DNA of 48,993 bases. Origin: Victivallis vadensis (GTDB lineage: Bacteria; Verrucomicrobiota; Lentisphaeria; Victivallales; GWF2-50-93). A program made the translations under genes and the position numbers. The notes under the pieces were generated by a model that saw nothing but the letters and a program-made list of their open reading frames with translations, was not told where the DNA came from and made no database searches. Location: positions 1 to 48,993 of the forward strand of contig DYRX01000001.1 in NCBI GenBank assembly GCA_020718525.1, read 5' to 3'. Of the stretch, positions 1 through 48,993 are shown one piece after another; positions within the stretch are counted from its first letter, which is position 1, and every line of letters starts with the position of its first letter.

Positions 1-1
1 T

Positions 2-1423
2 TTTTTCAAAGGAAGCTATAGCGAGATCTATCGCCTTTATGTTGACGTCAATCAGGTTTTTCTTGTGTATTGAGAAAGGTATCAGATGCTTGAGGGTTTC
101 TATGGAGAATGCTCCGGTGACGAGGGCGAAGACGGCGAGCATCATGACCGACGCGGTCGCAGTCGAACCGAGCTCGTTGGCGAGCTGGGTCGCCGGAAAA
201 AACACGGTTTTAATATCGCTTCGGCCTGGTTTGACATGCACCAGGGACGAGTTTACAAAGATCGTGCCTCCGGGAATGACAGAATCCTGGAAGCTCATCA
301 GAGAAGGCTGGTTCATCGCGATCAGAACGGCAGGTTCCGAGACGACCGGATTGCCGATTTTTTTCTTTGACATGATCACGCTTGCGTTTGCGGTGCCTCC
401 CCTCATCTCCGCGCCATATGAGGGAATCCAAGTAGCATTGAGCCCTTCAAAGACGGCGCAGTTGGCGGAAAGTATGCCCGCGGACATGATGCCTTGCCCC
501 CCGAATCCGGCTATTTTAATCAGCAGATCGTTTTCGAGCTTCGAGACTGGAGCTGGCGTCATCGGGGCGATTTCGGGCGGCGACACTATCTTGAAAAGCT
601 CTTCGCCGCTTTTTCCAAGATTCAGCGAATACGGATAGGGGGCGATTTCGGATGCCATATCCCGGAAGAGCTTGACAGGAAAAACCTTTTCCATCTCCTC
701 CTTCATCCATTTTGACGCCTCGATCGGAGTCATTTTCCAGTTGACCGGACATGGCGACAGAATCTCCACAAAGCTGAAGCCTTTTCTCTCGTTCTGATAT
801 TTGAGAGACTTTCTAATCGCGGAGCGAGCTTTCATGACGCCTGCGGGACCGCTGAGTGAAACGCGCTCCACATAGACGGGAGTCTTCAGCGAATCCATGA
901 CCTCCGCCATGCCGATAGGCCTGCCCTCCCGCTCGAGGGATCTGCCCGACGGAGTTGTCATCGTCTTTTGGCCGAGCAGAGTGGTAGGAGCCATCTGGCC
1001 TCCGGTCATTCCGTAAACAGCGTTGTTTATGAAAAAGACGCTTACAAGTTCTCCTCTGTTGGCGGCGTGCATGATTGCGCCCATGCCAATTCCGGCGAGA
1101 TCTCCGTCCCCTTGGTACGATATGACAATCGCATCCTCGCGAGTCCTTTTCAGGCCGGTGGCTACCGCCGGGGCGCGTCCGTGGGCGCATTCAATGTTGC
1201 CATAATCAAAGTAGTGATAGGCAAAGACACTGCATCCGACAGGCGAGCAAAAGATGACTCTGTCGTTTAGTCCCAGATCGGTGGTGGCTTCGGCTATGAG
1301 CTTGTGGGCGACGCCGTGTCCACAGCCCGGACAATAATGGGTTATTTTTTCGCCTTCGCCTTTCCTTGTGAAGACATCGTAGAAGGCCGCAGGCTTGGAA
1401 TGCGTCAAATGCTCTTTTTTCAT
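2..1423 (-). CDS. 2-oxoacid:ferredoxin oxidoreductase beta (TPP-binding) subunit fused in frame to the gamma subunit; 3' end leaves the window
   Basis: Not in the ORF track because it is open at the window edge. Hand translation from ATG 1423 gives MKKEHLTHSKPAAFYDVF..THYCPGCGHGVAHKL (beta-subunit CPGCGH motif)..FVEILSPCPVNWKM. A roughly 45-aa linker follows, then ..LLIKIAGFGGQGIMSAG.. (gamma GxGGQG), with no stop down to position 2. ATGA start/stop overlap with the alpha subunit (1420-1423). Confidence 0.8.
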   Translation of the reverse strand, partial: MKKEHLTHSKPAAFYDVFTRKGEGEKITHYCPGCGHGVAHKLIAEATTDLGLNDRVIFCSPVGCSVFAYHYFDYGNIECAHGRAPAVATGLKRTREDAIVISYQGDGDLAGIGMGAIMHAANRGELVSVFFINNAVYGMTGGQMAPTTLLGQKTMTTPSGRSLEREGRPIGMAEVMDSLKTPVYVERVSLSGPAGVMKARSAIRKSLKYQNERKGFSFVEILSPCPVNWKMTPIEASKWMKEEMEKVFPVKLFRDMASEIAPYPYSLNLGKSGEELFKIVSPPEIAPMTPAPVSKLENDLLIKIAGFGGQGIMSAGILSANCAVFEGLNATWIPSYGAEMRGGTANASVIMSKKKIGNPVVSEPAVLIAMNQPSLMSFQDSVIPGGTIFVNSSLVHVKPGRSDIKTVFFPATQLANELGSTATASVMMLAVFALVTGAFSIETLKHLIPFSIHKKNLIDVNIKAIDLAIASFEK

Positions 1424-2478
1424 GGTTTCCCGAGCTCCTTGCAAAGCCTCTCGATTACATCCTTAGTCGAAGGCACCTTTCCTCCCATCCAGTTGAAAAG
1501 GCTAGTCCGCGCCTGACTGCGCATGACGGCGAGCCGCACGTCCTTGTGCATCTGTCCGTTGCTCAGCTCGACTGTTATGACTCTCTTGGCGTTTTTCGCG
1601 CGGGCTCCTATTGCTTTCTCCGGGAATGGAGAAAGGATTTTCGGCCGGATCAGACCTGCTTTTATCCCTTCGGCTCTGAGCTCCTGGACGGCGGTGTAGC
1701 AGATTCTCGCGCTTATGCCGTATGCGACGAAAAGGATTTCGGCATCCTCTGTGAAGGTTTCTTCCACATCTTCAAGGACTTCTGCGAGATCCTTGAATTT
1801 CTGATCCAGACGCATGTTGATGGCTTCAAGCTGATCGGCATTCATGAAGATTGAAGTGACAAGATTTTTGCGGCTTGCCGCGTCTCCGTAGAGAGCCCAG
1901 TCATGATGTCTCGATCTGAAGATCTCCTTGGGCAGGGAGACCGGCTCCATCATCTGCCCCACATAGGCGTCGGAAAGTATGAAGACAGGAGTCCTGTGCT
2001 CGTCCGCCAGCTCGAAGGCTCTGTAGGTGAAATCGCACATTTCCTGAGCCGAGTTTGGCGCCAGAACTATGCATTTGTAGTTTCCATGGGCTCCGGCTGT
2101 CACCACGGTGTCGTAGTCTCCCTGCTCCGGCCATATATTGCCGAGCCCAGGCCCCGCCCTCTGTATGTCAACAATCACGCAGGGAAGCTCGCATGCGGCA
2201 ATGTAGGAAATTCCCTCGGCCATGAGGCTTATGCCAGGTCCTGACGAGGCGGTCATGACGCGCGCTCCGGCCGCGGCGGCTCCGTAGAGCATGTTGATCG
2301 CGTTCACCTCGCATTCAGCCTGCAGAAAAAATCCGCCGGATTCCGGAAAAAGCTCAGCCGCAAGATGCGCTATTTCGCTGGCCGGAGTGATGGGATATCC
2401 AAAAAAATGCGTGGCCCCGCCAAGAAGAGCGCCACGGACGACCGCGTCGTTGCCCTTCATCAAGTGCTTGTCCTTCAT
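1420..2478 (-). CDS. 2-oxoacid:ferredoxin oxidoreductase alpha subunit (KorA/PorA/OorA-like)
   Basis: 352 aa. Carries GYPITPASEI and SSGPGISLM motifs typical of the alpha subunit. ATG at 2478, with 4-nt ATGA overlaps to both neighbours. Confidence 0.9.
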   Translation of the reverse strand: MKDKHLMKGNDAVVRGALLGGATHFFGYPITPASEIAHLAAELFPESGGFFLQAECEVNAINMLYGAAAAGARVMTASSGPGISLMAEGISYIAACELPCVIVDIQRAGPGLGNIWPEQGDYDTVVTAGAHGNYKCIVLAPNSAQEMCDFTYRAFELADEHRTPVFILSDAYVGQMMEPVSLPKEIFRSRHHDWALYGDAASRKNLVTSIFMNADQLEAINMRLDQKFKDLAEVLEDVEETFTEDAEILFVAYGISARICYTAVQELRAEGIKAGLIRPKILSPFPEKAIGARAKNAKRVITVELSNGQMHKDVRLAVMRSQARTSLFNWMGGKVPSTKDVIERLCKELGKP

Positions 2479-2708
2479 GAGCTTTCGCCCTCTTCTTTTT
2501 CATTGATTACGCATATCGCGCCGGGCTCAGGGCAGACATAGAAGCAGAGTCCGCATCCGACACAGCGGCCTTCTCCCTCGAAAACTGCATAGTTGTATCC
2601 GAGGACATTGATTTCCCTCGCCATTGCTATGCATGACTTCGGACATGCCGCCTTGCAGTATCCGCATCCTTTGCATTGGGAAGGATCTATTTTAACTTTT
2701 TTCGACAT
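2475..2708 (-). CDS. 2x[4Fe-4S] ferredoxin-type delta subunit of the 2-oxoacid oxidoreductase
   Basis: Two CxxCxxCxxxCP motifs (CKGCGYCKAACP, CVGCGLCFYVCP). The track ORF begins at a TTG (2723); the ATG at 2708 (MSKKVKID) is preferred. Gene order delta-alpha-beta-gamma resembles Oor-type operons. Confidence 0.8.
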   Translation of the reverse strand: MSKKVKIDPSQCKGCGYCKAACPKSCIAMAREINVLGYNYAVFEGEGRCVGCGLCFYVCPEPGAICVINEKEEGESS

Positions 2709-2889
2709 TTCCTGCCGCTCCAAATTCTATTCCAGCCGCCGCTCCAATTTTCTCAGACACCCGTTCCAGACGGACAGAGAGGCATTCTGGTGCATATGAA
2801 ACTAAATCGTTTCGTGAGAAAATCAAGTTCAAAATCATATTTCCTGATGCGGCATAGACAACAGCAATCTCCACGAATCAGGAATTCTG

Positions 2890-2913
2890 AAAGAGACAAG
2901 AACTTGTCCTCTC
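2890..2913 (-). terminator. weak stem-loop downstream of the UROD-like gene
   Basis: Minus strand reads GAGAGGACAAG-TT-CTTGTCTC followed only by TTTC. The stem has one bulge and the U-tract is short. Confidence 0.3.
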
Positions 2914-2964
2914 ACAAAGGCGCAAAGGCACAAGGTTTTCACCCAGGAACGCTGAGCTCCTGCC

Positions 2965-4167
2965 TCAGTGTGATCCGTATTTGTCCAGCGCCTCAAACAT
3001 TGCGGAAATGTTTTCAGGGCTGACATCGGGCTGGATGTTGTGCACCTGGCAGAAGACAAATCCCCCGCCTGGCGATAGGATGTCCAGGTTTCTCTTCACC
3101 GCTTCGGCGACTTCCGCTGGAGATTTCACGTTGAGAACTGTCTGCGTGTCAACCCCGCCGCCCCAAAACGAAATGTCCTTTCCAAAATCACGCTTGAGCT
3201 CTTTCAAGTCCATCCCCTTGGCGCTGAGCTGAACCGGATTGATCGCGTCAACACCAATTTCAATCAGGTCCGGGATAAATTCCCGCATTGCTCCGCATGA
3301 ATGGAAGAGAATCGGTTTTCCAAAAGACTTTTTTACATGGCGGAACAATTCCGATTGATATGGCTTGATCTTGTCCTTGTACAGGGATGGTGAAAGCATT
3401 GGTCCGTTCTGAGTGCCAAGATCGTCGTTGAGCAAAACAATATCCACTGCATCTTTCAGAAGCGGTGCAAGAGAATCCACTCTACGGAAATAGCCTTCCA
3501 TCAGGATCTCGAGCAGAGTCTTTGTCATCAGGTCGTCCGAAATCAGGTCCACCATGAACTGCTCGTATCCGCGCAGGAGCTGTCCTGCCGCCAGGATATG
3601 ACAGCAGAGGTTGAATACAACGCAGTCTCCGTCCGCATGCATCGCTTCCGCCCGCTTCCGGAGGCTTTCTAGCGGCTCGTCGGCGAAAGAAGGATAGTCG
3701 AATCCATAAATTGCCTCTTTATACTGCCAGATCTCTTTCGGATCTTCAATATGCTGAAGAGGCGGATTGATCGGATCAAAATAATAACCGCCTCTTGGCC
3801 GGCGCGCAACAGGAAGCCCGTCTGCCCGGCGCACTACGGTGTCTCCGGCATCATCCGTTTCTTCATTCCAGCCAGCAGGCAGAAGCACATCGAAGCCAAG
3901 AGGATGAGTTCCTTCAATCCAGGATCTCGGTTCCGGCGTCAGGTTGGCTGTGTCAATCCTGAATCTGGCCTTGAGCTCGCCTCCAGGATATGCCACGTAT
4001 TGATAGGGCTCGAAGATCTTCAGTCTTGATGAAATGTTCAATTTTCTCTGCAGGCTTGCAAGCGCAGGGGCTGTAATTCCTGACGACTCAGTGCCTCCAA
4101 GATCGCGTGGAATCCTGTCGGACTCCTGATGCTTCAGCGCCATTAAAACTCTTTCCCTGGAATTCAT
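2965..4167 (-). CDS. uroporphyrinogen decarboxylase (URO-D) family protein, MtaA/CmuA-like, not canonical HemE
   Basis: The track ORF 2965..4494 has a 109-aa N-terminal extension overlapping the upstream gene. The internal ATG at 4167 (MNSRERVLMALKHQESDRIP, a typical URO-D-family N-terminus) forms an ATGA overlap with the upstream stop. It lacks the HemE PVWxMRQAGR motif. Confidence 0.75.
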   Translation of the reverse strand: MNSRERVLMALKHQESDRIPRDLGGTESSGITAPALASLQRKLNISSRLKIFEPYQYVAYPGGELKARFRIDTANLTPEPRSWIEGTHPLGFDVLLPAGWNEETDDAGDTVVRRADGLPVARRPRGGYYFDPINPPLQHIEDPKEIWQYKEAIYGFDYPSFADEPLESLRKRAEAMHADGDCVVFNLCCHILAAGQLLRGYEQFMVDLISDDLMTKTLLEILMEGYFRRVDSLAPLLKDAVDIVLLNDDLGTQNGPMLSPSLYKDKIKPYQSELFRHVKKSFGKPILFHSCGAMREFIPDLIEIGVDAINPVQLSAKGMDLKELKRDFGKDISFWGGGVDTQTVLNVKSPAEVAEAVKRNLDILSPGGGFVFCQVHNIQPDVSPENISAMFEALDKYGSH

Positions 4168-5129
4168 TGCCTTTCCTTTCGTGGAGAAATTTGCCCGGAT
4201 CTGCTCCTGCGCTCCAGATCCAGCCACCTGCGATGAGCCCACATCCATTGCTCCGGAACCCGCGCAATGATGCGTTCGAGCGCCGCCGTGTATGCCTGAG
4301 TCAGACATTTGATGTCCTCGTCCCTGTCGCCAGAGGCTTTTCTGACAATCACTTCCTCTACTATGAACTCGAAATTGAAGTCCTCGCTGGTCCTGATCAG
4401 CCCCCCCACGAGAATAGGTATTCCAGTCTTCAGATGGAGCCCGGCCGGAGCAATATGGCTCCTTGCCGGATGGCCGAAAAAGACTGTCTCGCATCCTTCA
4501 CTTGTCGAGGCGTGCTGATCCGAAACGAAACAGACGCTTTTCCCCTTTTTGACGGCGTCAACCAATGCCCTCATCGCGCCTTTCTTGTGGACTACGCTGT
4601 GCCTCGAGCTTATTCTGTCGTTTTCAAGCACCTTGCCTATCATCGGGTTGTCGAATGGTCTCATTATGGTGAGCATCTCCCTGCCGGAAAGCATTGTATA
4701 GGCGGTGCCGGCAACCTCCCAGTTGCCAAAGTGCCCTGTGATGACGATGAGCTGTTCAGAAGGCTTTCCATCTCCGCCGAAGGCGCTCGCAACAAAATCC
4801 GGTCTCCCGCTTGTTGATATTTTCGAGCGGATATTGTCCCTGCCGACGAATTGGCTGAACTTGACAATTTCTACAAAAAGCATTGCGAAATGCGCAAAGT
4901 TCCTCTTTGCCATGCTTTTCGCCTCGTCTTCATTCTTGGCGACTCCTGCGTGCAGAAGATTCCGGATAATCCTTCTTCTGTGCACAAAATCTGCGAAATA
5001 CGCAATTCTGGCAATGCATTTCGCGATGAGATACGAAATGCGGAGCGAGAGGGATCTCAAAATAATTCTTGCCAGAGCGAAGAACGAATATTCAATGACG
5101 ATCTGAATGCGGCTTTTCCCGTGCTTCAT
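4164..5129 (-). CDS. LpxL/HtrB-type lipid A (lysophospholipid) acyltransferase family protein
   Basis: 321 aa with an N-terminal membrane anchor and an HX4D/E acyltransferase motif (GHFGNWE). ATGA overlaps at both ends. Confidence 0.7.
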   Translation of the reverse strand: MKHGKSRIQIVIEYSFFALARIILRSLSLRISYLIAKCIARIAYFADFVHRRRIIRNLLHAGVAKNEDEAKSMAKRNFAHFAMLFVEIVKFSQFVGRDNIRSKISTSGRPDFVASAFGGDGKPSEQLIVITGHFGNWEVAGTAYTMLSGREMLTIMRPFDNPMIGKVLENDRISSRHSVVHKKGAMRALVDAVKKGKSVCFVSDQHASTSEGCETVFFGHPARSHIAPAGLHLKTGIPILVGGLIRTSEDFNFEFIVEEVIVRKASGDRDEDIKCLTQAYTAALERIIARVPEQWMWAHRRWLDLERRSRSGQISPRKERQ

Positions 5130-6622
5130 GGCTCTGTTCCAGCTCCTGGAAGAGTCTTCTCATGAACCTGGGACTCCTGGATCTTCGCGTTTGCAGATTT
5201 GCCAGCAGGCATGAATGGAGTCATGGCGCTCAGCATGAGCCAGGCGCCAATCAGCGCAATCAGCGACGAGAGGAAGCCAAGCTTGAGCCAGTAGAAAAAA
5301 CTTACATGCAGGTGAGACTTGCGCTCAAGCATACCAAGGGCGACTATGTTCGCGGTGCTTCCAATCATGGTTATGTTTCCACCAAAGCACGCGCCAAAAA
5401 GCAGAGCCCACCACAAAGGAAAGACATTGACAGACTTCGAGAGCTCCTCGATGACCGGACAGAACGCCGCGACAAAGATCACGTTGTCAACAAACGCCGA
5501 GCCAAGAGCCGAAATTGACAGAATCATCGGGACCAGAGTGTTCAAATCATGTCCGCAGACCTTCGAAAAACCATGCGCCATGACTCTGGTGACGCCAGTA
5601 TGCTCCAGCGTTCCTGCGACGGCAAAAAGGAGCATGAAGAAAAGAAGCGTCCACCAGTCAACCTCGTGCTCGACATAATGCCTTGCCCTGTCTCTTTTTA
5701 TGATCATGATGACTCCCGCGCAGACAAGCGGGGCGATAAGAAGGATGCTGTTGGTGTCCAGCCCCAGACGGCTTTCGATCTGATGGTGCGAGGCGATGAA
5801 TGCGATAGTGAGAAGAAGCAGTGCAAGCCCCTGGCGGTAAGGGACCTGGACTTTTGGAGCAAGCCCGAGATCACGGGAGAGCCTGTCCTTGAGCCTGCGG
5901 TCGAATTCGTCGAGATCCTTTCTGAAGTAGAAAAAGCAGAAAAGCTCCGTTAGAAAAAGGCAGACCAGCATGCATGGAAACGCCCAGATCATGAAATCCT
6001 CGAAGGTCAAATGCGCCTTTGTCCCTATGTAGATGCCGACCGGATTGCCCATCATGGTGCCGGCGCTTCCAACGTTTGTTGCCAAGACCGCCATGATGAC
6101 ATAGGGGGCTGGGCTGAGCTTGAGCCTGTCGCAGACCTGGAAGATGAGAGTAGAAACAAATATGATCGAGGTGACTTCATCAACCGCACAGGCGAGAAGC
6201 GCAGAAGCGGTCGCAGTCGCCGCCATGAAGCGCCTCGCGCTTATATTGGGCATTGACACTATGAGCTGGACGACCCAGGTGAAGAAACCAAGATCCCGCA
6301 GTGCGCCAACGATGATCATCATCCCGACAAGAAAGAGTATCACCTCGAGCGCGGCGGACTGGACAAATGACGGGATGCTGAGCGAATGCGAGCAGATCAG
6401 CACGGCAAGCCCGATGAAGGCGATGGCAAGACGGAAGTTCCAGAAAAAAAGCGTGCCCAGAATAATTCCGACAAAGACGCCGGAAGCCACTGACTGAAGC
6501 GGGTCAAAGACGTAGATGCGCCCCAGAATTCCGACGGAGAGGCTGAGGAGGAGAAGGATGCCGAGCCTCTTGATCAGCGACGAGATTCCTATGTCAGAAC
6601 TGCTTTCCGCCGTTTCACTCAT
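5126..6622 (-). CDS. ArsB/NhaD (SLC13/CitMHS-like) anion/ion permease
   Basis: 498 aa and polytopic. Repeated GxxxTxIGSxANIV-type segments (GGNITMIGSTANIVALG, SAGTMMGNPVGIYIG) are typical of this permease superfamily. Confidence 0.7.
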   Translation of the reverse strand: MSETAESSSDIGISSLIKRLGILLLLSLSVGILGRIYVFDPLQSVASGVFVGIILGTLFFWNFRLAIAFIGLAVLICSHSLSIPSFVQSAALEVILFLVGMMIIVGALRDLGFFTWVVQLIVSMPNISARRFMAATATASALLACAVDEVTSIIFVSTLIFQVCDRLKLSPAPYVIMAVLATNVGSAGTMMGNPVGIYIGTKAHLTFEDFMIWAFPCMLVCLFLTELFCFFYFRKDLDEFDRRLKDRLSRDLGLAPKVQVPYRQGLALLLLTIAFIASHHQIESRLGLDTNSILLIAPLVCAGVIMIIKRDRARHYVEHEVDWWTLLFFMLLFAVAGTLEHTGVTRVMAHGFSKVCGHDLNTLVPMILSISALGSAFVDNVIFVAAFCPVIEELSKSVNVFPLWWALLFGACFGGNITMIGSTANIVALGMLERKSHLHVSFFYWLKLGFLSSLIALIGAWLMLSAMTPFMPAGKSANAKIQESQVHEKTLPGAGTEP

Positions 6623-6629
6623 CAGCGTT

Positions 6630-7565
6630 TCACTCCCAGAATATTTGCGAGAAGAAGGAGGACAATTCTATGGTGCCTGCGAATTTCCCACTTTTGAGTA
6701 CGATGATCTGGCGGATTTTCTGCATAAGAAAAATCTTCGCCACCTGAATGGCGGGCAAATCGCCTTCGACTGCCACGTAGTCGTCTCTCATGATGTCTGC
6801 AAGCTTTGTCTCAGAGTCTTTTTTCAGAAGCTCTGCAAATGGCTGGAAGCGCAGTATGGGGGAGAGATCCTCCATCCAAAGAAGGTGCTCGGGCAGGCTA
6901 GCCTTGAGGATGTCCTCGATGGAGATCTGGCCCCTGACATCTCCATCGGAATCTACGATTGGAATGTCCATCGTCTTCCGCGTCGCAAAAGTCTCTATCA
7001 AAGTCTTAAGGCTGTCCCCCTCCTCGAGAACCGGATTTTTTTTCGACGCGAGATCCATCGCCGTGATGTAGTCGGGGACCGCCTCGCTGTACTTGGAAAG
7101 CAGAGCAAGCAGTTCGGAGGGAGACTTCGCTTCAGAGATCCGTTGAAGATCTGAATCGTTCTTGAACTCCTTCGCCAGCGCCGATATGACCTTGAGATGC
7201 GCCGCCGGATCCTGCTTCGGGCTTATCACAAGAACCACAATATTGACTGGTGGCATGCTGGACGCATTGAAATCAATGCCCCTCGGAGAAGTGCCCAACG
7301 CGACGGAAACCGTTTTCAAACCGTCGAATCTCGCATGGGGAACCGCCAGTCCTTTTGCAATGACCGTCGGCATAAGATCTTCGCGGGTCATTACTGCGGC
7401 GGCAATTTCTTCAGGGCTTATTCCAGGGACAGTTCTGGAAAGAGACGTCGCAAGTTCGAGCACCGCGCCACGGCTTGTCGCCGACGAGAGTCCGCATACA
7501 ATGTTCGCCTCGGCAATGTAGTCAATGAAATGAAGCTCGGGCGCCTTGCTTTTCTGCATTTGCAT
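6630..7565 (-). CDS. PTS EIIA(Ntr/Fru)-type domain fused to a CBS-domain pair (regulatory protein)
   Basis: The N-terminal 150 aa carry the EIIA-2 phospho-His region (KGLAVPHARF). The C-terminal half has two CBS-like repeats (IPIVDSDGDVRGQISIEDIL; IIVLKSGKFAGTIELSSF). The gene lies 7 nt upstream of the permease. Confidence 0.7.
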   Translation of the reverse strand: MQMQKSKAPELHFIDYIAEANIVCGLSSATSRGAVLELATSLSRTVPGISPEEIAAAVMTREDLMPTVIAKGLAVPHARFDGLKTVSVALGTSPRGIDFNASSMPPVNIVVLVISPKQDPAAHLKVISALAKEFKNDSDLQRISEAKSPSELLALLSKYSEAVPDYITAMDLASKKNPVLEEGDSLKTLIETFATRKTMDIPIVDSDGDVRGQISIEDILKASLPEHLLWMEDLSPILRFQPFAELLKKDSETKLADIMRDDYVAVEGDLPAIQVAKIFLMQKIRQIIVLKSGKFAGTIELSSFFSQIFWE

Positions 7566-7631
7566 CAGTTTTTCCCTTAGAATCGCATTATGTGAATATT
7601 CCCCAAGCCTGTAGCTTGAGGATTTTCTCTG

Positions 7632-9860
7632 TCACTTGAAACGGAAACGTGCCAAGCCTGAAGAATTGTCTAAAATTATATATCCTGTCCCAATCTGCTT
7701 CGAATTCATTTTTGGCAGTAAAACCCGGAGAAAGCTGTAGCCAGGGCTTTTTCCATCTGCGGCTGGATCGTCGGCATGTATCAGCATACAGCTCTTTCCT
7801 TCTCTCCGTTTCGCGTCCTGAAAAATCATGCTTGAAGAAAGATCCGTTTTGCATCTGAGATAGCCTGGCGAAGCGGCGGCTCCATTCTTCAGATATTCGA
7901 CGTAGATTTTAGGAGGGACTGCGCCGAAATATTTGCCAGCGACAAGAAGCGTGTTTCCAGATGCATCTTTAGGATCCGGCGCGGCGGACTCGATGGTGGG
8001 TGACGCAAAAACAAAGTAGGAATCAAGAAAATGGCGGGCACCGTCGTATTCGACTGAAAATCGGTCGAATATTCTGTCCGGGATCGGAGTCTCCAATAGA
8101 GTGCTGAGCAGTTTTTTCCTGCTGTAGAGCTTTTTGTCATAGAGCAGGACATTTCTTGTCCACATCACGCTTATCGATCCGGGAGGGGGATCGGTATCGA
8201 AGCCGTCGCGCAAAACTGCCGCAGGGATCGTCTTTCCCGCGAGTATGCCAAAAAGTTTCGGGGGTGCCTCGAAGACGTTCTCTCCAATCTCAGAAGCATC
8301 AACTTTGAAGAGCGAGCCCGCCGCAATGTAGGTGTAAACTGCGAAATTCGCAGTCTTCTCGAATGCTCCGCAGTCGCTGCGCGGACCAATGAGCCTGTCA
8401 GCACCAGCGTAGTCCTTTTCGCCTGGGGAAGCAATAAAGGCAGGATCTCCGCCGTCAACTGCCGGAGACGAGTCATGAACCCGCAGGTCGTCAGGAGAGG
8501 ACAGGAAAAATGGATCGGCAAAAACGGACGCGGCATCTTCTCCGCTTCCCGACACGTAGGACTGGAAGCCTTCGTACTCCTTGTTGTTCCACACGAAGAT
8601 GGCCTTCGCTTCGTCAGCGCCGCCGCAGTAGTATGTGTTGTTGTCGAATTGATTGTCATGTGAGTATGCCTTCGCAAACCAGTTGCTGATCAGGATGTTC
8701 TGCGTATTCGCGCAAACTATGTTGTTTTGAATCCTATTGGAATGCGCGACCTGGATCATGATTTCGCCTGTTCCGCTCCTTGAGCTGTCATTTTCAAAAA
8801 GCGTGTTGTGCATGAAGGAGCAGTTGATTGTCACCCCTCTTTTCGTGTCGTAGCCGCCAAAGCCGATCCCTGTCACCTTGTTCCTGAAAAAAAGATTGCT
8901 CCTGACAATAATTCCGCTGGTCGTTCTGCCAGGATTTTCACAGCCGACCTCGACCCCGAAATCACATAGGGAAACGCTGTTCCTCTCGATGGTGATGTCC
9001 TTCCCTCCGTCAACATAGATCCCTGCGGCCGCCGCCTCGCCCCCATATGCCGGATTGCCTGACGAGCTGATTCCGAAGACAGTGTTTTCGGAGACCATGC
9101 CGTTCCTCGCCTGGTCGTTGGATTCCGCAGTCCCTTCCCAGCCGATCAGATCAATTCCTATGTTGTCGTTATCCCTGACAGTGTTTTGGCTGACGACGAA
9201 ATTCTCCACGTTGCCGTTGAGCACCATTGACTCGGACCATCCGAGCTTGCAGTCGCTCACAATGTTCCCGCGAATCTCAATTCCGTCTATGGAATTTGCC
9301 GAGTCCGTTCCATATACGGCTATTCCGTGCGCGTTGCCTCCATCCTTTCCTACAGATTTCTGTTCGATGTGATGGACATTGTTGGAGATTATTTTCACGC
9401 CGGAGGACGCGCCGGAGACAAGAATACCGATCGGGACGCTGTCCTGATCCGAGGCGGAAAGGTCTTTCAGCTCGAGCCCCGAGACGGATATATGGCTGAC
9501 ATTTTCAATCTTTATAAGAGGAAACCAGCCATCAAGAGGCTCCAATTTGGATCCGTCAATGATAGGAGCTTCGCCTGGATAGGCTTGGACAGAAATGGGA
9601 GAGCCGTGGGCTCCTGACTTTGTAAATTGCACGCTTTCATAATAAGTCCCGCTCCGGAGATGCAGTGTGTCGCCGGGCAGAAGCTTTTCCACGCTCTGCT
9701 GGAGGCTTTTCCAAGGGGCGTTCTCCGCCCCGGACGCAGAGTCGTCGCCAGCCGGCGAAACATAATAGTCGGAAGCATTCAAATCAGCAGGAAGGCAGAG
9801 CGCGGCGAAGGCGCAAATGCCAAAGAGGGCGAGATCCGTGTTTTTTTTCATGCACATCAT
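7632..9860 (-). CDS. secreted right-handed parallel beta-helix (pectate-lyase-fold, DUF1565-like) protein with unknown C-terminal domain
   Basis: Signal peptide (LALFGICAFAALCLPADLNA), then YYVSPAGDDSASG..PWKSLQQ, typical of DUF1565/beta-helix proteins. Repeated NN/GN-rich turns follow (ISNNVHH, RGNIVSD, SQNTVRDN, IERNSVS, IQNNIV). About 250 C-terminal residues are unassigned. Confidence 0.7.
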   Translation of the reverse strand: MMCMKKNTDLALFGICAFAALCLPADLNASDYYVSPAGDDSASGAENAPWKSLQQSVEKLLPGDTLHLRSGTYYESVQFTKSGAHGSPISVQAYPGEAPIIDGSKLEPLDGWFPLIKIENVSHISVSGLELKDLSASDQDSVPIGILVSGASSGVKIISNNVHHIEQKSVGKDGGNAHGIAVYGTDSANSIDGIEIRGNIVSDCKLGWSESMVLNGNVENFVVSQNTVRDNDNIGIDLIGWEGTAESNDQARNGMVSENTVFGISSSGNPAYGGEAAAAGIYVDGGKDITIERNSVSLCDFGVEVGCENPGRTTSGIIVRSNLFFRNKVTGIGFGGYDTKRGVTINCSFMHNTLFENDSSRSGTGEIMIQVAHSNRIQNNIVCANTQNILISNWFAKAYSHDNQFDNNTYYCGGADEAKAIFVWNNKEYEGFQSYVSGSGEDAASVFADPFFLSSPDDLRVHDSSPAVDGGDPAFIASPGEKDYAGADRLIGPRSDCGAFEKTANFAVYTYIAAGSLFKVDASEIGENVFEAPPKLFGILAGKTIPAAVLRDGFDTDPPPGSISVMWTRNVLLYDKKLYSRKKLLSTLLETPIPDRIFDRFSVEYDGARHFLDSYFVFASPTIESAAPDPKDASGNTLLVAGKYFGAVPPKIYVEYLKNGAAASPGYLRCKTDLSSSMIFQDAKRREGKSCMLIHADDPAADGKSPGYSFLRVLLPKMNSKQIGTGYIILDNSSGLARFRFK

Positions 9861-9967
9861 ACAGGCTCAGACTATCATTCCAATCCTGTTTTTCAAGGAG
9901 GGAGAAGATCTTTAGGACTGCAAACGACAAGTTGCTCTCTGCGTGTGAAAGCCTCAATCTGCTTTTC

Positions 9968-10978
9968 TCAGAGCTCCTTGAAGATGGCGTTCATTTCCGA
10001 CGCGGCTTCCATGTATGTCTGGAAGCGCTCTTCCGGATTTCTAGCCACCATTCTGTCAATGAGGAGAGTAATTTTTTTATCCACGGTCTTGGGCATGATG
10101 CCTGCGACGCTTGCGACGCGGAGGCTTGCGACATGCTTTTTAGCTAGATTATATGCGTCGGTCGAGCTGTAGTACGGCTTTCCTGAGAGGAGATGGAAAA
10201 GCAGCATTCCGAGGCTGTATATTTCGCTGTTCATTGATTCCGGGAGTCCGACTATCCTTTCTGGCGGCATGTAAATGGGGGATCCTTCGACAGTGTCCGA
10301 AGGGGTGGGCTTGAACGCGGCATCTATGGAGAGACAGAGTCCGTAGTCGAAAAGCTTGGCGTTGCCCTTCGTGTCAATGATGACATTTTGAGGCTTGAGA
10401 TCGCGGAATAAATACCCTGATTCGTAGATTCTCTGTTCGGCGGAGAGAAGCTGAAGCCCCCAAAGCATTGCGTATTTCTGCTGGACACCGCTTTTTTCCT
10501 CGATGATCTGGTCAAGCCTTTTTCCTTCGACAAACTCCATTGCGCAGTAGAATTCGTCATTGTATTGCCCATAGTCGAAGACGGAAATGAGATGCGGATG
10601 TCTGCCGAAGCTTTTTCCGATGGCGGCCTCGTTCAATAGCGCATGTATGAGATGCTGGTCCCGCTTTGCGGTTCTTGCCAGGACTTTGACGGCGAAAAGA
10701 AGACTCGCGTTGGATTCCAGGAACGCTTTGTAGACACTGCCCATTCCGCCGCCGCCAAGAGGCTTGAAAAGCCAGAAGTTTTTGATTTTCATAGGGATAA
10801 AGATGGGGTTCGAGCAGGCGGGGCATTTCTCGATGGTCAGTGGCTGAAGAGGCTCTATCGGAATTCTGCTTCCGCAGTTTTCGCATTCGACGCAGTTGTC
10901 TGCAAGCGCGACGGGGTCAAGACCTGTCTCGCGACGCTCTTCTGCCTCTTTTTCCCTTTTTTTAAATAACCCAAGCAT
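9968..10978 (-). CDS. Ser/Thr protein kinase with N-terminal zinc-ribbon
   Basis: CVECENC...CPAC zinc-ribbon. Kinase motifs are the G-loop GGGGMGSVYKA, AVKVL lysine, catalytic loop FRDLKPQN, DYG and PIYMPPE. Confidence 0.8.
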   Translation of the reverse strand: MLGLFKKREKEAEERRETGLDPVALADNCVECENCGSRIPIEPLQPLTIEKCPACSNPIFIPMKIKNFWLFKPLGGGGMGSVYKAFLESNASLLFAVKVLARTAKRDQHLIHALLNEAAIGKSFGRHPHLISVFDYGQYNDEFYCAMEFVEGKRLDQIIEEKSGVQQKYAMLWGLQLLSAEQRIYESGYLFRDLKPQNVIIDTKGNAKLFDYGLCLSIDAAFKPTPSDTVEGSPIYMPPERIVGLPESMNSEIYSLGMLLFHLLSGKPYYSSTDAYNLAKKHVASLRVASVAGIMPKTVDKKITLLIDRMVARNPEERFQTYMEAASEMNAIFKEL

Positions 10979-10981
10979 TTC

Positions 10982-12616
10982 TCAGGGTTCCTCCGCTTTG
11001 ATCATTGCCGCCTCTTCCTTTTCAATTTCCGCCGCCTCTTTGCTGGCGTTTCCTAGCGCGCTTATCTCCATTTCCAGGCTTTTAGACATTTCTGGCGGAA
11101 AATTCTCCACGCAGGCCTTCGCCATCTGACTGCGTATCATGGCGAAGCCCGGCATGCCGGTGCGCTTCCAGCTGTCGCCCCGGTCTTTTTTGTAGATTCT
11201 ATATATCTTCGCCGCCAGATTCATGTGCGCGAGCGCGGCGTCCTTCTCGCCGTAGGCAAGAAAGTAGAGGGATCTGTAGATCATTGAGCTGACGAGGCCC
11301 GTGGCCTGCCTTGGCGTCGAGGAGGCTACATCCTCCTTCCACTGCTTTTCTACGAAGACGTCAATAGGCTCCAGGAGGGATGCGTCTTCCGGGAATTCCT
11401 CCCTCATTTCTTCCAGGAGCTTTTCGGACTTTCCGTAGCTTCCGAAGCTATAGAGCAGAACGATCGCGTCAATCATGAAATTTTTCATTGCCGCATTTCT
11501 GAAGGACTGGGACTTGTGCATCGCGAAGGCTTCGCGGAAGGTCTTTATGACGGAATCTGTGAGCTTGAGGTTGGGGACGGTCATTATGCCCATGTAGTCG
11601 TTCTTGTCGAGCATCAGCAGTCTTCCTCCGATGAACGCGTCCTTCAGGGACTGGGTTATCATGCGGTCGTTGCTGATTTCGCGCTCGTTCAGCTTGGATT
11701 TTTCAAGCCCCAGGGTTGCCCAATAGATCGCGTGCGCCTCTGGAAGCCTCCAGTCGAACGCCCCGTATCTCTGGTTGATTTCGTGCATTTTTACGGCATC
11801 GAGCTTGTAGACTTCCTTGAGCCATTTTTTTCTCATAAACCATTCCAGATCAGAGGCTTGCACTTTGTCCTTCATCTTTTCAGAAACTGCGGAAGGCATT
11901 TTCCCCTCTTTTCTGAACTCCTTTTCCAGGACTGCGAAATTCGCAAATCCGGCGGCGGAGATCGCCGTCCAGAGAGGGCTGTCTGCGGGATATTGCAGTT
12001 CGAAAAGCTCGATACTGTCGGGAGCCGCGAGAATTTTCTCCCAGTCGGGCTCGTTTCCGCCGAAGACCTTCATGTAGTCTATCGCCATCTGCTGTTTGTA
12101 GTAGAGGTTGGCGTCGTCCATTATGTTTCCGATCTTGTGCTGGTAGATCCAGCCGAGCTCCTTGTAGAGGACAGGATCGGAGGGGTTGTAGACTATCGCC
12201 TCGTCCCGTATGAGCTCGAGTCCTTTCTTCACCCATCTCCATCGGTCTTCGGGCGCGCTGAAGACGACAGAGATGTTGTATGCCATGTTCCAGGCGAGAT
12301 ATGCCGTCGCGCCAGTGAATCTGGGCTGGAGCTTTGTTAGCCAGGATGCGAGCTGGACCATTTCAAAATACTGCCCCTTCTCCTGGAGCATCGCCGCCCT
12401 CAGCCATAGGACGTCGGCGACAAGTCCTCTGAAACTGCCAAGCGCTACGGTCGTGAAGGCGACTATCGGCGGCGCATTTTTCACGATGTCGGTGTCGGTC
12501 AGAGAATTGTCCTTCTTGATCTGGTTGAGCTTTCCCTGGACTAGATTTATAGACGCGACGAAGAGGCAGAAAGCTGCAAAGATTCCGAGCGCCTTCAGTA
12601 TTCTCATGCTTCTCAT
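10982..12616 (-). CDS. membrane-anchored, mostly alpha-helical protein of unknown function (544 aa)
   Basis: Long ORF with an N-terminal TM/signal anchor (ILKALGIFAAFCLFVASINLV). ATGA overlap with the upstream permease; 3-nt gap to the kinase. I recognise no family motif. Confidence 0.6.
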   Translation of the reverse strand: MRSMRILKALGIFAAFCLFVASINLVQGKLNQIKKDNSLTDTDIVKNAPPIVAFTTVALGSFRGLVADVLWLRAAMLQEKGQYFEMVQLASWLTKLQPRFTGATAYLAWNMAYNISVVFSAPEDRWRWVKKGLELIRDEAIVYNPSDPVLYKELGWIYQHKIGNIMDDANLYYKQQMAIDYMKVFGGNEPDWEKILAAPDSIELFELQYPADSPLWTAISAAGFANFAVLEKEFRKEGKMPSAVSEKMKDKVQASDLEWFMRKKWLKEVYKLDAVKMHEINQRYGAFDWRLPEAHAIYWATLGLEKSKLNEREISNDRMITQSLKDAFIGGRLLMLDKNDYMGIMTVPNLKLTDSVIKTFREAFAMHKSQSFRNAAMKNFMIDAIVLLYSFGSYGKSEKLLEEMREEFPEDASLLEPIDVFVEKQWKEDVASSTPRQATGLVSSMIYRSLYFLAYGEKDAALAHMNLAAKIYRIYKKDRGDSWKRTGMPGFAMIRSQMAKACVENFPPEMSKSLEMEISALGNASKEAAEIEKEEAAMIKAEEP

Positions 12617-14103
12617 TTTCGGATCACGGCTCCCAGTTCGCGTTTCGAGTACAGCCAGACGAAAAAGACAAATAGGGGAAGCCCCCTGAGGATGAAATAC
12701 TTGAAGAAGGCGACGGCAATCGCGGAATTCTCGATGAGTTCCCCGTCGGAAAGCTTGTCTGAGACGTCGAGGCGCTGGACAGGAACGGCGACCGTCACGA
12801 TGAAGCGGCTGACTTTTTTCCCGACGTAGTCGTGCACCGCCTCGAGGCTTGAGAGATCCAGCTTCTCCTCCATGCCATCGTTGTACATTTCGTCAATCGA
12901 GATCATGTAGTCGGAGAAGACGCCGAAGAGGATGTAGGCGACGCAGATGAAGACGGCGCATGGCATTGAGAATACGCCGCCAAGCGAGCAGGCGAGGGCG
13001 CCCACGAAGAGGAGCTTTATCGAAAGCATTAGTATCGCGCGCAGGAAATTTCCCAGGAAGCTGTCTTTTCTGACTAGCAGTTTTGGTCCGTCTGAGAGCT
13101 GGAAATAGACGGGCTTCTGCCCGAGGTCGTAGTTCGCATACGCTATTGCGACTTTTCCGTCGTCGCCGATGACTTGCGGAGGAATTGGGAACTCGTTGAA
13201 GGCGCCGCCGGCGAAGCGCTCGGGCTCAGGCATGTAAGGAATGAAAACGTATTCGGGTTTTGAGTCGGCAAGATCCGGAGCTTCCTTGCGCATGTCTTCC
13301 ATCATTTTCTCGTTTGTCTTGATCCTGAAAAACCATATTCCGTAGGTTTCTCTCTGTTCTTTCTGTGAAATCTGATCAACGTATGGTCTGAATCTCAGGA
13401 AAACAGGGCGGTCGAGGACTTTCGACACATTTTCATATTCCCAGATTCTTGAGGCGCTGGGACCGAATCTTACTTCGCCAAGCTTTGCCAGAGTCTGCTT
13501 TCTTAGCTGTGCGTCTATGAAAGGCTGAGACTTCATCGGATCGGTAGGATTTGAGGACGGATTGAGGCCGAGCTCCTTCAGCTCTGCGAGGCGCCTTTCA
13601 TACTCCCTTTTGATTTCCGCCTCGACATCTGGCAATTCCGGCATATAGACCCTGCGGCCGACAAATATTTCATGTCTGATCCGTTCCTTGTCCTCCGGAG
13701 AGAATGCTGTGCTGTTGAATTCGTAAAGTATTCTCGCATATGCAATTACACCGCATACCACCAGTAAAAAAAAATGGAGCAGGAAGACTCCAAGGAATTT
13801 CCCGATCCAGATGGAGGTCCTCGAGAGCGGCTTTGTCGAGAGCATGTGCATCTGGTAGTTTTCAATGTCAGAGGAGCAGACAAAGCAGGAGACCCACACA
13901 GTGGAGATTGTAAGAATCATGGTGAGCGCAGTGATGCAGTACTGGATTGAGAGCCTTATGTGTCCGATCGGTGTCCCGTCGTCAAGCACAGTGCCTGGAA
14001 GAACAAGTACGGCGAGCGCCAGCATGAGGAAAAGCATTAGGAAAATCTTTGATCTGAGTGCCATTCTGACAGTGAGCTTGCCTACTGCGAAAAGCGGCAT
14101 CAT
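12613..14103 (-). CDS. ABC-2-like membrane permease with a large (about 230 aa) extracytoplasmic insert
   Basis: 496 aa with about three N-terminal and three C-terminal TM helices flanking a soluble insert. ATGA overlaps with the ABC ATPase upstream and the 544-aa gene downstream. The N-terminus (FAVGKLTVRMALRSKIFLMLFL) is typical of ABC-2 permeases. Confidence 0.6.
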   Translation of the reverse strand: MMPLFAVGKLTVRMALRSKIFLMLFLMLALAVLVLPGTVLDDGTPIGHIRLSIQYCITALTMILTISTVWVSCFVCSSDIENYQMHMLSTKPLSRTSIWIGKFLGVFLLHFFLLVVCGVIAYARILYEFNSTAFSPEDKERIRHEIFVGRRVYMPELPDVEAEIKREYERRLAELKELGLNPSSNPTDPMKSQPFIDAQLRKQTLAKLGEVRFGPSASRIWEYENVSKVLDRPVFLRFRPYVDQISQKEQRETYGIWFFRIKTNEKMMEDMRKEAPDLADSKPEYVFIPYMPEPERFAGGAFNEFPIPPQVIGDDGKVAIAYANYDLGQKPVYFQLSDGPKLLVRKDSFLGNFLRAILMLSIKLLFVGALACSLGGVFSMPCAVFICVAYILFGVFSDYMISIDEMYNDGMEEKLDLSSLEAVHDYVGKKVSRFIVTVAVPVQRLDVSDKLSDGELIENSAIAVAFFKYFILRGLPLFVFFVWLYSKRELGAVIRK

Positions 14104-15266
14104 CGCTTGTCCTCGTTCAATAACTGCGAAATTCGCGAATTTGCGGCGGAGAGATCTTCGGACTCCGGAGATGGAGCCGGAGCATCTTCGCCAAGCCTCT
14201 TGCTGTCGGTTATCTCGCGGATTTTTTTGTCAGCCATCTCTTTTTCGAGAGATTCGGACTTGTCTTTCGCGTCCGTATCTTCGCCTGGAGGCGGTAGTTT
14301 TGAGCTGAGCGCCTCGATAAGCATGTTTCCATCTTTTTTGAGATATTCGGCAATTTCTCCACCGCCCTCCGCGCCATAGGTGCCGGTTTTTTCTTCGCGC
14401 GCCTTTCTGACGACTTCCAGAAAATATTCCTCGAGAGTGCGTCTCGGGTGGTCCACGCTGACAGGGATGCCACCCATGGACTGTGAGATTTCACCGACGA
14501 TTCTGTCTCTGAGGCCGGGTTCGAGCAGTGGTGTCACAATTCTGCTCATTTCCGAGACTGTGAGCAGTTCATCGAGGGTTCCGGACCCTCTTATCTTCCC
14601 TCCGTAAAGTATTATGACTCTGTCGCAGAGATCCTGGACGTCAGCGAGCAGATGACTGCTGATTACGACAGTTTTCCCGCGCGACTTGAGAAATTTGATC
14701 AGATCTTTTATTTCTCTGCATCCGATGGGATCGAGACCGGAAGTGGGTTCGTCGAGGATGAGGAGTTCCGGATCGTTTATCATCGCCTGGGCGAGACCGA
14801 TTCTTCTTGACATGCCTTTTGAAAATTCCCCGAGCCTTCTGTTTCTTGCGTGTGCGAGTCCCACCATGTCTAGGAGCTGTTCTGCGCGCTTCTTCCGTTC
14901 TGCGTGCGGCAGTCCGAATACGGATCCAAAAAAGTCCAGCGTCTCGAAGGCGGTGAGATAGCGGTAGAGATATGACTCTTCAGGCAGATAGCCGATGGCG
15001 GCCTTGGTCTTGACATCGCGCGGAGACTTGCCAAATATGCTCACGGAGCCTCTTGTCGGATAAAGAAGGCCGAGCAGGATCTTGAGAGTTGTTGATTTTC
15101 CCGAGCCGTTGGGACCAAGGAGTCCGAAGACTTCGCCCTCATTTACTTCGAAGTCAATTTCGTTGACGGCCTTGGCTTTCGGCCGGTGCCAGAAGTCGCG
15201 GAACTCCTTGACAAGAGCGACAGCCTTCACAACTGTTTTCTGCGCATCAGCCTTCTTGTCGCTCAT
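14100..15266 (-). CDS. ABC transporter ATP-binding protein with acidic C-terminal extension
   Basis: Walker A GPNGSGKST, signature-like FSKGMSRR, Walker B LLILDEPTSGLD and H-loop ISSHLL. A low-complexity tail of about 130 aa follows. Confidence 0.9.
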   Translation of the reverse strand: MSDKKADAQKTVVKAVALVKEFRDFWHRPKAKAVNEIDFEVNEGEVFGLLGPNGSGKSTTLKILLGLLYPTRGSVSIFGKSPRDVKTKAAIGYLPEESYLYRYLTAFETLDFFGSVFGLPHAERKKRAEQLLDMVGLAHARNRRLGEFSKGMSRRIGLAQAMINDPELLILDEPTSGLDPIGCREIKDLIKFLKSRGKTVVISSHLLADVQDLCDRVIILYGGKIRGSGTLDELLTVSEMSRIVTPLLEPGLRDRIVGEISQSMGGIPVSVDHPRRTLEEYFLEVVRKAREEKTGTYGAEGGGEIAEYLKKDGNMLIEALSSKLPPPGEDTDAKDKSESLEKEMADKKIREITDSKRLGEDAPAPSPESEDLSAANSRISQLLNEDKR

Positions 15267-15868
15267 TTTGAATCTGCGCTCCTTTTAAGTGTTCCGTCGC
15301 GCTTGTAGTATTTTGTTCCTGGCAAGAGTTTTCCGGCGGAATATGTTTTTTCAAACATGGTGGCTTCATTGTCATAGAATTCGATGAAGGCGCCATCAAG
15401 CTCTCCAGCATCGTTGAAGGAGTAGGAGAATTTCTTTTTGCCGTTCTCGTGCCATTCGGTGAACTGTCCGGTCTTTTTTCCGTCCTTAAGAGCTCCCTCG
15501 AGAGCCTTCTGCCCTTTCTTGAACCAGGAGGACAAGGGACCATCGAGTTTTCCGTCCTTGTAGTTGCACTCGACGAGCTTGGAGCCGTCCTTGTAGAACT
15601 CGCGGTATTGTCCGTGTTTGATTTCGGGCTTGAGCCTATAGACAGTGTATTCGGCTTTCAGCTCTTTTCCAGGCTCCGGATAAAAATCCTGTCTTTGTAT
15701 GAATTCGGGGAGGCTTTCCTCCTGTTTTTTTTCGACTTTCGGGCTTTGCGCCTGAAGAATGGGAGGAGGCTTCGGCTTTCCGCTGAAAAGCAGAAAATAA
15801 AGGGCGAGAGCGAGCACAATCAGGAAGACTGCGATTCCAATTATGATCTTTTTATTATTGTCGTCCAT
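15263..15868 (-). CDS. membrane-anchored MORN-variant repeat protein (YwqK-like)
   Basis: N-terminal TM (IIIGIAVFLIVLALALYFLLF). Repeated YKDGKLDGP / KDGKKTGQFTEWHENGKKK / GELDGAFIEFY units follow. Confidence 0.7.
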   Translation of the reverse strand: MDDNNKKIIIGIAVFLIVLALALYFLLFSGKPKPPPILQAQSPKVEKKQEESLPEFIQRQDFYPEPGKELKAEYTVYRLKPEIKHGQYREFYKDGSKLVECNYKDGKLDGPLSSWFKKGQKALEGALKDGKKTGQFTEWHENGKKKFSYSFNDAGELDGAFIEFYDNEATMFEKTYSAGKLLPGTKYYKRDGTLKRSADSK

Positions 15869-15871
15869 TTT

Positions 15872-17461
15872 TCATTCCCCGATATTTAGCTTTTGCCAAC
15901 GGGCTTCGGAAGATGCACCCTTGAGAGTGAGCTTGTATGGAGAACCGAGCGGATTTGCCATTTTCGCCCTGTTTGGATACGATACAGCGCCCGAGCTGTC
16001 TCTTGACGCCGAATTCCACTTTTTCATCAGATCCGTGGATTTTCCGTCAGGAAAAAAGCATGACTGCGGGATGACGGATCTTGACACCGAGGGGCTGGCC
16101 CATTCGAGTTTGCAGAGGGTGAAATGCAGAACCTCGGCAAGGGCGACTTTGATGTCATATTTCTCTCCAGCCTTAAGCTTGACATTGGTCTTTTCGTATT
16201 CTGTTGGCGGCTGTTCCTTCCACCCGTCAATTATAAGATTGCCATTTAGCCAGAGGCGGATGCCGTCGTCGCCTTTGAGATAGAATGTGTATGTATCGGT
16301 CTTTTGAGGAACAAGAGTGCCTGTCCAAATGACTGTCATCAGATTTTCGGGTGTGTTCTCGTGGGGTTTTTCGGTTCGCCAGTCGAAATCAATCTGCGGA
16401 TCAACTCTTGTGAAAGTTGCGCCTTTGGCGGTCATTGTGCTGAAATAGGATGCGTAGAGGCCGCCAAGCCAGTCTCCGCTGTTGCCGGTGTCGCTGTCAT
16501 TGAAATAGGGATGGAACGCCCTGGCCTTTATTGTTGACGCTTTTTCGAGCTTGATCGGAGCGCTGTAGAGCTCGGAGTTTTCATTTGGCTCAGATCCGTC
16601 GCAGGAAAAGCGTATCTCGGAGTCTTCAGTCGCACAGGAGACTGTGATTTCCATTCCGGGCTCGAATTTGACGCCGTCGGGTTCGAAGCTTGGCGTGGCG
16701 CATTTTGGTCTTAAGAATCGCTCGTTGATGCGGTCAAGTCGTTTTTTCTCGGCGGCGGCGATCTTCGCCAGTTCAGCTTCGAGCTCTTTCTTCTGCCATA
16801 TTTGTCCGTTGTGCACAGCCAGATCCTGCCGTGATCGTATGGATTTTTCAAGGAGTCCATTCATTGCATCCTGTCCTTCGGCCTGGAGGGGGAGGGCGGC
16901 GGAATATGTTTTCCTGATTTCTTCGAGGCATGTTTTTTTCAGTTCGGGGTCGCCTATTTTCTGCACCCAGAATGAAATGAGCTTTTCATTGATCGCCGGA
17001 TATTTTGTGTGAATTTCTTCTTTGAGCTCCTTCATGAAACGAAGCTTCTCGTCGTTGTACTTGTTCTTTTCTATTCTTATAATCTGCTTCCTGCGCTCCT
17101 CGTTTTTTTTCGGATCGAGATGGTCGAAGAACGCCGGATCAACGTCAACGACCGGCACGCCTGTCGTCCCGACTCTTATTGTGCGCGAGTCGTGTCCGAG
17201 AAGTTTGCCTTTCGCTATTTTTCCTCTGTAAACTACGGATATCTCCTGTCCTTTTTCGTAGAGGGGACATTCGGTTTCGGATTTTTTCTTCGCTGCATCC
17301 TCGTCAAACGGAGGGTACGTGTCGAGTTTTTGCCTGTAGACGGCTTCTCCCTCGGGAGCGAGGTCGGAGAGCTTCTGTCCAATCAGCCCAAGGGGGAGCG
17401 AAATGGCGGCGAGCGCAAGAACGAGGCGGATTCGTGAAGAGCGTAGGAAAAAAGAACCCAT
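15872..17461 (-). CDS. secreted PA14-domain protein with Fn3-associated (chitobiase C-terminal-like) module
   Basis: Signal peptide present. EITVSCATEDSEIRFSCDGSEPNENSELYSAPIKL is the Fn3-associated motif. PA14 signature: GLYASYF..DFDW..VIWTGTLVPQKTDTYTFYLKGDDGIRLWLNGNLIIDGW. An AGGAGG SD sits in the 11-nt gap upstream. Confidence 0.75.
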   Translation of the reverse strand: MGSFFLRSSRIRLVLALAAISLPLGLIGQKLSDLAPEGEAVYRQKLDTYPPFDEDAAKKKSETECPLYEKGQEISVVYRGKIAKGKLLGHDSRTIRVGTTGVPVVDVDPAFFDHLDPKKNEERRKQIIRIEKNKYNDEKLRFMKELKEEIHTKYPAINEKLISFWVQKIGDPELKKTCLEEIRKTYSAALPLQAEGQDAMNGLLEKSIRSRQDLAVHNGQIWQKKELEAELAKIAAAEKKRLDRINERFLRPKCATPSFEPDGVKFEPGMEITVSCATEDSEIRFSCDGSEPNENSELYSAPIKLEKASTIKARAFHPYFNDSDTGNSGDWLGGLYASYFSTMTAKGATFTRVDPQIDFDWRTEKPHENTPENLMTVIWTGTLVPQKTDTYTFYLKGDDGIRLWLNGNLIIDGWKEQPPTEYEKTNVKLKAGEKYDIKVALAEVLHFTLCKLEWASPSVSRSVIPQSCFFPDGKSTDLMKKWNSASRDSSGAVSYPNRAKMANPLGSPYKLTLKGASSEARWQKLNIGE

Positions 17462-17472
17462 TGTCCCTCCTG

Positions 17473-19404
17473 CTATGCGTTTTCGTTGAAGGTGAGTTCC
17501 TCGCCGGTGCGGACAAGTCTTGCGCTGTTGAAAATGATTATGATGGTGCTTGCCGTGTGGAGAATTGCGGCGGCGATCGGCGGCATCCAGCCGAATACGG
17601 AAAGGCTTATTCCGCCTATGATGAACAGGAAGCCCAGAAAAATGTTCTGGGCGATGATTGCGCTTGACTTGCGCGCAAGAACAATCAGCATGGGGACTCT
17701 ACGCAAGTCGTTTGTCATCAATGCTATAGAGGCGCTGTCAATGGCAATGTCGCTTCCTATCGCACCCATTGCAATTCCAAGGTCGCCCGCTGTAAGCGCA
17801 GGGGCGTCGTTCACTCCATCGCCCACCACTGCGACATGTGAGATTTTCTTCATTTCCTTTACGTACCTGACCTTGTCGTCTGGGAGACACTGGGATCTGA
17901 AGTCACCGATGCCGAGGCTTCTCGCCACGATTTCCGCGACTGAATTTCTGTCTCCAGTGACCATGGAGCAGTTTTTGACGCCTATGTCGAAGAGTCCGCG
18001 TATTGCGTCGTGAGCCTCTTTGCGGACCGTGTCCTTAAAACCGATCCAGCCGATGTTTCGTCCGCCTTTGGAGACATGCACAACGCTCATGACGACATCC
18101 TCGACATCTGTTCCGGGACCTGAGATTGGCGAAGACGATTCGTGAAATTTTTCAACCCACTCCTTTCGACCGATTCTGCAGAGTTCGCCTTTGTAGTCTG
18201 CGCTGACGCCTTTTCCGTGTTCTTCTGCGAAATCGGCGACATCGTCAATTTTGAGACCAGCCTCGGCGGCAAGCTGCTGAAGGGCCTTTGCGGTCGGGTG
18301 ATTGCTGTGCTGTTCGACTGAAGCCGCGATTTTCAGCAGTTCGGCGGGCTGGATGCCTTCGGCTGGTTCAAGTCTGGCGACGGAAAGCTTACCCTCAGTC
18401 AAAGTTCCGGTCTTGTCGAATATCACGGTTCTGATTTTTGCCGCCATTTCGAGATATGAGACGTCTTTTATGAGAATTCCTAGTCTGGCGGCGGCGGCGA
18501 GAGACGCGACGATTGCCGAAGGAGATGCCAGAACAAGCGCACAGGGGCAGGATATGACCAGAATGGCGATCACATTCTCCATTTTTCCCATGAAAAGCCA
18601 GGTGAGTCCGGCGATCATGAGAATCGTCGGCGTATAGAATCCGGCGTATTTGTCTATAAGGCGAATGATGGGGGGGCGACTGCTCTCGGCCGCGAGAATC
18701 AGATCCTGGATTTTGCCAAGTGTCGTGTCGCGTCCAGCCTTGGTGACCTCGATCTCAATGGCGCCTGTCATGTTTTGAGTGCCTGCAAAGACGTCATTTC
18801 CGCATTCCTTTTCTACAGGGAGAGATTCGCCCGTGATTGATGCCTGATTGACTGTGCTGTTGCCTTTTCTGACGACACCGTCAACGGGAAAATTTTCTCC
18901 GGGGCGGATTCGTATGAGATCGCCGACTTTGAGGCTTGCGACATCCGTTTCTATCTCCTGCCCGTCCTCGACTTTTCTTGCGACATGCGGCATGAGCCTG
19001 ATAATTTTCTCGATTGATTTCTGTGCGCCGCTGGCAGTTTTAGTCTCGATGATCACCGAGAGGAGGAGGAAGAAGGAGATGATTCCGGCAGTTCTGAAGT
19101 CGCCTCCTGCCATTGCGGCAAGAACGGCAAGGGAAACCAGCTCGTTCATGTGGATGAGGCCTTTTGCCAGGTCGAAGACTGCAACTTTGAAAAGGGGGAA
19201 CGCCATTATTAGCGCCCCTGCCATGGCGCTGAGATCGGCGGCAAGCGTCTGATCCGGCTGGAGCCAGTTCAGCAAATAGGAGTTGACAATGAAAAACGCT
19301 CCTACGAGAGCGGTACCAAGACGCCCCAGGCTTCTCGGATGCCCGGGATCTTCGGAATCATGGTCGTGCGAATGGCCGCAAAGGCAGACTTTCTTGTCTG
19401 ACAT
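17473..19404 (-). CDS. heavy-metal translocating P1B-type ATPase (Zn/Cd/Co-type), no HMA domain, His-rich N-terminus
   Basis: Motifs: TGES, CPC (ISCPCALVLASP), DKTGTLT and GDGVNDAPAL. The N-terminus reads CLCGHSHDHDSEDPGHP. Confidence 0.9.
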   Translation of the reverse strand: MSDKKVCLCGHSHDHDSEDPGHPRSLGRLGTALVGAFFIVNSYLLNWLQPDQTLAADLSAMAGALIMAFPLFKVAVFDLAKGLIHMNELVSLAVLAAMAGGDFRTAGIISFFLLLSVIIETKTASGAQKSIEKIIRLMPHVARKVEDGQEIETDVASLKVGDLIRIRPGENFPVDGVVRKGNSTVNQASITGESLPVEKECGNDVFAGTQNMTGAIEIEVTKAGRDTTLGKIQDLILAAESSRPPIIRLIDKYAGFYTPTILMIAGLTWLFMGKMENVIAILVISCPCALVLASPSAIVASLAAAARLGILIKDVSYLEMAAKIRTVIFDKTGTLTEGKLSVARLEPAEGIQPAELLKIAASVEQHSNHPTAKALQQLAAEAGLKIDDVADFAEEHGKGVSADYKGELCRIGRKEWVEKFHESSSPISGPGTDVEDVVMSVVHVSKGGRNIGWIGFKDTVRKEAHDAIRGLFDIGVKNCSMVTGDRNSVAEIVARSLGIGDFRSQCLPDDKVRYVKEMKKISHVAVVGDGVNDAPALTAGDLGIAMGAIGSDIAIDSASIALMTNDLRRVPMLIVLARKSSAIIAQNIFLGFLFIIGGISLSVFGWMPPIAAAILHTASTIIIIFNSARLVRTGEELTFNENA

Positions 19405-20558
19405 CAGTTCTCTCCCGCTTTCTTTTCGGCGCCGTCTTTTTTGTAGTCGGGTTCCGGACTCAGCATTATTCTCAGCTCCTGGGTTTCATTTGAGTGCACA
19501 TCGGGAACGATGTATTTGTCTTTTACATCCCGGAGCAGGGAAACCAAGGTCTCGGAGTAGAGCGGTATGATTACAGACTCGGGATTTTTCCTGTATTCGA
19601 CGAGGATTTTTTCGAAGTACTTGGACTCCGACTCGATTTCGGAGACTGTCCTGCTTCTATAAACTTCGGCATCAACGATTATTTCGCGGCTTTCGGTTTC
19701 CGATTCCTGAGCGGATTTGAAGGAGTAGTTGATAGCCTTCAGCTTTGCGCTGGAGCTCTCCTGCTCGGCGTTGATCACGTCATGGAAGGCGGAAACTGTG
19801 CTGAATGGAGGAGTCTTCGATTTGAGGACGGCGGAACTGAGCTCGACTCCCGCATTTAATGCCTGGAATGCGGAGGCGATTCTGCGGCTCACGTCCTCTT
19901 GGTAGCCTGTCACATCCTTGTAGAGCGTGTTCTCCACTTTTTGAACCGCTGTCGCCTTGATGATTTCATTCTCGACAATAGAAGCCAGGGTCGTCCGCGG
20001 TCCGCGCGTTCCTGCAGATCTTCCGTCGTCCCTCAAGACAGGCTCGTCCTCGGAGCGTGGATCCTGGGGGCAGAACAGCTTGCTGTAGTATGCGAGAGGA
20101 TCTTTCACTTCATAGACTATTTCCCATTCGGTGTGGACGATGTTTGCATCGCCAGTGAGAAGCGAGCCGTCACGTCCGGGCATGATGGGCACCGCCATTT
20201 TGCTGAGGGCATCCTGCTCGTCGGTCATTGAGACATCTGGATTGGGCCAGAAATTTTTTATCTGCATGACCTGCCTGCTGGTTGGGATTCTTACAATTCT
20301 GCTGACGGGATACGGGAAAGCCCAGTGCCAGTCTTCGGTGAAGACTTCGCTTATTTTTCCGAATCTGAGAAGGATCACAGCCTCCTGCGGGTCGACAGTG
20401 AAATATCCGAGGAAGGTGAAATACCAGGCGACAGTCCCCATGACGAAGAGCGTGAGCAGGGCGACGACGTATCGAAAGGATCTTGCCAGCGCGTTCAGGC
20501 CGGAGCCGATTCCGCTCTCCCTTTCCAAGGACTCTTTTTCGTTGTTTTCCAAAATCAT
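19404..20558 (-). CDS. SPFH/band-7 protein, HflK-like
   Basis: 384 aa with a single N-terminal TM and an SPFH core (VDPQEAVILLRFGKISEVF..). Its stop TGA (19406-19404) shares one nt with the ATPase ATG. Confidence 0.7.
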   Translation of the reverse strand: MILENNEKESLERESGIGSGLNALARSFRYVVALLTLFVMGTVAWYFTFLGYFTVDPQEAVILLRFGKISEVFTEDWHWAFPYPVSRIVRIPTSRQVMQIKNFWPNPDVSMTDEQDALSKMAVPIMPGRDGSLLTGDANIVHTEWEIVYEVKDPLAYYSKLFCPQDPRSEDEPVLRDDGRSAGTRGPRTTLASIVENEIIKATAVQKVENTLYKDVTGYQEDVSRRIASAFQALNAGVELSSAVLKSKTPPFSTVSAFHDVINAEQESSSAKLKAINYSFKSAQESETESREIIVDAEVYRSRTVSEIESESKYFEKILVEYRKNPESVIIPLYSETLVSLLRDVKDKYIVPDVHSNETQELRIMLSPEPDYKKDGAEKKAGEN

Positions 20559-20592
20559 TTTCTCTCTTTCCGCTGTGACGGAGGAATTTTAG

Positions 20593-21570
20593 CTACTTTG
20601 ATGTTCCCGGCGCATCGTCATTCTTGAGCGGTGCCTTCAGCCCCATCGCCGGATCGTCCATGTTCAGGAGATCGAATGGCGGATAGCGCGTATTGAGGAT
20701 GAGTGTCGTTTTCTTGGGCATGATTTTGCGCAGTGAGTCGAGTTTTCTGAGGAAGTCCGCGAGAGCCGGATCCTGCTTGAATACAGAGTAGTAGGAGGCG
20801 GCCTTTGCATCGCCCTCGGCTCGTATGCGCTTTGCCTCAGCTTCCGCGTCGGCAATCTTGAGTTTCTTCTTGTTGTCCGCCTCGTTTATGATCTGCTTGG
20901 AGATGTTTTCGCCCTGCGAACGGTAGTGCTGAGCGACTATAGCCCTCTCCTCCTTCATCCTTTCAAAAACTTTTTCGGAAGTTTTTTCAGGCACTGCAAC
21001 TTGTTTGAATCCTATCTCTTCGACCGCGATGCCGTAGTCCTTCAGCGCGCTGTCCTTCACTCCGGCAAGAATTTCCTTCTCTATCTCGGAGATCTTCATC
21101 TTCTTCGGATCCGTGTTGATGAATTCGTCGAACTTGTACTTGCCAACAATCGCGTTTCTGACGCTTCTGACAAGGGAATTGAGCCTGTCTTCGGCGGAAA
21201 TAAATGTGCCGACATTTTTATAGAGAACGTCCGGTCTTTCGATTTTGTAGAGGCAATATGTGCTGATAATGAGATTTTTGGCATCCGCCGTGTAGGTTTC
21301 TTCGATTTTTCCGCTAGAGCCGGCAAAACAGCGCAGGCGATTGTCGAATTTTATGACCTTCTGTATCGGATAGGGCCATTTGAAATGGAGACCGGCTTCC
21401 TTTATTCCGCTTATTTTACCGAAAGTGGTCAGAACTGCGGTTTCAGTTGAATCCACCTGATAGCAGAATATCGCCGCCAAAAAAATCGTCAGCACCAACA
21501 ATCCCAAAAATAGCGATGGGATATGGCTGACTGCACCAGTTTTTTCAATTTCATGCTTGTGTTCGCTCAT
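20593..21570 (-). CDS. SPFH/band-7 protein, HflC-like
   Basis: 325 aa with an N-terminal TM, an SPFH core (VDSTETAVLTTFGKISGIKEAGLHFKWPYPIQKV) and a coiled-coil tail (ADAEAEAKRIRAEGDAKAA). Confidence 0.8.
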   Translation of the reverse strand: MSEHKHEIEKTGAVSHIPSLFLGLLVLTIFLAAIFCYQVDSTETAVLTTFGKISGIKEAGLHFKWPYPIQKVIKFDNRLRCFAGSSGKIEETYTADAKNLIISTYCLYKIERPDVLYKNVGTFISAEDRLNSLVRSVRNAIVGKYKFDEFINTDPKKMKISEIEKEILAGVKDSALKDYGIAVEEIGFKQVAVPEKTSEKVFERMKEERAIVAQHYRSQGENISKQIINEADNKKKLKIADAEAEAKRIRAEGDAKAASYYSVFKQDPALADFLRKLDSLRKIMPKKTTLILNTRYPPFDLLNMDDPAMGLKAPLKNDDAPGTSK

Positions 21571-21585
21571 ATTTTCGACTCCGTT

Positions 21586-23505
21586 TTATTTTTTCGTGCC
21601 GGAACTTCCGCCAGAGATGTCCACCAAATCCGCCTCCATCAGATCCAGCCGCGCCTTTTCCTCGAAATTAAGGATGAAGACGTTGTGCGGTATGGAACTC
21701 GCTATGACGAGCTTTCTTATCATCTTGCAGTCGTTCTCGAAGAAGTCCAGATAATGTCTGAGTCTGAACATCTGGGGCATGCGCCTGTAGGCATCAAGCT
21801 GTTTGAGGAAACGGGCATTCTCGGCTTCTGCAAGCTTCTCAGCGTTGGTCGCTCCAGTCTTGCTGTCGAGAATGATCCTGGCGACCTCGCTTTCGATCTC
21901 GTTGGCAAGTTTGGACTCGTATTTTTTGGCGGAAAGAATCTTTGTCTCCTTCTCTTCCAGTGCGCCGACGACCTCCTGAAACGACGGGGCGACCTGTTCA
22001 GTTGGCGGATGCGAATCGAGAAAATTCAGGGAAACAATTTCCACGCCCAGCTTCAGCCTGTCGCAAGCGCCTTGGAGAATTCTATGGAGATCTCCGATCA
22101 TCATGCTTCTGTCAAGCGACATCGCCTTTATGATGTCAACCGACGCGAGATACTTGCCAATTTCCTGTTCTGCAAGATCCTTGAGAATCTCAGGGCTGTC
22201 TCTGTGCATGTAGGCGTAGTCAATGAGCCCGCCTTCCTTTATCTTGAACTGGATTGGAAACGCCGCAGCCAAGAATGAGACCGGGGCATCGTCTCCTGAG
22301 ACCTCCTTCGCTGAAGCCACAAGGAAGCGAGGCTCCTTCGCGTAATGCTGTTTTGTCCAGAGAATCACCTCGGGAAGCTCCTTCCTGCCCTTTTCCTCCT
22401 TGAATTCGGGTCCAATGACAATCTCCTGAATTTTACGGACTGGGAATCTTGATATTTTTTCGACAGGCCAAGGCGCTTTGAAATGGATTCCCGGCTGAAG
22501 AAGAGGTGAATCCTGGCGCTTTCCGAAAAATTCCCTGACGCCCACTTCGTCGGTTTTCACTTCGACGATGCTGGTGAAAAGCCAGAGCGCGCCAAGCCAG
22601 ACGAGCAAAATTGGAACAAGAGCCGACTCGGCGAAATTGAAGAGCTCCCTGCGCCCGACGCGGAAGCCGAACTGATACTCGAGCGTGTCAAAAAGCCCCT
22701 TGGCCAGCCCGCCAGGATCCGATGCTATGGAAAGAAGCCTGCTCTCGAAAAACAAAGAATCGTCTCCTGCCCGCTTCGGGCGGTAGAACTCGACAATGAA
22801 GTTCAACAGCAGTTCGGCGGCAAGAATCACATATACGATCAGAAGGAACTTTGCCGTCCTGCCGTCCCAGGCGGTGTAGGCGAACTTGGAGAGAAGAATG
22901 GAGAGAGATACGAGCATTCCCATGCCAAAGACGGCGACGAGCCAGCTTCCGGCCGGACGCAGGGTTCTGAACGATCTGGACTTCGACTGGCCAACAAGAA
23001 AAATTCCTGCGAAGAGCGAAACTATGGAAAGCAGAGCCGATGCGAATGCGCATTGCAGAGCGTTGCGGGGCTCCAGAGGCTTCAGCCTCGCACCCCAATG
23101 CTTCCAAAATAGATAGGAGAGGCCGAGGAGCGCGATGAACTCCGCCAGCGCAATCGCGTAGGGAGAATATTTCTTGTATAGCCTCAATGCCCTCTGAGAA
23201 AGGAAAAGCGCGTCCACGTCCGCGTCAAGCGCCATCTTTTCGCGCCTCTTCTCGATGGCAACCCTCTCCTCCTCCTCCTTGGAGGAATTCTCCTCGAAAT
23301 GTCCAATGATGGCGGAATTGATCAAAAGCAGGAAGGCTACAATAAAGGGGATAGAGAGGGCGGCGAAGGAGTCGAATGCGACTAGTCCCGAACTCCAGGT
23401 GAAAAAGACCAGGCCTGCTGACAGCAGTGAAAGGATGGCGCATACGACCGAAAGCTTCCTGAGCAGTCTAGACTCCTCGCTCCAAATTTGAAGATTTCTG
23501 TCCAT
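21586..23505 (-). CDS. polytopic membrane protein (about 7 TM) with C-terminal SPFH/HflK-like domain
   Basis: 639 aa. Multiple hydrophobic helices occupy the first 315 aa. Then VKTDEVGVREFFGKRQDSPLLQPGIHFKAPWPVEKI, an SPFH core, and a coiled-coil tail. Confidence 0.7.
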   Translation of the reverse strand: MDRNLQIWSEESRLLRKLSVVCAILSLLSAGLVFFTWSSGLVAFDSFAALSIPFIVAFLLLINSAIIGHFEENSSKEEEERVAIEKRREKMALDADVDALFLSQRALRLYKKYSPYAIALAEFIALLGLSYLFWKHWGARLKPLEPRNALQCAFASALLSIVSLFAGIFLVGQSKSRSFRTLRPAGSWLVAVFGMGMLVSLSILLSKFAYTAWDGRTAKFLLIVYVILAAELLLNFIVEFYRPKRAGDDSLFFESRLLSIASDPGGLAKGLFDTLEYQFGFRVGRRELFNFAESALVPILLVWLGALWLFTSIVEVKTDEVGVREFFGKRQDSPLLQPGIHFKAPWPVEKISRFPVRKIQEIVIGPEFKEEKGRKELPEVILWTKQHYAKEPRFLVASAKEVSGDDAPVSFLAAAFPIQFKIKEGGLIDYAYMHRDSPEILKDLAEQEIGKYLASVDIIKAMSLDRSMMIGDLHRILQGACDRLKLGVEIVSLNFLDSHPPTEQVAPSFQEVVGALEEKETKILSAKKYESKLANEIESEVARIILDSKTGATNAEKLAEAENARFLKQLDAYRRMPQMFRLRHYLDFFENDCKMIRKLVIASSIPHNVFILNFEEKARLDLMEADLVDISGGSSGTKK

Positions 23506-23739
23506 AAGCCCCTTATAAGTTCCTGCAACAAAGAGACACGCCCCGCCCGCAAGGACACGGATGCATACAAATTCACACGCCTACGCGCAAATTGCCTCGA
23601 AATATCGCATTGCAACGAAAAAAATCAATAGGAAAACTGAAATACGGCGTTTTATTTTTGAGATGCAGAGGACTTCGACGGACACCTCACTTAATAGAAC
23701 GTCAAACATTTTCCTGCCAGATCGTTTTATTGGCGGGAA

Positions 23740-24672
23740 TCAGACTGCACCTGGCAATGACTGTTTGCATGGGGTGGACCGATCGCCAAGCTCAAACTGT
23801 AGCGTGGCATGGCATATTCCAAAGCGTTCATGGAGTTCGTTGCTGATTTCAGCAAGAAGCGCATCGTCAACGACAGCGTCCGGCTTCACCAGGTGCGCTG
23901 TCAATGCCACTTCAGTCGTGCTTATGGCCCAGATATGCAGATCATGTACCGCACTGACCCCAGGAAGAGCTTCGAGGTAGGCGGCGACTTCAGCAGGCTG
24001 TATATTTTCTGGAACGGCATCAAGCGCAAGCCTGAGCGATTCGCGCAGAAGCCCCCAAGTTCCGAAGCCGATGACAAGAGATATTGCAAGGCTCACTGCG
24101 GGATCCAGGAAAAGCCATCCCGTGAGACTCATTGCAATTGCCGCGATGACGACTCCAAATGAGACTCCCGCATCTGCCGCCATATGCAGATAGGCGCCAC
24201 GGATATTTACGTCCTGCTCTTTGCCCGACATGAACATGTATGCTGTGAACCCGTTGACAAGGATTCCGACGGAGGCAACAACGATGACCGAAGCGCTCGC
24301 GACTGTTTCAGGATGAACAATTCTGAGGATGGATTCCCAGGCGATGCCACCAACGGCAAGGAGCAGGATAACACAATTAGCCAATGCCGCCAAAACAGAA
24401 CTTCGTCGCAGACCATAGGTGTAGCGCAACGTCGGATGCCTTTGAGCCAGGACGCTGGCGCCCCATGCCAGCAGAAGCCCAAAAACATCGCCGAGATTGT
24501 GTCCGGCATCCGCCAAGAGAGAAAGAGAATTGGAAAGTAGGGCAACAATAGCCTCAACTGCAACGAAAGCAACATTGATCCCGACTCCGACAGCAAAGGC
24601 GCGGTTAAAATTTTTGGGAGCATGACTGTGTCCAGATTCCTCTCCATCTGCGTGGGAATGACTGTGCCCCAT
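23740..24672 (-). CDS. cation diffusion facilitator (CDF) metal exporter, CzcD/ZitB-like
   Basis: His-rich N-terminus MGHSHSHADGEESGHSH. TM2 LLADAGHNLGD and TM5 HMAADAG metal-site motifs. The ATG at 24672 is preceded by AAGGAGG; the track ORF extends to 24738. Confidence 0.9.
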   Translation of the reverse strand: MGHSHSHADGEESGHSHAPKNFNRAFAVGVGINVAFVAVEAIVALLSNSLSLLADAGHNLGDVFGLLLAWGASVLAQRHPTLRYTYGLRRSSVLAALANCVILLLAVGGIAWESILRIVHPETVASASVIVVASVGILVNGFTAYMFMSGKEQDVNIRGAYLHMAADAGVSFGVVIAAIAMSLTGWLFLDPAVSLAISLVIGFGTWGLLRESLRLALDAVPENIQPAEVAAYLEALPGVSAVHDLHIWAISTTEVALTAHLVKPDAVVDDALLAEISNELHERFGICHATLQFELGDRSTPCKQSLPGAV

Positions 24673-24869
24673 TAGATGTCCTCCTTTTTTTGTAGAACTT
24701 GAGATTGCCAAACGAGTTATATTGAGACGGGATGTCAAGTGTTGAACTTTATCTCACACGAAGACAATAAGCGCCTGAAGCAAAGAAAAGCCTTGCCGGT
24801 TTGATACTCGCCCATTGTGGTGCATATAATACATGAAATAATCCAATTAAACACTGACAGACGGACAAA

Positions 24870-25637
24870 TTATTGGCAGATTGTACGGCATCCGCCATAA
24901 AACACGAAGTTGGCGGTTTTCGCCTGCATATGCGTCAGAAGGCTTTCTACACCGATAGCATGTCTGGGCAGATCGGCTGGAGCCAAATCCGGAGATGAGT
25001 CGTTTGGAATCAGATAGGCTTTTCCCATGTATTCCAATCCATGTCCAGTCGTATAGATGACAGCAATGTCAGACTGCCTTGTTTTAAGAGAAAAAGTCCT
25101 GAGGGCTTTCTCAAGCTCTTCATGTGTTGGATCCAAAGCTGTCACTGTTTCAAAGCCGGCCCTTGCAAAAGCCTGCGAAATTCGCGACAGATCATTCTTC
25201 GCCCCTGGCAAGGTTCCGAGGGAAGCTTTACTGCTGTAGTCCGAGAAGACAAAAACAAATGCGACCCGCTTTGCCGCCGTGTCGCGCAAATCTTGCCGCT
25301 CGGTATTTCCTGACGCCGCGAGCACTTTGATCTCCGGCTCTTGGAGTCCGTCGCTCTTTAATTTTGTGAGGGCATTCATTTCAGCCCGCAATTCCAGGAA
25401 ACTGAGGGAAGGACGCGCAAGCAGTTCTATCAAAGCCGAGGCAAAGGGATTTCCCCCTTCCTCCGCCTGATCAAATGTCGGAAGACCCGCCTGCGAAGCA
25501 AAAAATACAATGGCTGAAGCTGGCGGATTCGGCACCGAGACTGCAGGCTCATCAGCCGCCGAGTGCATGGCATGGGCAGAGAAGAATAAAGCGATAAGAA
25601 TCGCATTAAACAATGTGCCGGAACGAAAGCTTTTCAT
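24870..25637 (-). CDS. secreted caspase-like (peptidase C14, clan CD) protein, apparently circularly permuted
   Basis: Signal peptide present. The C-terminal half carries the p20-like core: RVAFVFVFSDYS..LPGAKNDLSRISQAFARAGFE, IAVIYTTGHG (catalytic His) and NFVFYGGCRT (catalytic Cys, 5 aa before the stop). The N-terminal half (IVFFASQAG..GGNPFASALIELL..) resembles the segment that normally follows the Cys. Confidence 0.6.
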   Translation of the reverse strand: MKSFRSGTLFNAILIALFFSAHAMHSAADEPAVSVPNPPASAIVFFASQAGLPTFDQAEEGGNPFASALIELLARPSLSFLELRAEMNALTKLKSDGLQEPEIKVLAASGNTERQDLRDTAAKRVAFVFVFSDYSSKASLGTLPGAKNDLSRISQAFARAGFETVTALDPTHEELEKALRTFSLKTRQSDIAVIYTTGHGLEYMGKAYLIPNDSSPDLAPADLPRHAIGVESLLTHMQAKTANFVFYGGCRTICQ

Positions 25638-25657
25638 AAGAAAAATTCCCTGCGCGT

Positions 25658-28835
<3,178 letters not shown>

Positions 28836-28840
28836 TCATT

Positions 28841-28868
28841 AGAGCCAATTGCAAAAATAATTGGCTCT
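28841..28868 (-). terminator. stem-loop downstream of murJ, possible intrinsic terminator
   Basis: AGAGCCAATT-8 nt-AATTGGCTCT, a perfect 10-bp stem. On the minus strand a T8 run (plus-strand A-run 28826-28833) follows after 7 nt. Confidence 0.45.
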
Positions 28869-28873
28869 ATTAT

Positions 28874-30445
28874 CTATCGTCTGAGAATCTTCATCCACTC
28901 TGACAGTTCTTGAGAGCGGGTCATAAGACTGCATGCCAGGTATGCCAGGCAGAAGCTTGCACCCGACGCGATCAGGGGGATGAAGTCGTGGGGCATTGCG
29001 GGGATTTTCCAGGAATGGAGAAGCGGAATATGAAATGTGATCTTGGCGCAGACTGCGGCGAGGAGGGCGCAGAGGAGCATTTTGAAGACGTCCTTGATGA
29101 TAGGTCTGAAGGAAAGATTTCGCAGTTCCTTGCGGAGGATGATGAACATCAGCGCGCAGTTGAATGCCGATGAGCAGACTGTCGCAAGCGCGATTCCTCC
29201 CTGTTTGAGGGGAGACATGAGAATCAGGTTAAGGGTGACATTCAGCACGAGGCATATTATCGCGATTATCAGAGGAGTTTTCATGTCTTTCCTGGAGTGG
29301 AAGCCGGAAGATAATATTTTTGCCGCGCAGAAGAATGGGATTCCCGGCGCATAGAAGAGCATTGCCAGAGATGTCTCCATCAGCTCGGTCTCTCCGAAGC
29401 GGCCACGCATGTAGAATGCCGATATCACGCTTTTATCGAAGAACGTCAGAAAAACCGATACGGGAATTGAAACAAAAAGTATGTTTTTCAGTGCGAATAT
29501 TAGTAAGTCGGACATGCCATCAAAATCTTTGTTTGCCGCTGACTTGGACATTTTTGGCAGGAAGACCGAGCCCATTGCGACAGCGAAGATTCCGATGGGA
29601 AGATCCACTATTCTGTCGCTGAAATTGAGAGCAGGGACGGCTTGGTCGCCTATGAAGTATGCCATGCTCTTGTCAATCACCATGCTTAGTTGCAGAACAG
29701 ACGCACCGACTATTCCGGGAAGAGTCAGGCGGTAAAGTTCACCAAGCACTGGATTGCGGAAAATCTGAGCGATCCCTTCTGCGAAACTCGGAAGCATCTT
29801 TTCCTTCCACAATAGGATAAGTAGAGCTACGAGCTGGAAGACACCGGAAACCAGGACACTAAGAGCCAAATATTTCATCGCGGAAAGCTGTGAGAAGCCT
29901 TGGGTCAACTTCGGACCAAGAAGAAGCAGGCATCCGACCATGAAAATATTCAGGCTCAGCGCACTCAGCGCGACAAGAAAGTAGCGTCCCACGCTGTTCA
30001 AGACGGATGAAACAATTCCTACCATGCATATGAAGAAGGCGTACGGCATTATGATGGGAATGATTTCGAGTGCGAAACGCCCGCTGTCCCTGACGACAAA
30101 AGGACGCAGGGCAAAAGAGATTCCGACAAGAAGAATGCAGAGAAGAGCGAGAATCAGAGAGAGTGCCACGAATACTGAGAGAAGTTTTTTTCTTGCCGCC
30201 TCGCGTCCCTCCTTTTCTATGGAGTAGGTGACAATCGGGACAAGAGCGGTTCCGAGAGCGCCTTCGCCGAGAAGCCTTCTAAAAAGATTCGGGAGAAGAA
30301 ATGCAAGCCCCCAGGCGGTCATTATCATTCCTCCACCAAAAAATTTGGCGAGAAGGATTTCACGGAAAAGACCGAGAATCCTGCACAGGAAAATAGCGAT
30401 GGACACGCCGCCGGCGCTCTTTATGAATCTGTTTTTTTCATGCAT
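28874..30445 (-). CDS. murJ: lipid II flippase MurJ (MviN)
   Basis: About 14 TM. The N-terminus SAGGVSIAIFLCRILGLFREILLAKFFG is typical of MurJ. The track ORF starts at GTG 30508; the ATG at 30445 is preferred. Confidence 0.85.
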   Translation of the reverse strand: MHEKNRFIKSAGGVSIAIFLCRILGLFREILLAKFFGGGMIMTAWGLAFLLPNLFRRLLGEGALGTALVPIVTYSIEKEGREAARKKLLSVFVALSLILALLCILLVGISFALRPFVVRDSGRFALEIIPIIMPYAFFICMVGIVSSVLNSVGRYFLVALSALSLNIFMVGCLLLLGPKLTQGFSQLSAMKYLALSVLVSGVFQLVALLILLWKEKMLPSFAEGIAQIFRNPVLGELYRLTLPGIVGASVLQLSMVIDKSMAYFIGDQAVPALNFSDRIVDLPIGIFAVAMGSVFLPKMSKSAANKDFDGMSDLLIFALKNILFVSIPVSVFLTFFDKSVISAFYMRGRFGETELMETSLAMLFYAPGIPFFCAAKILSSGFHSRKDMKTPLIIAIICLVLNVTLNLILMSPLKQGGIALATVCSSAFNCALMFIILRKELRNLSFRPIIKDVFKMLLCALLAAVCAKITFHIPLLHSWKIPAMPHDFIPLIASGASFCLAYLACSLMTRSQELSEWMKILRR

Positions 30446-30555
30446 TTTGAATTTATCGTTTTTGCCGTGAACTGCATAGGTGGGGGATGCGGAACCGACG
30501 ATTGCCACAAATCTGCCGCACCTCCCTCGGCGTTGGCAGAATTTGTTTCGTTAGC

Positions 30556-30759
30556 TTAATTTTTTGATGATGCTATTTGCAGTTCTCCGATATGATGAAC
30601 GCAAGGGATGGAGCCGTCTGTAAGATCCTTATAAATATCTTTCAGGTTTTCTTGGAGTTCCTCCAGTGTTTCGCCCTGTGTCATGTAATCGGGAAAATCT
30701 TCCCAATAGCCAATCCAAAATTTGTCCTGCTGAAAATAAACGTACTTTTTTGATTCCAT
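30556..30759 (-). CDS. HicB-like (UPF0150) antitoxin N-terminal-domain protein, orphan
   Basis: 67 aa. YVYFQQDKFWIGYWEDFPDYMTQGETLEELQENLKDIY matches the HicB N-domain pattern (..PG..TQG.T.EEA..N..EAI). GGAGGA SD upstream. No DNA-binding domain and no adjacent HicA. Confidence 0.55.
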   Translation of the reverse strand: MESKKYVYFQQDKFWIGYWEDFPDYMTQGETLEELQENLKDIYKDLTDGSIPCVHHIGELQIASSKN

Positions 30760-30810
30760 TGCGTTGTCCTCCGTTTCTGAAAGAAAAATATAGTCGGAAT
30801 TTATAGCAAA

Positions 30811-31896
30811 TCAAATAGCTGACAGTCCCTCCGGTCCTGGAACAATCAAATCAATTTGTTCAAGGAGGAATTTGATCTCATTGTCTGTGCCGACAGTTAT
30901 CCTTAAGAATTTGTCCACATTCTGCACTGAAAAATGCCTGACCAGCACTCCGTTCCGCTTTAGATCCTGGTAGAGTTTCTCCGCTTTCCAAGGAGATGGC
31001 GGTTCGACGAGAACAAAGTTGCTCTGAGACGGGAAAACCCTGAAGCCTCTGGCGGAAAGCGAGTCTGAAAGAAAAGCCCTTGTCTTGAGGATCTTTGAGA
31101 GATTTGCTTCAAAGTGGCTTCTGTCAGATAAAGCTTCGATTGCAAGGACTTGTGAAAGCATTCCGACGTTGTATGAGTCTTTGACCTTCATCATTCCGGA
31201 AATTATTTCAGGAGCGGCGAGGGCGTAACCGAGACGGAGCCCGGCAAGGGAATAGCTCTTTGAGAGCGTTCTCATCAGGATCGCATTTTTTCTGCTTCTG
31301 CATAATTCCAGGCAGTTGTCGTCTGAAAAATCAGCATATGCCTCATCTACCATTGCGACTCCATTGCAGGCATCAATCAGCGAGGCGATCCTGTCGAGTG
31401 GGAAGGAATTGCCTGTCGGCGCATTTGGACGGCAGATGATGAGGAGAGAGGCGTCTGCAATCCTTGTTTCGGCATCGTCCGGCAGGGAAAAGCCGTTTTT
31501 CTCGTCGAGGGAGATTTCGTCGCATTCACAGTCCTGAATTTTAGCCAGGACAGAATATAGCGAGTAGCTCGGGGTGAAGACGGACAATTTTCTCCCTGCG
31601 CTAGTGAAGGAGCGCAGTGCCATGGTCAGGAGATCGTCCGATCCGTTTCCGACTATGATTTCGTCTGCGCCTCTTCCGCAAAGTCCCGAGATCACACGGC
31701 TCAGATCCTTGAAGACGGGATCTGGGTAGAGCCTCAGAAGGGATGCGTCAAAATTCTGAAGCACCCTGCGCACGCCCGGAGCTGGCGGATACGGATTTTC
31801 GTTTGTGTTCAGCTTGACGAGGCGTCCGCCACGCGGAGGCTGTTCGCCGGGCTGATAGCCGCTCATTGATTCGATATTTTGTCTGAATAAACCCAT
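30811..31896 (-). CDS. hisC: histidinol-phosphate aminotransferase
   Basis: Motifs: SGYQPGE, LNTNENPYPP and the PLP-lysine region LSKSYSLAGLRLGY. Confidence 0.85.
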   Translation of the reverse strand: MGLFRQNIESMSGYQPGEQPPRGGRLVKLNTNENPYPPAPGVRRVLQNFDASLLRLYPDPVFKDLSRVISGLCGRGADEIIVGNGSDDLLTMALRSFTSAGRKLSVFTPSYSLYSVLAKIQDCECDEISLDEKNGFSLPDDAETRIADASLLIICRPNAPTGNSFPLDRIASLIDACNGVAMVDEAYADFSDDNCLELCRSRKNAILMRTLSKSYSLAGLRLGYALAAPEIISGMMKVKDSYNVGMLSQVLAIEALSDRSHFEANLSKILKTRAFLSDSLSARGFRVFPSQSNFVLVEPPSPWKAEKLYQDLKRNGVLVRHFSVQNVDKFLRITVGTDNEIKFLLEQIDLIVPGPEGLSAI

Positions 31897-31917
31897 TTGG
31901 AGGAGCTGGAAGGGAGT

Positions 31918-33510
31918 TTAATGCGGGGCGATTGTGTAGATCCAGTCTTTTTTTCCAATATCCCAGGATCTGGATATGCTGAAGGCTGGAAAATGCCTTA
32001 AGGCATTGTTCTCTGCGAATTTCGCAAGAATCCCCCCGACTGACCCGCTGTCAGCTTTGAGCTTCAGCTTTATTGTCAGATCGTCTGCTGTGCCTTTATA
32101 TGCTCCAAGTGCTCCAAGGGCATCCTGAAGATCCTTCGTCAGCTTGATAATGCCTTTGCTTGCAAGCTTGTAGGCCTGGACGCCAGGCTGATGGAACGCA
32201 TTGACGTTTACCAGCTCGGCGTAGAATGCCACCGCGCGCTCGTAGAGGGCAATGATCATCCCAAGATTGAATTCGTCAATCTGTCTCACTGCCATTTGTA
32301 TTACTTGTCTGTGCTTGGACAGGAGGGCGTTGGAGAGACCGCATAGGAATCCATGGAGATAGTCGCCCATGCTGACCGAAGCGTCTATCGGAATGTGCTT
32401 GGAATCTTTAAGAACCTCGATGAAGGTGACGAAGAAGTCGTCTCTTCCGTCGTTCAACTGCTGGATGAACGCATGGGCGTCCGTCCCGCCCTTGTTTCCG
32501 AAGACATTAAGCCCCTGATGCACGGTTCTGCCGTCAAGATCCTTCTCTTTTCCGAGGCTTTCCATGACGAGCTGTTGGAGATATCTCGAGAGAAGTATCA
32601 GCCTGTCGGAATAGGGGACAATCACCATGTTGCGGTCGCCTTTTCCGTTGCCAGCCATAAACCAGGTCGAGGCGAGAAGATATGAGGGATTGAGCTTGCA
32701 GTCGGGCTCCCTTGTGAGGCGATCCATGTGGCACGCGCCGTTGAGGAAATTTTTAAAGTTGATACCGGCAAGAGCCGCAGGGAGATGACCGACCACGCTG
32801 GTCTCGCTTGTTCTGCCTCCGATGGACTCCGCCATTTCGAAGTCTTTCAGCCAATTACTGCTTCTTGCATGGCGATACAGTTCACTGCTGTTCATGGTGA
32901 CCGCGCAGGCGTGCCTGGCAAAATCCAGCCCTGCCGCAGTAAAGGCGGCTTCCATGGCTATCATGTTGTTCTTGGTCTCCTGGGTTCCCCCAGACTTGGA
33001 AATCGTGAGCACCAAAGTTCTGTCCAGCTCTAGAAGATCGAGCAGATCCTTGACCCCGGAACTGTCGGTGTTGTCCAAAAAATAGATGCGCAGAAAACCG
33101 CGCCTCTTGTCTTCAGCAAGCTCATTCCAATACGGTCCGTTTATGGCGTATTGCAGTAACTGCGGACCTAGAGCCGATCCTCCAATCCCGTTGACAACGG
33201 CATAGTCGAACTTTTTCCCGTTTGATGAGACTATCTCGCCGGAACGGATTTTCTCGGCAAATTCCTGGACATCCGAATATAGTGAAGTGCCCGGATAGAC
33301 TGATCTGTCAGTGAAATGGGTTACCTTGCGGTTTTCATCGGGATTTTTGATATCGCCTGCTTCGATTTTCAGCATTTCCTCGTGAGCCCTCTCACAGCGC
33401 TCGGTGAGAGAATCAATGTCCGCCTCGGAAAAATCCATCCCCGAAACGTTCATGCTGAAGGAAGTCGTCCCATCTACAACTGTATATTTGCCGATTCTTT
33501 CGTCGTTCAT
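31918..33510 (-). CDS. pgi: glucose-6-phosphate isomerase
   Basis: 530 aa. PGI motifs VNGIGGSALGPQ and ISKSGGTQET. Confidence 0.85.
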   Translation of the reverse strand: MNDERIGKYTVVDGTTSFSMNVSGMDFSEADIDSLTERCERAHEEMLKIEAGDIKNPDENRKVTHFTDRSVYPGTSLYSDVQEFAEKIRSGEIVSSNGKKFDYAVVNGIGGSALGPQLLQYAINGPYWNELAEDKRRGFLRIYFLDNTDSSGVKDLLDLLELDRTLVLTISKSGGTQETKNNMIAMEAAFTAAGLDFARHACAVTMNSSELYRHARSSNWLKDFEMAESIGGRTSETSVVGHLPAALAGINFKNFLNGACHMDRLTREPDCKLNPSYLLASTWFMAGNGKGDRNMVIVPYSDRLILLSRYLQQLVMESLGKEKDLDGRTVHQGLNVFGNKGGTDAHAFIQQLNDGRDDFFVTFIEVLKDSKHIPIDASVSMGDYLHGFLCGLSNALLSKHRQVIQMAVRQIDEFNLGMIIALYERAVAFYAELVNVNAFHQPGVQAYKLASKGIIKLTKDLQDALGALGAYKGTADDLTIKLKLKADSGSVGGILAKFAENNALRHFPAFSISRSWDIGKKDWIYTIAPH

Positions 33511-33527
33511 CTTGCTGGAAACCCGTC

Positions 33528-34457
33528 CTATTTGCTTTCTTCTTTCTCAAACAACCCGCCAAACTGCTCCGCGACTTTTTCGATATTTTCCGGAGTGATG
33601 AGCAGATATCTCTTGTCGAATGCAACCTGCGGATTGCTCGGAGCGGAAGTCTCGTCAAAATTTGCATTTGGACTGTAGGTCACAGCGGCCTGCACCATTC
33701 CACAGGAAATAGCATTTTTAAGCTTGTAGACATCGCCATTCAGGATTGCCAGCCTGACTTTTGGAGGAGTCGCCGCTCCTGCTTCGCCGCCTGCCGCACC
33801 GCCCTCGGGGGCGTCTTCCGATGCCTGATGCCAGATCGCCATTTCTTCGACATCCATAGGAAGACCGATGAAGGAAATGATGAGGTCACAGTCGGGATGG
33901 CGTTCAACCATAGCGTCGAAATCAACAGCCTTCATCCTTTCTCTGATGCTCATCTCCATGTCTTCGGGAGCCTGTTCTGGTGCTGGAGCCGGTGCCGCGC
34001 CTTCTGCTGGAGCCGCTCCTTCGGCAGGTGCCGCTCCTTCTGCCGCAGGCGGTGGCTCGGCAGGAGTCGGGATATCTTCAGTCACTATGGTGATCTTTCC
34101 GCCCATTGCTTCCTTCATTGCTGACATCTGCTCGTCCAGAACCTGATTGCGCGCCTTGTCAACGACAAGAAGAGCCTTTGCTCCCGCCGCCTTCTCCGCC
34201 AGATATTTGCCCAGTATTGTGCCGGAAGATCTGTTGTAGACCATCTCGTTCTTGATGAAGCCTTTGACGCTGGTGTCTCCGAAAATTCCTGTCTTCCAGA
34301 GAATGACCATTGCGCAAATCATCACCACTACCATCAATCCTACGGCGAAGGGCTTCGCCGCGTCGTTCGTCTGCTGTTTTTTTGCGCAGACTATCATTCC
34401 TACAAAAGCCGCCGCCATGATAACTCCAGCGATGATAACCGGTAGCTTTGCCATCAT
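33528..34457 (-). CDS. membrane-anchored protein of unknown function with Ala/Pro/Glu-rich internal repeat
   Basis: Two N-terminal TM helices, then a Rossmann/PBP-like alternation interrupted by PPAAEGAAPAEGAAPAEGAAPAPAPEQAPE. No family recognised. Confidence 0.55.
   Translation of the reverse strand: MMAKLPVIIAGVIMAAAFVGMIVCAKKQQTNDAAKPFAVGLMVVVMICAMVILWKTGIFGDTSVKGFIKNEMVYNRSSGTILGKYLAEKAAGAKALLVVDKARNQVLDEQMSAMKEAMGGKITIVTEDIPTPAEPPPAAEGAAPAEGAAPAEGAAPAPAPEQAPEDMEMSIRERMKAVDFDAMVERHPDCDLIISFIGLPMDVEEMAIWHQASEDAPEGGAAGGEAGAATPPKVRLAILNGDVYKLKNAISCGMVQAAVTYSPNANFDETSAPSNPQVAFDKRYLLITPENIEKVAEQFGGLFEKEESK
33991..34044. repeat. 3 x 18-nt imperfect tandem repeat (encodes AEGAAP x3 on the minus strand)
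   Basis: The three units are ggtgccgcgccttctgct, ggagccgctccttcggca and ggtgccgctccttctgcc. Confidence 0.7.
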
Positions 34458-34515
34458 ATCAAAATTCCTCCGCGTTTAATATATTGAATCGTCTATAAAT
34501 TTCTGCAAATATATT

Positions 34516-35259
34516 TTGACCTTTGCCCCTTTGCAAGGTACTGTTGACAGAAATAGCAAAAAAAAACGCCACGTGAGGCAGTTGCAAGCTAAAAGAATAT
34601 ACGATGCGCTCTTTGCCAAGTTCGGTCCACAGAAATGGTGGCCGGGCGATTCCCCCTGGGAAGTCGCCGTCGGTGCGCTTCTGACACAGAACACAAACTG
34701 GCGAAATGTCGAAAAGGCGATTGCCAATCTCAAGTCTGGCGAGCTCCTGGATCCAAAACTCATCATGGACTCCGAGAACAGCCTCATCGAAGAGGCGATA
34801 AGGCCTTCGGGATACTTCAGGGTAAAAACGCAAAGACTGAGGAATCTATGCGTTTGGTGGCTCGCAAACGTTGACTCAAAGAACAGATTTAATACGCATC
34901 CTGACGATCTGCAATACTGGCGGGACTCGCTTCTTTCAGTGAAAGGCATCGGCAAAGAAAGCGCCGACAGCATTCTGCTTTATTCCTTCAATCTCCCGAG
35001 TTTCGTGATTGACACCTACACAAAAAGGATCATGGCGAGACATTTTGGGACTCCGCCCATGATGAAATACGACGAACTCCGCCTAATCTTCATGAAAGAT
35101 CTTCCCCGCGATCCCTTGATCTTCAACGAATTCCACGCACTTTTTGTGAGGCTTGCCAAAGAATTGTGCAGAAAGAACGAATGCCTGCCCGACTGCCCTC
35201 TACGAAAGTTATCCAAATCCCCACATTTGAGCCCTGTCTACTATACGCATTTTGCTTGA
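34516..35259 (+). CDS. endonuclease III-like HhH-GPD DNA glycosylase family protein
   Basis: FGPQKWWPGDSPWEVAVGALLTQNTNWRNVEKAI and VKGIGKESADSILLY (HhH-GPD). The start is uncertain: ATG 34516 or in-frame GTG 34573. Confidence 0.75.
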   Translation: MTFAPLQGTVDRNSKKKRHVRQLQAKRIYDALFAKFGPQKWWPGDSPWEVAVGALLTQNTNWRNVEKAIANLKSGELLDPKLIMDSENSLIEEAIRPSGYFRVKTQRLRNLCVWWLANVDSKNRFNTHPDDLQYWRDSLLSVKGIGKESADSILLYSFNLPSFVIDTYTKRIMARHFGTPPMMKYDELRLIFMKDLPRDPLIFNEFHALFVRLAKELCRKNECLPDCPLRKLSKSPHLSPVYYTHFA

Positions 35260-35292
35260 GGGGATTGGGTAGTATCAGCCCCAGGTCTCGCC

Positions 35293-35499
35293 TGAGAATC
35301 GGGGTCGGGGTCGCTATCGGAATCGGAATCGAAAGGAGCAAGAATGGGTTTTGGACATGAAAAGCTTGATGTATGCCGAGCAGTCATTGAATACGTTGGC
35401 TGGGCCTACCTCTATGGTGAAACGTTGAAGGGACACCGTAGTAACGTCCTGCGGACATCGCAGGCTATCCCGCTGAAGATCGCCGAGGCAAAATGCTGA
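35293..35499 (+). pseudogene. truncated remnant of a four-helix-bundle ('23S rRNA intervening-sequence protein' family) gene
   Basis: Hand translation from ATG 35344 gives MGFGHEKLDVCRAVIEYVGWAYLYGETLKGHRSNVLRTSQAIPLKIAEAKC*. This matches only the first half of the family pattern (HEKLDVY..A......W.......LDRAS.SI.LNIAEG). Upstream, in the +1-shifted frame, RIGVGVAIGIGIERSKNGF is encoded by an ATCGGA-type hexamer repeat. The stop overlaps the hemW start. Confidence 0.5.
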
Positions 35500-36596
35500 A
35501 AGAAATCAGGCGACTCTATGTGCATGTCCCATTTTGCATGAAGAAATGCTCCTATTGCGCCTTTTATTCGATTCCCGACGCATCAGAAACACTGCGCAGA
35601 GAATATCTGGGCAAAATGAAAAATGATTTGTCCCGCGCTGGCGAATCCTGCGGCGTCTTGGACAGCGTATTTGTCGGCGGCGGCAACCCAGGCTCGCTTG
35701 ATCCCTCCGAGCTGGAAACCCTCTTTGCGTGCGTCAAAGAGTCCTTCGACATTTCAGACTCCGCTGAGATCTCTGTCGAGTGCAATCCGGAATCAGCCAG
35801 CCAGGAAAAAATCTCAATCATTGCGAATTTCGCAAACCGCATAAGCCTGGGCGTCCAGTCATTCAGCCCGGAAATGCGCCGAAGAATTGGAAGACACGGC
35901 GACGTTGAACTGATTCAGAACGCATTTGATCTTGCAAAATCGTCTGGAATCCGGCAAATCTCTTGCGACATGATCTCCTCCATCCCAGGACAGGATGCAG
36001 AGCAATGGTCCGACGAACTGCGCAAGGCACTTGGACTGGGAATTGGACACTTGTCCGCCTATTCGCTTAGCTACGACGAGGGGGCCGAGCTTTGTCCCGG
36101 AATCGAAGCGCCACATGACGACATCGCCGAATTCGAGATATGGAGCAAGACAAGGGAAATCCTATCCTCCGCGGGATTCCAGAGATACGAAATCTCCAAT
36201 TTTTCAGTCCCTGGCTCCGAGTGCAAGCACAATTTGGGCATATGGATGGGAGAGCCATACCTCGGAATCGGACCTTCCGCGTCTTCCTTCGACGGACGGA
36301 CACGATGGACTGAGCGGGCGGACATGAGCCTCTGGCTTTCCGGCTCCCCGCCCGAACTCGACGAAATACCTCCGACAGCCAGGGCGGCGGAACTCCTCGT
36401 CATGGGCTTGCGAACTTCGCAGGGCTGGAATTTCAAAAAATTTGATGCTCTCGACCTCGTTCCCATTGCCTGCTTCAAGAATAATTTGCAGGAGCTTCAA
36501 TCCGAGGGGCTTCTTCTGCTCGAATCCTATTCGGCCCGCTGTTCCGAAAACGGTTTTCTTCACTGGAATGATTTAGCAGAGAGACTGCTTATCTGA
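35493..36596 (+). CDS. hemW: radical SAM heme chaperone HemW (HemN-like, oxygen-independent coproporphyrinogen oxidase family)
   Basis: CxxxCxxC motif (CMKKCSYCAF), then GGGNPGSL and an HemN C-terminal-like domain. Confidence 0.85.
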   Translation: MLKEIRRLYVHVPFCMKKCSYCAFYSIPDASETLRREYLGKMKNDLSRAGESCGVLDSVFVGGGNPGSLDPSELETLFACVKESFDISDSAEISVECNPESASQEKISIIANFANRISLGVQSFSPEMRRRIGRHGDVELIQNAFDLAKSSGIRQISCDMISSIPGQDAEQWSDELRKALGLGIGHLSAYSLSYDEGAELCPGIEAPHDDIAEFEIWSKTREILSSAGFQRYEISNFSVPGSECKHNLGIWMGEPYLGIGPSASSFDGRTRWTERADMSLWLSGSPPELDEIPPTARAAELLVMGLRTSQGWNFKKFDALDLVPIACFKNNLQELQSEGLLLLESYSARCSENGFLHWNDLAERLLI

Positions 36597-36705
36597 AATA
36601 TGATTATAAATAAGATACAGCGGAATTCAGCCGATTTTCATGCCGTTTTGGATTCAGAAGTCTGATATTGGGTTTCTTTTTTGTTAAAAATTCCCTAGTT
36701 TAAGC

Positions 36706-36719
36706 TTATCTGCGGATAA
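36706..36719. promoter_or_regulatory. 14-bp palindrome TTATC-TGCG-GATAA about 96 nt upstream of the peroxiredoxin ATG
   Basis: Perfect 5+5 inverted repeat in a 218-nt AT-rich leader. Candidate operator only; there is no regulator gene in the window. Confidence 0.2.
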
Positions 36720-36814
36720 ATTGTCTGCGATTCTTGAAAATTGCGAAGATTTGGGTATTGGTAAGGCTGGTCTTTAGAAGCACGGATAAAAATAAACAGA
36801 AAAAGGAGAGGCTC

Positions 36815-37417
36815 ATGAGCTGCACGCTTACAACGCTGGTCACACGCAAGGCGCCGGATTTCAAGGCTACGGCTGTCATGCCCGACGGATCTTTCAACGA
36901 CAATTTCACGCTTTCGTCGCTTGCCGGAAAATATGTCGTGATGTTTTTCTATCCGCTTGACTTCACGTTTGTGTGTCCTTCGGAAATCATCGCGTTCGAC
37001 AAGAAGATCGCGGAATTCAAACAGAAAAACTGCGAAGTCGTCGGAGTCTCGATTGACTCGCATTTCACCCACCTCGCCTGGAGGAACACGCCCCGGAATC
37101 AGGGCGGGATAGGCAAGATTGGATATCCGCTCGTAGCCGATCTGACGAAGAACATCTCGAAGGACTACGGAATTCTCCTGAACGATGCGATCTCACTGAG
37201 GGGACTCTTCCTCATAGACAAAGAGGGCGTGATCAGACATTGCGTAATCAATGATCTTCCGCTGGGAAGAAACGTTGACGAAGCGATCAGGATGGTGGAC
37301 GCGCTCCAGTTCTTCGAAAAGCATGGCGAAGTCTGCCCGGCGAACTGGAAGCCAGGCGAAGAGGCGATGAAGCCGACTGCCGAAGGCGTTGCAAAGTATC
37401 TTGCTAAAAACGCATAA
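36815..37417 (+). CDS. ahpC: typical 2-Cys peroxiredoxin (AhpC/TsaA type)
   Basis: Peroxidatic Cys in [15 protein letters not shown], resolving Cys in HGEVCPANW, and [12 protein letters not shown]. The ATG at 36815 is preceded by AAAGGAGAG; the track ORF starts earlier at 36734. Confidence 0.9.
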
Positions 37418-37448
37418 GCGTTTGCCAGACAAAGTGCTGTGTTTTTCT

Positions 37449-37474
37449 AATGAGCCCTCTTCGGAGGGCTCATT
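37449..37474. terminator. 11-bp stem / TTCG loop hairpin between convergent ahpC and moxR genes
   Basis: AATGAGCCCTC-TTCG-GAGGGCTCATT, directly abutting the moxR stop (37475-37477) and 31 nt after the ahpC stop. U-tracts are weak in both directions. Confidence 0.45.
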
Positions 37475-38401
37475 TCATATAGGGGGAGCTATTGAGGAGA
37501 CAATTTCGGAGATGATCTGCCGCTTCGAGACGCCGGAGTGCTTGGATTTTCCATCCAATACAATCCTGTGCGAGAGGACGTGTTCGGCGACCGCCCCCAC
37601 ATCGTCAGGAGTGCTGAATTTCCGATCTGAAATGAATGCGCGAGCCTGTGCGCATCTGGAGAGAGTCAGGAGAGCGCGCGGGCTGGCTCCCAGGGTGATC
37701 CTCGAGTCTTCTCTCGTTTTCCGGACAATTTTCAGCATATATTCCGAGACGGTTTTCTCTATTTCGACATTCTTGACTTCGTCCTGAAATGCGACAAGCT
37801 CGTCCCTGTTCAGGATCTTTTTCACGGAATCGAGTGGATCCGCGCTTCGTCTTGAGCGCAGAAGAAGCGATTCGCTCTCGAAGTCCGGGTAGCCCAGAGT
37901 GATCTGCATGGCGAATCTGTCGAGCTGTGCCTCGGGAAGAGGATATGTTCCGTAATATTCGACAGGATTTTCGGTTGCGATCACCAGGAATGGTCTCGCG
38001 AGTTCGTACGTGTGCCCCTCCGCTGTTATCTGCCGTTCGTTCATGGATTCGAGGAGGGCGGACTGGGTTCTCGGGGAGGCGCGGTTGATTTCGTCGGCAA
38101 GAACGATATGGGCGAAGATCGGTCCGCGCCTGAAATGGAAGGAGCCGTCCTTTGGATTGTAAACGGATGAGCCGATGATGTCGGAAGGAAGCAGGTCTGG
38201 CGTGAACTGGATTCTCTGGAATTCTGAGTCAATCGAACGCGCAAGCGTTTTTGCGAGCGTCGTCTTTCCAACGCCAGGGACGTCTTCCATGAGGACATGG
38301 CCATCCGCCAGGACGGCGACTAGGAGCAGTTCGATTGCGTCCTCCTTGCCGGATATGACAGATGTCAGCGAGTCTTTGAGCGACTGGAGTTTGCTGTTCA
38401 C
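37475..38401 (-). CDS. MoxR-family AAA+ ATPase
   Basis: Walker A GVPGVGKT, RIQFTPDLLPSDIIG, Walker B VLADEINRASP, and ATENPVEYYGTYPLPEAQLDRF. GTG start with a GTGA overlap on the trpS stop. Confidence 0.85.
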   Translation of the reverse strand: MNSKLQSLKDSLTSVISGKEDAIELLLVAVLADGHVLMEDVPGVGKTTLAKTLARSIDSEFQRIQFTPDLLPSDIIGSSVYNPKDGSFHFRRGPIFAHIVLADEINRASPRTQSALLESMNERQITAEGHTYELARPFLVIATENPVEYYGTYPLPEAQLDRFAMQITLGYPDFESESLLLRSRRSADPLDSVKKILNRDELVAFQDEVKNVEIEKTVSEYMLKIVRKTREDSRITLGASPRALLTLSRCAQARAFISDRKFSTPDDVGAVAEHVLSHRIVLDGKSKHSGVSKRQIISEIVSSIAPPI

Positions 38402-39357
38402 AAGCCGACAGCCTTTCTGATTCTTTTCATATTTGACTCGGCTAGAGCCGACGCCTTTTCAGCTCCAATTTTAAGGACAGATTCAACATATGGCAAGTCT
38501 TGGAGGAGCTCCTCGCGTTTTTTTCTGAGCGCTGCGAAATGGGATTCGAAAAGTTCCAAAAGTTCTTTTTTTGCATGGCCGTAGCCATAGCCTGGCGCAA
38601 GATACTTGGATCTCATTTCATCGAGCTTCTGCTGATCGGCGAAGAGCTTGCAGAGGGCAAAAACAGGACAGGCATCAGGGTCTTTTGGATCATCGAGCCC
38701 TTTGGAGTCAGTTACAATGCCCATGATCTTTTTTTTGGTCTCCTTTTCGGAGCCGAAGATTTCGATAGTGTTTCCGTAGCTTTTCGACATCTTTCTGCCG
38801 TCGGTGCCGGGAACGACTGCAACCTCTTCTCTTATAAATGGTTCTGGAACTGTGAGGATTTCGCCATAGGCGTTGTTGAAGCGGATCGCGATGTCTCTGG
38901 CAACTTCGATATGCTGTTTCTGGTCCTTGCCCACCGGAACAAGATTCGAGCCGTAGATGAGGATATCAGACGCCATTAGCACTGGATAGGCGAAAAGTCC
39001 GTGGTTAGGCGAGATGCCCTGGGCGACTTTGTCCTTGAAACTGTGGCATCTTTCGAGGAGTCCCATCGGCGTCAGACAGCTCAGAATCCAGGCGAGTTCC
39101 GTCACCTGCGGGACTTCGGACTGCCTGAAAAAGACCGTTTTTGAAGCGTCTAGACCGCAGGCGAGGAAATCAATTGCAACGTCAACGCTCCTGCGGCGCA
39201 GAAGTTCCGGAGAAGGAGAGCTGGTCAAAGCATGATAGTCTGCAATGAAAAGATAGGCATCTCCCTTTTCCTGGAGGGCAATGGCCGGCTTCATCATCCC
39301 AAAGTAATTGCCGATGTGGAGAGTGCCGGAAGGCTGTATCCCTGACAATATTATCAT
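38398..39357 (-). CDS. trpS: tryptophan--tRNA ligase
   Basis: SGIQPSGTLHIGNYFG (HIGH motif) and KMSKS. Confidence 0.9.
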   Translation of the reverse strand: MIILSGIQPSGTLHIGNYFGMMKPAIALQEKGDAYLFIADYHALTSSPSPELLRRRSVDVAIDFLACGLDASKTVFFRQSEVPQVTELAWILSCLTPMGLLERCHSFKDKVAQGISPNHGLFAYPVLMASDILIYGSNLVPVGKDQKQHIEVARDIAIRFNNAYGEILTVPEPFIREEVAVVPGTDGRKMSKSYGNTIEIFGSEKETKKKIMGIVTDSKGLDDPKDPDACPVFALCKLFADQQKLDEMRSKYLAPGYGYGHAKKELLELFESHFAALRKKREELLQDLPYVESVLKIGAEKASALAESNMKRIRKAVGL

Positions 39358-39403
39358 ATTTAATTCCTTGAAAAATAAAGAATTAGGGAGTCATGGCTTC
39401 GCT

Positions 39404-41986
39404 TCAATACATTGCCTTCAGATCTTCAAGCCGGGTCGCCTCTTCCTTGGCTTTCTTCAGATAAAAATCATCTGGGCTGTTCGCCGAATGCTTGTCAATG
39501 AATTCGTGCCAGAGCTTGACTCCGGACTCCAAGCCCTCCTTGGACATAGGCATCTTTTTGATCTCTGCGCTGATCTTCTTGAATTCTCCTTGGAGTGGAG
39601 TGAAGGGGTCAGCTTTTATCTGGGACGCTCCGCCGGAGTTCTGCGCTGAACTACTGCTTGAGACCGGAGCCTGAGTCGTGGGAGCTTTGTTTGTTTTCGG
39701 CTTGTGCGCAGGACGACAGCTCTTGACTCCGATGATGATCAGTGCGAGGGCCAGGCCAAGTATTGCCGCACCGCCGAATATCATCATCATTATGGTTTTT
39801 TTCTTCTGCAACTGCATCCTGATGAGGCCGGTGTGTGTAACACCATGAACAGGCTTTGAAGCCGCTGTCTTGGCTTCTCCATTTTTTCCGTCCTTTTCCG
39901 ATTTGGAAGCAGTATCTTCGCCTTTTTGTTCAGGCTTGCTTTTCGAGGCATCGGCGGCTTGCTGTGTGGCAGTGTCGCCTTTTTTCACAGCTTGAGCTGG
40001 CATATTTTTTCCGGGCAGACCTTTTGCGCCCTTCTTCATGCCAGGCGGAGGAAAACCCTTTTTCTGTCCCTGCTGTTTCTTCTCTTCGGAAGGCTTTTCT
40101 TTTGCTCCGTCCTTTGATTCGTCCTTTCCAGTCTTTTCTGCCTCTTCAGCCTTCTTGGCATCCGGTTCGGACTTGTCAGGCGTGGTTGTCTGCGCCTTCT
40201 TCTCGTCTTCAGATTTCTTATCGAGCGCCTCAAGCTTTTTCTCGGCGTCTGAAACAGTGGACATGATCTTTCTCACGTCGTCGGATGTGTCTGATTTTGC
40301 AAGGGGAGACGGCTCGGTTTTCTTGTCATCTTCCTGCTTTTTCTCGGCTTCCTTTTTGATTTCTGGCGATGGCGACGGAGAAAGTGTCAGCTCCTGAATT
40401 TCGACAGGTTCGAGCTTAGGCGACGGAGATGGGGACAAATCTGCAGGGGGCGAATCTTTTGCTGGAGTCGCGGCCTCAATTTTCGGAGAGACTTCCTCTA
40501 GTTTTGGAGCGGGGGGTGCTGCTGGTGGCTCGGTCTTTTTGGCGGCGTCTTTTGCTTTTTGCGCCTCAGCTTCCGCCTTGCGCTTTTCGTCCATTTCCTT
40601 CATGCGTTTTTCAAGTTCTTCGCGTTCTTTCCTCGCCTTTTCAAGCTCTTTTTCGCGTTTTTCCCTTTCTTCGCGCTCTTTTCTTATCTCTTCTTCGAAT
40701 TTTCTTCTTTCTTCCTTTTCCTTTTCAAGCTTTTCGGCAAGGACTTGTGCGGCTTCAATTGCCGCCTTTCTTGCGGCGTCTTCCGCCATTCTGCGAGCCT
40801 TCTCCCTCTCTTCTTCTGCAAGTTTCTTCGCCTTCTCGCGCTCTTCGGCGGCTATTCTTTCAGCCTTTTCCCTTTCCTCGCGGATGCGTTTTTCCGTCTC
40901 CTCGAGCTGTTGCTTCGAAAGCAGATAAGCATCTTCCTTGATCTTTAGCGCCTTTTCTCTTTCTTCGAGGACTTTCTTTTCCGATTCGAGATGTGCCATC
41001 AGGATCTTTTCCTGTGCCATTCTCTCGGCTTCTTTTCTAATTTTTTCTTCAATTTCAGCATGGGATGGGAGAGAGTGGTGCTGTTGCAGGGGGGGGTGCT
41101 GAGAAGCCTGCTCCTGAACCGGAGGCGCATAGTAGGTCTGCTGGCTTGGGGGAGCCTGGTAAAGAGGTCCGCCCTGCTGTAAGATTTTGTGCGCGTCCAT
41201 TTGGCGCTGGATTTCTGCGAATTTCGCAGATTCCGCCTGACTTGCGCTCTCAAGAATTTTTCTCTGGTAATCGTAGTCCGTCGGTCTCTGAGGCGCAGGA
41301 TTTTGCAGTTCTGTCTGCTGGCGGAACTGATTTTGCGGGGGCGGATTAGGCTGTGCCTGAACCGCGGGCTGACTTTGAACCGTCTGCGATGGAGCCGTGG
41401 CATTTTTCGATTTGAATTTCAGAGAGGCGGCGGGCTTCTGCGCATTTTGAAGGGTAGCTGATGGTCTTTGGATCTGCTGCTGCGGAGGCGGCGGAGCGGC
41501 AGGGTTCGGCGCCTGCGGCATAGATGGCCTCTGCTGAGTCTGGGACATGGTGGTCGCTCCAGGCTTCGACATGGAGAAGGTTTTCTTTTTGAACTTGTTC
41601 TGCTGTGCCTGATTTGCAGGAGCCTGAGGAGGAGGCTGGAAGTTCTGCTGGGGCGCCTGAGCTGGCGCCCGAGTGGTTGATTTTCCGAGAGAATCGCCGG
41701 GTCTGGCAGGCAAAAAGCCGTCTGTTCCTGTTCCGGAGCTTTTGAGCATTCCCGAAAAGCCGATATTGACCGCCTTGGCGATTTTGATTGGAGCGGAGGA
41801 CATCCTAATAGTCATGTCCTCCTCTTCGCTGGCGGCGCCTTTTTCCGGGTGCATATTGCCGCCGCATACCGGGCATTCGACGCTAGGCACCAAATCTTCC
41901 ATTTCGCCGACGCTCTTGCATGCTTCGCATTTGTAGATGTAGTTCATTTGTTTATCCCAAAGAATTGCGGTCTGCCCGCATGGCAT
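39404..41986 (-). CDS. bitopic low-complexity protein: N-terminal zinc-ribbon, P/Q-rich region, ER/K-rich helix, K/E/D-rich region, single TM, about 115-aa C-terminal domain
   Basis: 860-aa ORF. The more likely start is the ATG at 41947 (MNYIYKCEACKS...CPVCGG). The TM is IMMMIFGGAAILGLALALIIIGV near residue 725. No enzymatic motif. Confidence 0.65.
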   Translation of the reverse strand: MPCGQTAILWDKQMNYIYKCEACKSVGEMEDLVPSVECPVCGGNMHPEKGAASEEEDMTIRMSSAPIKIAKAVNIGFSGMLKSSGTGTDGFLPARPGDSLGKSTTRAPAQAPQQNFQPPPQAPANQAQQNKFKKKTFSMSKPGATTMSQTQQRPSMPQAPNPAAPPPPQQQIQRPSATLQNAQKPAASLKFKSKNATAPSQTVQSQPAVQAQPNPPPQNQFRQQTELQNPAPQRPTDYDYQRKILESASQAESAKFAEIQRQMDAHKILQQGGPLYQAPPSQQTYYAPPVQEQASQHPPLQQHHSLPSHAEIEEKIRKEAERMAQEKILMAHLESEKKVLEEREKALKIKEDAYLLSKQQLEETEKRIREEREKAERIAAEEREKAKKLAEEEREKARRMAEDAARKAAIEAAQVLAEKLEKEKEERRKFEEEIRKEREEREKREKELEKARKEREELEKRMKEMDEKRKAEAEAQKAKDAAKKTEPPAAPPAPKLEEVSPKIEAATPAKDSPPADLSPSPSPKLEPVEIQELTLSPSPSPEIKKEAEKKQEDDKKTEPSPLAKSDTSDDVRKIMSTVSDAEKKLEALDKKSEDEKKAQTTTPDKSEPDAKKAEEAEKTGKDESKDGAKEKPSEEKKQQGQKKGFPPPGMKKGAKGLPGKNMPAQAVKKGDTATQQAADASKSKPEQKGEDTASKSEKDGKNGEAKTAASKPVHGVTHTGLIRMQLQKKKTIMMMIFGGAAILGLALALIIIGVKSCRPAHKPKTNKAPTTQAPVSSSSSAQNSGGASQIKADPFTPLQGEFKKISAEIKKMPMSKEGLESGVKLWHEFIDKHSANSPDDFYLKKAKEEATRLEDLKAMY
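40784..40882. repeat. 3 x 33-nt in-frame tandem repeat inside the ER/K-rich region (REEREKAERIA / AEEREKAKKLA / EEEREKARRMA)
   Basis: Read directly from the minus-strand translation and mapped to the plus strand by hand. Confidence 0.6.
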
Positions 41987-42010
41987 TGCAAGCCTGGCAG
42001 ATCCTGTCTT

Positions 42011-45000
42011 CTATTTTTCCTTTCCCGCTTCACTGCAATTGGACTTGAGAATCGAGATCGCACATTTTTTGTCAAATATCTCGGCTTCGGAAAATCTTGC
42101 ATCCATTTTCTTTTCTTCAAGCCGCAAAGCGAGAGTTTCAGAACAAATGTATGAGGAAAATTTGGCAAGCGCCTCGACCAGCTCTCTGTCGTCGGAGGAG
42201 AAGGTCACTTCAATCCTGTCCGTGACATCGAGTCCGGAATCCTTTCTCAGATTCTGGATCTTGCTGACGAATTCCCTGGACAGCCCCTCTTTTCTCAAGG
42301 AGGCATCGAGAACCGTATCCAAGGCGACGCTTATCTCGCCTTCGTTCGCGACAGTTAGTCCGGGTTTTTCATCCCTCTGGACAATGATATCGTCGGCACC
42401 GATGGCAATCTCCTCTCCGGAGGAAAGTCTGATGGAATGTGCGCCGTTTTTGAGGAGGGACGAGAGTTCCTGGGTGCTCATCGAGGAGATTTTTTCCGCC
42501 GCTTCCTTCATGTTTTTGCCAAGTCTTGAGCCAAGCGCCTTGTAGTTCGCCTTGATTTTTTTGGTCACGAGCTCAGAGTCGTCCTCGCTTATCAGCACTT
42601 TTTTGACGTTGAGCTCGTCGGCTATAATGTCGGAACTATCTGCGAGCATCTCGCGGATTTCCGGGTTTTCCGCCGCGATGATGACTTTTGCGAGAGGTTG
42701 TCTGACGCGTAGATTGTTCTGGGAGCGTAGGAATCTGCCCAGGGAAACTGCCTTCATGGCGCATTCCATCTGCCGCTCGAGTCGCTCGTCTCTTGTGAAA
42801 CCCGCTTCAGGATAGTCGCAGAGATGAACTGAAATTGGCATTGAATCGCTACGTAGATTGCGGTAGATCTCCTCTGTTACGAAGGGGATGAAAGGTGCCG
42901 CGGTCTTGCAGAAGTTGAGCATGACATAATACAGCGTTCTGTAGGCGTCGGTCTTGTCCAGATCGTTTTGGCTCTTCCAAAAGCGGCGCCTGCTTCTGCG
43001 GACATACCAGTTGGTCAGATCGTCTATGAACTTTTCAAAGCGGTTGGCGGCCTGCTGGAGACGGTAGTCGTCCATTGAATCCCTTATTTCGCCTGTCATC
43101 TCCGAAAGGGATGAGAGAATCCATCTGTCTAGAGGGTTCTGCGGATTTTCAGGGGGGGCAGGCTCTCCCGGTTCCGGCGTCCAGCCGTCAACATTCGCGT
43201 AGGTGACGAAAAAGCTGTAGACATTCCAGAGGGGAATCATGACGGATCTGAGAGTTTCCTTTATCGCATTTTCCGAAAAGCGCAGGTCTTCGGCTCTTAC
43301 GACCGGTGAACCTAGCATGAATAGACGGATGGAGTCCGCTCCGTAGGCCCTGATCATGTCCATCGGATCAGGATAGTTTTTCTTTCTCTTGGACATTTTT
43401 TGTCCGTCTTCCGCCAGGACGAGGCCGTTGACGACGACATTTCTGAATGGTGCCTGTTCGAATAGGGCTGAGCCAAGCACGACTAGTGTATAGAACCAGC
43501 CTCTGGTCTGGTCGAGGCCTTCGGCGATGAAATCTGCTGGGAAATTTTCTTCGAAGCTTTTTTTATTTTCGAAGGGATAATGCTTTTGGGCATATGGCAT
43601 GGAGCCGCTTTCAAACCAGCAGTCGAGGACTTCAGGGACGCGCTTGAGCGGGCTTCCGCCCTTTTGGGATGGAATTTCTATTTCGTCAACAAAATGCTTG
43701 TGGATGTCGGAGACTTTGCGTCCGCTGAGCTTTTCGAGTTCGGCAATGGAAGAGATGCAGAGGCATTCGCCGGAATCGTTCCGCCAGACAGGAATGGGAG
43801 TTCCCCAAAACCTGTTTCTGCTGATTGCCCAGTCCTTGGCGTTTTCGAGCCATTTGCCGAATCTGCCGTCTTTTAGATGGGAAGGAACCCAGTGTACCCG
43901 CGAGTTTGATTCGATCATTGACTGCTTTATTGGTGCAATATTCACGAACCAGGTGGAGACCGCGCGATAAATGAGAGGGGCATCGTCTCTCCAGCAGTGC
44001 GGATAATTGTGCCGTATTGTTCCGCGGTGGACGAGCTTGCCTTCCGTCTTGAGGCGCCTCATTATGTCCTTGTCGCAGTCTTTCACGTAGCGCCCGGCAT
44101 AGTCGGATACCTCCGGCTTGAAGCGGCATTCTTCGTCAACAGGGCAGAGCTCGGGAATACCAGAGGCCATTGCGACTGCGTAATCGTCTTCGCCGAAGCC
44201 CGGTGCCATGTGGACAAGCCCCGTGCCGTCTTCGGTGCTGACGAAGCCGGCCGTTACAATTCTGAATGCCCCCTGCGAGGAGAAATCCGCAAAGTAGTTG
44301 AAAAGCGGAACATAGGTCTTTCCTGCCAGCTCGGATCCCTTGAAAGACTCGAGGATTTCAATCGAAGACTTGTCCTTGTAGTAGGAGTCAAGCCGGGCGC
44401 GCGCCAAAACATATTTGCAGTCGCCATCCTTGACCTTGACATATTCGATGTCGGGGCCGACAGCAAGCGCTAGATTCGAAGGCAATGTCCAGGGAGTTGT
44501 TGTCCAGGCAAGATAATAAGTGTCCTTCTCCTCTGTGTCGGCGAAGCGTACAGTGATAGCTGGGTCTTCGACCTCCTCGTATCCCTGGTTCGCCTCGAAG
44601 TTGGAGAGCGGGGTCGAGCATCTCGGGCAGTATGGCAAGATTTTGTGCCCCTCGTAGATGAGGTCCTTCTTCCAGAGGCTGGCGAAGACCCACCAGATTG
44701 ATTCCATGAAGCCCGGATCCATTGTTCGGTAGCCGCGCCTGAAATCAACCCAGCGACCCATCCTGTGGACAATCTTTTCCCATTCCGAGCTGTAGCGCAG
44801 GACTATGCCTCTGCATTTCTCGTTGAAGGCGGATACACCGTAGTCTTCTATCTGCTTTTTCCCGGAGAGGTTCAGCTCCTTCTCCATCTCGTATTCTACA
44901 GGAAGTCCATGGCAGTCCCAGCCGAAGACTCTTTCAACGCGCTTCCCGCGCATTGACTGATATCTTGGCACCACGTCCTTTATCGTGCCGGCAAGAAGAT

Positions 45001-45181
45001 GCCCGTAATGCGGAAGACCGGTGGCGAACGGAGGTCCGTCATAGAAGACAAAGTCCTTAGCTTCGCTTCTTTGCTCGACAGATTTCTCAAAAACCCTGTT
45101 CTGCTCCCAAAATTCAAGTATTTTATTCTCGATTTCCGGAAAATTGCTCTGACTTCCGACTGGACTGAATGCTTTTGACAT
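42011..45181 (-). CDS. ileS: isoleucine--tRNA ligase, type 2 (eukaryote-like)
   Basis: 1056 aa. PPFATGLPHYGHLLAG (HIGH) and KMSKRKKN (KMSKS). The N-terminus and length fit the type-2 form. Confidence 0.95.
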   Translation of the reverse strand: MSKAFSPVGSQSNFPEIENKILEFWEQNRVFEKSVEQRSEAKDFVFYDGPPFATGLPHYGHLLAGTIKDVVPRYQSMRGKRVERVFGWDCHGLPVEYEMEKELNLSGKKQIEDYGVSAFNEKCRGIVLRYSSEWEKIVHRMGRWVDFRRGYRTMDPGFMESIWWVFASLWKKDLIYEGHKILPYCPRCSTPLSNFEANQGYEEVEDPAITVRFADTEEKDTYYLAWTTTPWTLPSNLALAVGPDIEYVKVKDGDCKYVLARARLDSYYKDKSSIEILESFKGSELAGKTYVPLFNYFADFSSQGAFRIVTAGFVSTEDGTGLVHMAPGFGEDDYAVAMASGIPELCPVDEECRFKPEVSDYAGRYVKDCDKDIMRRLKTEGKLVHRGTIRHNYPHCWRDDAPLIYRAVSTWFVNIAPIKQSMIESNSRVHWVPSHLKDGRFGKWLENAKDWAISRNRFWGTPIPVWRNDSGECLCISSIAELEKLSGRKVSDIHKHFVDEIEIPSQKGGSPLKRVPEVLDCWFESGSMPYAQKHYPFENKKSFEENFPADFIAEGLDQTRGWFYTLVVLGSALFEQAPFRNVVVNGLVLAEDGQKMSKRKKNYPDPMDMIRAYGADSIRLFMLGSPVVRAEDLRFSENAIKETLRSVMIPLWNVYSFFVTYANVDGWTPEPGEPAPPENPQNPLDRWILSSLSEMTGEIRDSMDDYRLQQAANRFEKFIDDLTNWYVRRSRRRFWKSQNDLDKTDAYRTLYYVMLNFCKTAAPFIPFVTEEIYRNLRSDSMPISVHLCDYPEAGFTRDERLERQMECAMKAVSLGRFLRSQNNLRVRQPLAKVIIAAENPEIREMLADSSDIIADELNVKKVLISEDDSELVTKKIKANYKALGSRLGKNMKEAAEKISSMSTQELSSLLKNGAHSIRLSSGEEIAIGADDIIVQRDEKPGLTVANEGEISVALDTVLDASLRKEGLSREFVSKIQNLRKDSGLDVTDRIEVTFSSDDRELVEALAKFSSYICSETLALRLEEKKMDARFSEAEIFDKKCAISILKSNCSEAGKEK

Positions 45182-45210
45182 AGACTGACCTTATGATTTG
45201 GCGTGTTGTT

Positions 45211-46848
45211 TCAGGCTCCGGCACGCCTTGCGCGAATAGCCTCAAGCTCTACAATAAGCTCCTGCGGCGTCTGAAAACGCATGCTTGGATTCTTGTCCAT
45301 CATCTTCATGCAGAGCATTGCCATCTCCTCTGAAATCGAGGCGGACACTGTTCTAGGATTCGGAACTGGATCGTTGAGCACTTTAAGAACGACATTGACA
45401 ACGGTATCTCCGATGAATGGAGGCTCGGCTGTCAGGATGTGATAGAGAGTTGCGCCAAGGCTGTAGATGTCGGATCTGATGTCCGCATTTTTGAAATCCT
45501 TCGCCTGCTCGGGGCTTATGTATGCCGGAGAGCCGAGGGCGGTATCGTCGGCAGTTATGTTTTTCTCTACTCCATGGCTGATCTCCTTGCCAAGCCCCAG
45601 ATCCGCGAGCTTGACAACGCCGTCCGAGCTCAGCATGATATTGTCCGGCTTTATATCCCTGTGGACGATTCCGCATTTGTGGGCGGCGTCGAGAGCCCCC
45701 GCGACAGAAAGCATTATGTTCAGCGCATTCTCCTCGCTCAAAGGACCATGCTTATTGATCATCTGCCCAATTGTGCCGCCGTCAACATATTCCATGACCA
45801 TGTAGTAGAGGTTTCTCGACTTGTCCACGCCCGCGTCCATCACGCCGACGGCGTTGGGGTGCCTGAGGCGCACCGCCAGCTTCGCTTCGCGCACGAAGCG
45901 TTCTGCTGAAAGATCCGCCCCTGTCCTGATCTGGAAAATGTTCCCGGAAAAGATTTTTATCGCGACTTGGACATCAAGCACATTGTGTTTGGCAAGATAG
46001 ACTATGCCCATCCCGCCACAGCCTAGAACGCTCTCGATCCTGCAGTTTCCGACGATGGTTCCAGGATTGAGCAGTTCTCCCCTGAACGGAGTTGTAACCT
46101 GCTGAGTTGACATGGAAAAAGACTGTGTCATCTCGTCCTTGCCAAGAATCCTGCCGTCCTGATGCGCCCAGATTTGCCCCCCAATCGGGATGCATGAACG
46201 TATTTTCGAATAAGGGAATCGGACAGTCCTTTTTTTGCCGTCTCCTTCTGAAATCTCGACGACAGCCACGTCCGGCAAGGCATTTAAAATTGCTGAAATT
46301 TCAATAGTTCTTCCATCTGAGAGGGTTAGATTATATGGACCGAGAGAATGCCCGGATTCGTCCGCCGATATGCGGGCAAAGTAGCCCTGTCCAATGCCGC
46401 CCGCAGACTTGGAGACCGAATGGGCGGTCTCCTTGGCAGACTGAGGTTCAGGCTCGGTGTCCCTGTAGTGCGACTCCGGTAGAGCGTCTTGCGACGATGA
46501 TGCGCCTGCTCCCTCTTCTTTGCCGTCTGCCGCATCCTCAGATTCAGATTCGCCAGACATCTGTGAATATCTTGGAAGTGTGAAGAAAATCAGGATGGGA
46601 TAAATCCAGGGTGCGAAAAGCCCAAGGACGAAGTGCAAAAGCCGGCTCCGACCTCTCGCCTCGGCAATGGATGCGGCGCAGAATGGACTGCCAAGCACCG
46701 CCACAAAAACCGCCGTCCTGAACAAGGCGGAAGACCAGTCGGGATTGAGACCCGATGCGATCGCCCCGTTGCATGCGGACGCGACAATACCCAGGATTGT
46801 TCCGAAAATCCCGAAAAGTATGTCCTTGATGATAAAAAAGAAATCCAT
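45211..46848 (-). CDS. membrane-anchored Ser/Thr protein kinase (N-terminal TM helices, central unknown domain, C-terminal kinase)
   Basis: Kinase motifs: G-loop GCGGMGIVYLA, VAIKIF, HRDIKPDN, DLG and GSPAYISPE. There are 3-4 hydrophobic helices in the first 95 aa. Confidence 0.8.
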   Translation of the reverse strand: MDFFFIIKDILFGIFGTILGIVASACNGAIASGLNPDWSSALFRTAVFVAVLGSPFCAASIAEARGRSRLLHFVLGLFAPWIYPILIFFTLPRYSQMSGESESEDAADGKEEGAGASSSQDALPESHYRDTEPEPQSAKETAHSVSKSAGGIGQGYFARISADESGHSLGPYNLTLSDGRTIEISAILNALPDVAVVEISEGDGKKRTVRFPYSKIRSCIPIGGQIWAHQDGRILGKDEMTQSFSMSTQQVTTPFRGELLNPGTIVGNCRIESVLGCGGMGIVYLAKHNVLDVQVAIKIFSGNIFQIRTGADLSAERFVREAKLAVRLRHPNAVGVMDAGVDKSRNLYYMVMEYVDGGTIGQMINKHGPLSEENALNIMLSVAGALDAAHKCGIVHRDIKPDNIMLSSDGVVKLADLGLGKEISHGVEKNITADDTALGSPAYISPEQAKDFKNADIRSDIYSLGATLYHILTAEPPFIGDTVVNVVLKVLNDPVPNPRTVSASISEEMAMLCMKMMDKNPSMRFQTPQELIVELEAIRARRAGA

Positions 46849-46967
46849 TCAAAAAACCAGGCAAAATTATTTAACGGACTGGAAATATACATCCAATGGA
46901 TGCAAATTCGAGGCTTAACACTCAAAAAAATGATTTTAAGATGTGAATCCGAAACGAAAGACCTGCG

Positions 46968-47669
46968 ATGAATCTTGAAAATATAATTTCGTCACGCATG
47001 ATTCTCGGGGTACGAGCACCTTCCATGATTGCCCTGCTTCTGCTTTTCGCCTGCGCCGCTCAAACGGACAGCATAACGGAGAAGTCTGGGAAAAAGTCAG
47101 AAGCTGAGATTGTCTCGATGGAAAACGGGCAGATTTCGACAAAAACGTCGAAAATCCCGCTTGACTCCGTTTCCAGAATTGTCTTCTCGTCGGAGCCGCT
47201 CGCGGCAAAGGACAGCGGGCTTATCTTTTTAGACGGATCGCGTCTTTCCGGAATCGTCAGAAAAAGAGAGAAGGACTCTCTTGTCTTCAGATCAAGCGCG
47301 TTCGGAGAAATGAAAGTCCCGTCGAGCCTGATCGCTGGCGAATACTTTGCACAAGGTCCGTCCGCACCTGAAAAAGATGCGAAAATCCCAATGATTAAAA
47401 CTGCTGACGGACGAATTCTGACCGGAAAAATTCTCTGGCATGACGATAAAAGCACGGGCATTATGACAGGGAAGGGGCTTGAGAAAATTGAGGGTGGCTC
47501 CATAGATCTGATACTCTTTTCGGCGCCTGCCAGCGCAAGAAAAATTGAACTGCGCAATGGGGACATTGTCAACTTTCCGGTCAAATTCGATGGCAAAAAG
47601 CTGATTTTTACATTCAACGGCACAAATTTGGAGATTTCGATTTCGTCGCTGAGCGTCCTCAACAACTGA
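46968..47669 (+). CDS. putative lipoprotein with four internal beta-rich repeats
   Basis: Lipobox-like LLLFAC; the alternative start ATG 46998 gives MILGVRAPSMIALLLLFAC. Four repeats of about 45 aa of the type xDGxxLxGxI....D..L.F......i.i....I..I.F. Confidence 0.55.
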   Translation: MNLENIISSRMILGVRAPSMIALLLLFACAAQTDSITEKSGKKSEAEIVSMENGQISTKTSKIPLDSVSRIVFSSEPLAAKDSGLIFLDGSRLSGIVRKREKDSLVFRSSAFGEMKVPSSLIAGEYFAQGPSAPEKDAKIPMIKTADGRILTGKILWHDDKSTGIMTGKGLEKIEGGSIDLILFSAPASARKIELRNGDIVNFPVKFDGKKLIFTFNGTNLEISISSLSVLNN

Positions 47670-47703
47670 AAGATTCAACACACAAGATAAGGAGCCTTCT
47701 TCA

Positions 47704-48894
47704 ATGTCCAGCAAGATCAACGTGGTGTGCGAGAGCTGCAAAGCCGAGTTCCGCGCGATGGACGACGAGCTTTCACAACTTGCCTGCCCAAAATGCAAAG
47801 GGAAGCTTGCCCCGAAAGATGCGGGACAACAGCAGTCAAGGGATAATGCGCCCGCCCAGTCAGTCTCTGTCTCGATAGAAAAGGACAGCCCGGCACCCCA
47901 GAATCCTAAAAAAGTGGAGGAACAGCTTGCGGACATCTCCTCCTCTTTCGCGAAGCTGAATTCGGAGCTTTCCAAAGTGATTGTCGGCCAGAAGGAGGTG
48001 ATCGAGGAGATCATTGTCGCGATTTTCGCGAACGGACACTGCCTTCTCGAAGGAGTTCCCGGGCTTGCAAAGACACTTCTCATATCGTCCCTTTCCAAGG
48101 CTATGTCACTCTCCTTCAAGAGGATACAGTTCACTCCCGACCTAATGCCATCGGACATAACCGGAACTGAAATCATACAGGAGAACCCGCAGACGAATGC
48201 GCGCGAATTCCGCTTTGTCCACGGACCGATTTTCGCGAACGTAGTTCTTGCGGACGAAATCAACAGAACCCCTCCAAAAACCCAGGCATCCATGCTCGAG
48301 GCGATGCAGGAGAAGCAGGTCTCGGTGGGCGGAAGGATGCACCCGCTTCCAAAGCCATTCTTTGTCCTTGCTACCCAGAACCCGCTCGAACAGGAGGGGA
48401 CCTACCCGCTTCCGGAAGCTCAGCAGGACAGGTTCTTGTTCAAAATCCATGTCGGATATCCGTCGGAAGCCGAAGAGAAAAAAATCATCGAGATGGTTTC
48501 CGGACAGAAGTTCGGCGATATACAGCCGGTAATTTCTGCGGAACAAATACTTGCGGCGCAAAAGCTTGTGACGGGAATTCCAGTTGCAGAAACAGTCGTC
48601 CAATATGCGACAAAGCTGGTAAGAAGCACCAGGCTCAACCAAAGCGACACGCCTGATTTCATCAAGAAATGGGTTGCATGGGGATGCGGACCAAGGGCGT
48701 CGATCGCGCTGGTCAGCGCCGCCAAGGCTGTCGCCGCCCTCGGCAAGAAAAGCTTCGTGTCATGCGATGACATAGCAAGGGTCGCGCACCCGGTAATGAG
48801 GCACAGGCTCGCCGTCAATTACGCCGCCAGGGCCGAAGGACTGAACAGCGACGCGATCATTGACAAACTTTTGGCGACTCTTCAAAAGCACTGA
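47704..48894 (+). CDS. MoxR-family AAA+ ATPase with N-terminal zinc-ribbon extension
   Basis: AAGGAG SD upstream. N-terminus VVCESCKAEF...CPKCKGKL plus a disordered linker of about 60 aa. Then GVPGLAKT, RIQFTPDLMPSDITG, VLADEINRTPP and ATQNPLEQEGTYPLPEAQQDRF. Confidence 0.85.
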   Translation: MSSKINVVCESCKAEFRAMDDELSQLACPKCKGKLAPKDAGQQQSRDNAPAQSVSVSIEKDSPAPQNPKKVEEQLADISSSFAKLNSELSKVIVGQKEVIEEIIVAIFANGHCLLEGVPGLAKTLLISSLSKAMSLSFKRIQFTPDLMPSDITGTEIIQENPQTNAREFRFVHGPIFANVVLADEINRTPPKTQASMLEAMQEKQVSVGGRMHPLPKPFFVLATQNPLEQEGTYPLPEAQQDRFLFKIHVGYPSEAEEKKIIEMVSGQKFGDIQPVISAEQILAAQKLVTGIPVAETVVQYATKLVRSTRLNQSDTPDFIKKWVAWGCGPRASIALVSAAKAVAALGKKSFVSCDDIARVAHPVMRHRLAVNYAARAEGLNSDAIIDKLLATLQKH

Positions 48895-48896
48895 GC

Positions 48897-48945
48897 ACAC
48901 TAGATTTGCTTGTGCGGAAGGACTTCCGCCAAGCAAATCTAGTGT
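48897..48945. repeat. palindromic element, copy B (perfect 16-bp outer stem plus 7-bp inner stem), 2 nt after the MoxR stop
   Basis: ACACTAGATTTGCTTG-T-GCGGAAG-GA-CTTCCGC-CAAGCAAATCTAGTGT. It shares 24-nt and 10-nt identical blocks with copy A at 25658-25713. Confidence 0.65.
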
Positions 48946-48993
48946 CCTGTTTCCTAAATAACGATACCATGTCTCTTTAATAATTCAGATTAG

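Follow-up and report, generated by a model that had tools for sequence, protein, structure and literature searches.

A three-gene ABC-2 system with a membrane-anchored TPR-like protein is conserved throughout Lentisphaeria, usually downstream of SPFH and P1B-type ATPase genes

Several bacterial ABC transporters work with dedicated partners outside the cytoplasm. In NosDFY(L), the ATPase NosF and the permease NosY, a protein of about 270 aa, are coupled to NosD, which is a beta-helix protein. In the gliding motility system of Bacteroidota, the ATPase GldA and the permease GldF are accompanied by the large, membrane-anchored periplasmic auxiliary GldG, whose gene directly follows that of the permease; gldA is not always adjacent to its partner genes. 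LptB2FG, of fold class type VI, has a beta-rich periplasmic domain between TM3 and TM4 of its six-TM permeases and delivers energy to an extracytoplasmic hand-off. Besides ABC systems, the SPFH proteins HflK and HflC, encoded by adjacent genes, form a cage around FtsH. The P1B-ATPase CtpC of Mycobacterium shares an operon with a scaffold-like membrane partner, PacL1, a small DUF1490 protein, and the two cluster together in membrane foci, which are flotillin-independent and involve no ABC system (PMC9374683).

The window analysed here is a stretch of 48,993 nucleotides from Victivallis vadensis (contig DYRX01000001.1 of assembly GCA_020718525.1). Between positions 9968 and 17461 the ORF list contains six tightly packed ORFs on the minus strand, and their junctions of +3, -4, -4, -4 and +3 nt in 5' to 3' order agree with the preliminary description. 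They encode a secreted or anchored PA14 protein (529 aa, 15872..17461), a membrane-anchored MORN_2 repeat protein (201 aa, 15263..15868), an ABC ATPase of the ABC-2/DrrA type (388 aa, 14100..15266), a permease of the NosY/GldF clan (ABC2_membrane_2; 496 aa, 12613..14103), a 544-aa protein termed U544 (10982..12616) and a cytoplasmic Hanks-type Ser/Thr kinase (336 aa, 9968..10978). Profile searches and hydropathy upheld the earlier domain calls, including the zinc-ribbon of the kinase. Nevertheless, 17461, first taken as the edge of the module, is not where the tight array starts. The gene of a P1B-type heavy-metal-exporting P-type ATPase (643 aa, 17473..19404, minus strand) ends 11 nt upstream, and it is preceded on the same strand by three SPFH genes, B7a (639 aa, 21586..23505), B7b (HflC-like, 325 aa, 20593..21570) and B7c (HflK-like, 384 aa, 19404..20558). 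Their junctions measure 15, 34 and -1 nt, B7c overlapping the P-type ATPase start by 1 nt, and the co-directional, closely packed block spans 9968-23505.

Conservation was counted over 89 related loci, with smaller denominators for more distant genes. The permease and U544 genes form an invariant core, adjacent in 87/89 loci, U544 being the obligate neighbour of the permease. The ABC ATPase adjoins the permease in 56 of 78 loci, and in the other 22 permease and U544 occur with no ATPase gene alongside. Further upstream, the P-type ATPase precedes the ABC genes in 54 of 69 loci, B7b and B7c are kept together in 48 of 59, and B7a, the first gene of the conserved array, is present in 43 of the 59 loci with room for it. 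The complete order B7a-B7b-B7c-Ptype-ABC-perm-U544 was found at about 50 GTDB species loci, in two complete genomes, and in a lineage where identity is as low as 26% for the permease and 30% for U544. Median junctions along it are 36, 15.5, 1.5, 22, 6 and -4 nt (n=48 species for the gap of 1.5 nt between B7c and the P-type ATPase), and 73% of the permease-U544 junctions overlap. What is conserved is thus a set of three genes for an ABC-2 (type V) system, consisting of the ATPase, a NosY-like permease and a membrane-anchored TPR-like protein. It is present throughout Lentisphaeria, and it is usually the 3' half of a closely spaced seven-gene array of three SPFH genes, P1B-ATPase, ABC ATPase, permease and TPR-like protein.

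The three other genes in 9968-17461 do not belong to this machine. Two of them, the PA14 and MORN genes, are a lineage-specific joint insertion at the P-type/ABC junction. They occur in 0/89 related loci. Even in the nearest relatives, L086 (67% identity) and L088 (60%), the corresponding position is empty or taken up by different genes; in L088 the junction is interrupted by genes on the opposite strand. The PA14 protein comprises a signal or anchor, a K/E-rich helical region, Fn3_assoc/CHB_HEX_C (CHB_HEX_C_1) and the PA14 domain (89 bits, gathering score 24), and the MORN protein matches MORN_2 with 32 bits (gathering score 29.6); hydropathy gives each a single N-terminal hydrophobic segment. 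JGI metagenome contigs held no full-length relative of the PA14 protein, only PA14-domain-level ones, and in none of 80 PA14 loci from these contigs did the locus contain a MORN, permease or U544 gene. The kinase (Pkinase 148 bits), whose domain is preceded by the zinc-ribbon pattern CxxC...CxxC (C29/C32 and C52/C55), adjoins the unit only in the nearest clade among the 89 loci and in either orientation: it points the same way as the unit in L086 and L088, and L005, L008, L009, L012 and L065 have it convergent. Further Ser/Thr kinases are encoded in the genome, for instance at 45211-46848.

The proposal that all six genes make up one dedicated export or surface-display machine, regulated through phosphorylation by the kinase, is therefore largely refuted by their failure to co-occur in related loci, and we regard it as highly improbable. 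The packing does fit translational coupling, the genes are very probably co-transcribed in this genome, and the PA14 and MORN products are envelope proteins. However, the pair is missing even at 60-67% identity, the kinase is a neighbour of local extent, and the array runs on past 17461. What stands of the six-gene module is the ATPase/permease/U544 unit; PA14, MORN and kinase are local additions.

In the ABC ATPase (ABC_tran 118 bits), Walker A (GPNGSGKST), the H-loop and Walker B (ILDEPTSGLD), including the Glu of the latter, are all intact. The NBD is followed by a small C-terminal domain and then by the acidic tail noticed earlier, in all about 100-140 D/E-rich residues, which is conserved as a feature among homologues (median 100 aa, 22% D/E). 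A PDB sequence search placed the NBDs of ABCA4/ABCA1 closest (1e-65), followed by NosF (3e-48). The nearest NCBIfam models are DrrA and GldA, with a score of 204 against the GldA cut-off of 402.6; LptB scored 155 (cut-off 240).

The permease has only sub-threshold ABC2_membrane_3/4 matches in Pfam; its homologues carry PF12679 and bear the JGI name 'multi-copper enzyme maturation permease'. In both fold and sequence NosY is the closest protein, being the top Foldseek match (7o0y, 7znq; probability 1.0) of the permease's AF2 model (pLDDT 71.7) and its only PDB sequence match. Hydropathy gives six TM segments and, between TM3 and TM4, a soluble stretch of 218 aa (131-348), close to the insert of about 230 aa first reported. 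The cytoplasmic TM2-TM3 loop, with D79, Q84, K91, P92 and R95 invariant in the homologue alignment, occupies the coupling helix position of type V transporters, and the insert therefore lies on the opposite, periplasmic side. It is beta-rich in the model at modest confidence (pLDDT 50-80), and the alignment contains no invariant His, Cys or Met within it.

U544 is a TM-anchored TPR-like alpha-solenoid: in the AF2 model (pLDDT 82.7) its single N-terminal hydrophobic segment forms a TM helix, and the solenoid behind it is entirely helical. Pfam, NCBIfam and PDB searches returned no match and Foldseek only generic TPR matches (TM-score <0.25), which bears out the earlier view that the protein belongs to no known family; its own family comprises 2769 clusters at 50% identity. 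Conservation is concentrated in a membrane-proximal module at about residues 47-175 (58 of the 81 invariant positions fall within 39-174), and the solenoid is variable. W, Y, N, D, H and K are frequent among the invariant residues, and H160 is the only invariant of metal-ligand type (His, Cys, Met). Together with the permease insert, this gives no residue-level support for metal handling.

As to its orientation, U544 has 2.1 K/R ahead of the TM segment and 3.5 in the short loop that follows (n=170 homologues), and this charge bias favours a solenoid facing the periplasm. A cytoplasmic solenoid acting as a LapB-style regulator or adaptor, which binds the acidic tail of the ATPase or links to FtsH via the HflK/C-like proteins, seems to us improbable. 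TPR domains often bind acidic C-terminal peptides, the acidic tail is a conserved feature, HflK/C-like genes are co-operonic, and a second TM pass might be provided by the borderline-hydrophobic segment that comes after the K/R-rich loop (residues 51-72, mean hydropathy 1.48). Nevertheless, the loop, with its 3.5 K/R in about 20 residues, would then be periplasmic, against the positive-inside rule, and residues 51-79 do not form one TM helix in the AF2 model. In addition, the U544-permease pairing persists where the ATPase is not adjacent, and U544 has no rubredoxin-type domain as in LapB and no Cys among its invariant residues.

The system thus characterised resembles several described ones and, as the preliminary description held, maps to none of them; it is an ABC-2 system of the cell envelope whose 544-aa partner carries no annotation. 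With NosDFY(L) it shares the nearest TM part of the permease, the similarity of the ATPase to NosF and, as predicted here, the coupling to a dedicated extracytoplasmic partner; unlike it, that partner would be a TM-anchored alpha-solenoid, and NosY lacks the 218-aa insert. Nos membership was rejected, since no NosL, NosZ or NosD is kept nearby and there are no invariant metal ligands. Further downstream, the window encodes a 742-aa beta-helix protein (Pel9A-like, 23.7 bits against the NosD Pfam model), which is not conserved in related loci. Likewise, the Gld system has an ABC-2 ATPase and permease of the same clan, an auxiliary gene in the corresponding place (its product predicted to be periplasmic here) and an ATPase gene that need not adjoin, but belongs to another taxon. 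The permease scores 18 against GldF (NCBIfam cut-off 288.5), GldA is also below its cut-off, U544 has no GldG/ABC_transp_aux profile match, and no gld or T9SS genes lie nearby, so that this assignment was rejected too. LptB2FG is alike in its TM3-TM4 beta-rich domain and in the hand-off inferred here, but the fold class here is type V. Lpt membership was rejected in view of the LptB score, the lack of an LptF_LptG Pfam match in the permease and the lack of LptF or LptG chains among its top 50 Foldseek matches.

A classical type V exporter, which carries lipids, glycolipids or polysaccharides through the inner membrane in the manner of Wzm/Wzt, TarGH and ABCA, with U544 as a periplasmic scaffold towards the outer membrane like the TPR parts of PelB, BcsC, AlgK and PgaA, is a rather unlikely alternative. 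It would suit the ABCA-like ATPase, the weak Foldseek resemblance of the insert to carbohydrate-binding beta-sandwiches and the invariant residues of U544, a make-up that may reflect a glycan-binding surface, where it is common. However, the CBM matches (E 0.03-0.07) fall in a low-pLDDT region, and the conserved neighbourhood includes no gene for a glycosyltransferase, a polymerase or an outer-membrane porin. The large periplasmic domain also speaks against it; Wzm-type polymer exporters are not known to have one.

Among the products of the 5' half, B7a (Band_7 5.7e-11) begins with a polytopic domain, which has about 7 TM segments by hydropathy and matches no Pfam family, and continues into an HflK-like Band_7 domain (86.8 against TIGR01933, under the cut-off). 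B7b (Band_7 6.3e-24) and B7c have one N-terminal TM each; B7b reaches the HflC equivalog cut-off (TIGR01932, 134.7 against 134.4), and B7c, though HflK-like, is also under the HflK cut-off. Like hflK and hflC, the SPFH genes lie next to each other, but they number three, one fused to the polytopic domain, and are co-operonic with the P1B-ATPase and the ABC system instead of hflX or ftsH. In the P1B-ATPase (TIGR01525, 548 bits, cut-off 346) the N-terminus is rich in His and Cys, TM4 contains CPC and TM6 contains LH(T/A)xST, motifs kept in orthologues. Its operon with putative scaffold proteins recalls PacL1/CtpC by analogy only, SPFH proteins taking the place of PacL1.

That the seven-gene array is mere conserved synteny of unrelated housekeeping genes (HflK/C, metal pump, ABC), with no shared function, is a possibility we hold in some doubt. 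The P-type/ABC junction tolerates insertions, including the opposite-strand genes of L088, the two halves of the array are inverted relative to each other in L011, and 22/78 loci have permease and U544 with no upstream half adjoining. Against this, order and very short junctions are retained down to about 25-30% protein identity, and such retention is uncommon among genes that lack a joint function. The separable halves and the loci without an adjoining ATPase nevertheless suggest that the link between SPFH/P1B and ABC genes may be co-regulation rather than a physical complex. More tentatively, an HflK/C-type scaffold built by the SPFH proteins may bring metal pump and ABC system together in a shared membrane domain.

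We favour, with a probability of roughly 55%, a type V ABC system that does its work at the periplasmic face through the permease insert and the TPR partner. The ATPase dimer would drive the permease dimer through the conserved TM2-TM3 loop, and the work would be delivered on the periplasmic side, in a scheme that would resemble NosFY driving its periplasmic partner NosD, and the GldF-GldG pairing. A periplasmic platform would be built from the beta-rich insert of the permease and, in U544, the ultra-conserved module next to the membrane, with the TPR solenoid as acceptor or scaffold. Its task would be to extract an envelope component, to hold it or to pass it on; lipids, lipid-linked molecules and lipoprotein-like molecules are candidates.

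The ORF listing gave six (-) strand genes with junctions of +3, -4, -4, -4 and +3 nt, exactly as claimed in the preliminary description. They are a PA14 gene (17461..15872, 529 aa, PA14 with Fn3_assoc/CHB_HEX_C), a MORN gene (15868..15263, 201 aa, MORN_2), an ABC ATPase gene (15266..14100, 388 aa, ABC_tran), a permease gene (14103..12613, 496 aa) with sub-threshold ABC-2 matches alone, the gene of a membrane-anchored helical protein, named U544 for its 544 aa (12616..10982), in which Pfam and NCBIfam detected nothing, and a Ser/Thr kinase gene (10978..9968, 336 aa, Pkinase). The domain calls of PA14, MORN, ABC ATPase and kinase were borne out by Pfam and NCBIfam, and the zinc-ribbon attributed to the kinase by a CxxC...CxxC pattern N-terminal to its catalytic domain. 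Hydropathy revealed one N-terminal hydrophobic segment in each of the PA14, MORN and U544 proteins. The tight array does not start at 17461, as a P1B-type (metal-pumping) ATPase gene on the same strand (19404..17473) ends 11 nt upstream of the PA14 gene and is itself preceded by three (-) SPFH/Band_7 genes at 20558..19404, 21570..20593 and 23505..21586, with junctions of -1, 34 and 15 nt.

To define the conserved unit, all window proteins were mapped by tblastn onto related loci, including 80 species loci, two complete-genome loci, the nearest relatives of the window (L086 and L088) and one distant lineage; denominators refer to loci with room for the feature. The permease gene lies directly upstream of the U544 gene in 87/89 loci and is adjoined by an ABC ATPase gene in 56/78, with the P1B-ATPase upstream in 54/69, two of the SPFH proteins (B7b and B7c) in 48/59 and the third (B7a) in 43/59. 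The order of three SPFH genes, P1B-ATPase, ABC, permease and U544 is retained at 26% permease and 30% U544 identity to the window, and the gaps in the array of the distant lineage are 2-45 nt. Along this order the median junctions are 36, 15.5, 1.5, 22, 6 and -4 nt (39-78 species), the permease/U544 junction being overlapping in 73% of the species junctions surveyed. In evolution, the ATPase, the NosY-clan permease with its predicted periplasmic insert and the TM-anchored solenoid make up an inseparable group, which is usually co-operonic with the metal pump and the SPFH proteins. Nevertheless, a firm link of the SPFH/P1B half to the ABC half is weakened by the insertion-tolerant junction between them, by a rearrangement in L011 (1-21530), where the SPFH/P-type block occupies the opposite strand and lies downstream of U544, and by the 22/78 loci in which no ATPase adjoins permease and U544. 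Permease and U544 genes without an adjacent ABC ATPase were seen in L044, L054, L063, L066, L067, L076 and L083, which are labelled Kiritimatiellota, Verrucomicrobia, Oligosphaeraceae or Lentisphaeraceae.

The six genes had earlier been interpreted as one export or surface-display machine under kinase control. This was not upheld, for PA14, MORN and kinase do not travel with the others: co-occurrence of the six genes elsewhere, chosen beforehand as the check on that interpretation, is absent for three of them. Searches of the related loci by tblastn placed PA14 and MORN in 0 loci and gave 11 kinase matches, several of them weak. In L086, the closest relative (U544 67% identical), the ABC gene directly follows the P-type gene, and in L088 (U544 60% identical) two unrelated opposite-strand genes of sugar-metabolism type, GFO_IDH_MocA and AP_endonuc_2 (5088-7011), occupy the P-type/ABC junction, indicating that the PA14 and MORN pair is a lineage-specific insertion at an insertion-tolerant junction. 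Among the JGI metagenome contigs scanned, the PA14 protein has domain-level relatives alone (~35% over ~140 residues), none of them adjoined by MORN, permease or U544, and a Pfam scan of its N-terminal region alone was empty. Two of the six genes are recent insertions in an older operon, and the lesson for annotation is that a functional module cannot be defined by tight junctions in a single genome.

In L086 and L088 the kinase gene stands after U544 in the same orientation; in L005, L008, L009, L012 and L065 it is convergent, and no other related locus has it. Its product is of Hanks type (Pkinase 148 bits against a threshold of 31.7), and the sequence has the catalytic Lys, RD and D(F/Y)G motifs as AVK, FRDLKPQN and DYG. 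It also matches the PADLOC models of the PD-T4-6 anti-phage kinase over the full length (1e-51), a match that was taken, in view of the gene's housekeeping synteny, as similarity generic to Hanks kinases. A defence system was considered and rejected, as the PADLOC matches are to generic kinase and ATPase domains only and the module stands in chromosomal housekeeping synteny. A second Ser/Thr kinase of 545 aa is encoded in the window at 45211-46848 (-); it has an N-terminal region of ~270 aa, and its kinase domain is 27% identical to that of the first.

Within the conserved group, the ABC ATPase has a complete Walker A, Walker B with Glu and H-loop, as read in the sequence, and its signature motif is SKGMS, not SGGQ. 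It scores 118 bits with ABC_tran (Pfam) and 214 bits with the DrrA subfamily (NCBIfam), DrrA and GldA being the nearest NCBIfam models, and the nearest solved structures are the NBDs of ABCA lipid exporters (ABCA4, 1e-65) and NosF (3e-48). These motifs and matches identify a catalytically complete NBD of the DrrA/ABCA/NosF group in the ABC-2/type V superfamily. The acidic C-terminal tail is a conserved feature (median 100 residues, 22% D/E) that gave an empty Pfam scan when searched alone.

Hydropathy of the permease indicated six TM segments, of which TM3 and TM4 are separated by 218 soluble residues (131-348). The protein itself falls below the Pfam thresholds, its homologues carry PF12679 (NosY/GldF family), and the annotation of some relatives reads 'multi-copper enzyme maturation permease'. 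The AF2 model rests on only 11 sequences because the homologue search found few relatives (6 by a word-indexed search, then 23 with a profile). At a pLDDT of 71.7 it shows six TM helices preceded by an N-terminal interfacial helix, further helices in the TM5-TM6 interval, and an insert with both helical and beta structure. In Foldseek it is matched best by NosY from NosDFY structures (probability 1.0, E ~1e-2, ~140 columns), and NosY is also the sole PDB sequence match, at E = 0.1. For the insert, weak Foldseek matches to CBM-like beta-sandwiches were obtained (E 0.03-0.07), and a Pfam scan of it alone was empty. In type V transporters a coupling helix occupies the position of the TM2-TM3 loop. 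Five residues of this loop are invariant in the permease (D79, Q84, K91, P92 and R95), which at that position suggests that the TM3-TM4 insert is periplasmic. The modelled layout, with a short TM1-TM2 loop, a putative cytoplasmic TM2-TM3 coupling loop and predicted extracytoplasmic TM5-TM6 helices, is that of type V. The permease belongs to the same clan as NosY and is not its orthologue.

U544 stands for a large unannotated family. Its homologues number in the thousands, all 'hypothetical' and none with a Pfam domain, from Lentisphaerota/Victivallales; a profile search of 1.84 billion representatives returned 2769 clusters at 50% identity (E <= 1e-3), and at least 587 matches were obtained in GTDB species-representative genomes. 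Scans with Pfam, NCBIfam and PADLOC assigned no family to U544, 34 homologues or four distant homologues, and neither the family profile nor the isolated conserved N-terminal module retrieved anything from the PDB. In the AF2 model (34 sequences, pLDDT 82.7), a long TM helix at the N-terminus leads into an all-alpha solenoid. This model retrieved only generic TPR proteins in Foldseek, with TM-scores < 0.25, and TPR profiles gave only sub-threshold TPR_17 and TPR_14 matches to U544 and its homologues. Since 58/81 invariant residues fall within residues 39-174, the functional core appears to be the membrane-proximal module, the C-terminal solenoid being variable. Across 170 homologues the K/R count is 2.1 before the TM segment and 3.5 in the ~20-residue loop after it, and this basic loop is followed by a borderline-hydrophobic segment. 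A periplasmic solenoid is favoured by these charges, whether the protein spans the membrane once with the N-terminus inside or forms a hairpin whose basic loop is cytoplasmic; a cytoplasmic solenoid would occur only with a disfavoured topology.

Two functional assignments were considered and not retained. The motifs 'AYN', 'EMVQ' and 'QHKxGN' had suggested that U544 is a lytic transglycosylase (SLT) or a polysaccharide lyase, which was rejected because no SLT or lyase Pfam match was obtained, the motifs are not spaced as in SLT, and alpha/alpha-toroid enzymes are absent among the Foldseek matches of U544. A metal-chaperone role was not pursued for the insert or for U544, since no invariant His, Cys or Met ligands were found in either, leaving metal handling with no residue-level support.

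Comparison with known transporters places the system in the NosY/GldF clan of the ABC-2/type V superfamily and, in agreement with the preliminary description, outside Gld, Nos and Lpt by both curated models and fold. With respect to GldAFG, the ATPase reaches 204.4 bits with the GldA model TIGR03522 against a cut-off of 402.6, the permease 18.2 bits with the GldF model TIGR03518 (residues 21-116 only) against 288.5, and U544 and 33 homologues have no Pfam match to GldG/ABC_transp_aux, only faint TPR matches. Unlike NosDFYL, the conserved array lacks the NosD beta-helix partner, NosL and NosZ. In contrast to LptB2FG, the permease is without PF03739 and without Lpt chains among its top 50 Foldseek matches, and the ATPase scores 154.9 with the LptB model TIGR04406 against a cut-off of 240. 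The accessory family U544 and the permease insert are best called new parts on a known ABC-2 type. Among ABC-2 systems with periplasmic partners, they represent a different solution beside NosFY-NosD and GldF-GldG. The claim of no described counterpart stands for this core, that of a kinase-regulated six-gene machine does not, and the earlier interpretation as a whole is partly supported; literature searches for a described SPFH/P-type/ABC cluster in Lentisphaerae found no relevant account. A 742-aa secreted right-handed beta-helix protein is encoded 107 nt downstream of the kinase gene (7632-9860, -). It scores 23.7 bits with Pfam NosD, right at threshold, carries a Pel9A-like precomputed annotation, and is not conserved in the related loci save for one short match in L044; it is probably polysaccharide lyase-like rather than NosD.

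Of the SPFH proteins in the upstream half, B7b narrowly passes the HflC equivalog (134.7 against a cut-off of 134.4), and B7a (86.8) and B7c (98.5) are HflK-like, both below the HflK equivalog cut-off of 159.4. B7a (21586-23505, -) carries an additional N-terminal domain of ~310 aa with ~7 TM segments, which belongs to no Pfam family (best DUF2157, E 0.014), and the fusion is kept in 43/59 related loci. The P1B-ATPase is well supported by TIGR01525 (548 bits against a cut-off of 346) and by FDKTGT, with the DKTGT phosphorylation site, and SCPCALVLASP, with the CPC of TM4, in its sequence; its orthologues keep CPCA(V/I/L)VLA(T/S)P in TM4, LH(T/A)xST in TM6 and a His/Cys-rich N-terminus. It is predicted to be a transition-metal exporter of uncertain specificity. 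HEGxT is the TM6 motif of Co-type pumps, of which LH(T/A)xST is reminiscent, and in our reading the pump falls outside the textbook subgroups for Cu and Zn. Only ~6 TM segments were counted in the protein (17473-19404) and its orthologues in L001-L089. Just upstream of the SPFH genes, the window also contains a CDF cation-efflux (zinc transporter) gene (23740-24738, -), found in none of the related loci, and a caspase-like Peptidase_C14 gene (24870-25637, -). Two further (-) ORFs, at 39404-41986 (860 aa) and 33528-34457 (309 aa), are without a Pfam match at E <= 1e-4.

In the mechanism we propose, ATP hydrolysis would be passed via the permease to a periplasmic platform composed of the permease insert and the conserved U544 module, and this platform may extract or hand on an envelope component. 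Its nearest working analogies would be NosFY-NosD and GldF-GldG; literature searches on NosY/GldF-type mechanotransmission gave nothing relevant. More tentatively, the SPFH proteins may act as a scaffold that gathers metal pump and ABC system into a shared membrane domain. In mycobacteria, P1B-ATPases sit in scaffolded membrane platforms that are flotillin-independent (PMC9374683), and that platform is unrelated in sequence to the window system. It is improbable, by our own estimate, that the products of all seven conserved genes assemble into a single physical envelope super-complex found only in Lentisphaeria. In such an assembly, the P1B pump and the type V ABC machine would be enclosed by an SPFH cage of HflK/C type, with a 7-TM domain of its own on one of the cage subunits. 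An envelope component would be processed by the beta-sandwich and the TPR solenoid on the periplasmic side of the ABC machine, and the membrane-proximal module of U544 would constitute a domain of new, possibly catalytic, function. If true, the assembly would be an 'effluxosome' or envelope-maintenance platform of a new kind, organised by SPFH proteins. The stable co-operonic link of a P1B pump with three SPFH proteins provides a concrete case for what bacterial SPFH scaffolds organise, and U544 emerges as a large, class-wide unannotated family obligately paired with a NosY-like permease.

Follow-up and report, generated by a model that had tools for sequence, protein, structure and literature searches.

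The stretch of DNA analyzed here (the window) spans 48,993 nt of a Lentisphaerota/Victivallales metagenome-assembled genome (Victivallis vadensis, GCA_020718525.1, DYRX01000001.1:1-48993). It contains an array of ten consecutive minus-strand ORFs at 9968-23505 (g1 to g10), bordered by non-coding stretches of 234 nt upstream (23506-23739) and 107 nt downstream (9861-9967). Several of the genes encode SPFH (stomatin/prohibitin/flotillin/HflK-C) proteins or parts of transporters. Below, module M1 denotes g1-g4 (polytopic SPFH, HflC-like, HflK-like, and P1B ATPase), and module M2 denotes g7-g9 (ABC ATPase, permease, and TPR-like protein). The features, in the direction of reading, are as follows.

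Upstream non-coding region, 23506-23739, minus strand: likely the promoter/leader of the unit, by inference, with a hairpin and T-run inside
g1, 21586..23505, minus strand: 639 aa, about seven TM helices at the N-terminus fused to an SPFH domain of HflK-like type (residues 315-528); the conserved unit begins with this gene
g2, 20593..21570, minus strand: 325-aa HflC-like SPFH protein with one N-terminal TM helix
g3, 19404..20558, minus strand: 384-aa HflK-like SPFH protein with one N-terminal TM helix
g4, 17473..19404, minus strand: 643-aa P1B-type metal ATPase with a His/Cys-rich N-terminal tail and no HMA domain
g5, 15872..17461, minus strand: secreted protein of 529 aa with a PA14 domain and a signal peptide; lineage-specific insertion, outside the conserved unit
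g6, 15263..15868, minus strand: membrane-anchored protein of 201 aa with MORN repeats, the partner of g5; lineage-specific insertion
g7, 14100..15266, minus strand: 388-aa ABC ATPase (DrrA/GldA/LptB-like) with a charged tail of ~140 residues
g8, 12613..14103, minus strand: 496-aa permease in which a periplasmic beta-sandwich (about residues 148-348) separates two sets of three TM helices
g9, 10982..12616, minus strand: 544 aa, N-terminal anchor plus TPR-like alpha-solenoid, with conserved motifs AWNMAYN and ELGWIYQHK
g10, 9968..10978, minus strand: 336-aa cytoplasmic Ser/Thr kinase with an N-terminal CxxC...CxxC zinc ribbon and FRD and DYG motifs

The successive gaps from g1 to g10 are 15, 34, -1, 11, 3, -4, -4, -4, and 3 nt; the g3 stop and the pump ATG overlap by 1 nt, and the 11-nt ATPase/PA14 gap (g4/g5) reads CAGGAGGGACA, which includes AGGAGG. 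Thus, our ORF list and junction script reproduced the tight ten-gene minus-strand array of the original prediction, with its gaps and its AGGAGG. Both non-coding flanks were confirmed as well, and the labels previously given to the ten genes agree with our domain calls. The array is embedded in a ~35-kb stretch of minus-strand genes, so co-directionality alone is little evidence. The median junction is 3 nt within the array versus ~66 nt at the other same-strand junctions in the window, and the ten genes, which share a strand, are separated by junctions too short for independent promoter/terminator pairs.

Consensus and hairpin scans found no terminator-like hairpin at any array junction. Inside coding sequence, the consensus scan gave weak terminator-like matches. 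Promoter-like matches in coding sequence are weak and no commoner than in shuffles (13 found versus 10.2 ± 3.9 expected), with the proviso that these promoter and terminator scans detect consensus matches only and promoters inside coding sequence could escape them. Ahead of g1, the hairpin and T-run lie at 23559-23537, 31 nt before the ATG. In relatives, the array always begins at g1 or at an extra permease gene, preceded by an AT-rich non-coding region and, further upstream, by unrelated genes. A search for a shared motif upstream of g1 in 36 loci returned enriched A-runs only and no Zur/Fur-like palindrome, and Rfam found no riboswitch or other RNA family in the whole window, hence no known metal riboswitch in the g1 leader. 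We consider it likely that all ten genes are here read from one promoter upstream of g1; we extend co-transcription to all ten because the inserted pair g5-g6 has operon-like junctions (AGGAGG in the 11-nt gap before it, 3 nt between its two genes, and an overlap with g7 that reads ATGA). The CDF gene upstream and the beta-helix gene downstream were also considered as members of the unit and rejected, as neither was found beside the array in any relative.

The first three proteins all scored above the cut-off for Pfam Band_7 (5.7e-11 for g1, 6.3e-24 for g2, and 7.1e-15 for g3), each with the domain behind an N-terminal membrane anchor, the arrangement of HflK/HflC-type proteins. The TM segments of g1 were assigned from a hydropathy scan, and the periplasmic topology of the SPFH proteins is taken from homology and this crude scan. 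Orthologues of g1 head the array in relatives. Separately, the closest g1 homologue (61% identity, locus L121) lies alone beside a hexapeptide transferase, maybe through rearrangement or in a chimeric contig, and it was excluded from our conclusions.

The fourth protein carries DKTGT, TGES, and GDGVNDAP and exceeds the cut-offs of TIGR01525 (548 bits, cut-off 346) and TIGR01512 (461 bits), which identifies it as a P1B-type heavy-metal ATPase. Its transport helix contains CPC, which an alignment of 40 sequences shows to be kept in most g4 orthologues, and its last helix contains LHTAST. The Zn/Cd P1B signature comprises K and DxG. Matches to either the Cu (YN, MxxSS) or the Zn/Cd subgroup were not found in g4, whose last helices read NIFLGFLFIIGG and LHTAST, and g4 is without the Cu residues seen in the CopA alignment. 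Its role as a metal efflux pump, as originally suggested, is uncertain because g4 belongs with an HmtA-like group that is reported in the literature as an importer.

Module M1 is not confined to this array. It occurs twice more in this genome (contigs C19 and C206), and each of the three P1B ATPases detected across the assembly lies next to an SPFH trio. Colinear homologous cassettes were found on a Klebsiella aerogenes plasmid, on a Paraburkholderia megaplasmid, where M1 sits beside a zinc ABC importer, and on a Kluyvera chromosome; the four-gene order with tight junctions is present in the window and at each of these places. In tblastn against the Klebsiella cassette, g1-g4 matched colinearly (E 6e-20, 6e-32, 2e-10, and 7e-112). 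Identities to the two plasmid cassettes (Klebsiella and Paraburkholderia) are 20-24%, 27-29%, 23%, and 35-36% for g1 to g4, the g3 match in the Paraburkholderia record falling on its first SPFH gene, and g1 aligns with the long "HflK" of the Klebsiella cassette at about 24% identity over 380 residues. The pumps of these two cassettes also have the CPC and LHN(M/V)(S/G)T pattern, so that CPC plus LHxx(S/G)T is a signature common to them and g4. By gene order and homology, M1 is a four-gene cassette of ancient origin whose range extends from Proteobacteria to the PVC (Planctomycetota-Verrucomicrobiota-Chlamydiota) group. A profile search started from distant g1 homologues recovered the PVC proteins of the first search and no others, and a search with the Klebsiella long HflK returned only Enterobacterales among the best 120.

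A similar locus is known from Pseudomonas aeruginosa. The cluster PA2434-PA2439 contains three HflK/C-family genes (PA2439-PA2437) and hmtA (PA2435); PA2439, the first gene, is annotated as HflK family, PA2438 as HflC, and PA2437 as HflC family (PMC4542158, PMC8531726). Zinc depletion raises the expression of these genes 5.6-14-fold, and the PA2439 promoter is bound by Zur (PMC4542158, PMC8531726). HmtA has been reported as an importer, a claim that a later review describes as unconfirmed (PMC10393844). The hmtA locus is thus like M1 in joining three SPFH-family genes to a P1B ATPase, a likeness drawn from published annotation rather than from a comparison of PAO1 sequences. It differs in that it also includes PA2436 and has no reported ABC-2 module or kinase, both of which are fused to the cassette here. 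P. aeruginosa has also been described as carrying a three-SPFH operon, PaFlo5-PaFlo6-PaFlo7 (PA14_33070/33080/33110), that resembles g1-g3. These genes may correspond to PA2437-PA2439. The operon is patchily distributed across classes, and its triple deletion slightly reduced biofilm formation and attenuated virulence in wax moths under conditions not aimed at metals; the report makes no mention of an adjacent ATPase or hmtA (PMC13086221).

The second half of the array encodes an ABC system and a kinase. The ATPase g7 matched ABC_tran (6.4e-34) as well as the drrA, GldA, and lptB models, all three below their cut-offs. Matches of g8 to ABC2_membrane_3/4 are weak and below cut-offs, and a PDB profile search gave a marginal match to NosY only. 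In a fold search with the AlphaFold model of g8 (pLDDT 85), the TM part resembled NosY (probability 1.0, E 0.02-0.04), LptG matched weakly (E 0.09-0.10, TM-score 0.24-0.27), and CBM-like matches were also returned, all with E > 0.01. The likeness of the g8 model to NosY, LptG, and CBM folds is one of resemblance, not membership. LptF/G proteins consist of three TM helices, a periplasmic beta domain, and three TM helices, a layout that g8 recalls. ABC systems of the NosDFY(L) and LptB2FG types handle periplasm-facing cargo rather than importing solutes. The present system differs from both in having the TPR-like g9 instead of a NosD, NosL, or LptC partner and in the periplasmic domain of g8, whose appearance is that of a CBM-type sandwich. 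Outside the array, on contig C355, this genome encodes perm2, which is probably a second membrane subunit. For g9, there is no Pfam family match at 1e-3; the model is all-helical (pLDDT 83), and PDB profile and fold searches found generic TPR solenoids only (TM-score at most 0.2). It nonetheless has at least 571 relatives in species-representative genomes.

The kinase g10 matched Pkinase (3.6e-43). Its orthologues follow g9 in the nearest relative with available DNA (L122) and in genome G001, or lie divergently upstream of g1 in genomes in which the array is split, where a second kinase paralogue type is convergent after g9. In all, g10 orthologues adjoin the array in four different arrangements. 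The linkage is limited to the window's family and a few others, with varying position, and most arrays outside the family have flanks without a kinase. The kinase and the ABC ATPase match PADLOC models (PD-T4-6, mad3, and mad6), as expected if the array were an anti-phage defense or stress-signalling island built around them. These matches are confined to generic kinase and ABC domains, however, and the other eight of the ten proteins have none; effector domains, such as those of nucleases or methylases, are absent, and conservation is vertical and order-wide, unlike that of defense islands. We dropped this reading, which we regard as scarcely credible.

To what extent the array is kept together can be seen in relatives. 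The seven-gene order g1-g2-g3-g4-g7-g8-g9 is present in 12/12 fetched order-level relatives and, with tight spacing, in 30 of the 31 sampled genomes of two other Victivallales families (f3 and f6). An unbiased phylum-level sample yielded 48 genomes with g1, all of which also have g9; the two lie on the same strand, 5.7-7.1 kb apart, in 34 and are non-adjacent in 14, some of which may reflect contig breaks. Anchoring on g9 instead, 38 of 56 loci with enough flank have the full seven-gene order, with median gaps of 37, 15, 2, 18, 3, and -4 nt, the 18 nt being the pump/ABC gap. Relative L122 adds the kinase (g1-g2-g3-g4-g7-g8-g9-g10) and has a pump/ABC gap of 5 nt. The claimed linkage of the SPFH/ATPase block to the ABC block is thus borne out, in both the phylum-level genomes and the two other families.

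The gene order is conserved for seven genes, or eight in the nearest relatives, and not for PA14 and MORN. None of the other loci examined has the pair at the pump/ABC junction. The PA14 protein (PA14, 3.4e-25; CHB_HEX_C_1; Fn3_assoc) has orthologues of 36-43% identity in relatives, but these are located elsewhere, and their sole linked partner is the MORN gene (MORN_2, 8.7e-08), which comes after the PA14 gene in 8 of 12 loci. There, the two form a stand-alone pair flanked by opposite-strand genes. Judged by these arrangements, PA14 and MORN form a two-gene unit of their own, which has been inserted at the M1/M2 seam in this genome alone, and the array is very probably a widely conserved unit of eight genes interrupted by this pair.

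The original prediction had suggested that all ten genes may be functionally linked, with surface protein export among their activities; in its fullest form, they would be one system whose ABC transporter exports or anchors the PA14 protein. In its favor, the junctions around PA14/MORN described above are operon-like. Against it, the pair is missing from every other array examined and stands alone elsewhere, and the PA14 protein, which carries a signal peptide of its own, does not need an exporter dedicated to it. Membership of the pair in the unit is not upheld, nor does surface protein export by the ABC system find support; we judge the ten-gene system highly improbable. The ten-gene block should not be annotated as one system, PA14/MORN being a passenger.

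Within the conserved unit, the pump/ABC junction is, on comparative gene order, a seam. M1 and M2 are unlinked in two genera of the window's family, with the break exactly at this junction, and in G001 two opposite-strand genes interrupt it. Unlinked halves in relatives had been named beforehand as evidence against a single array; they do occur in these two genera, but the halves are linked in most sampled genomes. One could argue that M1 is a cassette for metal homeostasis complete in itself, that M2 is an ABC exporter unrelated to it, and that the two are neighbors in PVC bacteria through inherited synteny with no functional coupling. This would fit the occurrence of M1 alone in Proteobacteria and twice more in this genome, the M2-like modules that occur alone (contig C25 and 12 of the 56 g9-anchored loci), the exact splits, and a seam that tolerates both the opposite-strand insertion and PA14/MORN. 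It fits less well with M1/M2 adjacency at gaps of ≤74 nt across at least three classes and with the constant presence of g9 alongside g1 (48/48). The split genomes, moreover, retain both halves, and in the genus labelled g5 (a label distinct from gene g5) each half keeps a related kinase. In more distant lineages, M1 is bracketed by ABC parts, since the gene of a second ABC-2-type permease precedes g1: Lentisphaera araneosa HTCC2155 and two Verrucomicrobiota MAGs have perm2-g1-g2-g3-g4-g7-g8-g9, and a Kiritimatiellia contig has perm2-g1-g2-g3-g4. Altogether, we consider two unrelated systems rather unlikely.

The best explanation, which we hold to be somewhat better than an even prospect, is a conserved eight-gene unit plus insertion in which the SPFH trio would serve the transporters. 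Published cryo-EM work shows that HflK/C assembles around a membrane client into a large structure shaped like a cage or a nautilus (PMC12048511). The three SPFH proteins would form an HflK/HflC-like, periplasm-facing ring in the inner membrane, whose clients would be the HmtA-like Zn/Cu-type pump and the ABC-2 system, not FtsH. The ring would confine or gate metal handling at the envelope, which the Ser/Thr kinase g10 would tune. We put forward this cage-around-transporters mechanism tentatively, as a minority prospect. Its most specific form, a kinase-controlled cage enclosing the HmtA-like pump, an extractor-type ABC-2 machine, and the periplasmic TPR partner as an envelope compartment for metal delivery or sequestration, is more doubtful still. 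We counted in favor of the best explanation as a whole that the nearest solved relative of g2 is HflC of the HflK/C-FtsH cage, and against it that M1 occurs without M2 in Proteobacteria and that the two are separable.

The same homology could instead mean that the trio is an ordinary HflK/HflC-type FtsH modulator, with the neighboring transporters as FtsH substrates or bystanders. Among solved structures, g2 is closest to HflC and HflK of the FtsH complex (first is E. coli HflC, 7vhp_G, with E 4e-18), and g2 passes the HflC equivalog cut-off, by 0.3 bits (TIGR01932, 134.7 versus 134.4). In contrast, g1 and g3 are far below the HflK cut-off (TIGR01933, 86.8 and 98.5 bits versus 159.4), and ftsH was found neither in or beside the array here nor at any relative's locus or cassette inspected. 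Compared with E. coli HflK/HflC-FtsH (PDB 7vhp, 7wi3, 9cz1, 9cz2), g2, g3, and the C-terminal half of g1 are HflC/HflK-like SPFH proteins with N-terminal anchors, but the present set comprises three SPFH genes rather than two, and its conserved neighbors are a P-type pump and an ABC transporter. One of the three, g1, has a polytopic domain of ~300 residues for which the 419-residue E. coli HflK has no room. We find an FtsH modulator very unlikely, and calling these SPFH genes "protease modulator HflK/HflC" probably misleads.

The role of bacterial SPFH assemblies beyond FtsH modulation is an open question, and this unit may show SPFH scaffolds serving transporters rather than the FtsH protease. 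The genetic tie of the trio to a P-type metal pump from Proteobacteria to PVC bacteria, and in the latter also to an ABC-2 machine, supplies concrete candidate clients; if they are true clients, they would be a second class for bacterial SPFH cages besides the FtsH protease. The unit also gives context to the long-unexplained claim of metal import by HmtA and to the role of its co-induced HflK/C-like neighbors. Literature searches found no paper describing the fused PVC SPFH/P-type ATPase/ABC operon. Culturable carriers or hosts include Lentisphaera araneosa HTCC2155, Kluyvera, and laboratory strains of P. aeruginosa.

Ten successive open reading frames occupy positions 9968 to 23505 on the minus strand of the window, separated by 15, 34, -1, 11, 3, -4, -4, -4, and 3 nt. 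The ORF list and junction script thus reproduce the array that had been described by eye, including the pump/PA14 gap (CAGGAGGGACA) and its AGGAGG. We number the genes in the direction of transcription, with g1 at the 23505 end:

9968-23505, minus strand, ten-gene array, comprising
g1, fusion of a ~7-TM domain and an HflK-like SPFH domain
g2, HflC-like
g3, HflK-like
g4, P1B ATPase (CPC motif, His/Cys-rich tail)
g5, PA14 protein, secreted
g6, MORN protein, anchored
g7, ABC ATPase carrying a charged tail
g8, permease
g9, protein outside any Pfam family
g10, Ser/Thr kinase with a zinc ribbon

Below, M1 denotes the SPFH trio plus pump (g1-g4) and M2 the ABC ATPase, permease, and TPR-like protein (g7-g9). 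The array is flanked by non-coding stretches of 234 nt and 107 nt and is packed more tightly than its surroundings, as the remaining same-strand junctions of the window have a median of ~66 nt. Co-directionality is weak evidence on its own because the array lies within a ~35-kb run of minus-strand genes. Consensus and ViennaRNA hairpin scans found no terminators in the array junctions, as in the initial reading, and only weak sites within genes; promoter-like sites in the array were in no excess over shuffles in the consensus scan.

To place the array among its relatives, loci were fetched by anchoring on g9 and on g1. The order g1-g2-g3-g4-g7-g8-g9, with operon-like gaps, recurs in all 12 order-level relatives. 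A g9 profile run against species-representative genomes detected at least 571 relatives, from which 80 loci were kept, 56 of them informative (sufficient upstream DNA). The full seven-gene order is present at 38 of these 56 loci, while five carry g2-g9 only, one is rearranged, and 12 have the ABC module only. Median junctions from g1 to g9 in the relatives are 37, 15, 2, 18, 3, and -4 nt, and the pump-to-ABC gap is at most 74 nt in every fully parsed locus (27/27). In a phylum-level sample of 120 genomes, drawn evenly and tallied by hand, g9 occurs in 72 and g1 in 48, and all 48 g1 genomes also have g9; the two genes lie on the same strand, 5.7-7.1 kb apart, in 34 of the 48. Linkage of scaffold, pump, and ABC genes is therefore real and old. 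The non-coding region upstream of g1 in relatives is AT-rich with -10-like boxes.

The two halves are nevertheless separable. Two genera of the window's own family have the array broken precisely at the seam between pump and ABC genes (g4/g7), with the halves on different contigs or at distant sites. Unlinked halves, which the original prediction named as evidence against a single unit, thus occur within the family. In two other families of the order (f3 and f6), 30 of 31 g1 genomes keep g1 and g9 on one strand, 5.7-7.1 kb apart. Seeming splits in two further relatives (G023 and G036) are contig breaks inside g4. M1 and M2 can live apart, but we read them as one splittable system rather than two systems that merely met, since ABC parts bracket M1 in deeper-branching lineages. 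Outside Victivallales, Lentisphaera araneosa HTCC2155 (ABCK01000041, near LNTAR_02999) and two Verrucomicrobiota MAGs have the order perm2-g1-g2-g3-g4-g7-g8-g9, and a Kiritimatiellia contig has perm2-g1-g2-g3-g4. Here, perm2 is an ABC-2-like membrane protein of ~320-370 residues that is related to the N-terminal part of g8 and lacks the periplasmic domain.

The closest relative with DNA, metagenome contig L122 (57-78% protein identity), reads g1-g2-g3-g4-g7-g8-g9-g10 with gaps of 39, 68, -1, 5, 2, -4, and 2 nt, and has neither PA14 nor MORN. The window is thus an eight-gene unit with a two-gene insertion at the pump/ABC junction. When the PA14 gene was used as the anchor in 40 relatives, full-length orthologues (36-43% identity) were present, and the sole accompanying gene was MORN. 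In one genus, opposite-strand genes bound the pair on both sides, which makes it a free-standing two-gene unit. The PA14/MORN genes are passengers, and their proposed membership in a linked system is not supported, given that the pair stands alone elsewhere and is absent from the L122 array. The inserted pair has operon-like junctions, so all ten genes are probably co-transcribed from upstream of g1 in this genome, judging from sequence. Another relative (locus L021, G001:C15, 8388-10353) has two opposite-strand genes in the same junction; by eye, their products (276 and 384 aa) suggest a sugar-phosphate-isomerase-type TIM barrel and a Gfo/Idh/MocA-type oxidoreductase, respectively. The pump/ABC junction is an insertion hot spot and a recurrent break point.

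Reciprocal searches separated two orthologous zinc-ribbon kinase types, both with GGGGMG, [FY]RD, and D[YF]G. The g10 type lies 3' of g9 in the window, L122, and G001, and divergently upstream of g1 in split genomes of the genus labeled g5 (a taxon, not the gene) and in two other families. The second type is on contig C256 of the window's genome and is convergent, 3' of g9, in split genomes of that genus. Beyond the window's family, most arrays lack any kinase gene within 10 kb. Taken together, these positions indicate that the kinase association is real but lineage-restricted: the predicted Ser/Thr kinase linkage stands for the window's family and a few others but not for most arrays beyond it.

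The window corresponds to contig C333 in a 4.35-Mb MAG (592 contigs, 91% complete), in which M1 is present twice more and M2 has a paralogue:

C19, 2215-8049, M1 copy in the order g1'-g2'-g3'-g4', as in the window
C206, 564-6881, M1 copy with the pump first
C25, 528-5805, M2' (ABC ATPase, permease, g9-like protein)
C355, 4726-5682, unlinked perm2 homologue of 318 aa, adjoining PAS/histidine-kinase (sensor kinase) genes

All three P1B ATPases detected in the assembly by tblastn adjoin an SPFH trio. On C25, a perm2 paralogue (a 324-aa ABC-2-like membrane protein) lies 3' of g9', and the C355 homologue is a candidate for the second membrane subunit that the window's ABC system is missing. The C19 pump has CPM in place of CPC and no His-rich tail. 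The second Cys of CPC is also lost at loci L080, L082, L083, and L089 (CPV) and L110 and L115 (CPG), and the pumps without it, C19 included, are also without the His/Cys-rich N-terminal tail. These CPV, CPG, and CPM branches have kept their SPFH neighbors but may differ in metal specificity or have lost it.

In a crude scan, seven hydrophobic segments come after a positive N-terminus in g1; with this topology its SPFH domain would lie in the periplasm, as in HflK. Among solved structures, g2 is closest to HflC from the E. coli HflK/C-FtsH assembly. The g8 model (pLDDT 85) has three TM helices, a beta-sandwich of ~200 residues, and three further TM helices. Its TM part resembles NosY (fold match, probability 1.0, E 0.02), and the beta-sandwich has fold matches to carbohydrate-binding modules; the overall layout is like that of LptF/G, but fold matches to these are weak. 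The g9 model (pLDDT 83) begins with an N-terminal helix and continues as an alpha-solenoid; its only matches are generic TPR ones.

M1 also has counterparts in Proteobacteria. A plasmid tblastn with g1 found cassettes annotated as HflK (long), HflC, HflK/SPFH, and cation-translocating P-type ATPase on a conjugative plasmid of Klebsiella aerogenes and on the Paraburkholderia sprentiae megaplasmid pl1WSM5005 (locus L150). Their proteins are colinear homologues of g1-g4. The cassette pumps combine CPC with a last-helix LHN(M/V)(S/G)T motif (CPC and LHTAST in g4), and the Klebsiella pump has a His-rich N-terminus too. At least 1717 proteins belong to the long-HflK family (E ≤1e-20), and the best-scoring among the matches listed are all from Enterobacterales; in the Kluyvera sichuanensis chromosome, these four genes recur with overlaps of 4 nt. 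At L150, 1-6667, the cassette lies just downstream of genes for a GTP-binding protein, a zinc ABC importer (substrate-binding protein, ATPase, and two permeases), and a PCu(A)C copper chaperone, a metal-starvation-type neighborhood.

By published annotation, M1 resembles the hmtA locus of Pseudomonas aeruginosa (three HflK/HflC-family genes plus HmtA). PA2439 (HflK family), PA2438 (HflC), PA2437 (HflC family), and PA2435 (HmtA) are up 5.6-14-fold in a zinc-starved znuA mutant (PMC4542158), and the promoter of PA2439, named as the first gene of the hmtA locus, is shifted by Zur (PMC8531726). The importer role of HmtA is based on overexpression and has been called unconfirmed (PMC10393844). The SPFH proteins of P. 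aeruginosa were the subject of a 2026 study, in which a three-gene operon is described with the pump unmentioned; its triple mutant formed only slightly less biofilm and was attenuated in wax-moth virulence (PMC13086221). Published work covers the four-gene core solely as an annotated locus that responds to zinc, and the fused PVC operon (M1 plus M2) appears not to have been described.

Alongside the observed anatomy of the array and its conservation, we propose a mechanism in which the SPFH trio would form an HflK/C-like ring in the inner membrane, with the HmtA-like pump and the ABC-2 machine as clients rather than FtsH. None of the inspected loci has an ftsH gene in its vicinity. From the His/Cys tail and from P. 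aeruginosa data, the metal may be Zn/Cu-like, and the kinase could modulate the system in some lineages. The linkage first proposed for all ten genes is thus retained for scaffold, pump, and ABC genes, narrowed to certain lineages for the kinase, and dropped for PA14/MORN.

Several loci differ in their surroundings. The closest g1 homologue found (61% identity; L121, GCA_020719615.1, DYPZ01000013.1, 8105-10027) is followed by a hexapeptide-repeat transferase and an opposite-strand gene instead of g2-g4, either a rearrangement or a chimeric contig. At locus L124 (4333-4908), from a close relative whose g1 is 60% identical, the gene for an HTH_17-domain response regulator stops 1 nt short of the g1 start; its product may be a regulator of the unit specific to that lineage. 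The gene directly upstream of the window's array, on its strand, encodes a CDF-family cation efflux protein whose N-terminus is His-rich (23740-24738, minus strand). It was found beside the array in no relative, so the CDF/pump adjacency is specific to the window's genome. In the 234-nt leader, 31 nt upstream of the g1 start codon, a GC-rich hairpin is followed by TCTCTTTGTT (23537-23559, minus strand); it could be the terminator of the CDF gene or a regulatory leader. It matched no Rfam family, nor did Rfam match elsewhere in the window. Of all 50-nt hairpins in the window, the most stable by a wide margin (-34.9 kcal/mol) is a near-perfect palindrome at 48896-48945 (minus strand); the initial sequence reading had noted it together with a second copy near 25658-25713.

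What the first reader, a model, noticed from the sequence alone, without database searches (positions are those of the whole stretch)
17473..23505. Three consecutive SPFH/band-7 paralogues translationally coupled to a heavy-metal P1B-ATPase
Seen: a 639-aa protein (about seven TM helices plus an SPFH domain), an HflC-like 325-aa protein and an HflK-like 384-aa protein follow each other with 15- and 34-nt gaps. The stop of the third (TGA 19406-19404) shares one base with the ATG of the CPC-type metal ATPase (TGATG). Known: HflK/HflC build a membrane cage around the FtsH protease, and SPFH operons typically carry NfeD. Here there is no FtsH, HflX or NfeD. The coupled gene is a metal pump, and a CDF exporter lies 235 nt upstream. 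Inference: this may be an SPFH microdomain or cage dedicated to a metal-efflux pump (assembly, turnover or gating), which would be a new client class. The polytopic SPFH fusion is itself unusual.
Basis: partly seen in the sequence, partly recalled or inferred. Interest (0 to 1): 0.7.

Follow-up and report, generated by a model that had tools for sequence, protein, structure and literature searches.

The report
Conserved SPFH-trio and metal-ATPase cassette
Three membrane-scaffold (SPFH/HflK-HflC-like) genes and a distinct heavy-metal P-type ATPase form a tightly coupled four-gene cassette, kept together from Lentisphaerota to Proteobacteria, which suggests a scaffold or cage dedicated to a metal pump rather than to the FtsH protease.

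Summary

S1-S2-S3-ATPase is contiguous in 61 of 66 species-level genomes. It persists down to 24-25% S1 identity with unrelated flanks, usually -4 to +3 nt apart. The same cassette sits on alpha-, beta- and gammaproteobacterial plasmids.

The cassette ATPases form their own P1B clade (50/50 bootstraps; TM4 CPC, TM6 LH(T/N/A)xST).

Corrections:
- The upstream CDF gene is not conserved (0 of 90 loci).
- An ABC-2 transporter usually follows the ATPase.
- "Efflux" is unproven. The cassette matches, by published gene order and annotation, the Zur-regulated P. aeruginosa hmtA locus (PA2439-PA2435), which is induced by zinc starvation.

Independent support: a separate, widespread family fuses an intact CDF zinc-exporter domain directly to HflK in the same K-C-K trio. 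S1's N-domain resembles only CDF folds but lacks the metal ligands.

Best reading: an HflK/C-type assembly built around a metal pump. Physical association is inferred, not shown.

The parts
21586..23505 (-). S1: 639-aa polytopic HflK-like SPFH protein, the first gene of the cassette
   Evidence: ORF. Band_7 at residues 315-528. TIGR01933 HflK 86.8 bits, below the 159.4 cutoff. The AF2 model has an SPFH domain, a long coiled-coil helix (506-575) and C-terminal strands; top Foldseek hits are HflK/C structures 7vhq, 9cz2 and 7wi3. 59 close homologues and at least 596 species genomes carry a relative.
22588..23505 (-). S1 N-terminal 7-TM domain (residues 1-306). It has no Pfam family. It is CDF-like in fold but lacks the CDF metal ligands. 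It includes an invariant loop between TM6 and TM7 (FYRPR...FESRLL...EPGG...LDYQFGF).
   Evidence: TM scan. Conservation in A1 and A3. No Pfam hit. Domain-only AF2: pLDDT 82, pTM 0.80. In Foldseek only CDF transporters (YiiP, ZnT1, ZnT4, ZnT10) reach TM 0.36-0.51; everything else is 0.26 or less. hhalign against the N-domains of CDF::SPFH fusions gives P 4.7e-4, against 0.2-0.3 for reversed controls. The profile finds 1021 clusters, and in full-length top-150 hits the domain is always the N-terminus of a 600-770 aa protein; shorter entries look like fragments.
20593..21570 (-). S2: HflC-like SPFH protein with a single N-terminal TM
   Evidence: Band_7 6.3e-24. TIGR01932 HflC 134.7 bits against a cutoff of 134.4. 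Best PDB relative is E. coli HflC. BLASTP matches to the middle gene of the CDF::SPFH trios, 140-183 bits.
19404..20558 (-). S3: HflK-like SPFH protein with a single N-terminal TM
   Evidence: Band_7 7.1e-15. TIGR01933 98.5 bits, below the 159.4 cutoff. Best PDB relative is E. coli HflK.
19402..19406 (-). TGATG stop/start overlap between S3 and the ATPase, with a GGGAGAG Shine-Dalgarno-like stretch 5 nt upstream
   Evidence: Sequence. In related loci the S3-ATPase spacing is -4 to +3 nt in 45 of 61.
17473..19404 (-). Cassette-type P1B ATPase. It has a His/Cys-rich N-tail (CLCGHSHDHDSEDPGH), no HMA domain, TM4 SCPC and TM6 LHTAST.
   Evidence: It sits in a clade with all cassette ATPases from the PVC group and Proteobacteria, 50/50 NJ bootstraps, separate from ZntA-like, P1B-4-like and CopA-like pumps.
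14100..15266 (-). ABC ATPase (DrrA/GldA-like). It is the usual next gene after the cassette ATPase in relatives.
   Evidence: Pfam and NCBIfam. ABC ATPase + ABC-2 permease + p544 follow the ATPase in 43 of 52 loci that have room.
12613..14103 (-). ABC-2-type permease (496 aa) with a 227-aa loop between TM3 and TM4. Conserved downstream partner.
10982..12616 (-). p544: an N-terminally anchored protein with no recognised family. Conserved third gene of the ABC module.
   Evidence: No hit in Pfam, NCBIfam or the PDB. Conserved position.
15263..17461 (-). PA14/CHB_HEX_C protein (17461..15872) and MORN-repeat protein (15868..15263). They are a lineage-specific insertion between the ATPase and the ABC module, not part of the conserved system.
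   Evidence: Pfam. Absent from this position in all 90 related loci.
23740..24738 (-). Canonical CDF exporter (ZitB/CzcD-like, with ZT_dimer). It is a neighbour in this contig only.
   Evidence: Pfam and NCBIfam. No homologue in any of the 90 related loci. A terminator-like hairpin lies at 23559..23537, between it and S1.

Best explanation
The four genes are one functional cassette. S1, S2 and S3 (HflK'-HflC-HflK'') build a hetero-oligomeric HflK/C-type SPFH assembly on the periplasmic face of the inner membrane. Its dedicated partner is the co-translated P1B ATPase, not FtsH, or not only FtsH.

S1 contributes a 7-TM domain to the membrane ring. It looks like a degenerate CDF transporter domain (six helices plus the HflK anchor helix) that has lost its metal site. 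I propose that this pseudo-transporter, with its invariant cytoplasmic loop, docks or stabilises the ATPase.

The pump belongs to a distinct P1B clade (CPC in TM4, LH(T/N/A)xST in TM6, a His/Cys-rich tail instead of HMA), most likely handling a Zn-like divalent metal. By analogy with all structurally characterised P1B pumps and with the CDF-fused sister system, it moves metal from the cytoplasm into the membrane patch and periplasmic space bounded by the SPFH assembly.

The physiological role is probably controlled metal handling linked to zinc status, as at the Zur-regulated Pseudomonas hmtA locus, rather than bulk detoxification.

Shown: gene content, order, coupling, conservation, the ATPase clade and the existence of CDF::HflK fusions.
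Predicted: topology and folds.
Inferred: physical complex, cage, docking role of S1, substrate and direction.
For: 1. Conserved contiguity. 61 of 66 species-representative loci have S1-S2-S3-ATPase. Of 76 informative loci overall, 69 show it by tblastn, and L009/L010 add two by Pfam. All 9 independent context look-ups show the ATPase in the cluster. These include Verrucomicrobia, Kiritimatiellia, Lentisphaera araneosa (S1 24% identical) and the most divergent homologues (25-29%), each with unrelated flanks. L175 is rearranged, yet the ATPase stays 1.6 kb away.
2. Coupling. The median S3-ATPase gap is 2 nt, and 45 of 61 loci lie between -4 and +3. The window has TGATG.
3. The same cassette, with 4-nt overlaps, is on Klebsiella, Paraburkholderia, Rhizobium and Burkholderia plasmids, some flanked by IS elements. 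It therefore moves as a unit.
4. Cassette ATPases from the PVC group and Proteobacteria are monophyletic (50/50) and share TM4/TM6 signatures.
5. Independent fusion evidence. CDF TMD::HflK proteins number 1498 hits, and 119 of the 120 listed carry both Pfam domains. The HxxxD/HxxxD metal-site histidines are invariant. They head the same K-C-K trio in 50 of 51 loci, with ZntA-like or P1B-4-like ATPases within about 4-11 kb in 18 of 27.
6. S1 N-domain. Only CDF folds match it. hhalign gives P 4.7e-4 against controls of 0.2-0.3. The S1 N-domain HMM hits a CDF fusion at 1.6e-4 in an 8-sequence search, against 0.8-0.9 for negative controls.
7. Topology is consistent with HflK/C: N-in, an odd number of TM helices, SPFH domain outside. 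All the elements that build the cage in HflK/C (SPFH, coiled coil, C-terminal strands) are modelled.
8. Some genomes carry two S1 cassettes (L013/L049), and one of them (L016/L018) also carries a CDF trio. That argues against a single housekeeping HflKC.
9. Literature. PA2437-PA2439 (HflC/HflK family) and hmtA are co-induced 5.6-14.4-fold in a znuA mutant (PMC4542158). Zur binds the PA2439 promoter (PMC8531726). The proteins rise under Zn depletion (PMC11761036).
10. Precedent for an operon-encoded scaffold needed by a P1B pump: PacL1/CtpC (PMC9374683, PMC13043812).
Against: - There is no physical or expression evidence for this organism.
- Five of 66 loci break the pattern. L035 has a Ser/Thr kinase after S3. 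A rumen clade (L061, L067, L074, L077) has S1 alone, followed by a DEAD helicase.
- S2 just reaches the HflC equivalog cutoff (134.7 against 134.4), so an FtsH link is not excluded.
- About 7 of 69 cassette ATPases lost the second CPC cysteine, the TM6 histidine and/or the His-rich tail while keeping all catalytic motifs. The partnership therefore may not depend on soft-metal transport.
- The CDF-likeness of S1 rests on weak statistics: Foldseek E 0.06-0.8, TM 0.51 or less, hhalign probability 32%, no Pfam hit, ligands absent.
- A P. aeruginosa PaFlo5-6-7 triple deletion showed only subtle phenotypes, though it was not tested under metal stress (PMC13086221).
- Overexpressed HmtA alone already changes metal content, according to reviews (PMC10393844). 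The SPFH proteins are therefore not strictly required for transport.
- HmtA was reported as an importer, which conflicts with the export direction assumed here.
- I could not verify by sequence that PA2435-PA2439 is this cassette.
Confidence: 0.6

Rival explanations
1. Housekeeping HflK/HflC. S2 and S3 (with S1 as a lineage-specific HflK variant) are these bacteria's ordinary FtsH modulators. They are linked to the ATPase only because the pump is an FtsH quality-control substrate, or through operon history.
For: S2 passes TIGR01932 (HflC) marginally. The best solved relatives are E. coli HflC and HflK. NCBI names family members 'protease modulator HflK'. hflKC is not adjacent to ftsH in E. coli either (established knowledge), so the absence of ftsH in the window proves nothing.
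Against: There are three paralogues, not two. S1 and S3 fall well below the HflK equivalog cutoff. Some genomes carry two S1 cassettes, and one also carries a CDF trio. The cassette is mobile on plasmids of Proteobacteria, whose chromosomes generally carry canonical hflKC (established knowledge for E. coli and relatives, not checked for these hosts). P. aeruginosa has a separate hflK-hflC operon in addition to PaFlo5-7 (PMC13086221). The ATPase clade co-evolves with the trio.
Confidence: 0.12
2. A co-regulated cassette without a complex. The SPFH trio and the pump are independent responses to the same signal (zinc limitation, or metal or envelope stress). They are kept in one operon for co-expression only.
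For: At the Pseudomonas locus all genes respond together to Zn depletion through Zur (PMC4542158, PMC8531726, PMC11761036). HmtA overexpressed on its own alters cellular metal (PMC10393844). The PaFlo5-7 mutant is nearly wild type (PMC13086221). Downstream ABC genes are also conserved, which suggests a larger operon with mixed functions.
Against: Start/stop overlaps are preserved across phyla. The four genes transfer horizontally as a unit. There is a dedicated ATPase clade. In the sister system the transporter is covalently fused to the SPFH protein, which is hard to explain by co-regulation alone.
Confidence: 0.2
3. A zinc/copper acquisition module. The cassette ATPase works like the reported HmtA, importing Zn2+/Cu2+ under scarcity, and the SPFH assembly supports uptake. 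The reader's 'efflux' label would then be wrong, although the SPFH-pump partnership would stand.
For: HmtA was described as an importer and is induced in a znuA mutant (PMC8456098, PMC4542158). The Paraburkholderia cassette lies next to a znuABC-like zinc uptake system and a PCu(A)C chaperone. The Klebsiella copy lies near a DUF4198 protein.
Against: The reviews themselves say the import direction needs confirmation (PMC10393844). All P1B pumps whose mechanism has been solved structurally are exporters (established knowledge; closest structures). The parallel CDF::HflK system uses an exporter family with an intact site. In the window the neighbour is a CDF exporter. I could not verify by sequence that HmtA belongs to the cassette clade.
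Confidence: 0.25

Closest known systems
E. coli HflK/HflC-FtsH complex (PDB 7vhq, 7wi3, 9cz2)
   Same: S1, S2 and S3 are HflK-, HflC- and HflK-like by sequence and predicted fold: N-in membrane anchor, SPFH domain, long coiled coil, C-terminal strands. Alternating K and C paralogues are encoded side by side.
   Different: There are three paralogues instead of two. The first carries a 300-aa polytopic domain. Only S2 reaches an equivalog cutoff, and only just. The conserved, translationally coupled partner gene is a P1B ATPase. No FtsH link is known or testable here.
P. aeruginosa hmtA locus PA2439-PA2434 (PaFlo5-7 + HmtA)
   Same: The published gene order is HflK-family, HflC, HflC-family, (PA2436), then the P1B ATPase HmtA. 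This matches the cassette found here on proteobacterial plasmids and in the window. The genes are co-induced under Zn limitation and bound by Zur (PMC4542158, PMC8531726, PMC11761036, PMC13086221).
   Different: Equivalence rests on published annotation and order, not on a sequence comparison made here. An extra gene (PA2436) intervenes. The papers read here treat the SPFH genes as unexplained neighbours and HmtA as an importer. Regulation in Lentisphaerota is unknown.
M. tuberculosis PacL1/CtpC metal efflux platforms ('effluxosomes')
   Same: A P1B ATPase depends on a small operon-encoded membrane scaffold or chaperone that clusters it into high-molecular-weight membrane platforms (PMC9374683, PMC13043812). 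This is the same logic as proposed here.
   Different: PacL proteins are DUF1490 proteins, not SPFH. Those platforms are explicitly independent of flotillin. There is no homology to S1-S3.
CDF transporters (YiiP, CzcD, ZnT)
   Same: The S1 N-domain has a six-helix bundle that matches only CDF structures in the PDB. The sister family has a genuine CDF domain at the same position.
   Different: S1 has no Pfam Cation_efflux match, no HxxxD/DxxxD metal site and no cytoplasmic ZT_dimer domain. It has an extra conserved loop and a seventh helix.
SPFH-NfeD operons (QmcA-YbbJ, stomatin PH1511-PH1510) and eukaryotic stomatin-channel/transporter complexes
   Same: SPFH oligomers are encoded with, or bound to, a specific membrane partner. 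Stomatin binds and modulates channels and transporters (for example the AQP1 complex 9zd2; AE1 in PMC5383999).
   Different: There is no NfeD here. The lineage is HflK/C, not stomatin or flotillin. The partner is a primary active metal pump.

Membership tests
SPFH / Band_7 superfamily | Pfam PF01145 domain above the gathering score | tested here: met
   S1 43.2 bits, S2 85.4 bits, S3 55.9 bits, against a cutoff of 23.6. Fold match to HflK/C, prohibitin, erlin and stomatin.
HflC (FtsH modulator, equivalog TIGR01932 / NF008259) | Score above the curated equivalog cutoff | tested here: inconclusive
   S2 scores 134.7 against 134.4 for TIGR01932 (a bare pass), but 83.7 against 427 for NF008259.
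HflK (FtsH modulator, equivalog TIGR01933 / NF008181) | Score above the curated equivalog cutoff | tested here: not met
   S3 scores 98.5 and S1 86.8 against a cutoff of 159.4. For NF008181 they score 57 and 52 against 660.
HflK/HflC-FtsH complex | Physical association with, and modulation of, the FtsH protease | not testable with these tools
   There is no ftsH in the window, but adjacency is not a defining feature in E. coli either.
P1B-type (heavy-metal) P-type ATPase | DKTGT phosphorylation site, TGES, the HP motif of the N-domain, CPx in the metal-binding TM helix, and the TIGR01525 cutoff | tested here: met
   DKTGT, TGES, SNHP, GDGVNDAP and SCPC are present. TIGR01525 548 bits against 346.
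P1B subgroups of known specificity (CopA/P1B-1, ZntA/P1B-2, P1B-4) | Subgroup TM5/TM6 signatures: YN + MxxSS; K + DxG; SPC + HEGxT | tested here: not met
   TM5 reads QN with no K or YN. TM6 reads LH(T/N/A)xST. ZntA and CopA equivalogs are far below cutoff. It is about equally distant from CopA, sCoaT and ZntA structures. It forms a separate clade, 50/50.
hmtA-type cassette (long HflK - HflC - SPFH - P1B ATPase) | Gene order and tight coupling; the ATPase belongs to the cassette clade | tested here: met
   Window. PVC loci. Proteobacterial plasmids. ATPase clade.
hmtA-type cassette | Sequence orthology to P. aeruginosa PA2435-PA2439, and Zur/zinc-limitation control | not testable with these tools
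   No P. aeruginosa sequence was reachable: not among the top 120, and no Pseudomonas plasmid hit. No palindrome was found upstream of S1. The link rests on PMC4542158, PMC8531726 and PMC11761036.
Cation diffusion facilitator (for the S1 N-domain) | Pfam Cation_efflux match and the TM2/TM5 (H/D)xxxD metal site | tested here: not met
   No Pfam hit even at E 10. The positions aligned to HxxxD carry other residues (G-A-W) in S1. By contrast H40 and H145 are invariant in true CDF::HflK fusions.
Cation diffusion facilitator (for the S1 N-domain) | Six-helix CDF transmembrane fold | tested here: inconclusive
   CDF structures are the only hits with TM 0.36-0.51, but E is 0.06-0.8. hhalign gives P 4.7e-4 with probability 32%. 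The HMM hits a fusion at 1.6e-4 in an 8-sequence search.
SPFH-NfeD operon | An NfeD gene adjacent to the SPFH gene | tested here: not met
   No NfeD domain in the window ORFs or in the called genes of related loci.
Anti-phage defence systems (PADLOC) | A match to any PADLOC model | tested here: not met
   No hits for S1, S2, S3, the ATPase, the ABC-2 permease or p544.

The most novel reading that the evidence does not exclude
HflK/C-type cages form bounded periplasmic 'metal vaults'. A family of SPFH trios either carries an exporter in its own subunits (intact CDF::HflK fusions) or recruits a dedicated pump (the cassette P1B ATPase, docked by S1's degenerate CDF domain). Zn-like metal is released into a closed membrane and periplasmic nano-compartment rather than into the bulk periplasm. 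It could then be retained and handed to exported proteins. The PpiD-like chaperones encoded beside 26 of 27 CDF trios point to maturation of secreted proteins. This would matter most under zinc scarcity, and would also explain why HmtA looked like an 'importer' when expressed without its cage.
Probability: 0.2. Interest if true: 0.85.

Novelty: new variant of a known kind. Interest (0 to 1): 0.7.

Why it matters
SPFH cages (HflK/C, prohibitin, stomatin, erlin, flotillin) now have structures, but bacterial clients other than FtsH are scarce.

Three findings here would give the field a genetically defined client class, a primary or secondary metal transporter, in organisms that include tractable Pseudomonas and Enterobacteriaceae:
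- a four-gene cassette that travels as a unit between phyla;
- its own ATPase clade;
- a sister family in which the transporter is fused to the SPFH protein.

For metal homeostasis, it offers a concrete and testable explanation for two unexplained points. One is the HflC/HflK genes of the Zur-regulated hmtA locus. The other is the disputed direction and role of HmtA.

It also shows that annotation pipelines currently label hundreds of transporter-SPFH fusions simply as 'FtsH protease activity modulator HflK'.

Tried and rejected
1. The first genome scan with the single S1 protein found no confirmed relative. The alignment-based scan then worked.
2. The CDF gene as part of the system was rejected. 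It has no homologue in 90 related loci.
3. Anti-phage defence was rejected (PADLOC, no hits).
4. One-to-one orthology of S1 and S3 with the two K paralogues of the CDF trios was not supported. F1 and F3 group together (100), and S1 joins them at 93, so the K duplications may be independent.
5. PpiD-like PPIase or LGT as partners of the S1 cassette was rejected. They accompany the CDF trios, not the S1 cassettes.
6. The ABC-2 permease and p544 could not be identified. Pfam, NCBIfam and the PDB by sequence gave nothing useful beyond weak GldA/GldF-like similarity.
7. The promoter/terminator scan was uninformative. The consensus is sigma-70 type, promoter counts were at shuffle level, and no terminator-like hairpin maps to a gap between the four genes.
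8. The search for an operator palindrome upstream of S1 found none.
9. I tried to reach P. aeruginosa HmtA or PA2439 by sequence. The last homology search returned only Enterobacteriaceae at 64% identity or more. No Pseudomonas plasmid carries the cassette. The Lewinson 2009 paper is not held.
10. Literature searches for an SPFH link to CDF or P1B transporters found no paper proposing one.

Full report
**1. The observation**

The minus strand carries four genes in a row.
- S1: 23505..21586, 639 aa.
- S2: 21570..20593, 325 aa.
- S3: 20558..19404, 384 aa.
- A P-type ATPase: 19404..17473, 643 aa.

The gaps are 15 and 34 nt. The last junction is a one-base overlap, GGGAGAGAACTGATG.

All three upstream proteins have Pfam Band_7 domains. 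The ATPase has E1-E2_ATPase and Hydrolase domains. A hydropathy scan gives S1 seven TM segments before residue 306, and S2 and S3 one each.

S2 is closest to E. coli HflC and S3 to E. coli HflK. Against NCBIfam, S2 barely reaches the HflC equivalog cutoff (134.7 against 134.4). S1 and S3 are far below the HflK cutoff.

The ATPase passes the P1B model TIGR01525 (548 against 346). It carries SCPC, DKTGT, TGES, HP and GDGVNDAP, plus a His/Cys-rich N-tail with no HMA domain.

A canonical CDF gene ends 234 nt upstream of S1. No FtsH, HflX or NfeD domain occurs in the window's larger ORFs.

The contig looks like an ordinary chromosomal stretch of a Lentisphaerota MAG. Its relatives are Lentisphaeria and Victivallaceae.

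**2. Conservation of the linkage**

S1 has 59 close homologues. An alignment-derived motif found relatives in at least 596 species-level genomes.

I ran tblastn of the window proteins against 90 fetched loci.
- S1-S2-S3-ATPase is contiguous in 61 of 66 species-representative loci that have enough downstream DNA.
- The S3-ATPase spacing is -4 to +3 nt in 45 of these 61.
- The flanks differ completely between lineages.

The order persists in more distant lineages:
- a Verrucomicrobia MAG (S1 30% identical);
- Kiritimatiellia (32%);
- Lentisphaera araneosa HTCC2155 (24%);
- the most divergent homologues found (25-29%).

One locus is rearranged, yet the ATPase remains 1.6 kb away.

There are exceptions. 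In L035 a Ser/Thr kinase follows S3. In a rumen clade S1 stands alone before a DEAD-box helicase.

**3. What else is, and is not, conserved**

The CDF gene has no counterpart in any of the 90 loci. It is a local neighbour only.

Three genes follow the ATPase in 43 of 52 loci with room: an ABC ATPase, an ABC-2 permease and an unassignable anchored protein of about 540 aa. In the window a PA14 protein and a MORN protein are inserted between the ATPase and this module.

Basal lineages carry a further ABC-2 membrane gene that overlaps the S1 start. I could not assign a substrate to this transporter.

**4. The ATPase**

Across 69 orthologues the catalytic motifs are invariant. TM4 is (A/S)CPC and TM6 is AAxLH(T/A/N)xST...FNSARL. 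Most have CxCGHDH-type His/Cys-rich tails.

TM5 and TM6 lack the diagnostic residues of CopA, ZntA and P1B-4 pumps. The protein is about equally distant from solved CopA, sCoaT and ZntA.

About seven lineages have lost one or more of the second Cys (CPG, CPV or CPL), the TM6 His (Y or Q) and the His-rich tail. They keep every catalytic motif and keep the cassette. This is unexplained and cautions against equating the partnership with soft-metal transport.

**5. The cassette outside the PVC group**

tblastn against plasmids found the same four genes on four proteobacterial plasmids. The order is a long polytopic 'HflK' of 568-672 aa, HflC, an SPFH protein and a cation-translocating P-type ATPase. 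Most junctions overlap by 4 nt.
- Klebsiella aerogenes pYD-K10_1.
- A Paraburkholderia sprentiae megaplasmid, next to a znuABC-like system and PCu(A)C.
- A Rhizobium tumorigenes plasmid.
- An IS-flanked site on a Burkholderia ubonensis plasmid.

Their ATPases share CPC and LHNxST.

In an NJ tree, all cassette ATPases from the PVC group and Proteobacteria form one clade in 50 of 50 bootstraps. They are separate from the ZntA-like (CPC/ADTGA), P1B-4-like (SPC/HEGST) and CopA-like pumps found elsewhere in the fetched loci.

The S1 N-domain HMM weakly detects three of the four proteobacterial long-HflK N-domains: 9e-6, 7e-3 and 7e-3 in an 8-sequence search. BLASTP aligns S1 residues 201-580 to the Klebsiella protein, including the AAE(L/F)LL helix and the following loop.

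The cassette is thus an ancient, horizontally mobile unit with its own pump lineage.

**6. Link to published work**

The P. aeruginosa literature describes a locus PA2439 (HflK family) - PA2438 (HflC) - PA2437 (HflC family) - ... - PA2435 (hmtA).
- All of these genes are induced 5.6-14.4-fold in a znuA mutant (PMC4542158, Table 2).
- Zur binds the PA2439 promoter (PMC8531726).
- The proteins rise under zinc depletion (PMC11761036).
- A 2026 survey names three SPFH proteins encoded in one operon PaFlo5-7 (apparently this locus; the locus-tag mapping was not checked). It finds only subtle phenotypes for the triple deletion, with no metal conditions tested (PMC13086221).
- HmtA is described as an atypical P1B importer of Zn and Cu, a property that reviewers say needs confirmation (PMC8456098, PMC10393844).

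Gene order and annotation match the cassette, but I could not obtain the Pseudomonas sequences to verify orthology.

I found no paper that proposes a structural or functional SPFH-pump unit, or that mentions SPFH-CDF fusions.

The nearest functional precedent is the mycobacterial PacL1/CtpC 'metal efflux platform'. There an operon-encoded non-SPFH scaffold stabilises a P1B pump independently of flotillin (PMC9374683, PMC13043812).

**7. An independent sister system**

Directly upstream of one Victivallis cassette lies a second trio. Its first gene is a 509-aa protein with a genuine Pfam Cation_efflux transmembrane domain fused to Band_7. Two more Band_7 genes, a PPIase and an HMA-type P1B ATPase follow.

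This fusion is widespread.
- 1498 hits at E 1e-10 or better. Of the 120 listed, 119 have both domains.
- They come from Kiritimatiellota, Planctomycetota, Omnitrophota, Chloroflexota and other MAGs.
- Sources name them 'FtsH protease activity modulator HflK'.

The CDF site-A histidines are invariant and the aspartates nearly so. It is therefore presumably an active exporter that has traded its cytoplasmic domain for a seventh helix and a periplasmic SPFH domain.

In 80 metagenomic loci:
- the order CDF::K - C - K holds in 50 of 51;
- a PpiD-like PPIase is adjacent in 26 of 27 well-flanked loci;
- a P1B ATPase lies within about 4-11 kb in 18 of 27, of ZntA-like or P1B-4-like type.

Other metal genes (mer, YHS, a second CDF) recur.

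S2 clearly matches the middle gene of these trios (140-183 bits). The K-type paralogues do not resolve one to one.

**8. The S1 N-domain**

It has no Pfam family, but it is strongly conserved. The invariant residues are E231, E254-S255-R256 and Y277-Q278-F279-G280.

A profile search of 1.84 billion representatives finds 1021 clusters. In the full-length hits among the top 150 the domain is at the N-terminus of 600-770 aa proteins, that is, always fused to SPFH. These include Planctomycetota.

AF2 models it confidently: pLDDT 82, pTM 0.80.

In Foldseek searches of the PDB the only matches above TM 0.3 are CDF transporters, for both models:
- full-length model: YiiP is the first non-SPFH hit, E 8.5e-3;
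- domain model: YiiP, ZnT1, ZnT4 and ZnT10 at TM 0.36-0.51, all other hits 0.26 or less, but E only 0.06-0.8.

Profile-profile comparison with the fusion family's CDF domain aligns TM4-TM6 with P 4.7e-4. One-side-reversed controls and unrelated membrane profiles give 0.006-0.39 over short stretches.

S1 lacks the HxxxD ligands.

Given the identical architecture (six helices + anchor helix + HflK) and the identical trio, I consider it more likely than not (about 0.55) that S1 is a degenerate CDF::HflK fusion. This is not proven.

**9. Mechanism**

My committed reading is this. S1, S2 and S3 assemble into an HflK/C-type ring or cage with periplasmic SPFH domains. The topology is consistent with N-in and an odd number of helices, and all the elements that build the cage in HflK/C are modelled.

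The cassette ATPase is its dedicated partner. It is inserted co-translationally next to S1, whose pseudo-transporter domain and invariant cytoplasmic loop serve as the docking surface.

By analogy with the CDF-fused sister system and with all mechanistically solved P1B pumps, metal is exported into the space bounded by the assembly.

The Pseudomonas data suggest the module serves zinc-status-dependent metal handling rather than detoxification.

Rivals:
- housekeeping HflKC-FtsH (0.12);
- co-regulation without a complex (0.2);
- an import or acquisition module (0.25), which keeps the SPFH-pump partnership but reverses the direction.

**10. Verdict**

It is a conserved, mobile four-gene cassette with its own P1B clade, backed by an independent transporter-SPFH fusion family.

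It is partly anticipated by Pseudomonas omics tables but has no mechanistic description. The 'efflux' label and the CDF neighbour should be dropped.

Novelty: a new variant of a known kind (an SPFH scaffold with a new client class). Interest 0.7.

**Limits**
- All synteny statistics rest on my tblastn and ORF heuristics.
- The trees are neighbour-joining only.

Noticed in passing
L018:1308-2837 (also L091-L173): A widespread, undescribed fusion of an intact CDF (Cation_efflux) transmembrane domain to an HflK-like SPFH domain. It always heads a K-C-K trio and almost always lies beside a PpiD-like PPIase. Databases name these proteins 'FtsH protease activity modulator HflK'.
   Followed up: yes
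ATPase orthologues in L009, L037, L056, L072, L080, L084, L089 (and L175): These lineages lost one or more of the presumed metal ligands: CPC becomes CPG, CPV, CPL or CPA; the TM6 His becomes Y, Q or N; the His-rich N-tail is gone. All catalytic motifs and the SPFH cassette are retained. The substrate or role of these variants is unexplained.
   Followed up: partly
window 10982-15266 (minus strand); L003-L090 downstream of the ATPase: An ABC ATPase, a large-loop ABC-2 permease and an unassignable anchored protein of about 540 aa follow the cassette in 43 of 52 loci. Basal lineages add an ABC-2 membrane gene that overlaps the S1 start. The substrate is unknown.
   Followed up: partly
window 15263-17461 (minus strand): A PA14/CHB_HEX_C protein and a MORN-repeat protein sit between the ATPase and the ABC module, 11 nt after the ATPase stop. 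No related locus has this insertion.
   Followed up: partly
L061, L064, L067, L074, L077 (rumen Lentisphaeria); L035: In a rumen clade a full-length S1 stands alone and is followed by a DEAD-box helicase. In L035 a 922-aa Ser/Thr kinase replaces the ATPase after S3. Whether S2, S3 and the ATPase lie elsewhere in those genomes is unknown.
   Followed up: partly
window 9968-10978 (minus strand); L001, L011, L013-L016, L019, L033, L035 upstream of S1: A 336-aa Ser/Thr protein kinase (53-58% identical across loci) is the divergent upstream neighbour of S1 in one subclade. In the window it lies just downstream of the ABC module. It may be a recurrent regulatory partner.
   Followed up: no
L093:11005-12999 (and L093:5001-6974, L018:63-1274, L018:5502-7508): PpiD-like PPIases flank the CDF::SPFH trios on one or both sides. 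One carries a His/Cys/Asp-rich segment (HAQCRRHGEDHEDCGTDEACETFPDC) near its membrane anchor, which suggests metal binding.
   Followed up: no
L177 (Klebsiella pYD-K10_1), L180 (Burkholderia pMSMB2035): The four-gene cassette sits on conjugative plasmids. The Burkholderia copy is flanked by IS5, IS110 and IS66 elements, and the Klebsiella copy lies near a Tn3 transposase. The module is therefore horizontally mobile. Close ATPase homologues also occur in Salmonella, Citrobacter, Raoultella and Kosakonia.
   Followed up: partly
window 23537-23559 (minus strand): A terminator-like GC-rich hairpin followed by a T-rich tail lies about 30 nt upstream of the S1 start, between the CDF gene and S1. It could end the CDF transcript or be a regulatory element.
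   Followed up: no
window 24870-25637; 37475-38401; 47704-48894: A secreted caspase-like Peptidase_C14 protein lies upstream of the CDF gene. The contig also carries two MoxR-type AAA_3 ATPases. Neither is related to the finding.
   Followed up: no

Follow-up and report, generated by a model that had tools for sequence, protein, structure and literature searches.

A gene of Victivallis vadensis encodes what is very probably a natural circular permutant of the caspase/paracaspase domain (MEROPS family C14, clan CD), for which we infer export, constitutive activity, P1 specificity and evolutionary origin. It belongs to a widespread bacterial family, paracaspase-like and putatively exported, that has apparently not been described. 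In the window, that is, the whole 48,993-nucleotide stretch of DNA that was analysed, the complete open reading frame spans 24870..25637 on the minus strand (255 codons plus stop; 100% self-hit P0001), and the ORF list and translation give a product of 255 amino acids. An earlier sequence-only reading had proposed that the halves of a secreted C14 protease are exchanged here. All the strings that it quoted are present in this product, on a strand that it had not stated.

Read heuristically, residues 1-23 (25569..25637, minus strand, as are all coordinates below) form a putative Sec-type signal peptide, with MKSFR, a hydrophobic helix over residues 7-23 and AHA followed by M, which agrees with the secretion proposed earlier. 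The helix has a low pLDDT of 55-65 in the AF2 model, and 93 of 119 homologues have a similar N-terminus, with a hydrophobic 12-mer ahead of their first conserved motif. The segment that begins IVFFASQAGLPTFDQAEEGGNPFASALIELL... starts at residue 43, past this N-terminus and a 19-residue spacer. The p10-like half, delimited by AF2 secondary structure, hhalign and a Pfam re-permutation test, covers residues 38-107 (25317..25526), with β5 at 41-46, α4 at 64-73, α5 at 80-94 and β6 at 102-107 in the AF2 model. It contains Asp56 (25470..25472), a candidate S1-pocket determinant, and the family signature GGNPFAS at residues 61-67 (25437..25457), which opens α4. A 16-residue connector, residues 108-123 (25269..25316), leads from the old C-terminus at the end of β6 to the old N-terminus at the start of β1; it is modelled as coil between strands 102-107 and 124-130 (pLDDT 82-87). 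Both the connector and the spacer between signal peptide and β5 are variable in the family alignment A1. The p20-like catalytic core, residues 124-255 (24873..25268), is recognized by Pfam, by phmmer and profile matches to MALT1 and by AF2, and is arranged as β1-α1-β2-α2-β3-hairpin-α3-β4. Its motifs are RVAFVFVFSDYS at 124-135, LPGAKND at 143-149 with Asp149 (25191..25193), YTTGHG at 195-200 with the catalytic His199 (25041..25043), and FYGGCRT at 246-252 with the catalytic Cys250 (24888..24890). The chain ends five residues after this Cys, as had been noticed, with R-T-I-C-Q-stop; the family median for this tail is 7 residues. No domain other than PF00656 was found in a Pfam scan of the 255 residues.

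The native protein scores 61.6 bits against Pfam PF00656 (Peptidase_C14; cutoff 21.4), and residues 124-251 align to profile positions 2-128 of 233, so that only the first half of the model is matched, by the C-terminal part of the chain. Moving the C-half ahead of the N-half yields a single collinear match over profile positions 2-224 of 233 at 69.1 bits; the C-half by itself scores 52.2 bits, and 53.2-54.2 bits when joined to one of three shuffled N-halves. The gain was clear in P0023, marginal in P0003 of Geomonas paludis and absent in P0097, and re-permutation against Pfam is not a general test for the family. Neither a normal collinear C14 alignment of the native chain nor an absence of C14 similarity was found. 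The sequence-only reading had expected two C14 matches in swapped order, and this held for the p20 half at the C-terminus but not for the N-half, which alone gave no Pfam match and no significant PDB sequence match. The case for its homology therefore needed profile-profile and structural evidence. In hhalign, the family N-half matched the post-Cys regions of 33 normal-order units with a probability of 97.9% and an E of 4.4e-13 (reversed control, 0.3%), and an HMM of the p10 half matched post-Cys segments of normal-order units directly (P0351, 33.4 bits, iE 1.8e-6). These results bear out the view that the N-half is the segment that normally follows the Cys. In phmmer searches against the PDB, both with the re-permuted protein and with a normal-order relative, the alignments stop at the Cys and the p10 part was not aligned to MALT1.

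The structural evidence comes from two AF2 models, one of the window protein (pLDDT 88.5, pTM 0.82) and one of P0097, which is 38% identical to it (pLDDT 93.7, pTM 0.90). Foldseek assigned both models a probability of 1.00 to caspases and MALT1, and in both cases the top four matches were chains of engineered circularly permuted caspase-2 (8VP4, 9C2Y). Among the Foldseek matches, these are the sole PDB chains that align with the models full-length and in sequence order (244-265 columns, TMq 0.60-0.71); the alignments to MALT1 and to natural caspases are restricted to the p20 half (about 124-158 columns, TMq 0.35-0.48). As modelled, both proteins have the caspase fold in a rotated order of elements. 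The C14 profile, the placement of His and Cys and the six-stranded α/β caspase fold are all present, whereas the canonical order of p20 before p10 is not; the permutation is an architectural variant within family C14 and not a reason for exclusion from it.

A word-indexed search returned 332 homologues at E<=1e-3 and an exhaustive search 267 clusters at E<=1e-30, and all 120 homologues listed carry PF00656. In 235 of 262 fetched relatives p10 precedes p20, and since homologues keep the same order, the layout is far beyond chance. Thus, the homologue survey, the re-permuted Pfam match and the two predicted folds agree with the p10-p20 permutation originally proposed. The permuted unit is a stand-alone gene of ~245 amino acids in these 235 proteins, complete chromosomes included, and among 185,579 species genomes it occupies 91 loci in >10 phyla. 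In the window, the gene lies near genes for a β-galactosidase, a CDF transporter, MurJ and SPFH proteins. No conserved neighbourhood was found across phyla, common neighbours being housekeeping genes in one Alphaproteobacteria clade, and the gene neighbourhood of the family gave no functional clue. A match to the NCBIfam model caspase_w_EACC1 was below threshold (34.8 bits against a cutoff of 140); there is no EACC1 context around the gene, and a role in a conflict system was therefore rejected. Recent horizontal acquisition was also rejected, as gene composition carries no signal against the window (GC 0.508 and 0.513, respectively). A scan for promoters and terminators gave chance-level, uninformative results.

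No variation is seen at His199, Cys250, Asp56, Asp149 or GGNPFAS in 30-40 diverse sequences (alignments A1 and A2). Across the 235 permuted proteins, the Cys motif [GA][GA]CR is found in at least 224, TGHG in 183 and GGNPFA in 207, and a His directly after the Cys (C-H) in none. The GGNPFA(S) signature corresponds to NSPF[TA] of normal-order relatives (nSPFt in the hhalign alignment), and the mature part has a single Cys in 104 of 119 homologues. By phmmer, His199 and Cys250 align to H415 and C464 of MALT1, the former in its 'aGHG', and Asp149 aligns to the S1-pocket residue Asp365 in 3v4o_A, with a numbering that agrees with H415 and C464. Asp56 lies five residues past the invariant Gly51 and is paired by hhalign with the Asp that normal-order relatives conserve in 'A.DG'; with the alignment anchored on Gly51, we take it to occupy the position of MALT1 Glu500 and caspase Arg341. 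The position of MALT1 Asp462 (Cys minus 2; 'DACR' in normal-order relatives) is held by Gly248 in the window protein and by Gly across the family, and the S1 pocket of the family is therefore not identical to that of MALT1. Of the acidic S1 triad D365/D462/E500 of MALT1, D149 thus matches the first member, Gly248 stands at the second and D56 presumably equals the third. Because the invariant acidic residues Asp149 and, presumably, Asp56 fall at S1-pocket positions, the enzyme would probably cleave after basic residues.

Eighteen secreted tandem relatives with the arrangement p20-p10-p20-p10 were found, five of which gave an unbroken alignment of the permuted profile over the internal p10/p20 junction. 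The sequence C-R-[DN]-N-P-F that ends the permuted proteins is common to tandem and normal-order relatives. Against the family HMM, the tandem p20 scored 55-88 bits, compared with a within-family median of 172 bits, and the high rank of the tandem proteins is partly due to the summing of scores from two units. Neither the first nor the second tandem unit was consistently the nearer one to the permuted p20, and the better-scoring unit was usually the catalytically intact one. The tandem proteins show that starting material is at hand, which does not make them the direct ancestors. The sequence-only reading had suggested an origin by duplication followed by truncation, and the sequence comparison makes this plausible, as the tandem relatives fit such a route. 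The family would most likely have arisen once, when a secreted, tandem-duplicated normal-order relative lost its first p20 and its last p10, and the stand-alone permuted gene would then have spread patchily over bacterial phyla.

In caspases, the intersubunit linker keeps the zymogen inactive until it is cut, and this cut, made between the Cys loop and β5, switches the enzyme on. The permuted chain lacks the linker that would connect the Cys loop (L2) with β5, and thus presents a free C-terminus at the Cys loop and a free N-terminus at β5. Such ends resemble those of a cleaved mature caspase and of engineered 'reverse' caspases, and the family chain ends just past the conserved C-R-x-N-P-F motif. 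We propose that Sec exports the protein unfolded and that it folds, in the periplasm or extracellularly, straight into an active-like single-chain cysteine endopeptidase. Compartmentation would then replace zymogen control, so that an activating cleavage would not be needed. The evidence gives an even chance to this picture as a whole, in which the protein is a bacterial 'reverse caspase' that is linker-less, pre-activated, harmless through export and derived from extant tandem C14 proteins, and is a second, independent natural permutation at the C14 activation site.

It is possible, though on balance doubtful, that the permuted enzyme is not constitutively active and is instead regulated after export, by dimerisation through β6, by removal of the 14-19 residue spacer as an L2'-like propeptide, by Ca2+, or by redox chemistry of the single Cys. 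MALT1 requires dimerisation for activity and initiator caspases dimerise via β6 too; MALT1 paracaspase domains are the closest solved sequence relatives, and the permuted family might share this need. The position of the variable spacer, between signal peptide and β5, would suit a propeptide, and the type III metacaspase GtMC2 requires Ca2+ as well as N-terminal processing (PMC5756287). However, engineered caspases of equal topology are active unprocessed (PMC7760212), and metacaspase-type Ca2+-binding p10 features were not seen.

Three further explanations concern what the protein is. It is improbable that the permuted family is a bacterial branch of the eukaryotic type III metacaspases, whether ancestral to them or acquired by horizontal transfer, even though p10 precedes p20 in both (PMC3734836) and both fall in PF00656. 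Two surveys list no prokaryotic type III enzymes (PMC3734836; PMC6426788), sequence and structure searches of the PDB lead to MALT1 first and to caspases next, and among normal-order proteins the closest are secreted bacterial ones of the 'DACRDNPF...NSPF' type. The 91 loci are bacterial and are not confined to algae of secondary endosymbiosis, and the window itself is Lentisphaerota-like. The Cys motif also appears to differ: metacaspases carry D-x-C-H-S-G, and C-H occurs in none of the 235 permuted proteins. The N-half would, on another account, be an unrelated accessory domain attached to an early-ending p20-only 'orthocaspase' without true permutation; current classifications would indeed call the protein p20-only, given an N-half that finds no Pfam or PDB match by itself. 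This is very unlikely in view of the hhalign and P0351 matches to that half, the collinearity of the re-permuted sequence with C14 profile positions 2-224 and the full-length match of two models to circularly permuted caspase-2. Finally, tandem p20-p10-p20-p10 genes do exist, with a central part in the same order, and the ORF might in principle be a decayed remnant of such a two-unit gene, or an artefact of assembly or gene calling. We regard this as hardly credible, as the gene begins with a start codon and a putative signal peptide of its own, stops at a conserved position, recurs at ~245 amino acids in 235 proteins, keeps invariant catalytic residues and agrees with the window in GC, while its flanks, with β-galactosidase and CDF transporter genes adjoining, hold no C14-like sequence.

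A circular permutant within C14 thus remains the preferred reading, and it has several implications. Natural removal of the linker by permutation gives the layout that engineers designed in 1998-2020 for constitutively active caspases, and evolution has reached it too, probably by a path separate from that of the algal type III metacaspases. Classification is corrected as well, since surveys that seek a metacaspase-type p10 report no prokaryotic p10-first C14 proteins. As the presumed tandem intermediates exist side by side with the permuted product, the family would be a rare example of circular permutation reached through duplication and truncation. Proteases of caspase fold that are compact (~25 kDa), consist of a single chain with a single Cys and are putatively exported could also serve as processing enzymes, if they are specific.

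Among known systems, the type III metacaspases of algae of secondary endosymbiosis, such as Guillardia theta GtMC2/GtMCA-III, are also natural C14 proteins with p10 ahead of p20, and like the Victivallis family they have no interdomain linker past the catalytic Cys. Their order has likewise been read as a circular permutation (Choi & Berges 2013, PMC3734836). They are reported to be absent from prokaryotes (PMC3734836; PMC6426788), and reviews up to 2026 place them in phytoplankton only. The earlier claim that such an order is undescribed among bacterial C14 proteins is therefore consistent with the surveys, which report no prokaryotic case, but p10-first order as such was known from these eukaryotic enzymes; the apparent novelty lies in a paracaspase-like and putatively exported family in bacteria. 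Type III metacaspases belong to eukaryotes and stand near type I metacaspases; their activity is Ca2+-dependent and Arg/Lys-specific, and their p10 carries metacaspase motifs, which include conserved Cys/Asp residues and a Ca2+-binding 280-loop, whereas the Victivallis family is bacterial, has a putative signal peptide, carries the C-R-x-N-P-F Cys motif and GGNPFAS, and is nearest to MALT1 and the bacterial 'DACRDNPF' proteins. Metacaspases were absent from the 60 best PDB profile matches and from both Foldseek top 50 lists. The type III enzymes and this family were probably permuted independently.

The closest likeness in topology is to the engineered reverse caspases and cpCasp2 (8VP4, 9C2Y), in which small-subunit elements, a short connector and a large subunit ending at the Cys loop follow one another in the same way. 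The new termini lie at the L2 cleavage site in both, although this is a likeness of topology only. The small-before-large cpCasp2 is a constitutively active single chain (PMC7760212), and reverse caspases-3/-6 go back to Srinivasula et al. 1998, as cited there. These engineered proteins are man-made, derived from Asp-specific animal caspases, cytosolic, built to be constitutively active and only 14-16% identical to the Victivallis protein, which is natural, putatively exported and probably specific for basic residues.

In sequence, the best match of the p20 core among solved structures is the MALT1 paracaspase (PDB 3V4O, 3UOA), ahead of all caspases (profile E 2.6e-8 to 3v4o_A). The two share the GHG His motif, C-R past the Cys and the S1 Asp (D365, Asp149). 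MALT1 differs in its normal order, its death and Ig domains, its cytosolic location, its eukaryotic host and its Asp462 at Cys minus 2, where the Victivallis family has Gly; the 255-residue Victivallis protein is single-domain, with no flanking death or Ig domains. Secreted normal-order bacterial C14 proteins of the 'DACRDNPF ... NSPF[TA]' type (P0339-P0380, including the tandems) likewise have a signal peptide and C-R-x-N-P-F, and also share the NSPF/GNPF helix motif and Q-x-P ahead of β6. Unlike the permuted proteins, they run p20-linker-p10 with a linker of ~25-35 residues, often have two units, one of them often catalytically dead, and score far lower against the permuted-family HMMs. The p20-only orthocaspases or 'metacaspase-like proteases', such as Microcystis MaOC1, are likewise prokaryotic C14 proteins with a His-Cys dyad. 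The Victivallis protein would be filed among them because a metacaspase-type p10 is not detected; however, orthocaspases by definition have no p10 and usually carry C-terminal accessory domains, whereas in the Victivallis protein a p10-equivalent half is present and lies at the N-terminus.

The C14 gene of the window, identified from the ORF list and its translation, is an ORF of 255 codons on the minus strand (24870-25637). Its neighbours on the two sides, both on the same strand, are a GH2 β-galactosidase gene (25704-28805) and a gene (23740-24738) for a CDF cation-efflux protein; its GC content (0.508) matches that of the window (0.513). All the strings quoted in the sequence-only reading were recovered in place by translation: IVFFASQAGLPTFDQAEEGGNPFASALIELL... 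from residue 43, RVAFVFVFSDYS at residues 124-135, LPGAKND at 143-149, YTTGHG with His199, and the C-terminal FYGGCRTICQ-stop with Cys250. The N-terminus, claimed to be a signal peptide, fits the Sec type by inspection (MKSFR, a hydrophobic helix at residues 7-23, and AHA followed by M), and a spacer of 14-19 residues separates this putative peptide from the first conserved string. A second cysteine, Cys254, lies four residues past the catalytic Cys250 (GGCRTICQ; residues 250-255, window 24873-24890), and a C250-C254 disulfide could be a putative redox switch.

Directly before the C14 ATG, in the gap that follows the β-galactosidase gene, is a hairpin (TTCCC-ACGCGCA-GGGAA, then TTTTTCTT; window ~25638-25662, minus strand) with a 3' arm overlapping a Shine-Dalgarno-like AGGGA; it could serve to terminate the β-galactosidase transcript, to mask translation, or for both purposes. 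Also on the minus strand (19404-23505) are three adjoining genes for SPFH/Band-7 domain proteins of 384, 325 and 639 aa, the last with a long multi-pass membrane N-terminal region. The best named homologues of the window's PGI are from Lentisphaeria and Victivallales (63-69% identity), and housekeeping genes thus assign the window to Lentisphaerota; the closest PGI homologue, the database protein P0121 (73% identity), carries the name 'Candidatus Nanoarchaeia archaeon' and probably comes from a mis-binned MAG contig, because every other named PGI match is from Lentisphaeria or Victivallales.

Against Pfam PF00656, the native window protein scored 61.6 bits (cutoff 21.4), with residues 124-251 matching profile positions 2-128 of 233, and the first half of the model is thus located at the end of the protein. 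When the p20-like C-half was moved ahead of the p10-like N-half and joined to it by a GGGS linker, one collinear match to profile positions 2-224 was obtained at 69.1 bits, compared with 52.2 bits for the C-half alone and 53.2-54.2 bits for three versions with a shuffled N-half. The gain was uneven in other members of the permuted family (clear in P0023, marginal in P0003 from Geomonas paludis, negative in P0097), and a stronger profile-profile test was therefore run, comparing the family N-half with the post-p20 regions of 33 normal-order units, delimited without using any p10 model. These were aligned by hhalign over 65 columns with a probability of 97.9% and an E-value of 4.4e-13 (reversed control, 0.3%). 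The alignment pairs the family's '..fyAsQsG..TLDqgegGGNPFASALiELL' with 'ayAa..G..A.DG.g.nSPFt.ALl..L' of ordinary relatives, the same resemblance to the segment after the catalytic Cys of bacterial caspase-family proteins that had been noticed by eye.

Models were obtained for the window protein (30-sequence alignment; pLDDT 88.5, pTM 0.82) and for the alphaproteobacterial P0097, 38% identical to it (pLDDT 93.7, pTM 0.90). The N-terminal part of the window model consists of a strand (41-46), helices 64-73 and 80-94, a strand (102-107) and a connector, and the C-terminal part (124-247) runs β1-α1-β2-α2-β3-hairpin-α3-β4, followed by Cys250; the predicted topology is that of a caspase rotated so that β5-α4-α5-β6 leads. 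Foldseek aligns in sequence order, for which the engineered circularly permuted caspase-2 in the PDB is an ideal control. Chains of this protein (8VP4, 9C2Y) were the top four in both searches, with 244-265 columns, TMq of 0.60-0.71 and E-values down to 6e-10 across the two models, whereas MALT1 and natural caspases aligned over only ~124-158 columns (TMq 0.35-0.48), corresponding to the p20 half. The caspase fold in rotated order expected from the sequence-only reading was found in both models, and the re-permuted Pfam match, hhalign and the AF2 models with Foldseek agree on p10 before p20. The observation of a permuted C14 protein is confirmed, and its reading as a circular permutation is supported.

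At E<=1e-3 a word-indexed search returned 332 homologues, of which the top 120 are ~245 aa long with 78-99% query coverage, and when 1.84 billion representatives were searched exhaustively with a profile, 267 clusters were found at E<=1e-30. The swapped order, which was to be sought in homologues, is present in 235 of the 262 fetched proteins; 18 are normal-order tandems and nine are p20-only fragments (129-269 aa, mostly short gene calls, P0365 having an unrelated C-terminal tail). Residues invariant in diverse alignments include G51, D56, G61-S67 (GGNPFAS), D149, T197-G200 (TGHG) and G249-R251 (GCR). The Cys motif [GA][GA]CR occurs in at least 224 of the 235 permuted proteins, and the tail past the catalytic Cys has a median of 7 residues. 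A hydrophobic N-terminal segment was present in 93 of 119 homologues, and 104 of the 119 have only one Cys in the mature part, which would suit an enzyme of an oxidising compartment.

Scanning 185,579 genomes, one per species, revealed 91 loci, chiefly in Alphaproteobacteria (Hyphomicrobiaceae, Hyphomonadaceae, Sphingomonadales), with the remainder in Geomonas, Acidobacteriota, Gemmatimonadota, Nitrospirota, Thiomargarita, Methylococcaceae, Bacteroidota, Cyanobacteriota, Kiritimatiellae, Chloroflexia, Nanopelagicales and Eisenbacteria. No neighbouring gene was conserved when the loci were compared across phyla, and the gene stands alone. Members carry the public labels 'caspase family protein', 'peptidase C14 caspase catalytic subunit p20' or 'hypothetical protein', and NCBIfam has no model for the permuted family. 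In Geomonas paludis CP096574.1, three co-directional genes (4045-4920, 5001-5798, 6408-7298) comprise a permuted C14 flanked by Peptidase_M48 and a weakly assigned Peptidase_M23; they could form an envelope protease cluster, an arrangement not seen in other phyla. In P0322 (565 aa), a permuted unit at residues 310-528 (His motif TTGHS) follows ~300 N-terminal residues resembling an α/β-hydrolase/esterase, showing that the unit can also be one module of a larger protein.

The 18 tandems from the exhaustive search (P0339, P0342, P0345, P0346, P0349, P0350, P0351, P0358, P0363, P0366, P0367, P0371, P0373, P0375, P0376, P0377, P0379 and P0380) are 480-950 aa long, each with 3-4 matched stretches; they carry signal peptides and contain two units in normal order (p20-p10-p20-p10), with the Cys motif D-A-C-R-[DN]-N-P-F and the helix motif N-S-P-F-[TA]. 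In five with closely spaced units (P0346, P0366, P0367, P0377, P0380), the permuted-family profile spans the junction of unit-1 p10 and unit-2 p20 in one piece; residues 185-401 of P0346 match profile positions 34-246 at 89.8 bits. C-R-x-N-P-F is common to tandems and permuted proteins, and the latter stop directly after it. A tandem stripped of its outer halves, the leading p20 and the final p10, would have the permuted layout. The proposed duplication followed by truncation is plausible, since tandems with the matching central order exist, but they do not prove direct ancestry, because they are more distant (p20 scores of 55-88 bits versus a permuted-family median of 172 bits) and their two units inflate their rank.

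In many tandems a catalytic residue has been lost from one unit, either the Cys (DASR, DAAR, DANR, DAVR) or the His (GYG for GHG), which suggests an intramolecular pair of active protease and pseudo-protease, a putative pairing that resembles caspase-8/FLIP heterodimers. Recurrent in the tandems' p20-p10 linker, between the Cys motif and p10, is '(R/K)GLA(R/P)(V/I)E', which could be an autoprocessing site cut after Arg; the permuted family lacks the whole linker bearing it.

In caspase zymogens the Cys loop (L2) and β5 are joined by a linker that, while uncut, keeps the enzyme inactive; cleavage releases two ends. The window protein has a full His/Cys dyad within a confidently predicted caspase fold and no chain between the Cys loop and β5. 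Both ends would be free by construction, like those of reverse caspases, and the permuted enzyme should therefore fold directly into an active-like state, with unfolded export via Sec standing in for zymogen control. Dimerisation, redox control or loss of the spacer could instead regulate the enzyme, a serious alternative that we hold somewhat less likely. P1 specificity of the permuted enzyme is probably basic, judging from conserved positions. Asp149 aligns with MALT1 Asp365, the numbering agreeing with H415 and C464, and the invariant Asp56, five residues past the invariant Gly51, is at what we take to be the caspase Arg341/MALT1 Glu500 position. The MALT1 Asp462 position ('DACR' in normal-order relatives) is Gly248 in the window protein, and the S1 pocket thus differs from that of MALT1.

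What appears to be new here is an exported, paracaspase-like C14 family in bacteria whose topology is that of a natural reverse caspase; its extant tandem relatives illustrate a likely route to the permuted layout, and it should appeal to workers on the evolution of caspase-family proteins and on protease engineering. Permutation within C14 is not unprecedented, as a eukaryotic example exists. Type III metacaspases, from algae with secondary plastids, naturally have p10 before p20, which has been discussed as circular permutation in a paper that found none of them in prokaryotes (PMC3734836); a later survey of ~11,000 bacterial p20 proteins also found no prokaryotic type III metacaspase (PMC6426788), and reviews up to 2026 still confine them to phytoplankton. 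Nothing else on permutation in bacterial caspases, orthocaspases or metacaspases came up in our literature search, in line with the sequence-only reading, which knew of no such case. The permuted family shares the p10-first order with type III metacaspases but is bacterial, whereas they are eukaryotic. Metacaspases were absent from the 60 best profile matches and from both Foldseek top 50 lists, and the Cys motif in the 235 permuted proteins is C-R, never C-H. By sequence and predicted structure, MALT1 and caspases appear closer to the family than metacaspases do; given this proximity and the C-R motif, the family is probably an independent permutation at the same site. The engineered cpCasp2, with its small subunit placed before the large one via a Gly-Ser linker, is active constitutively as a single chain (PMC7760212), and the window protein model has this same small-first topology.
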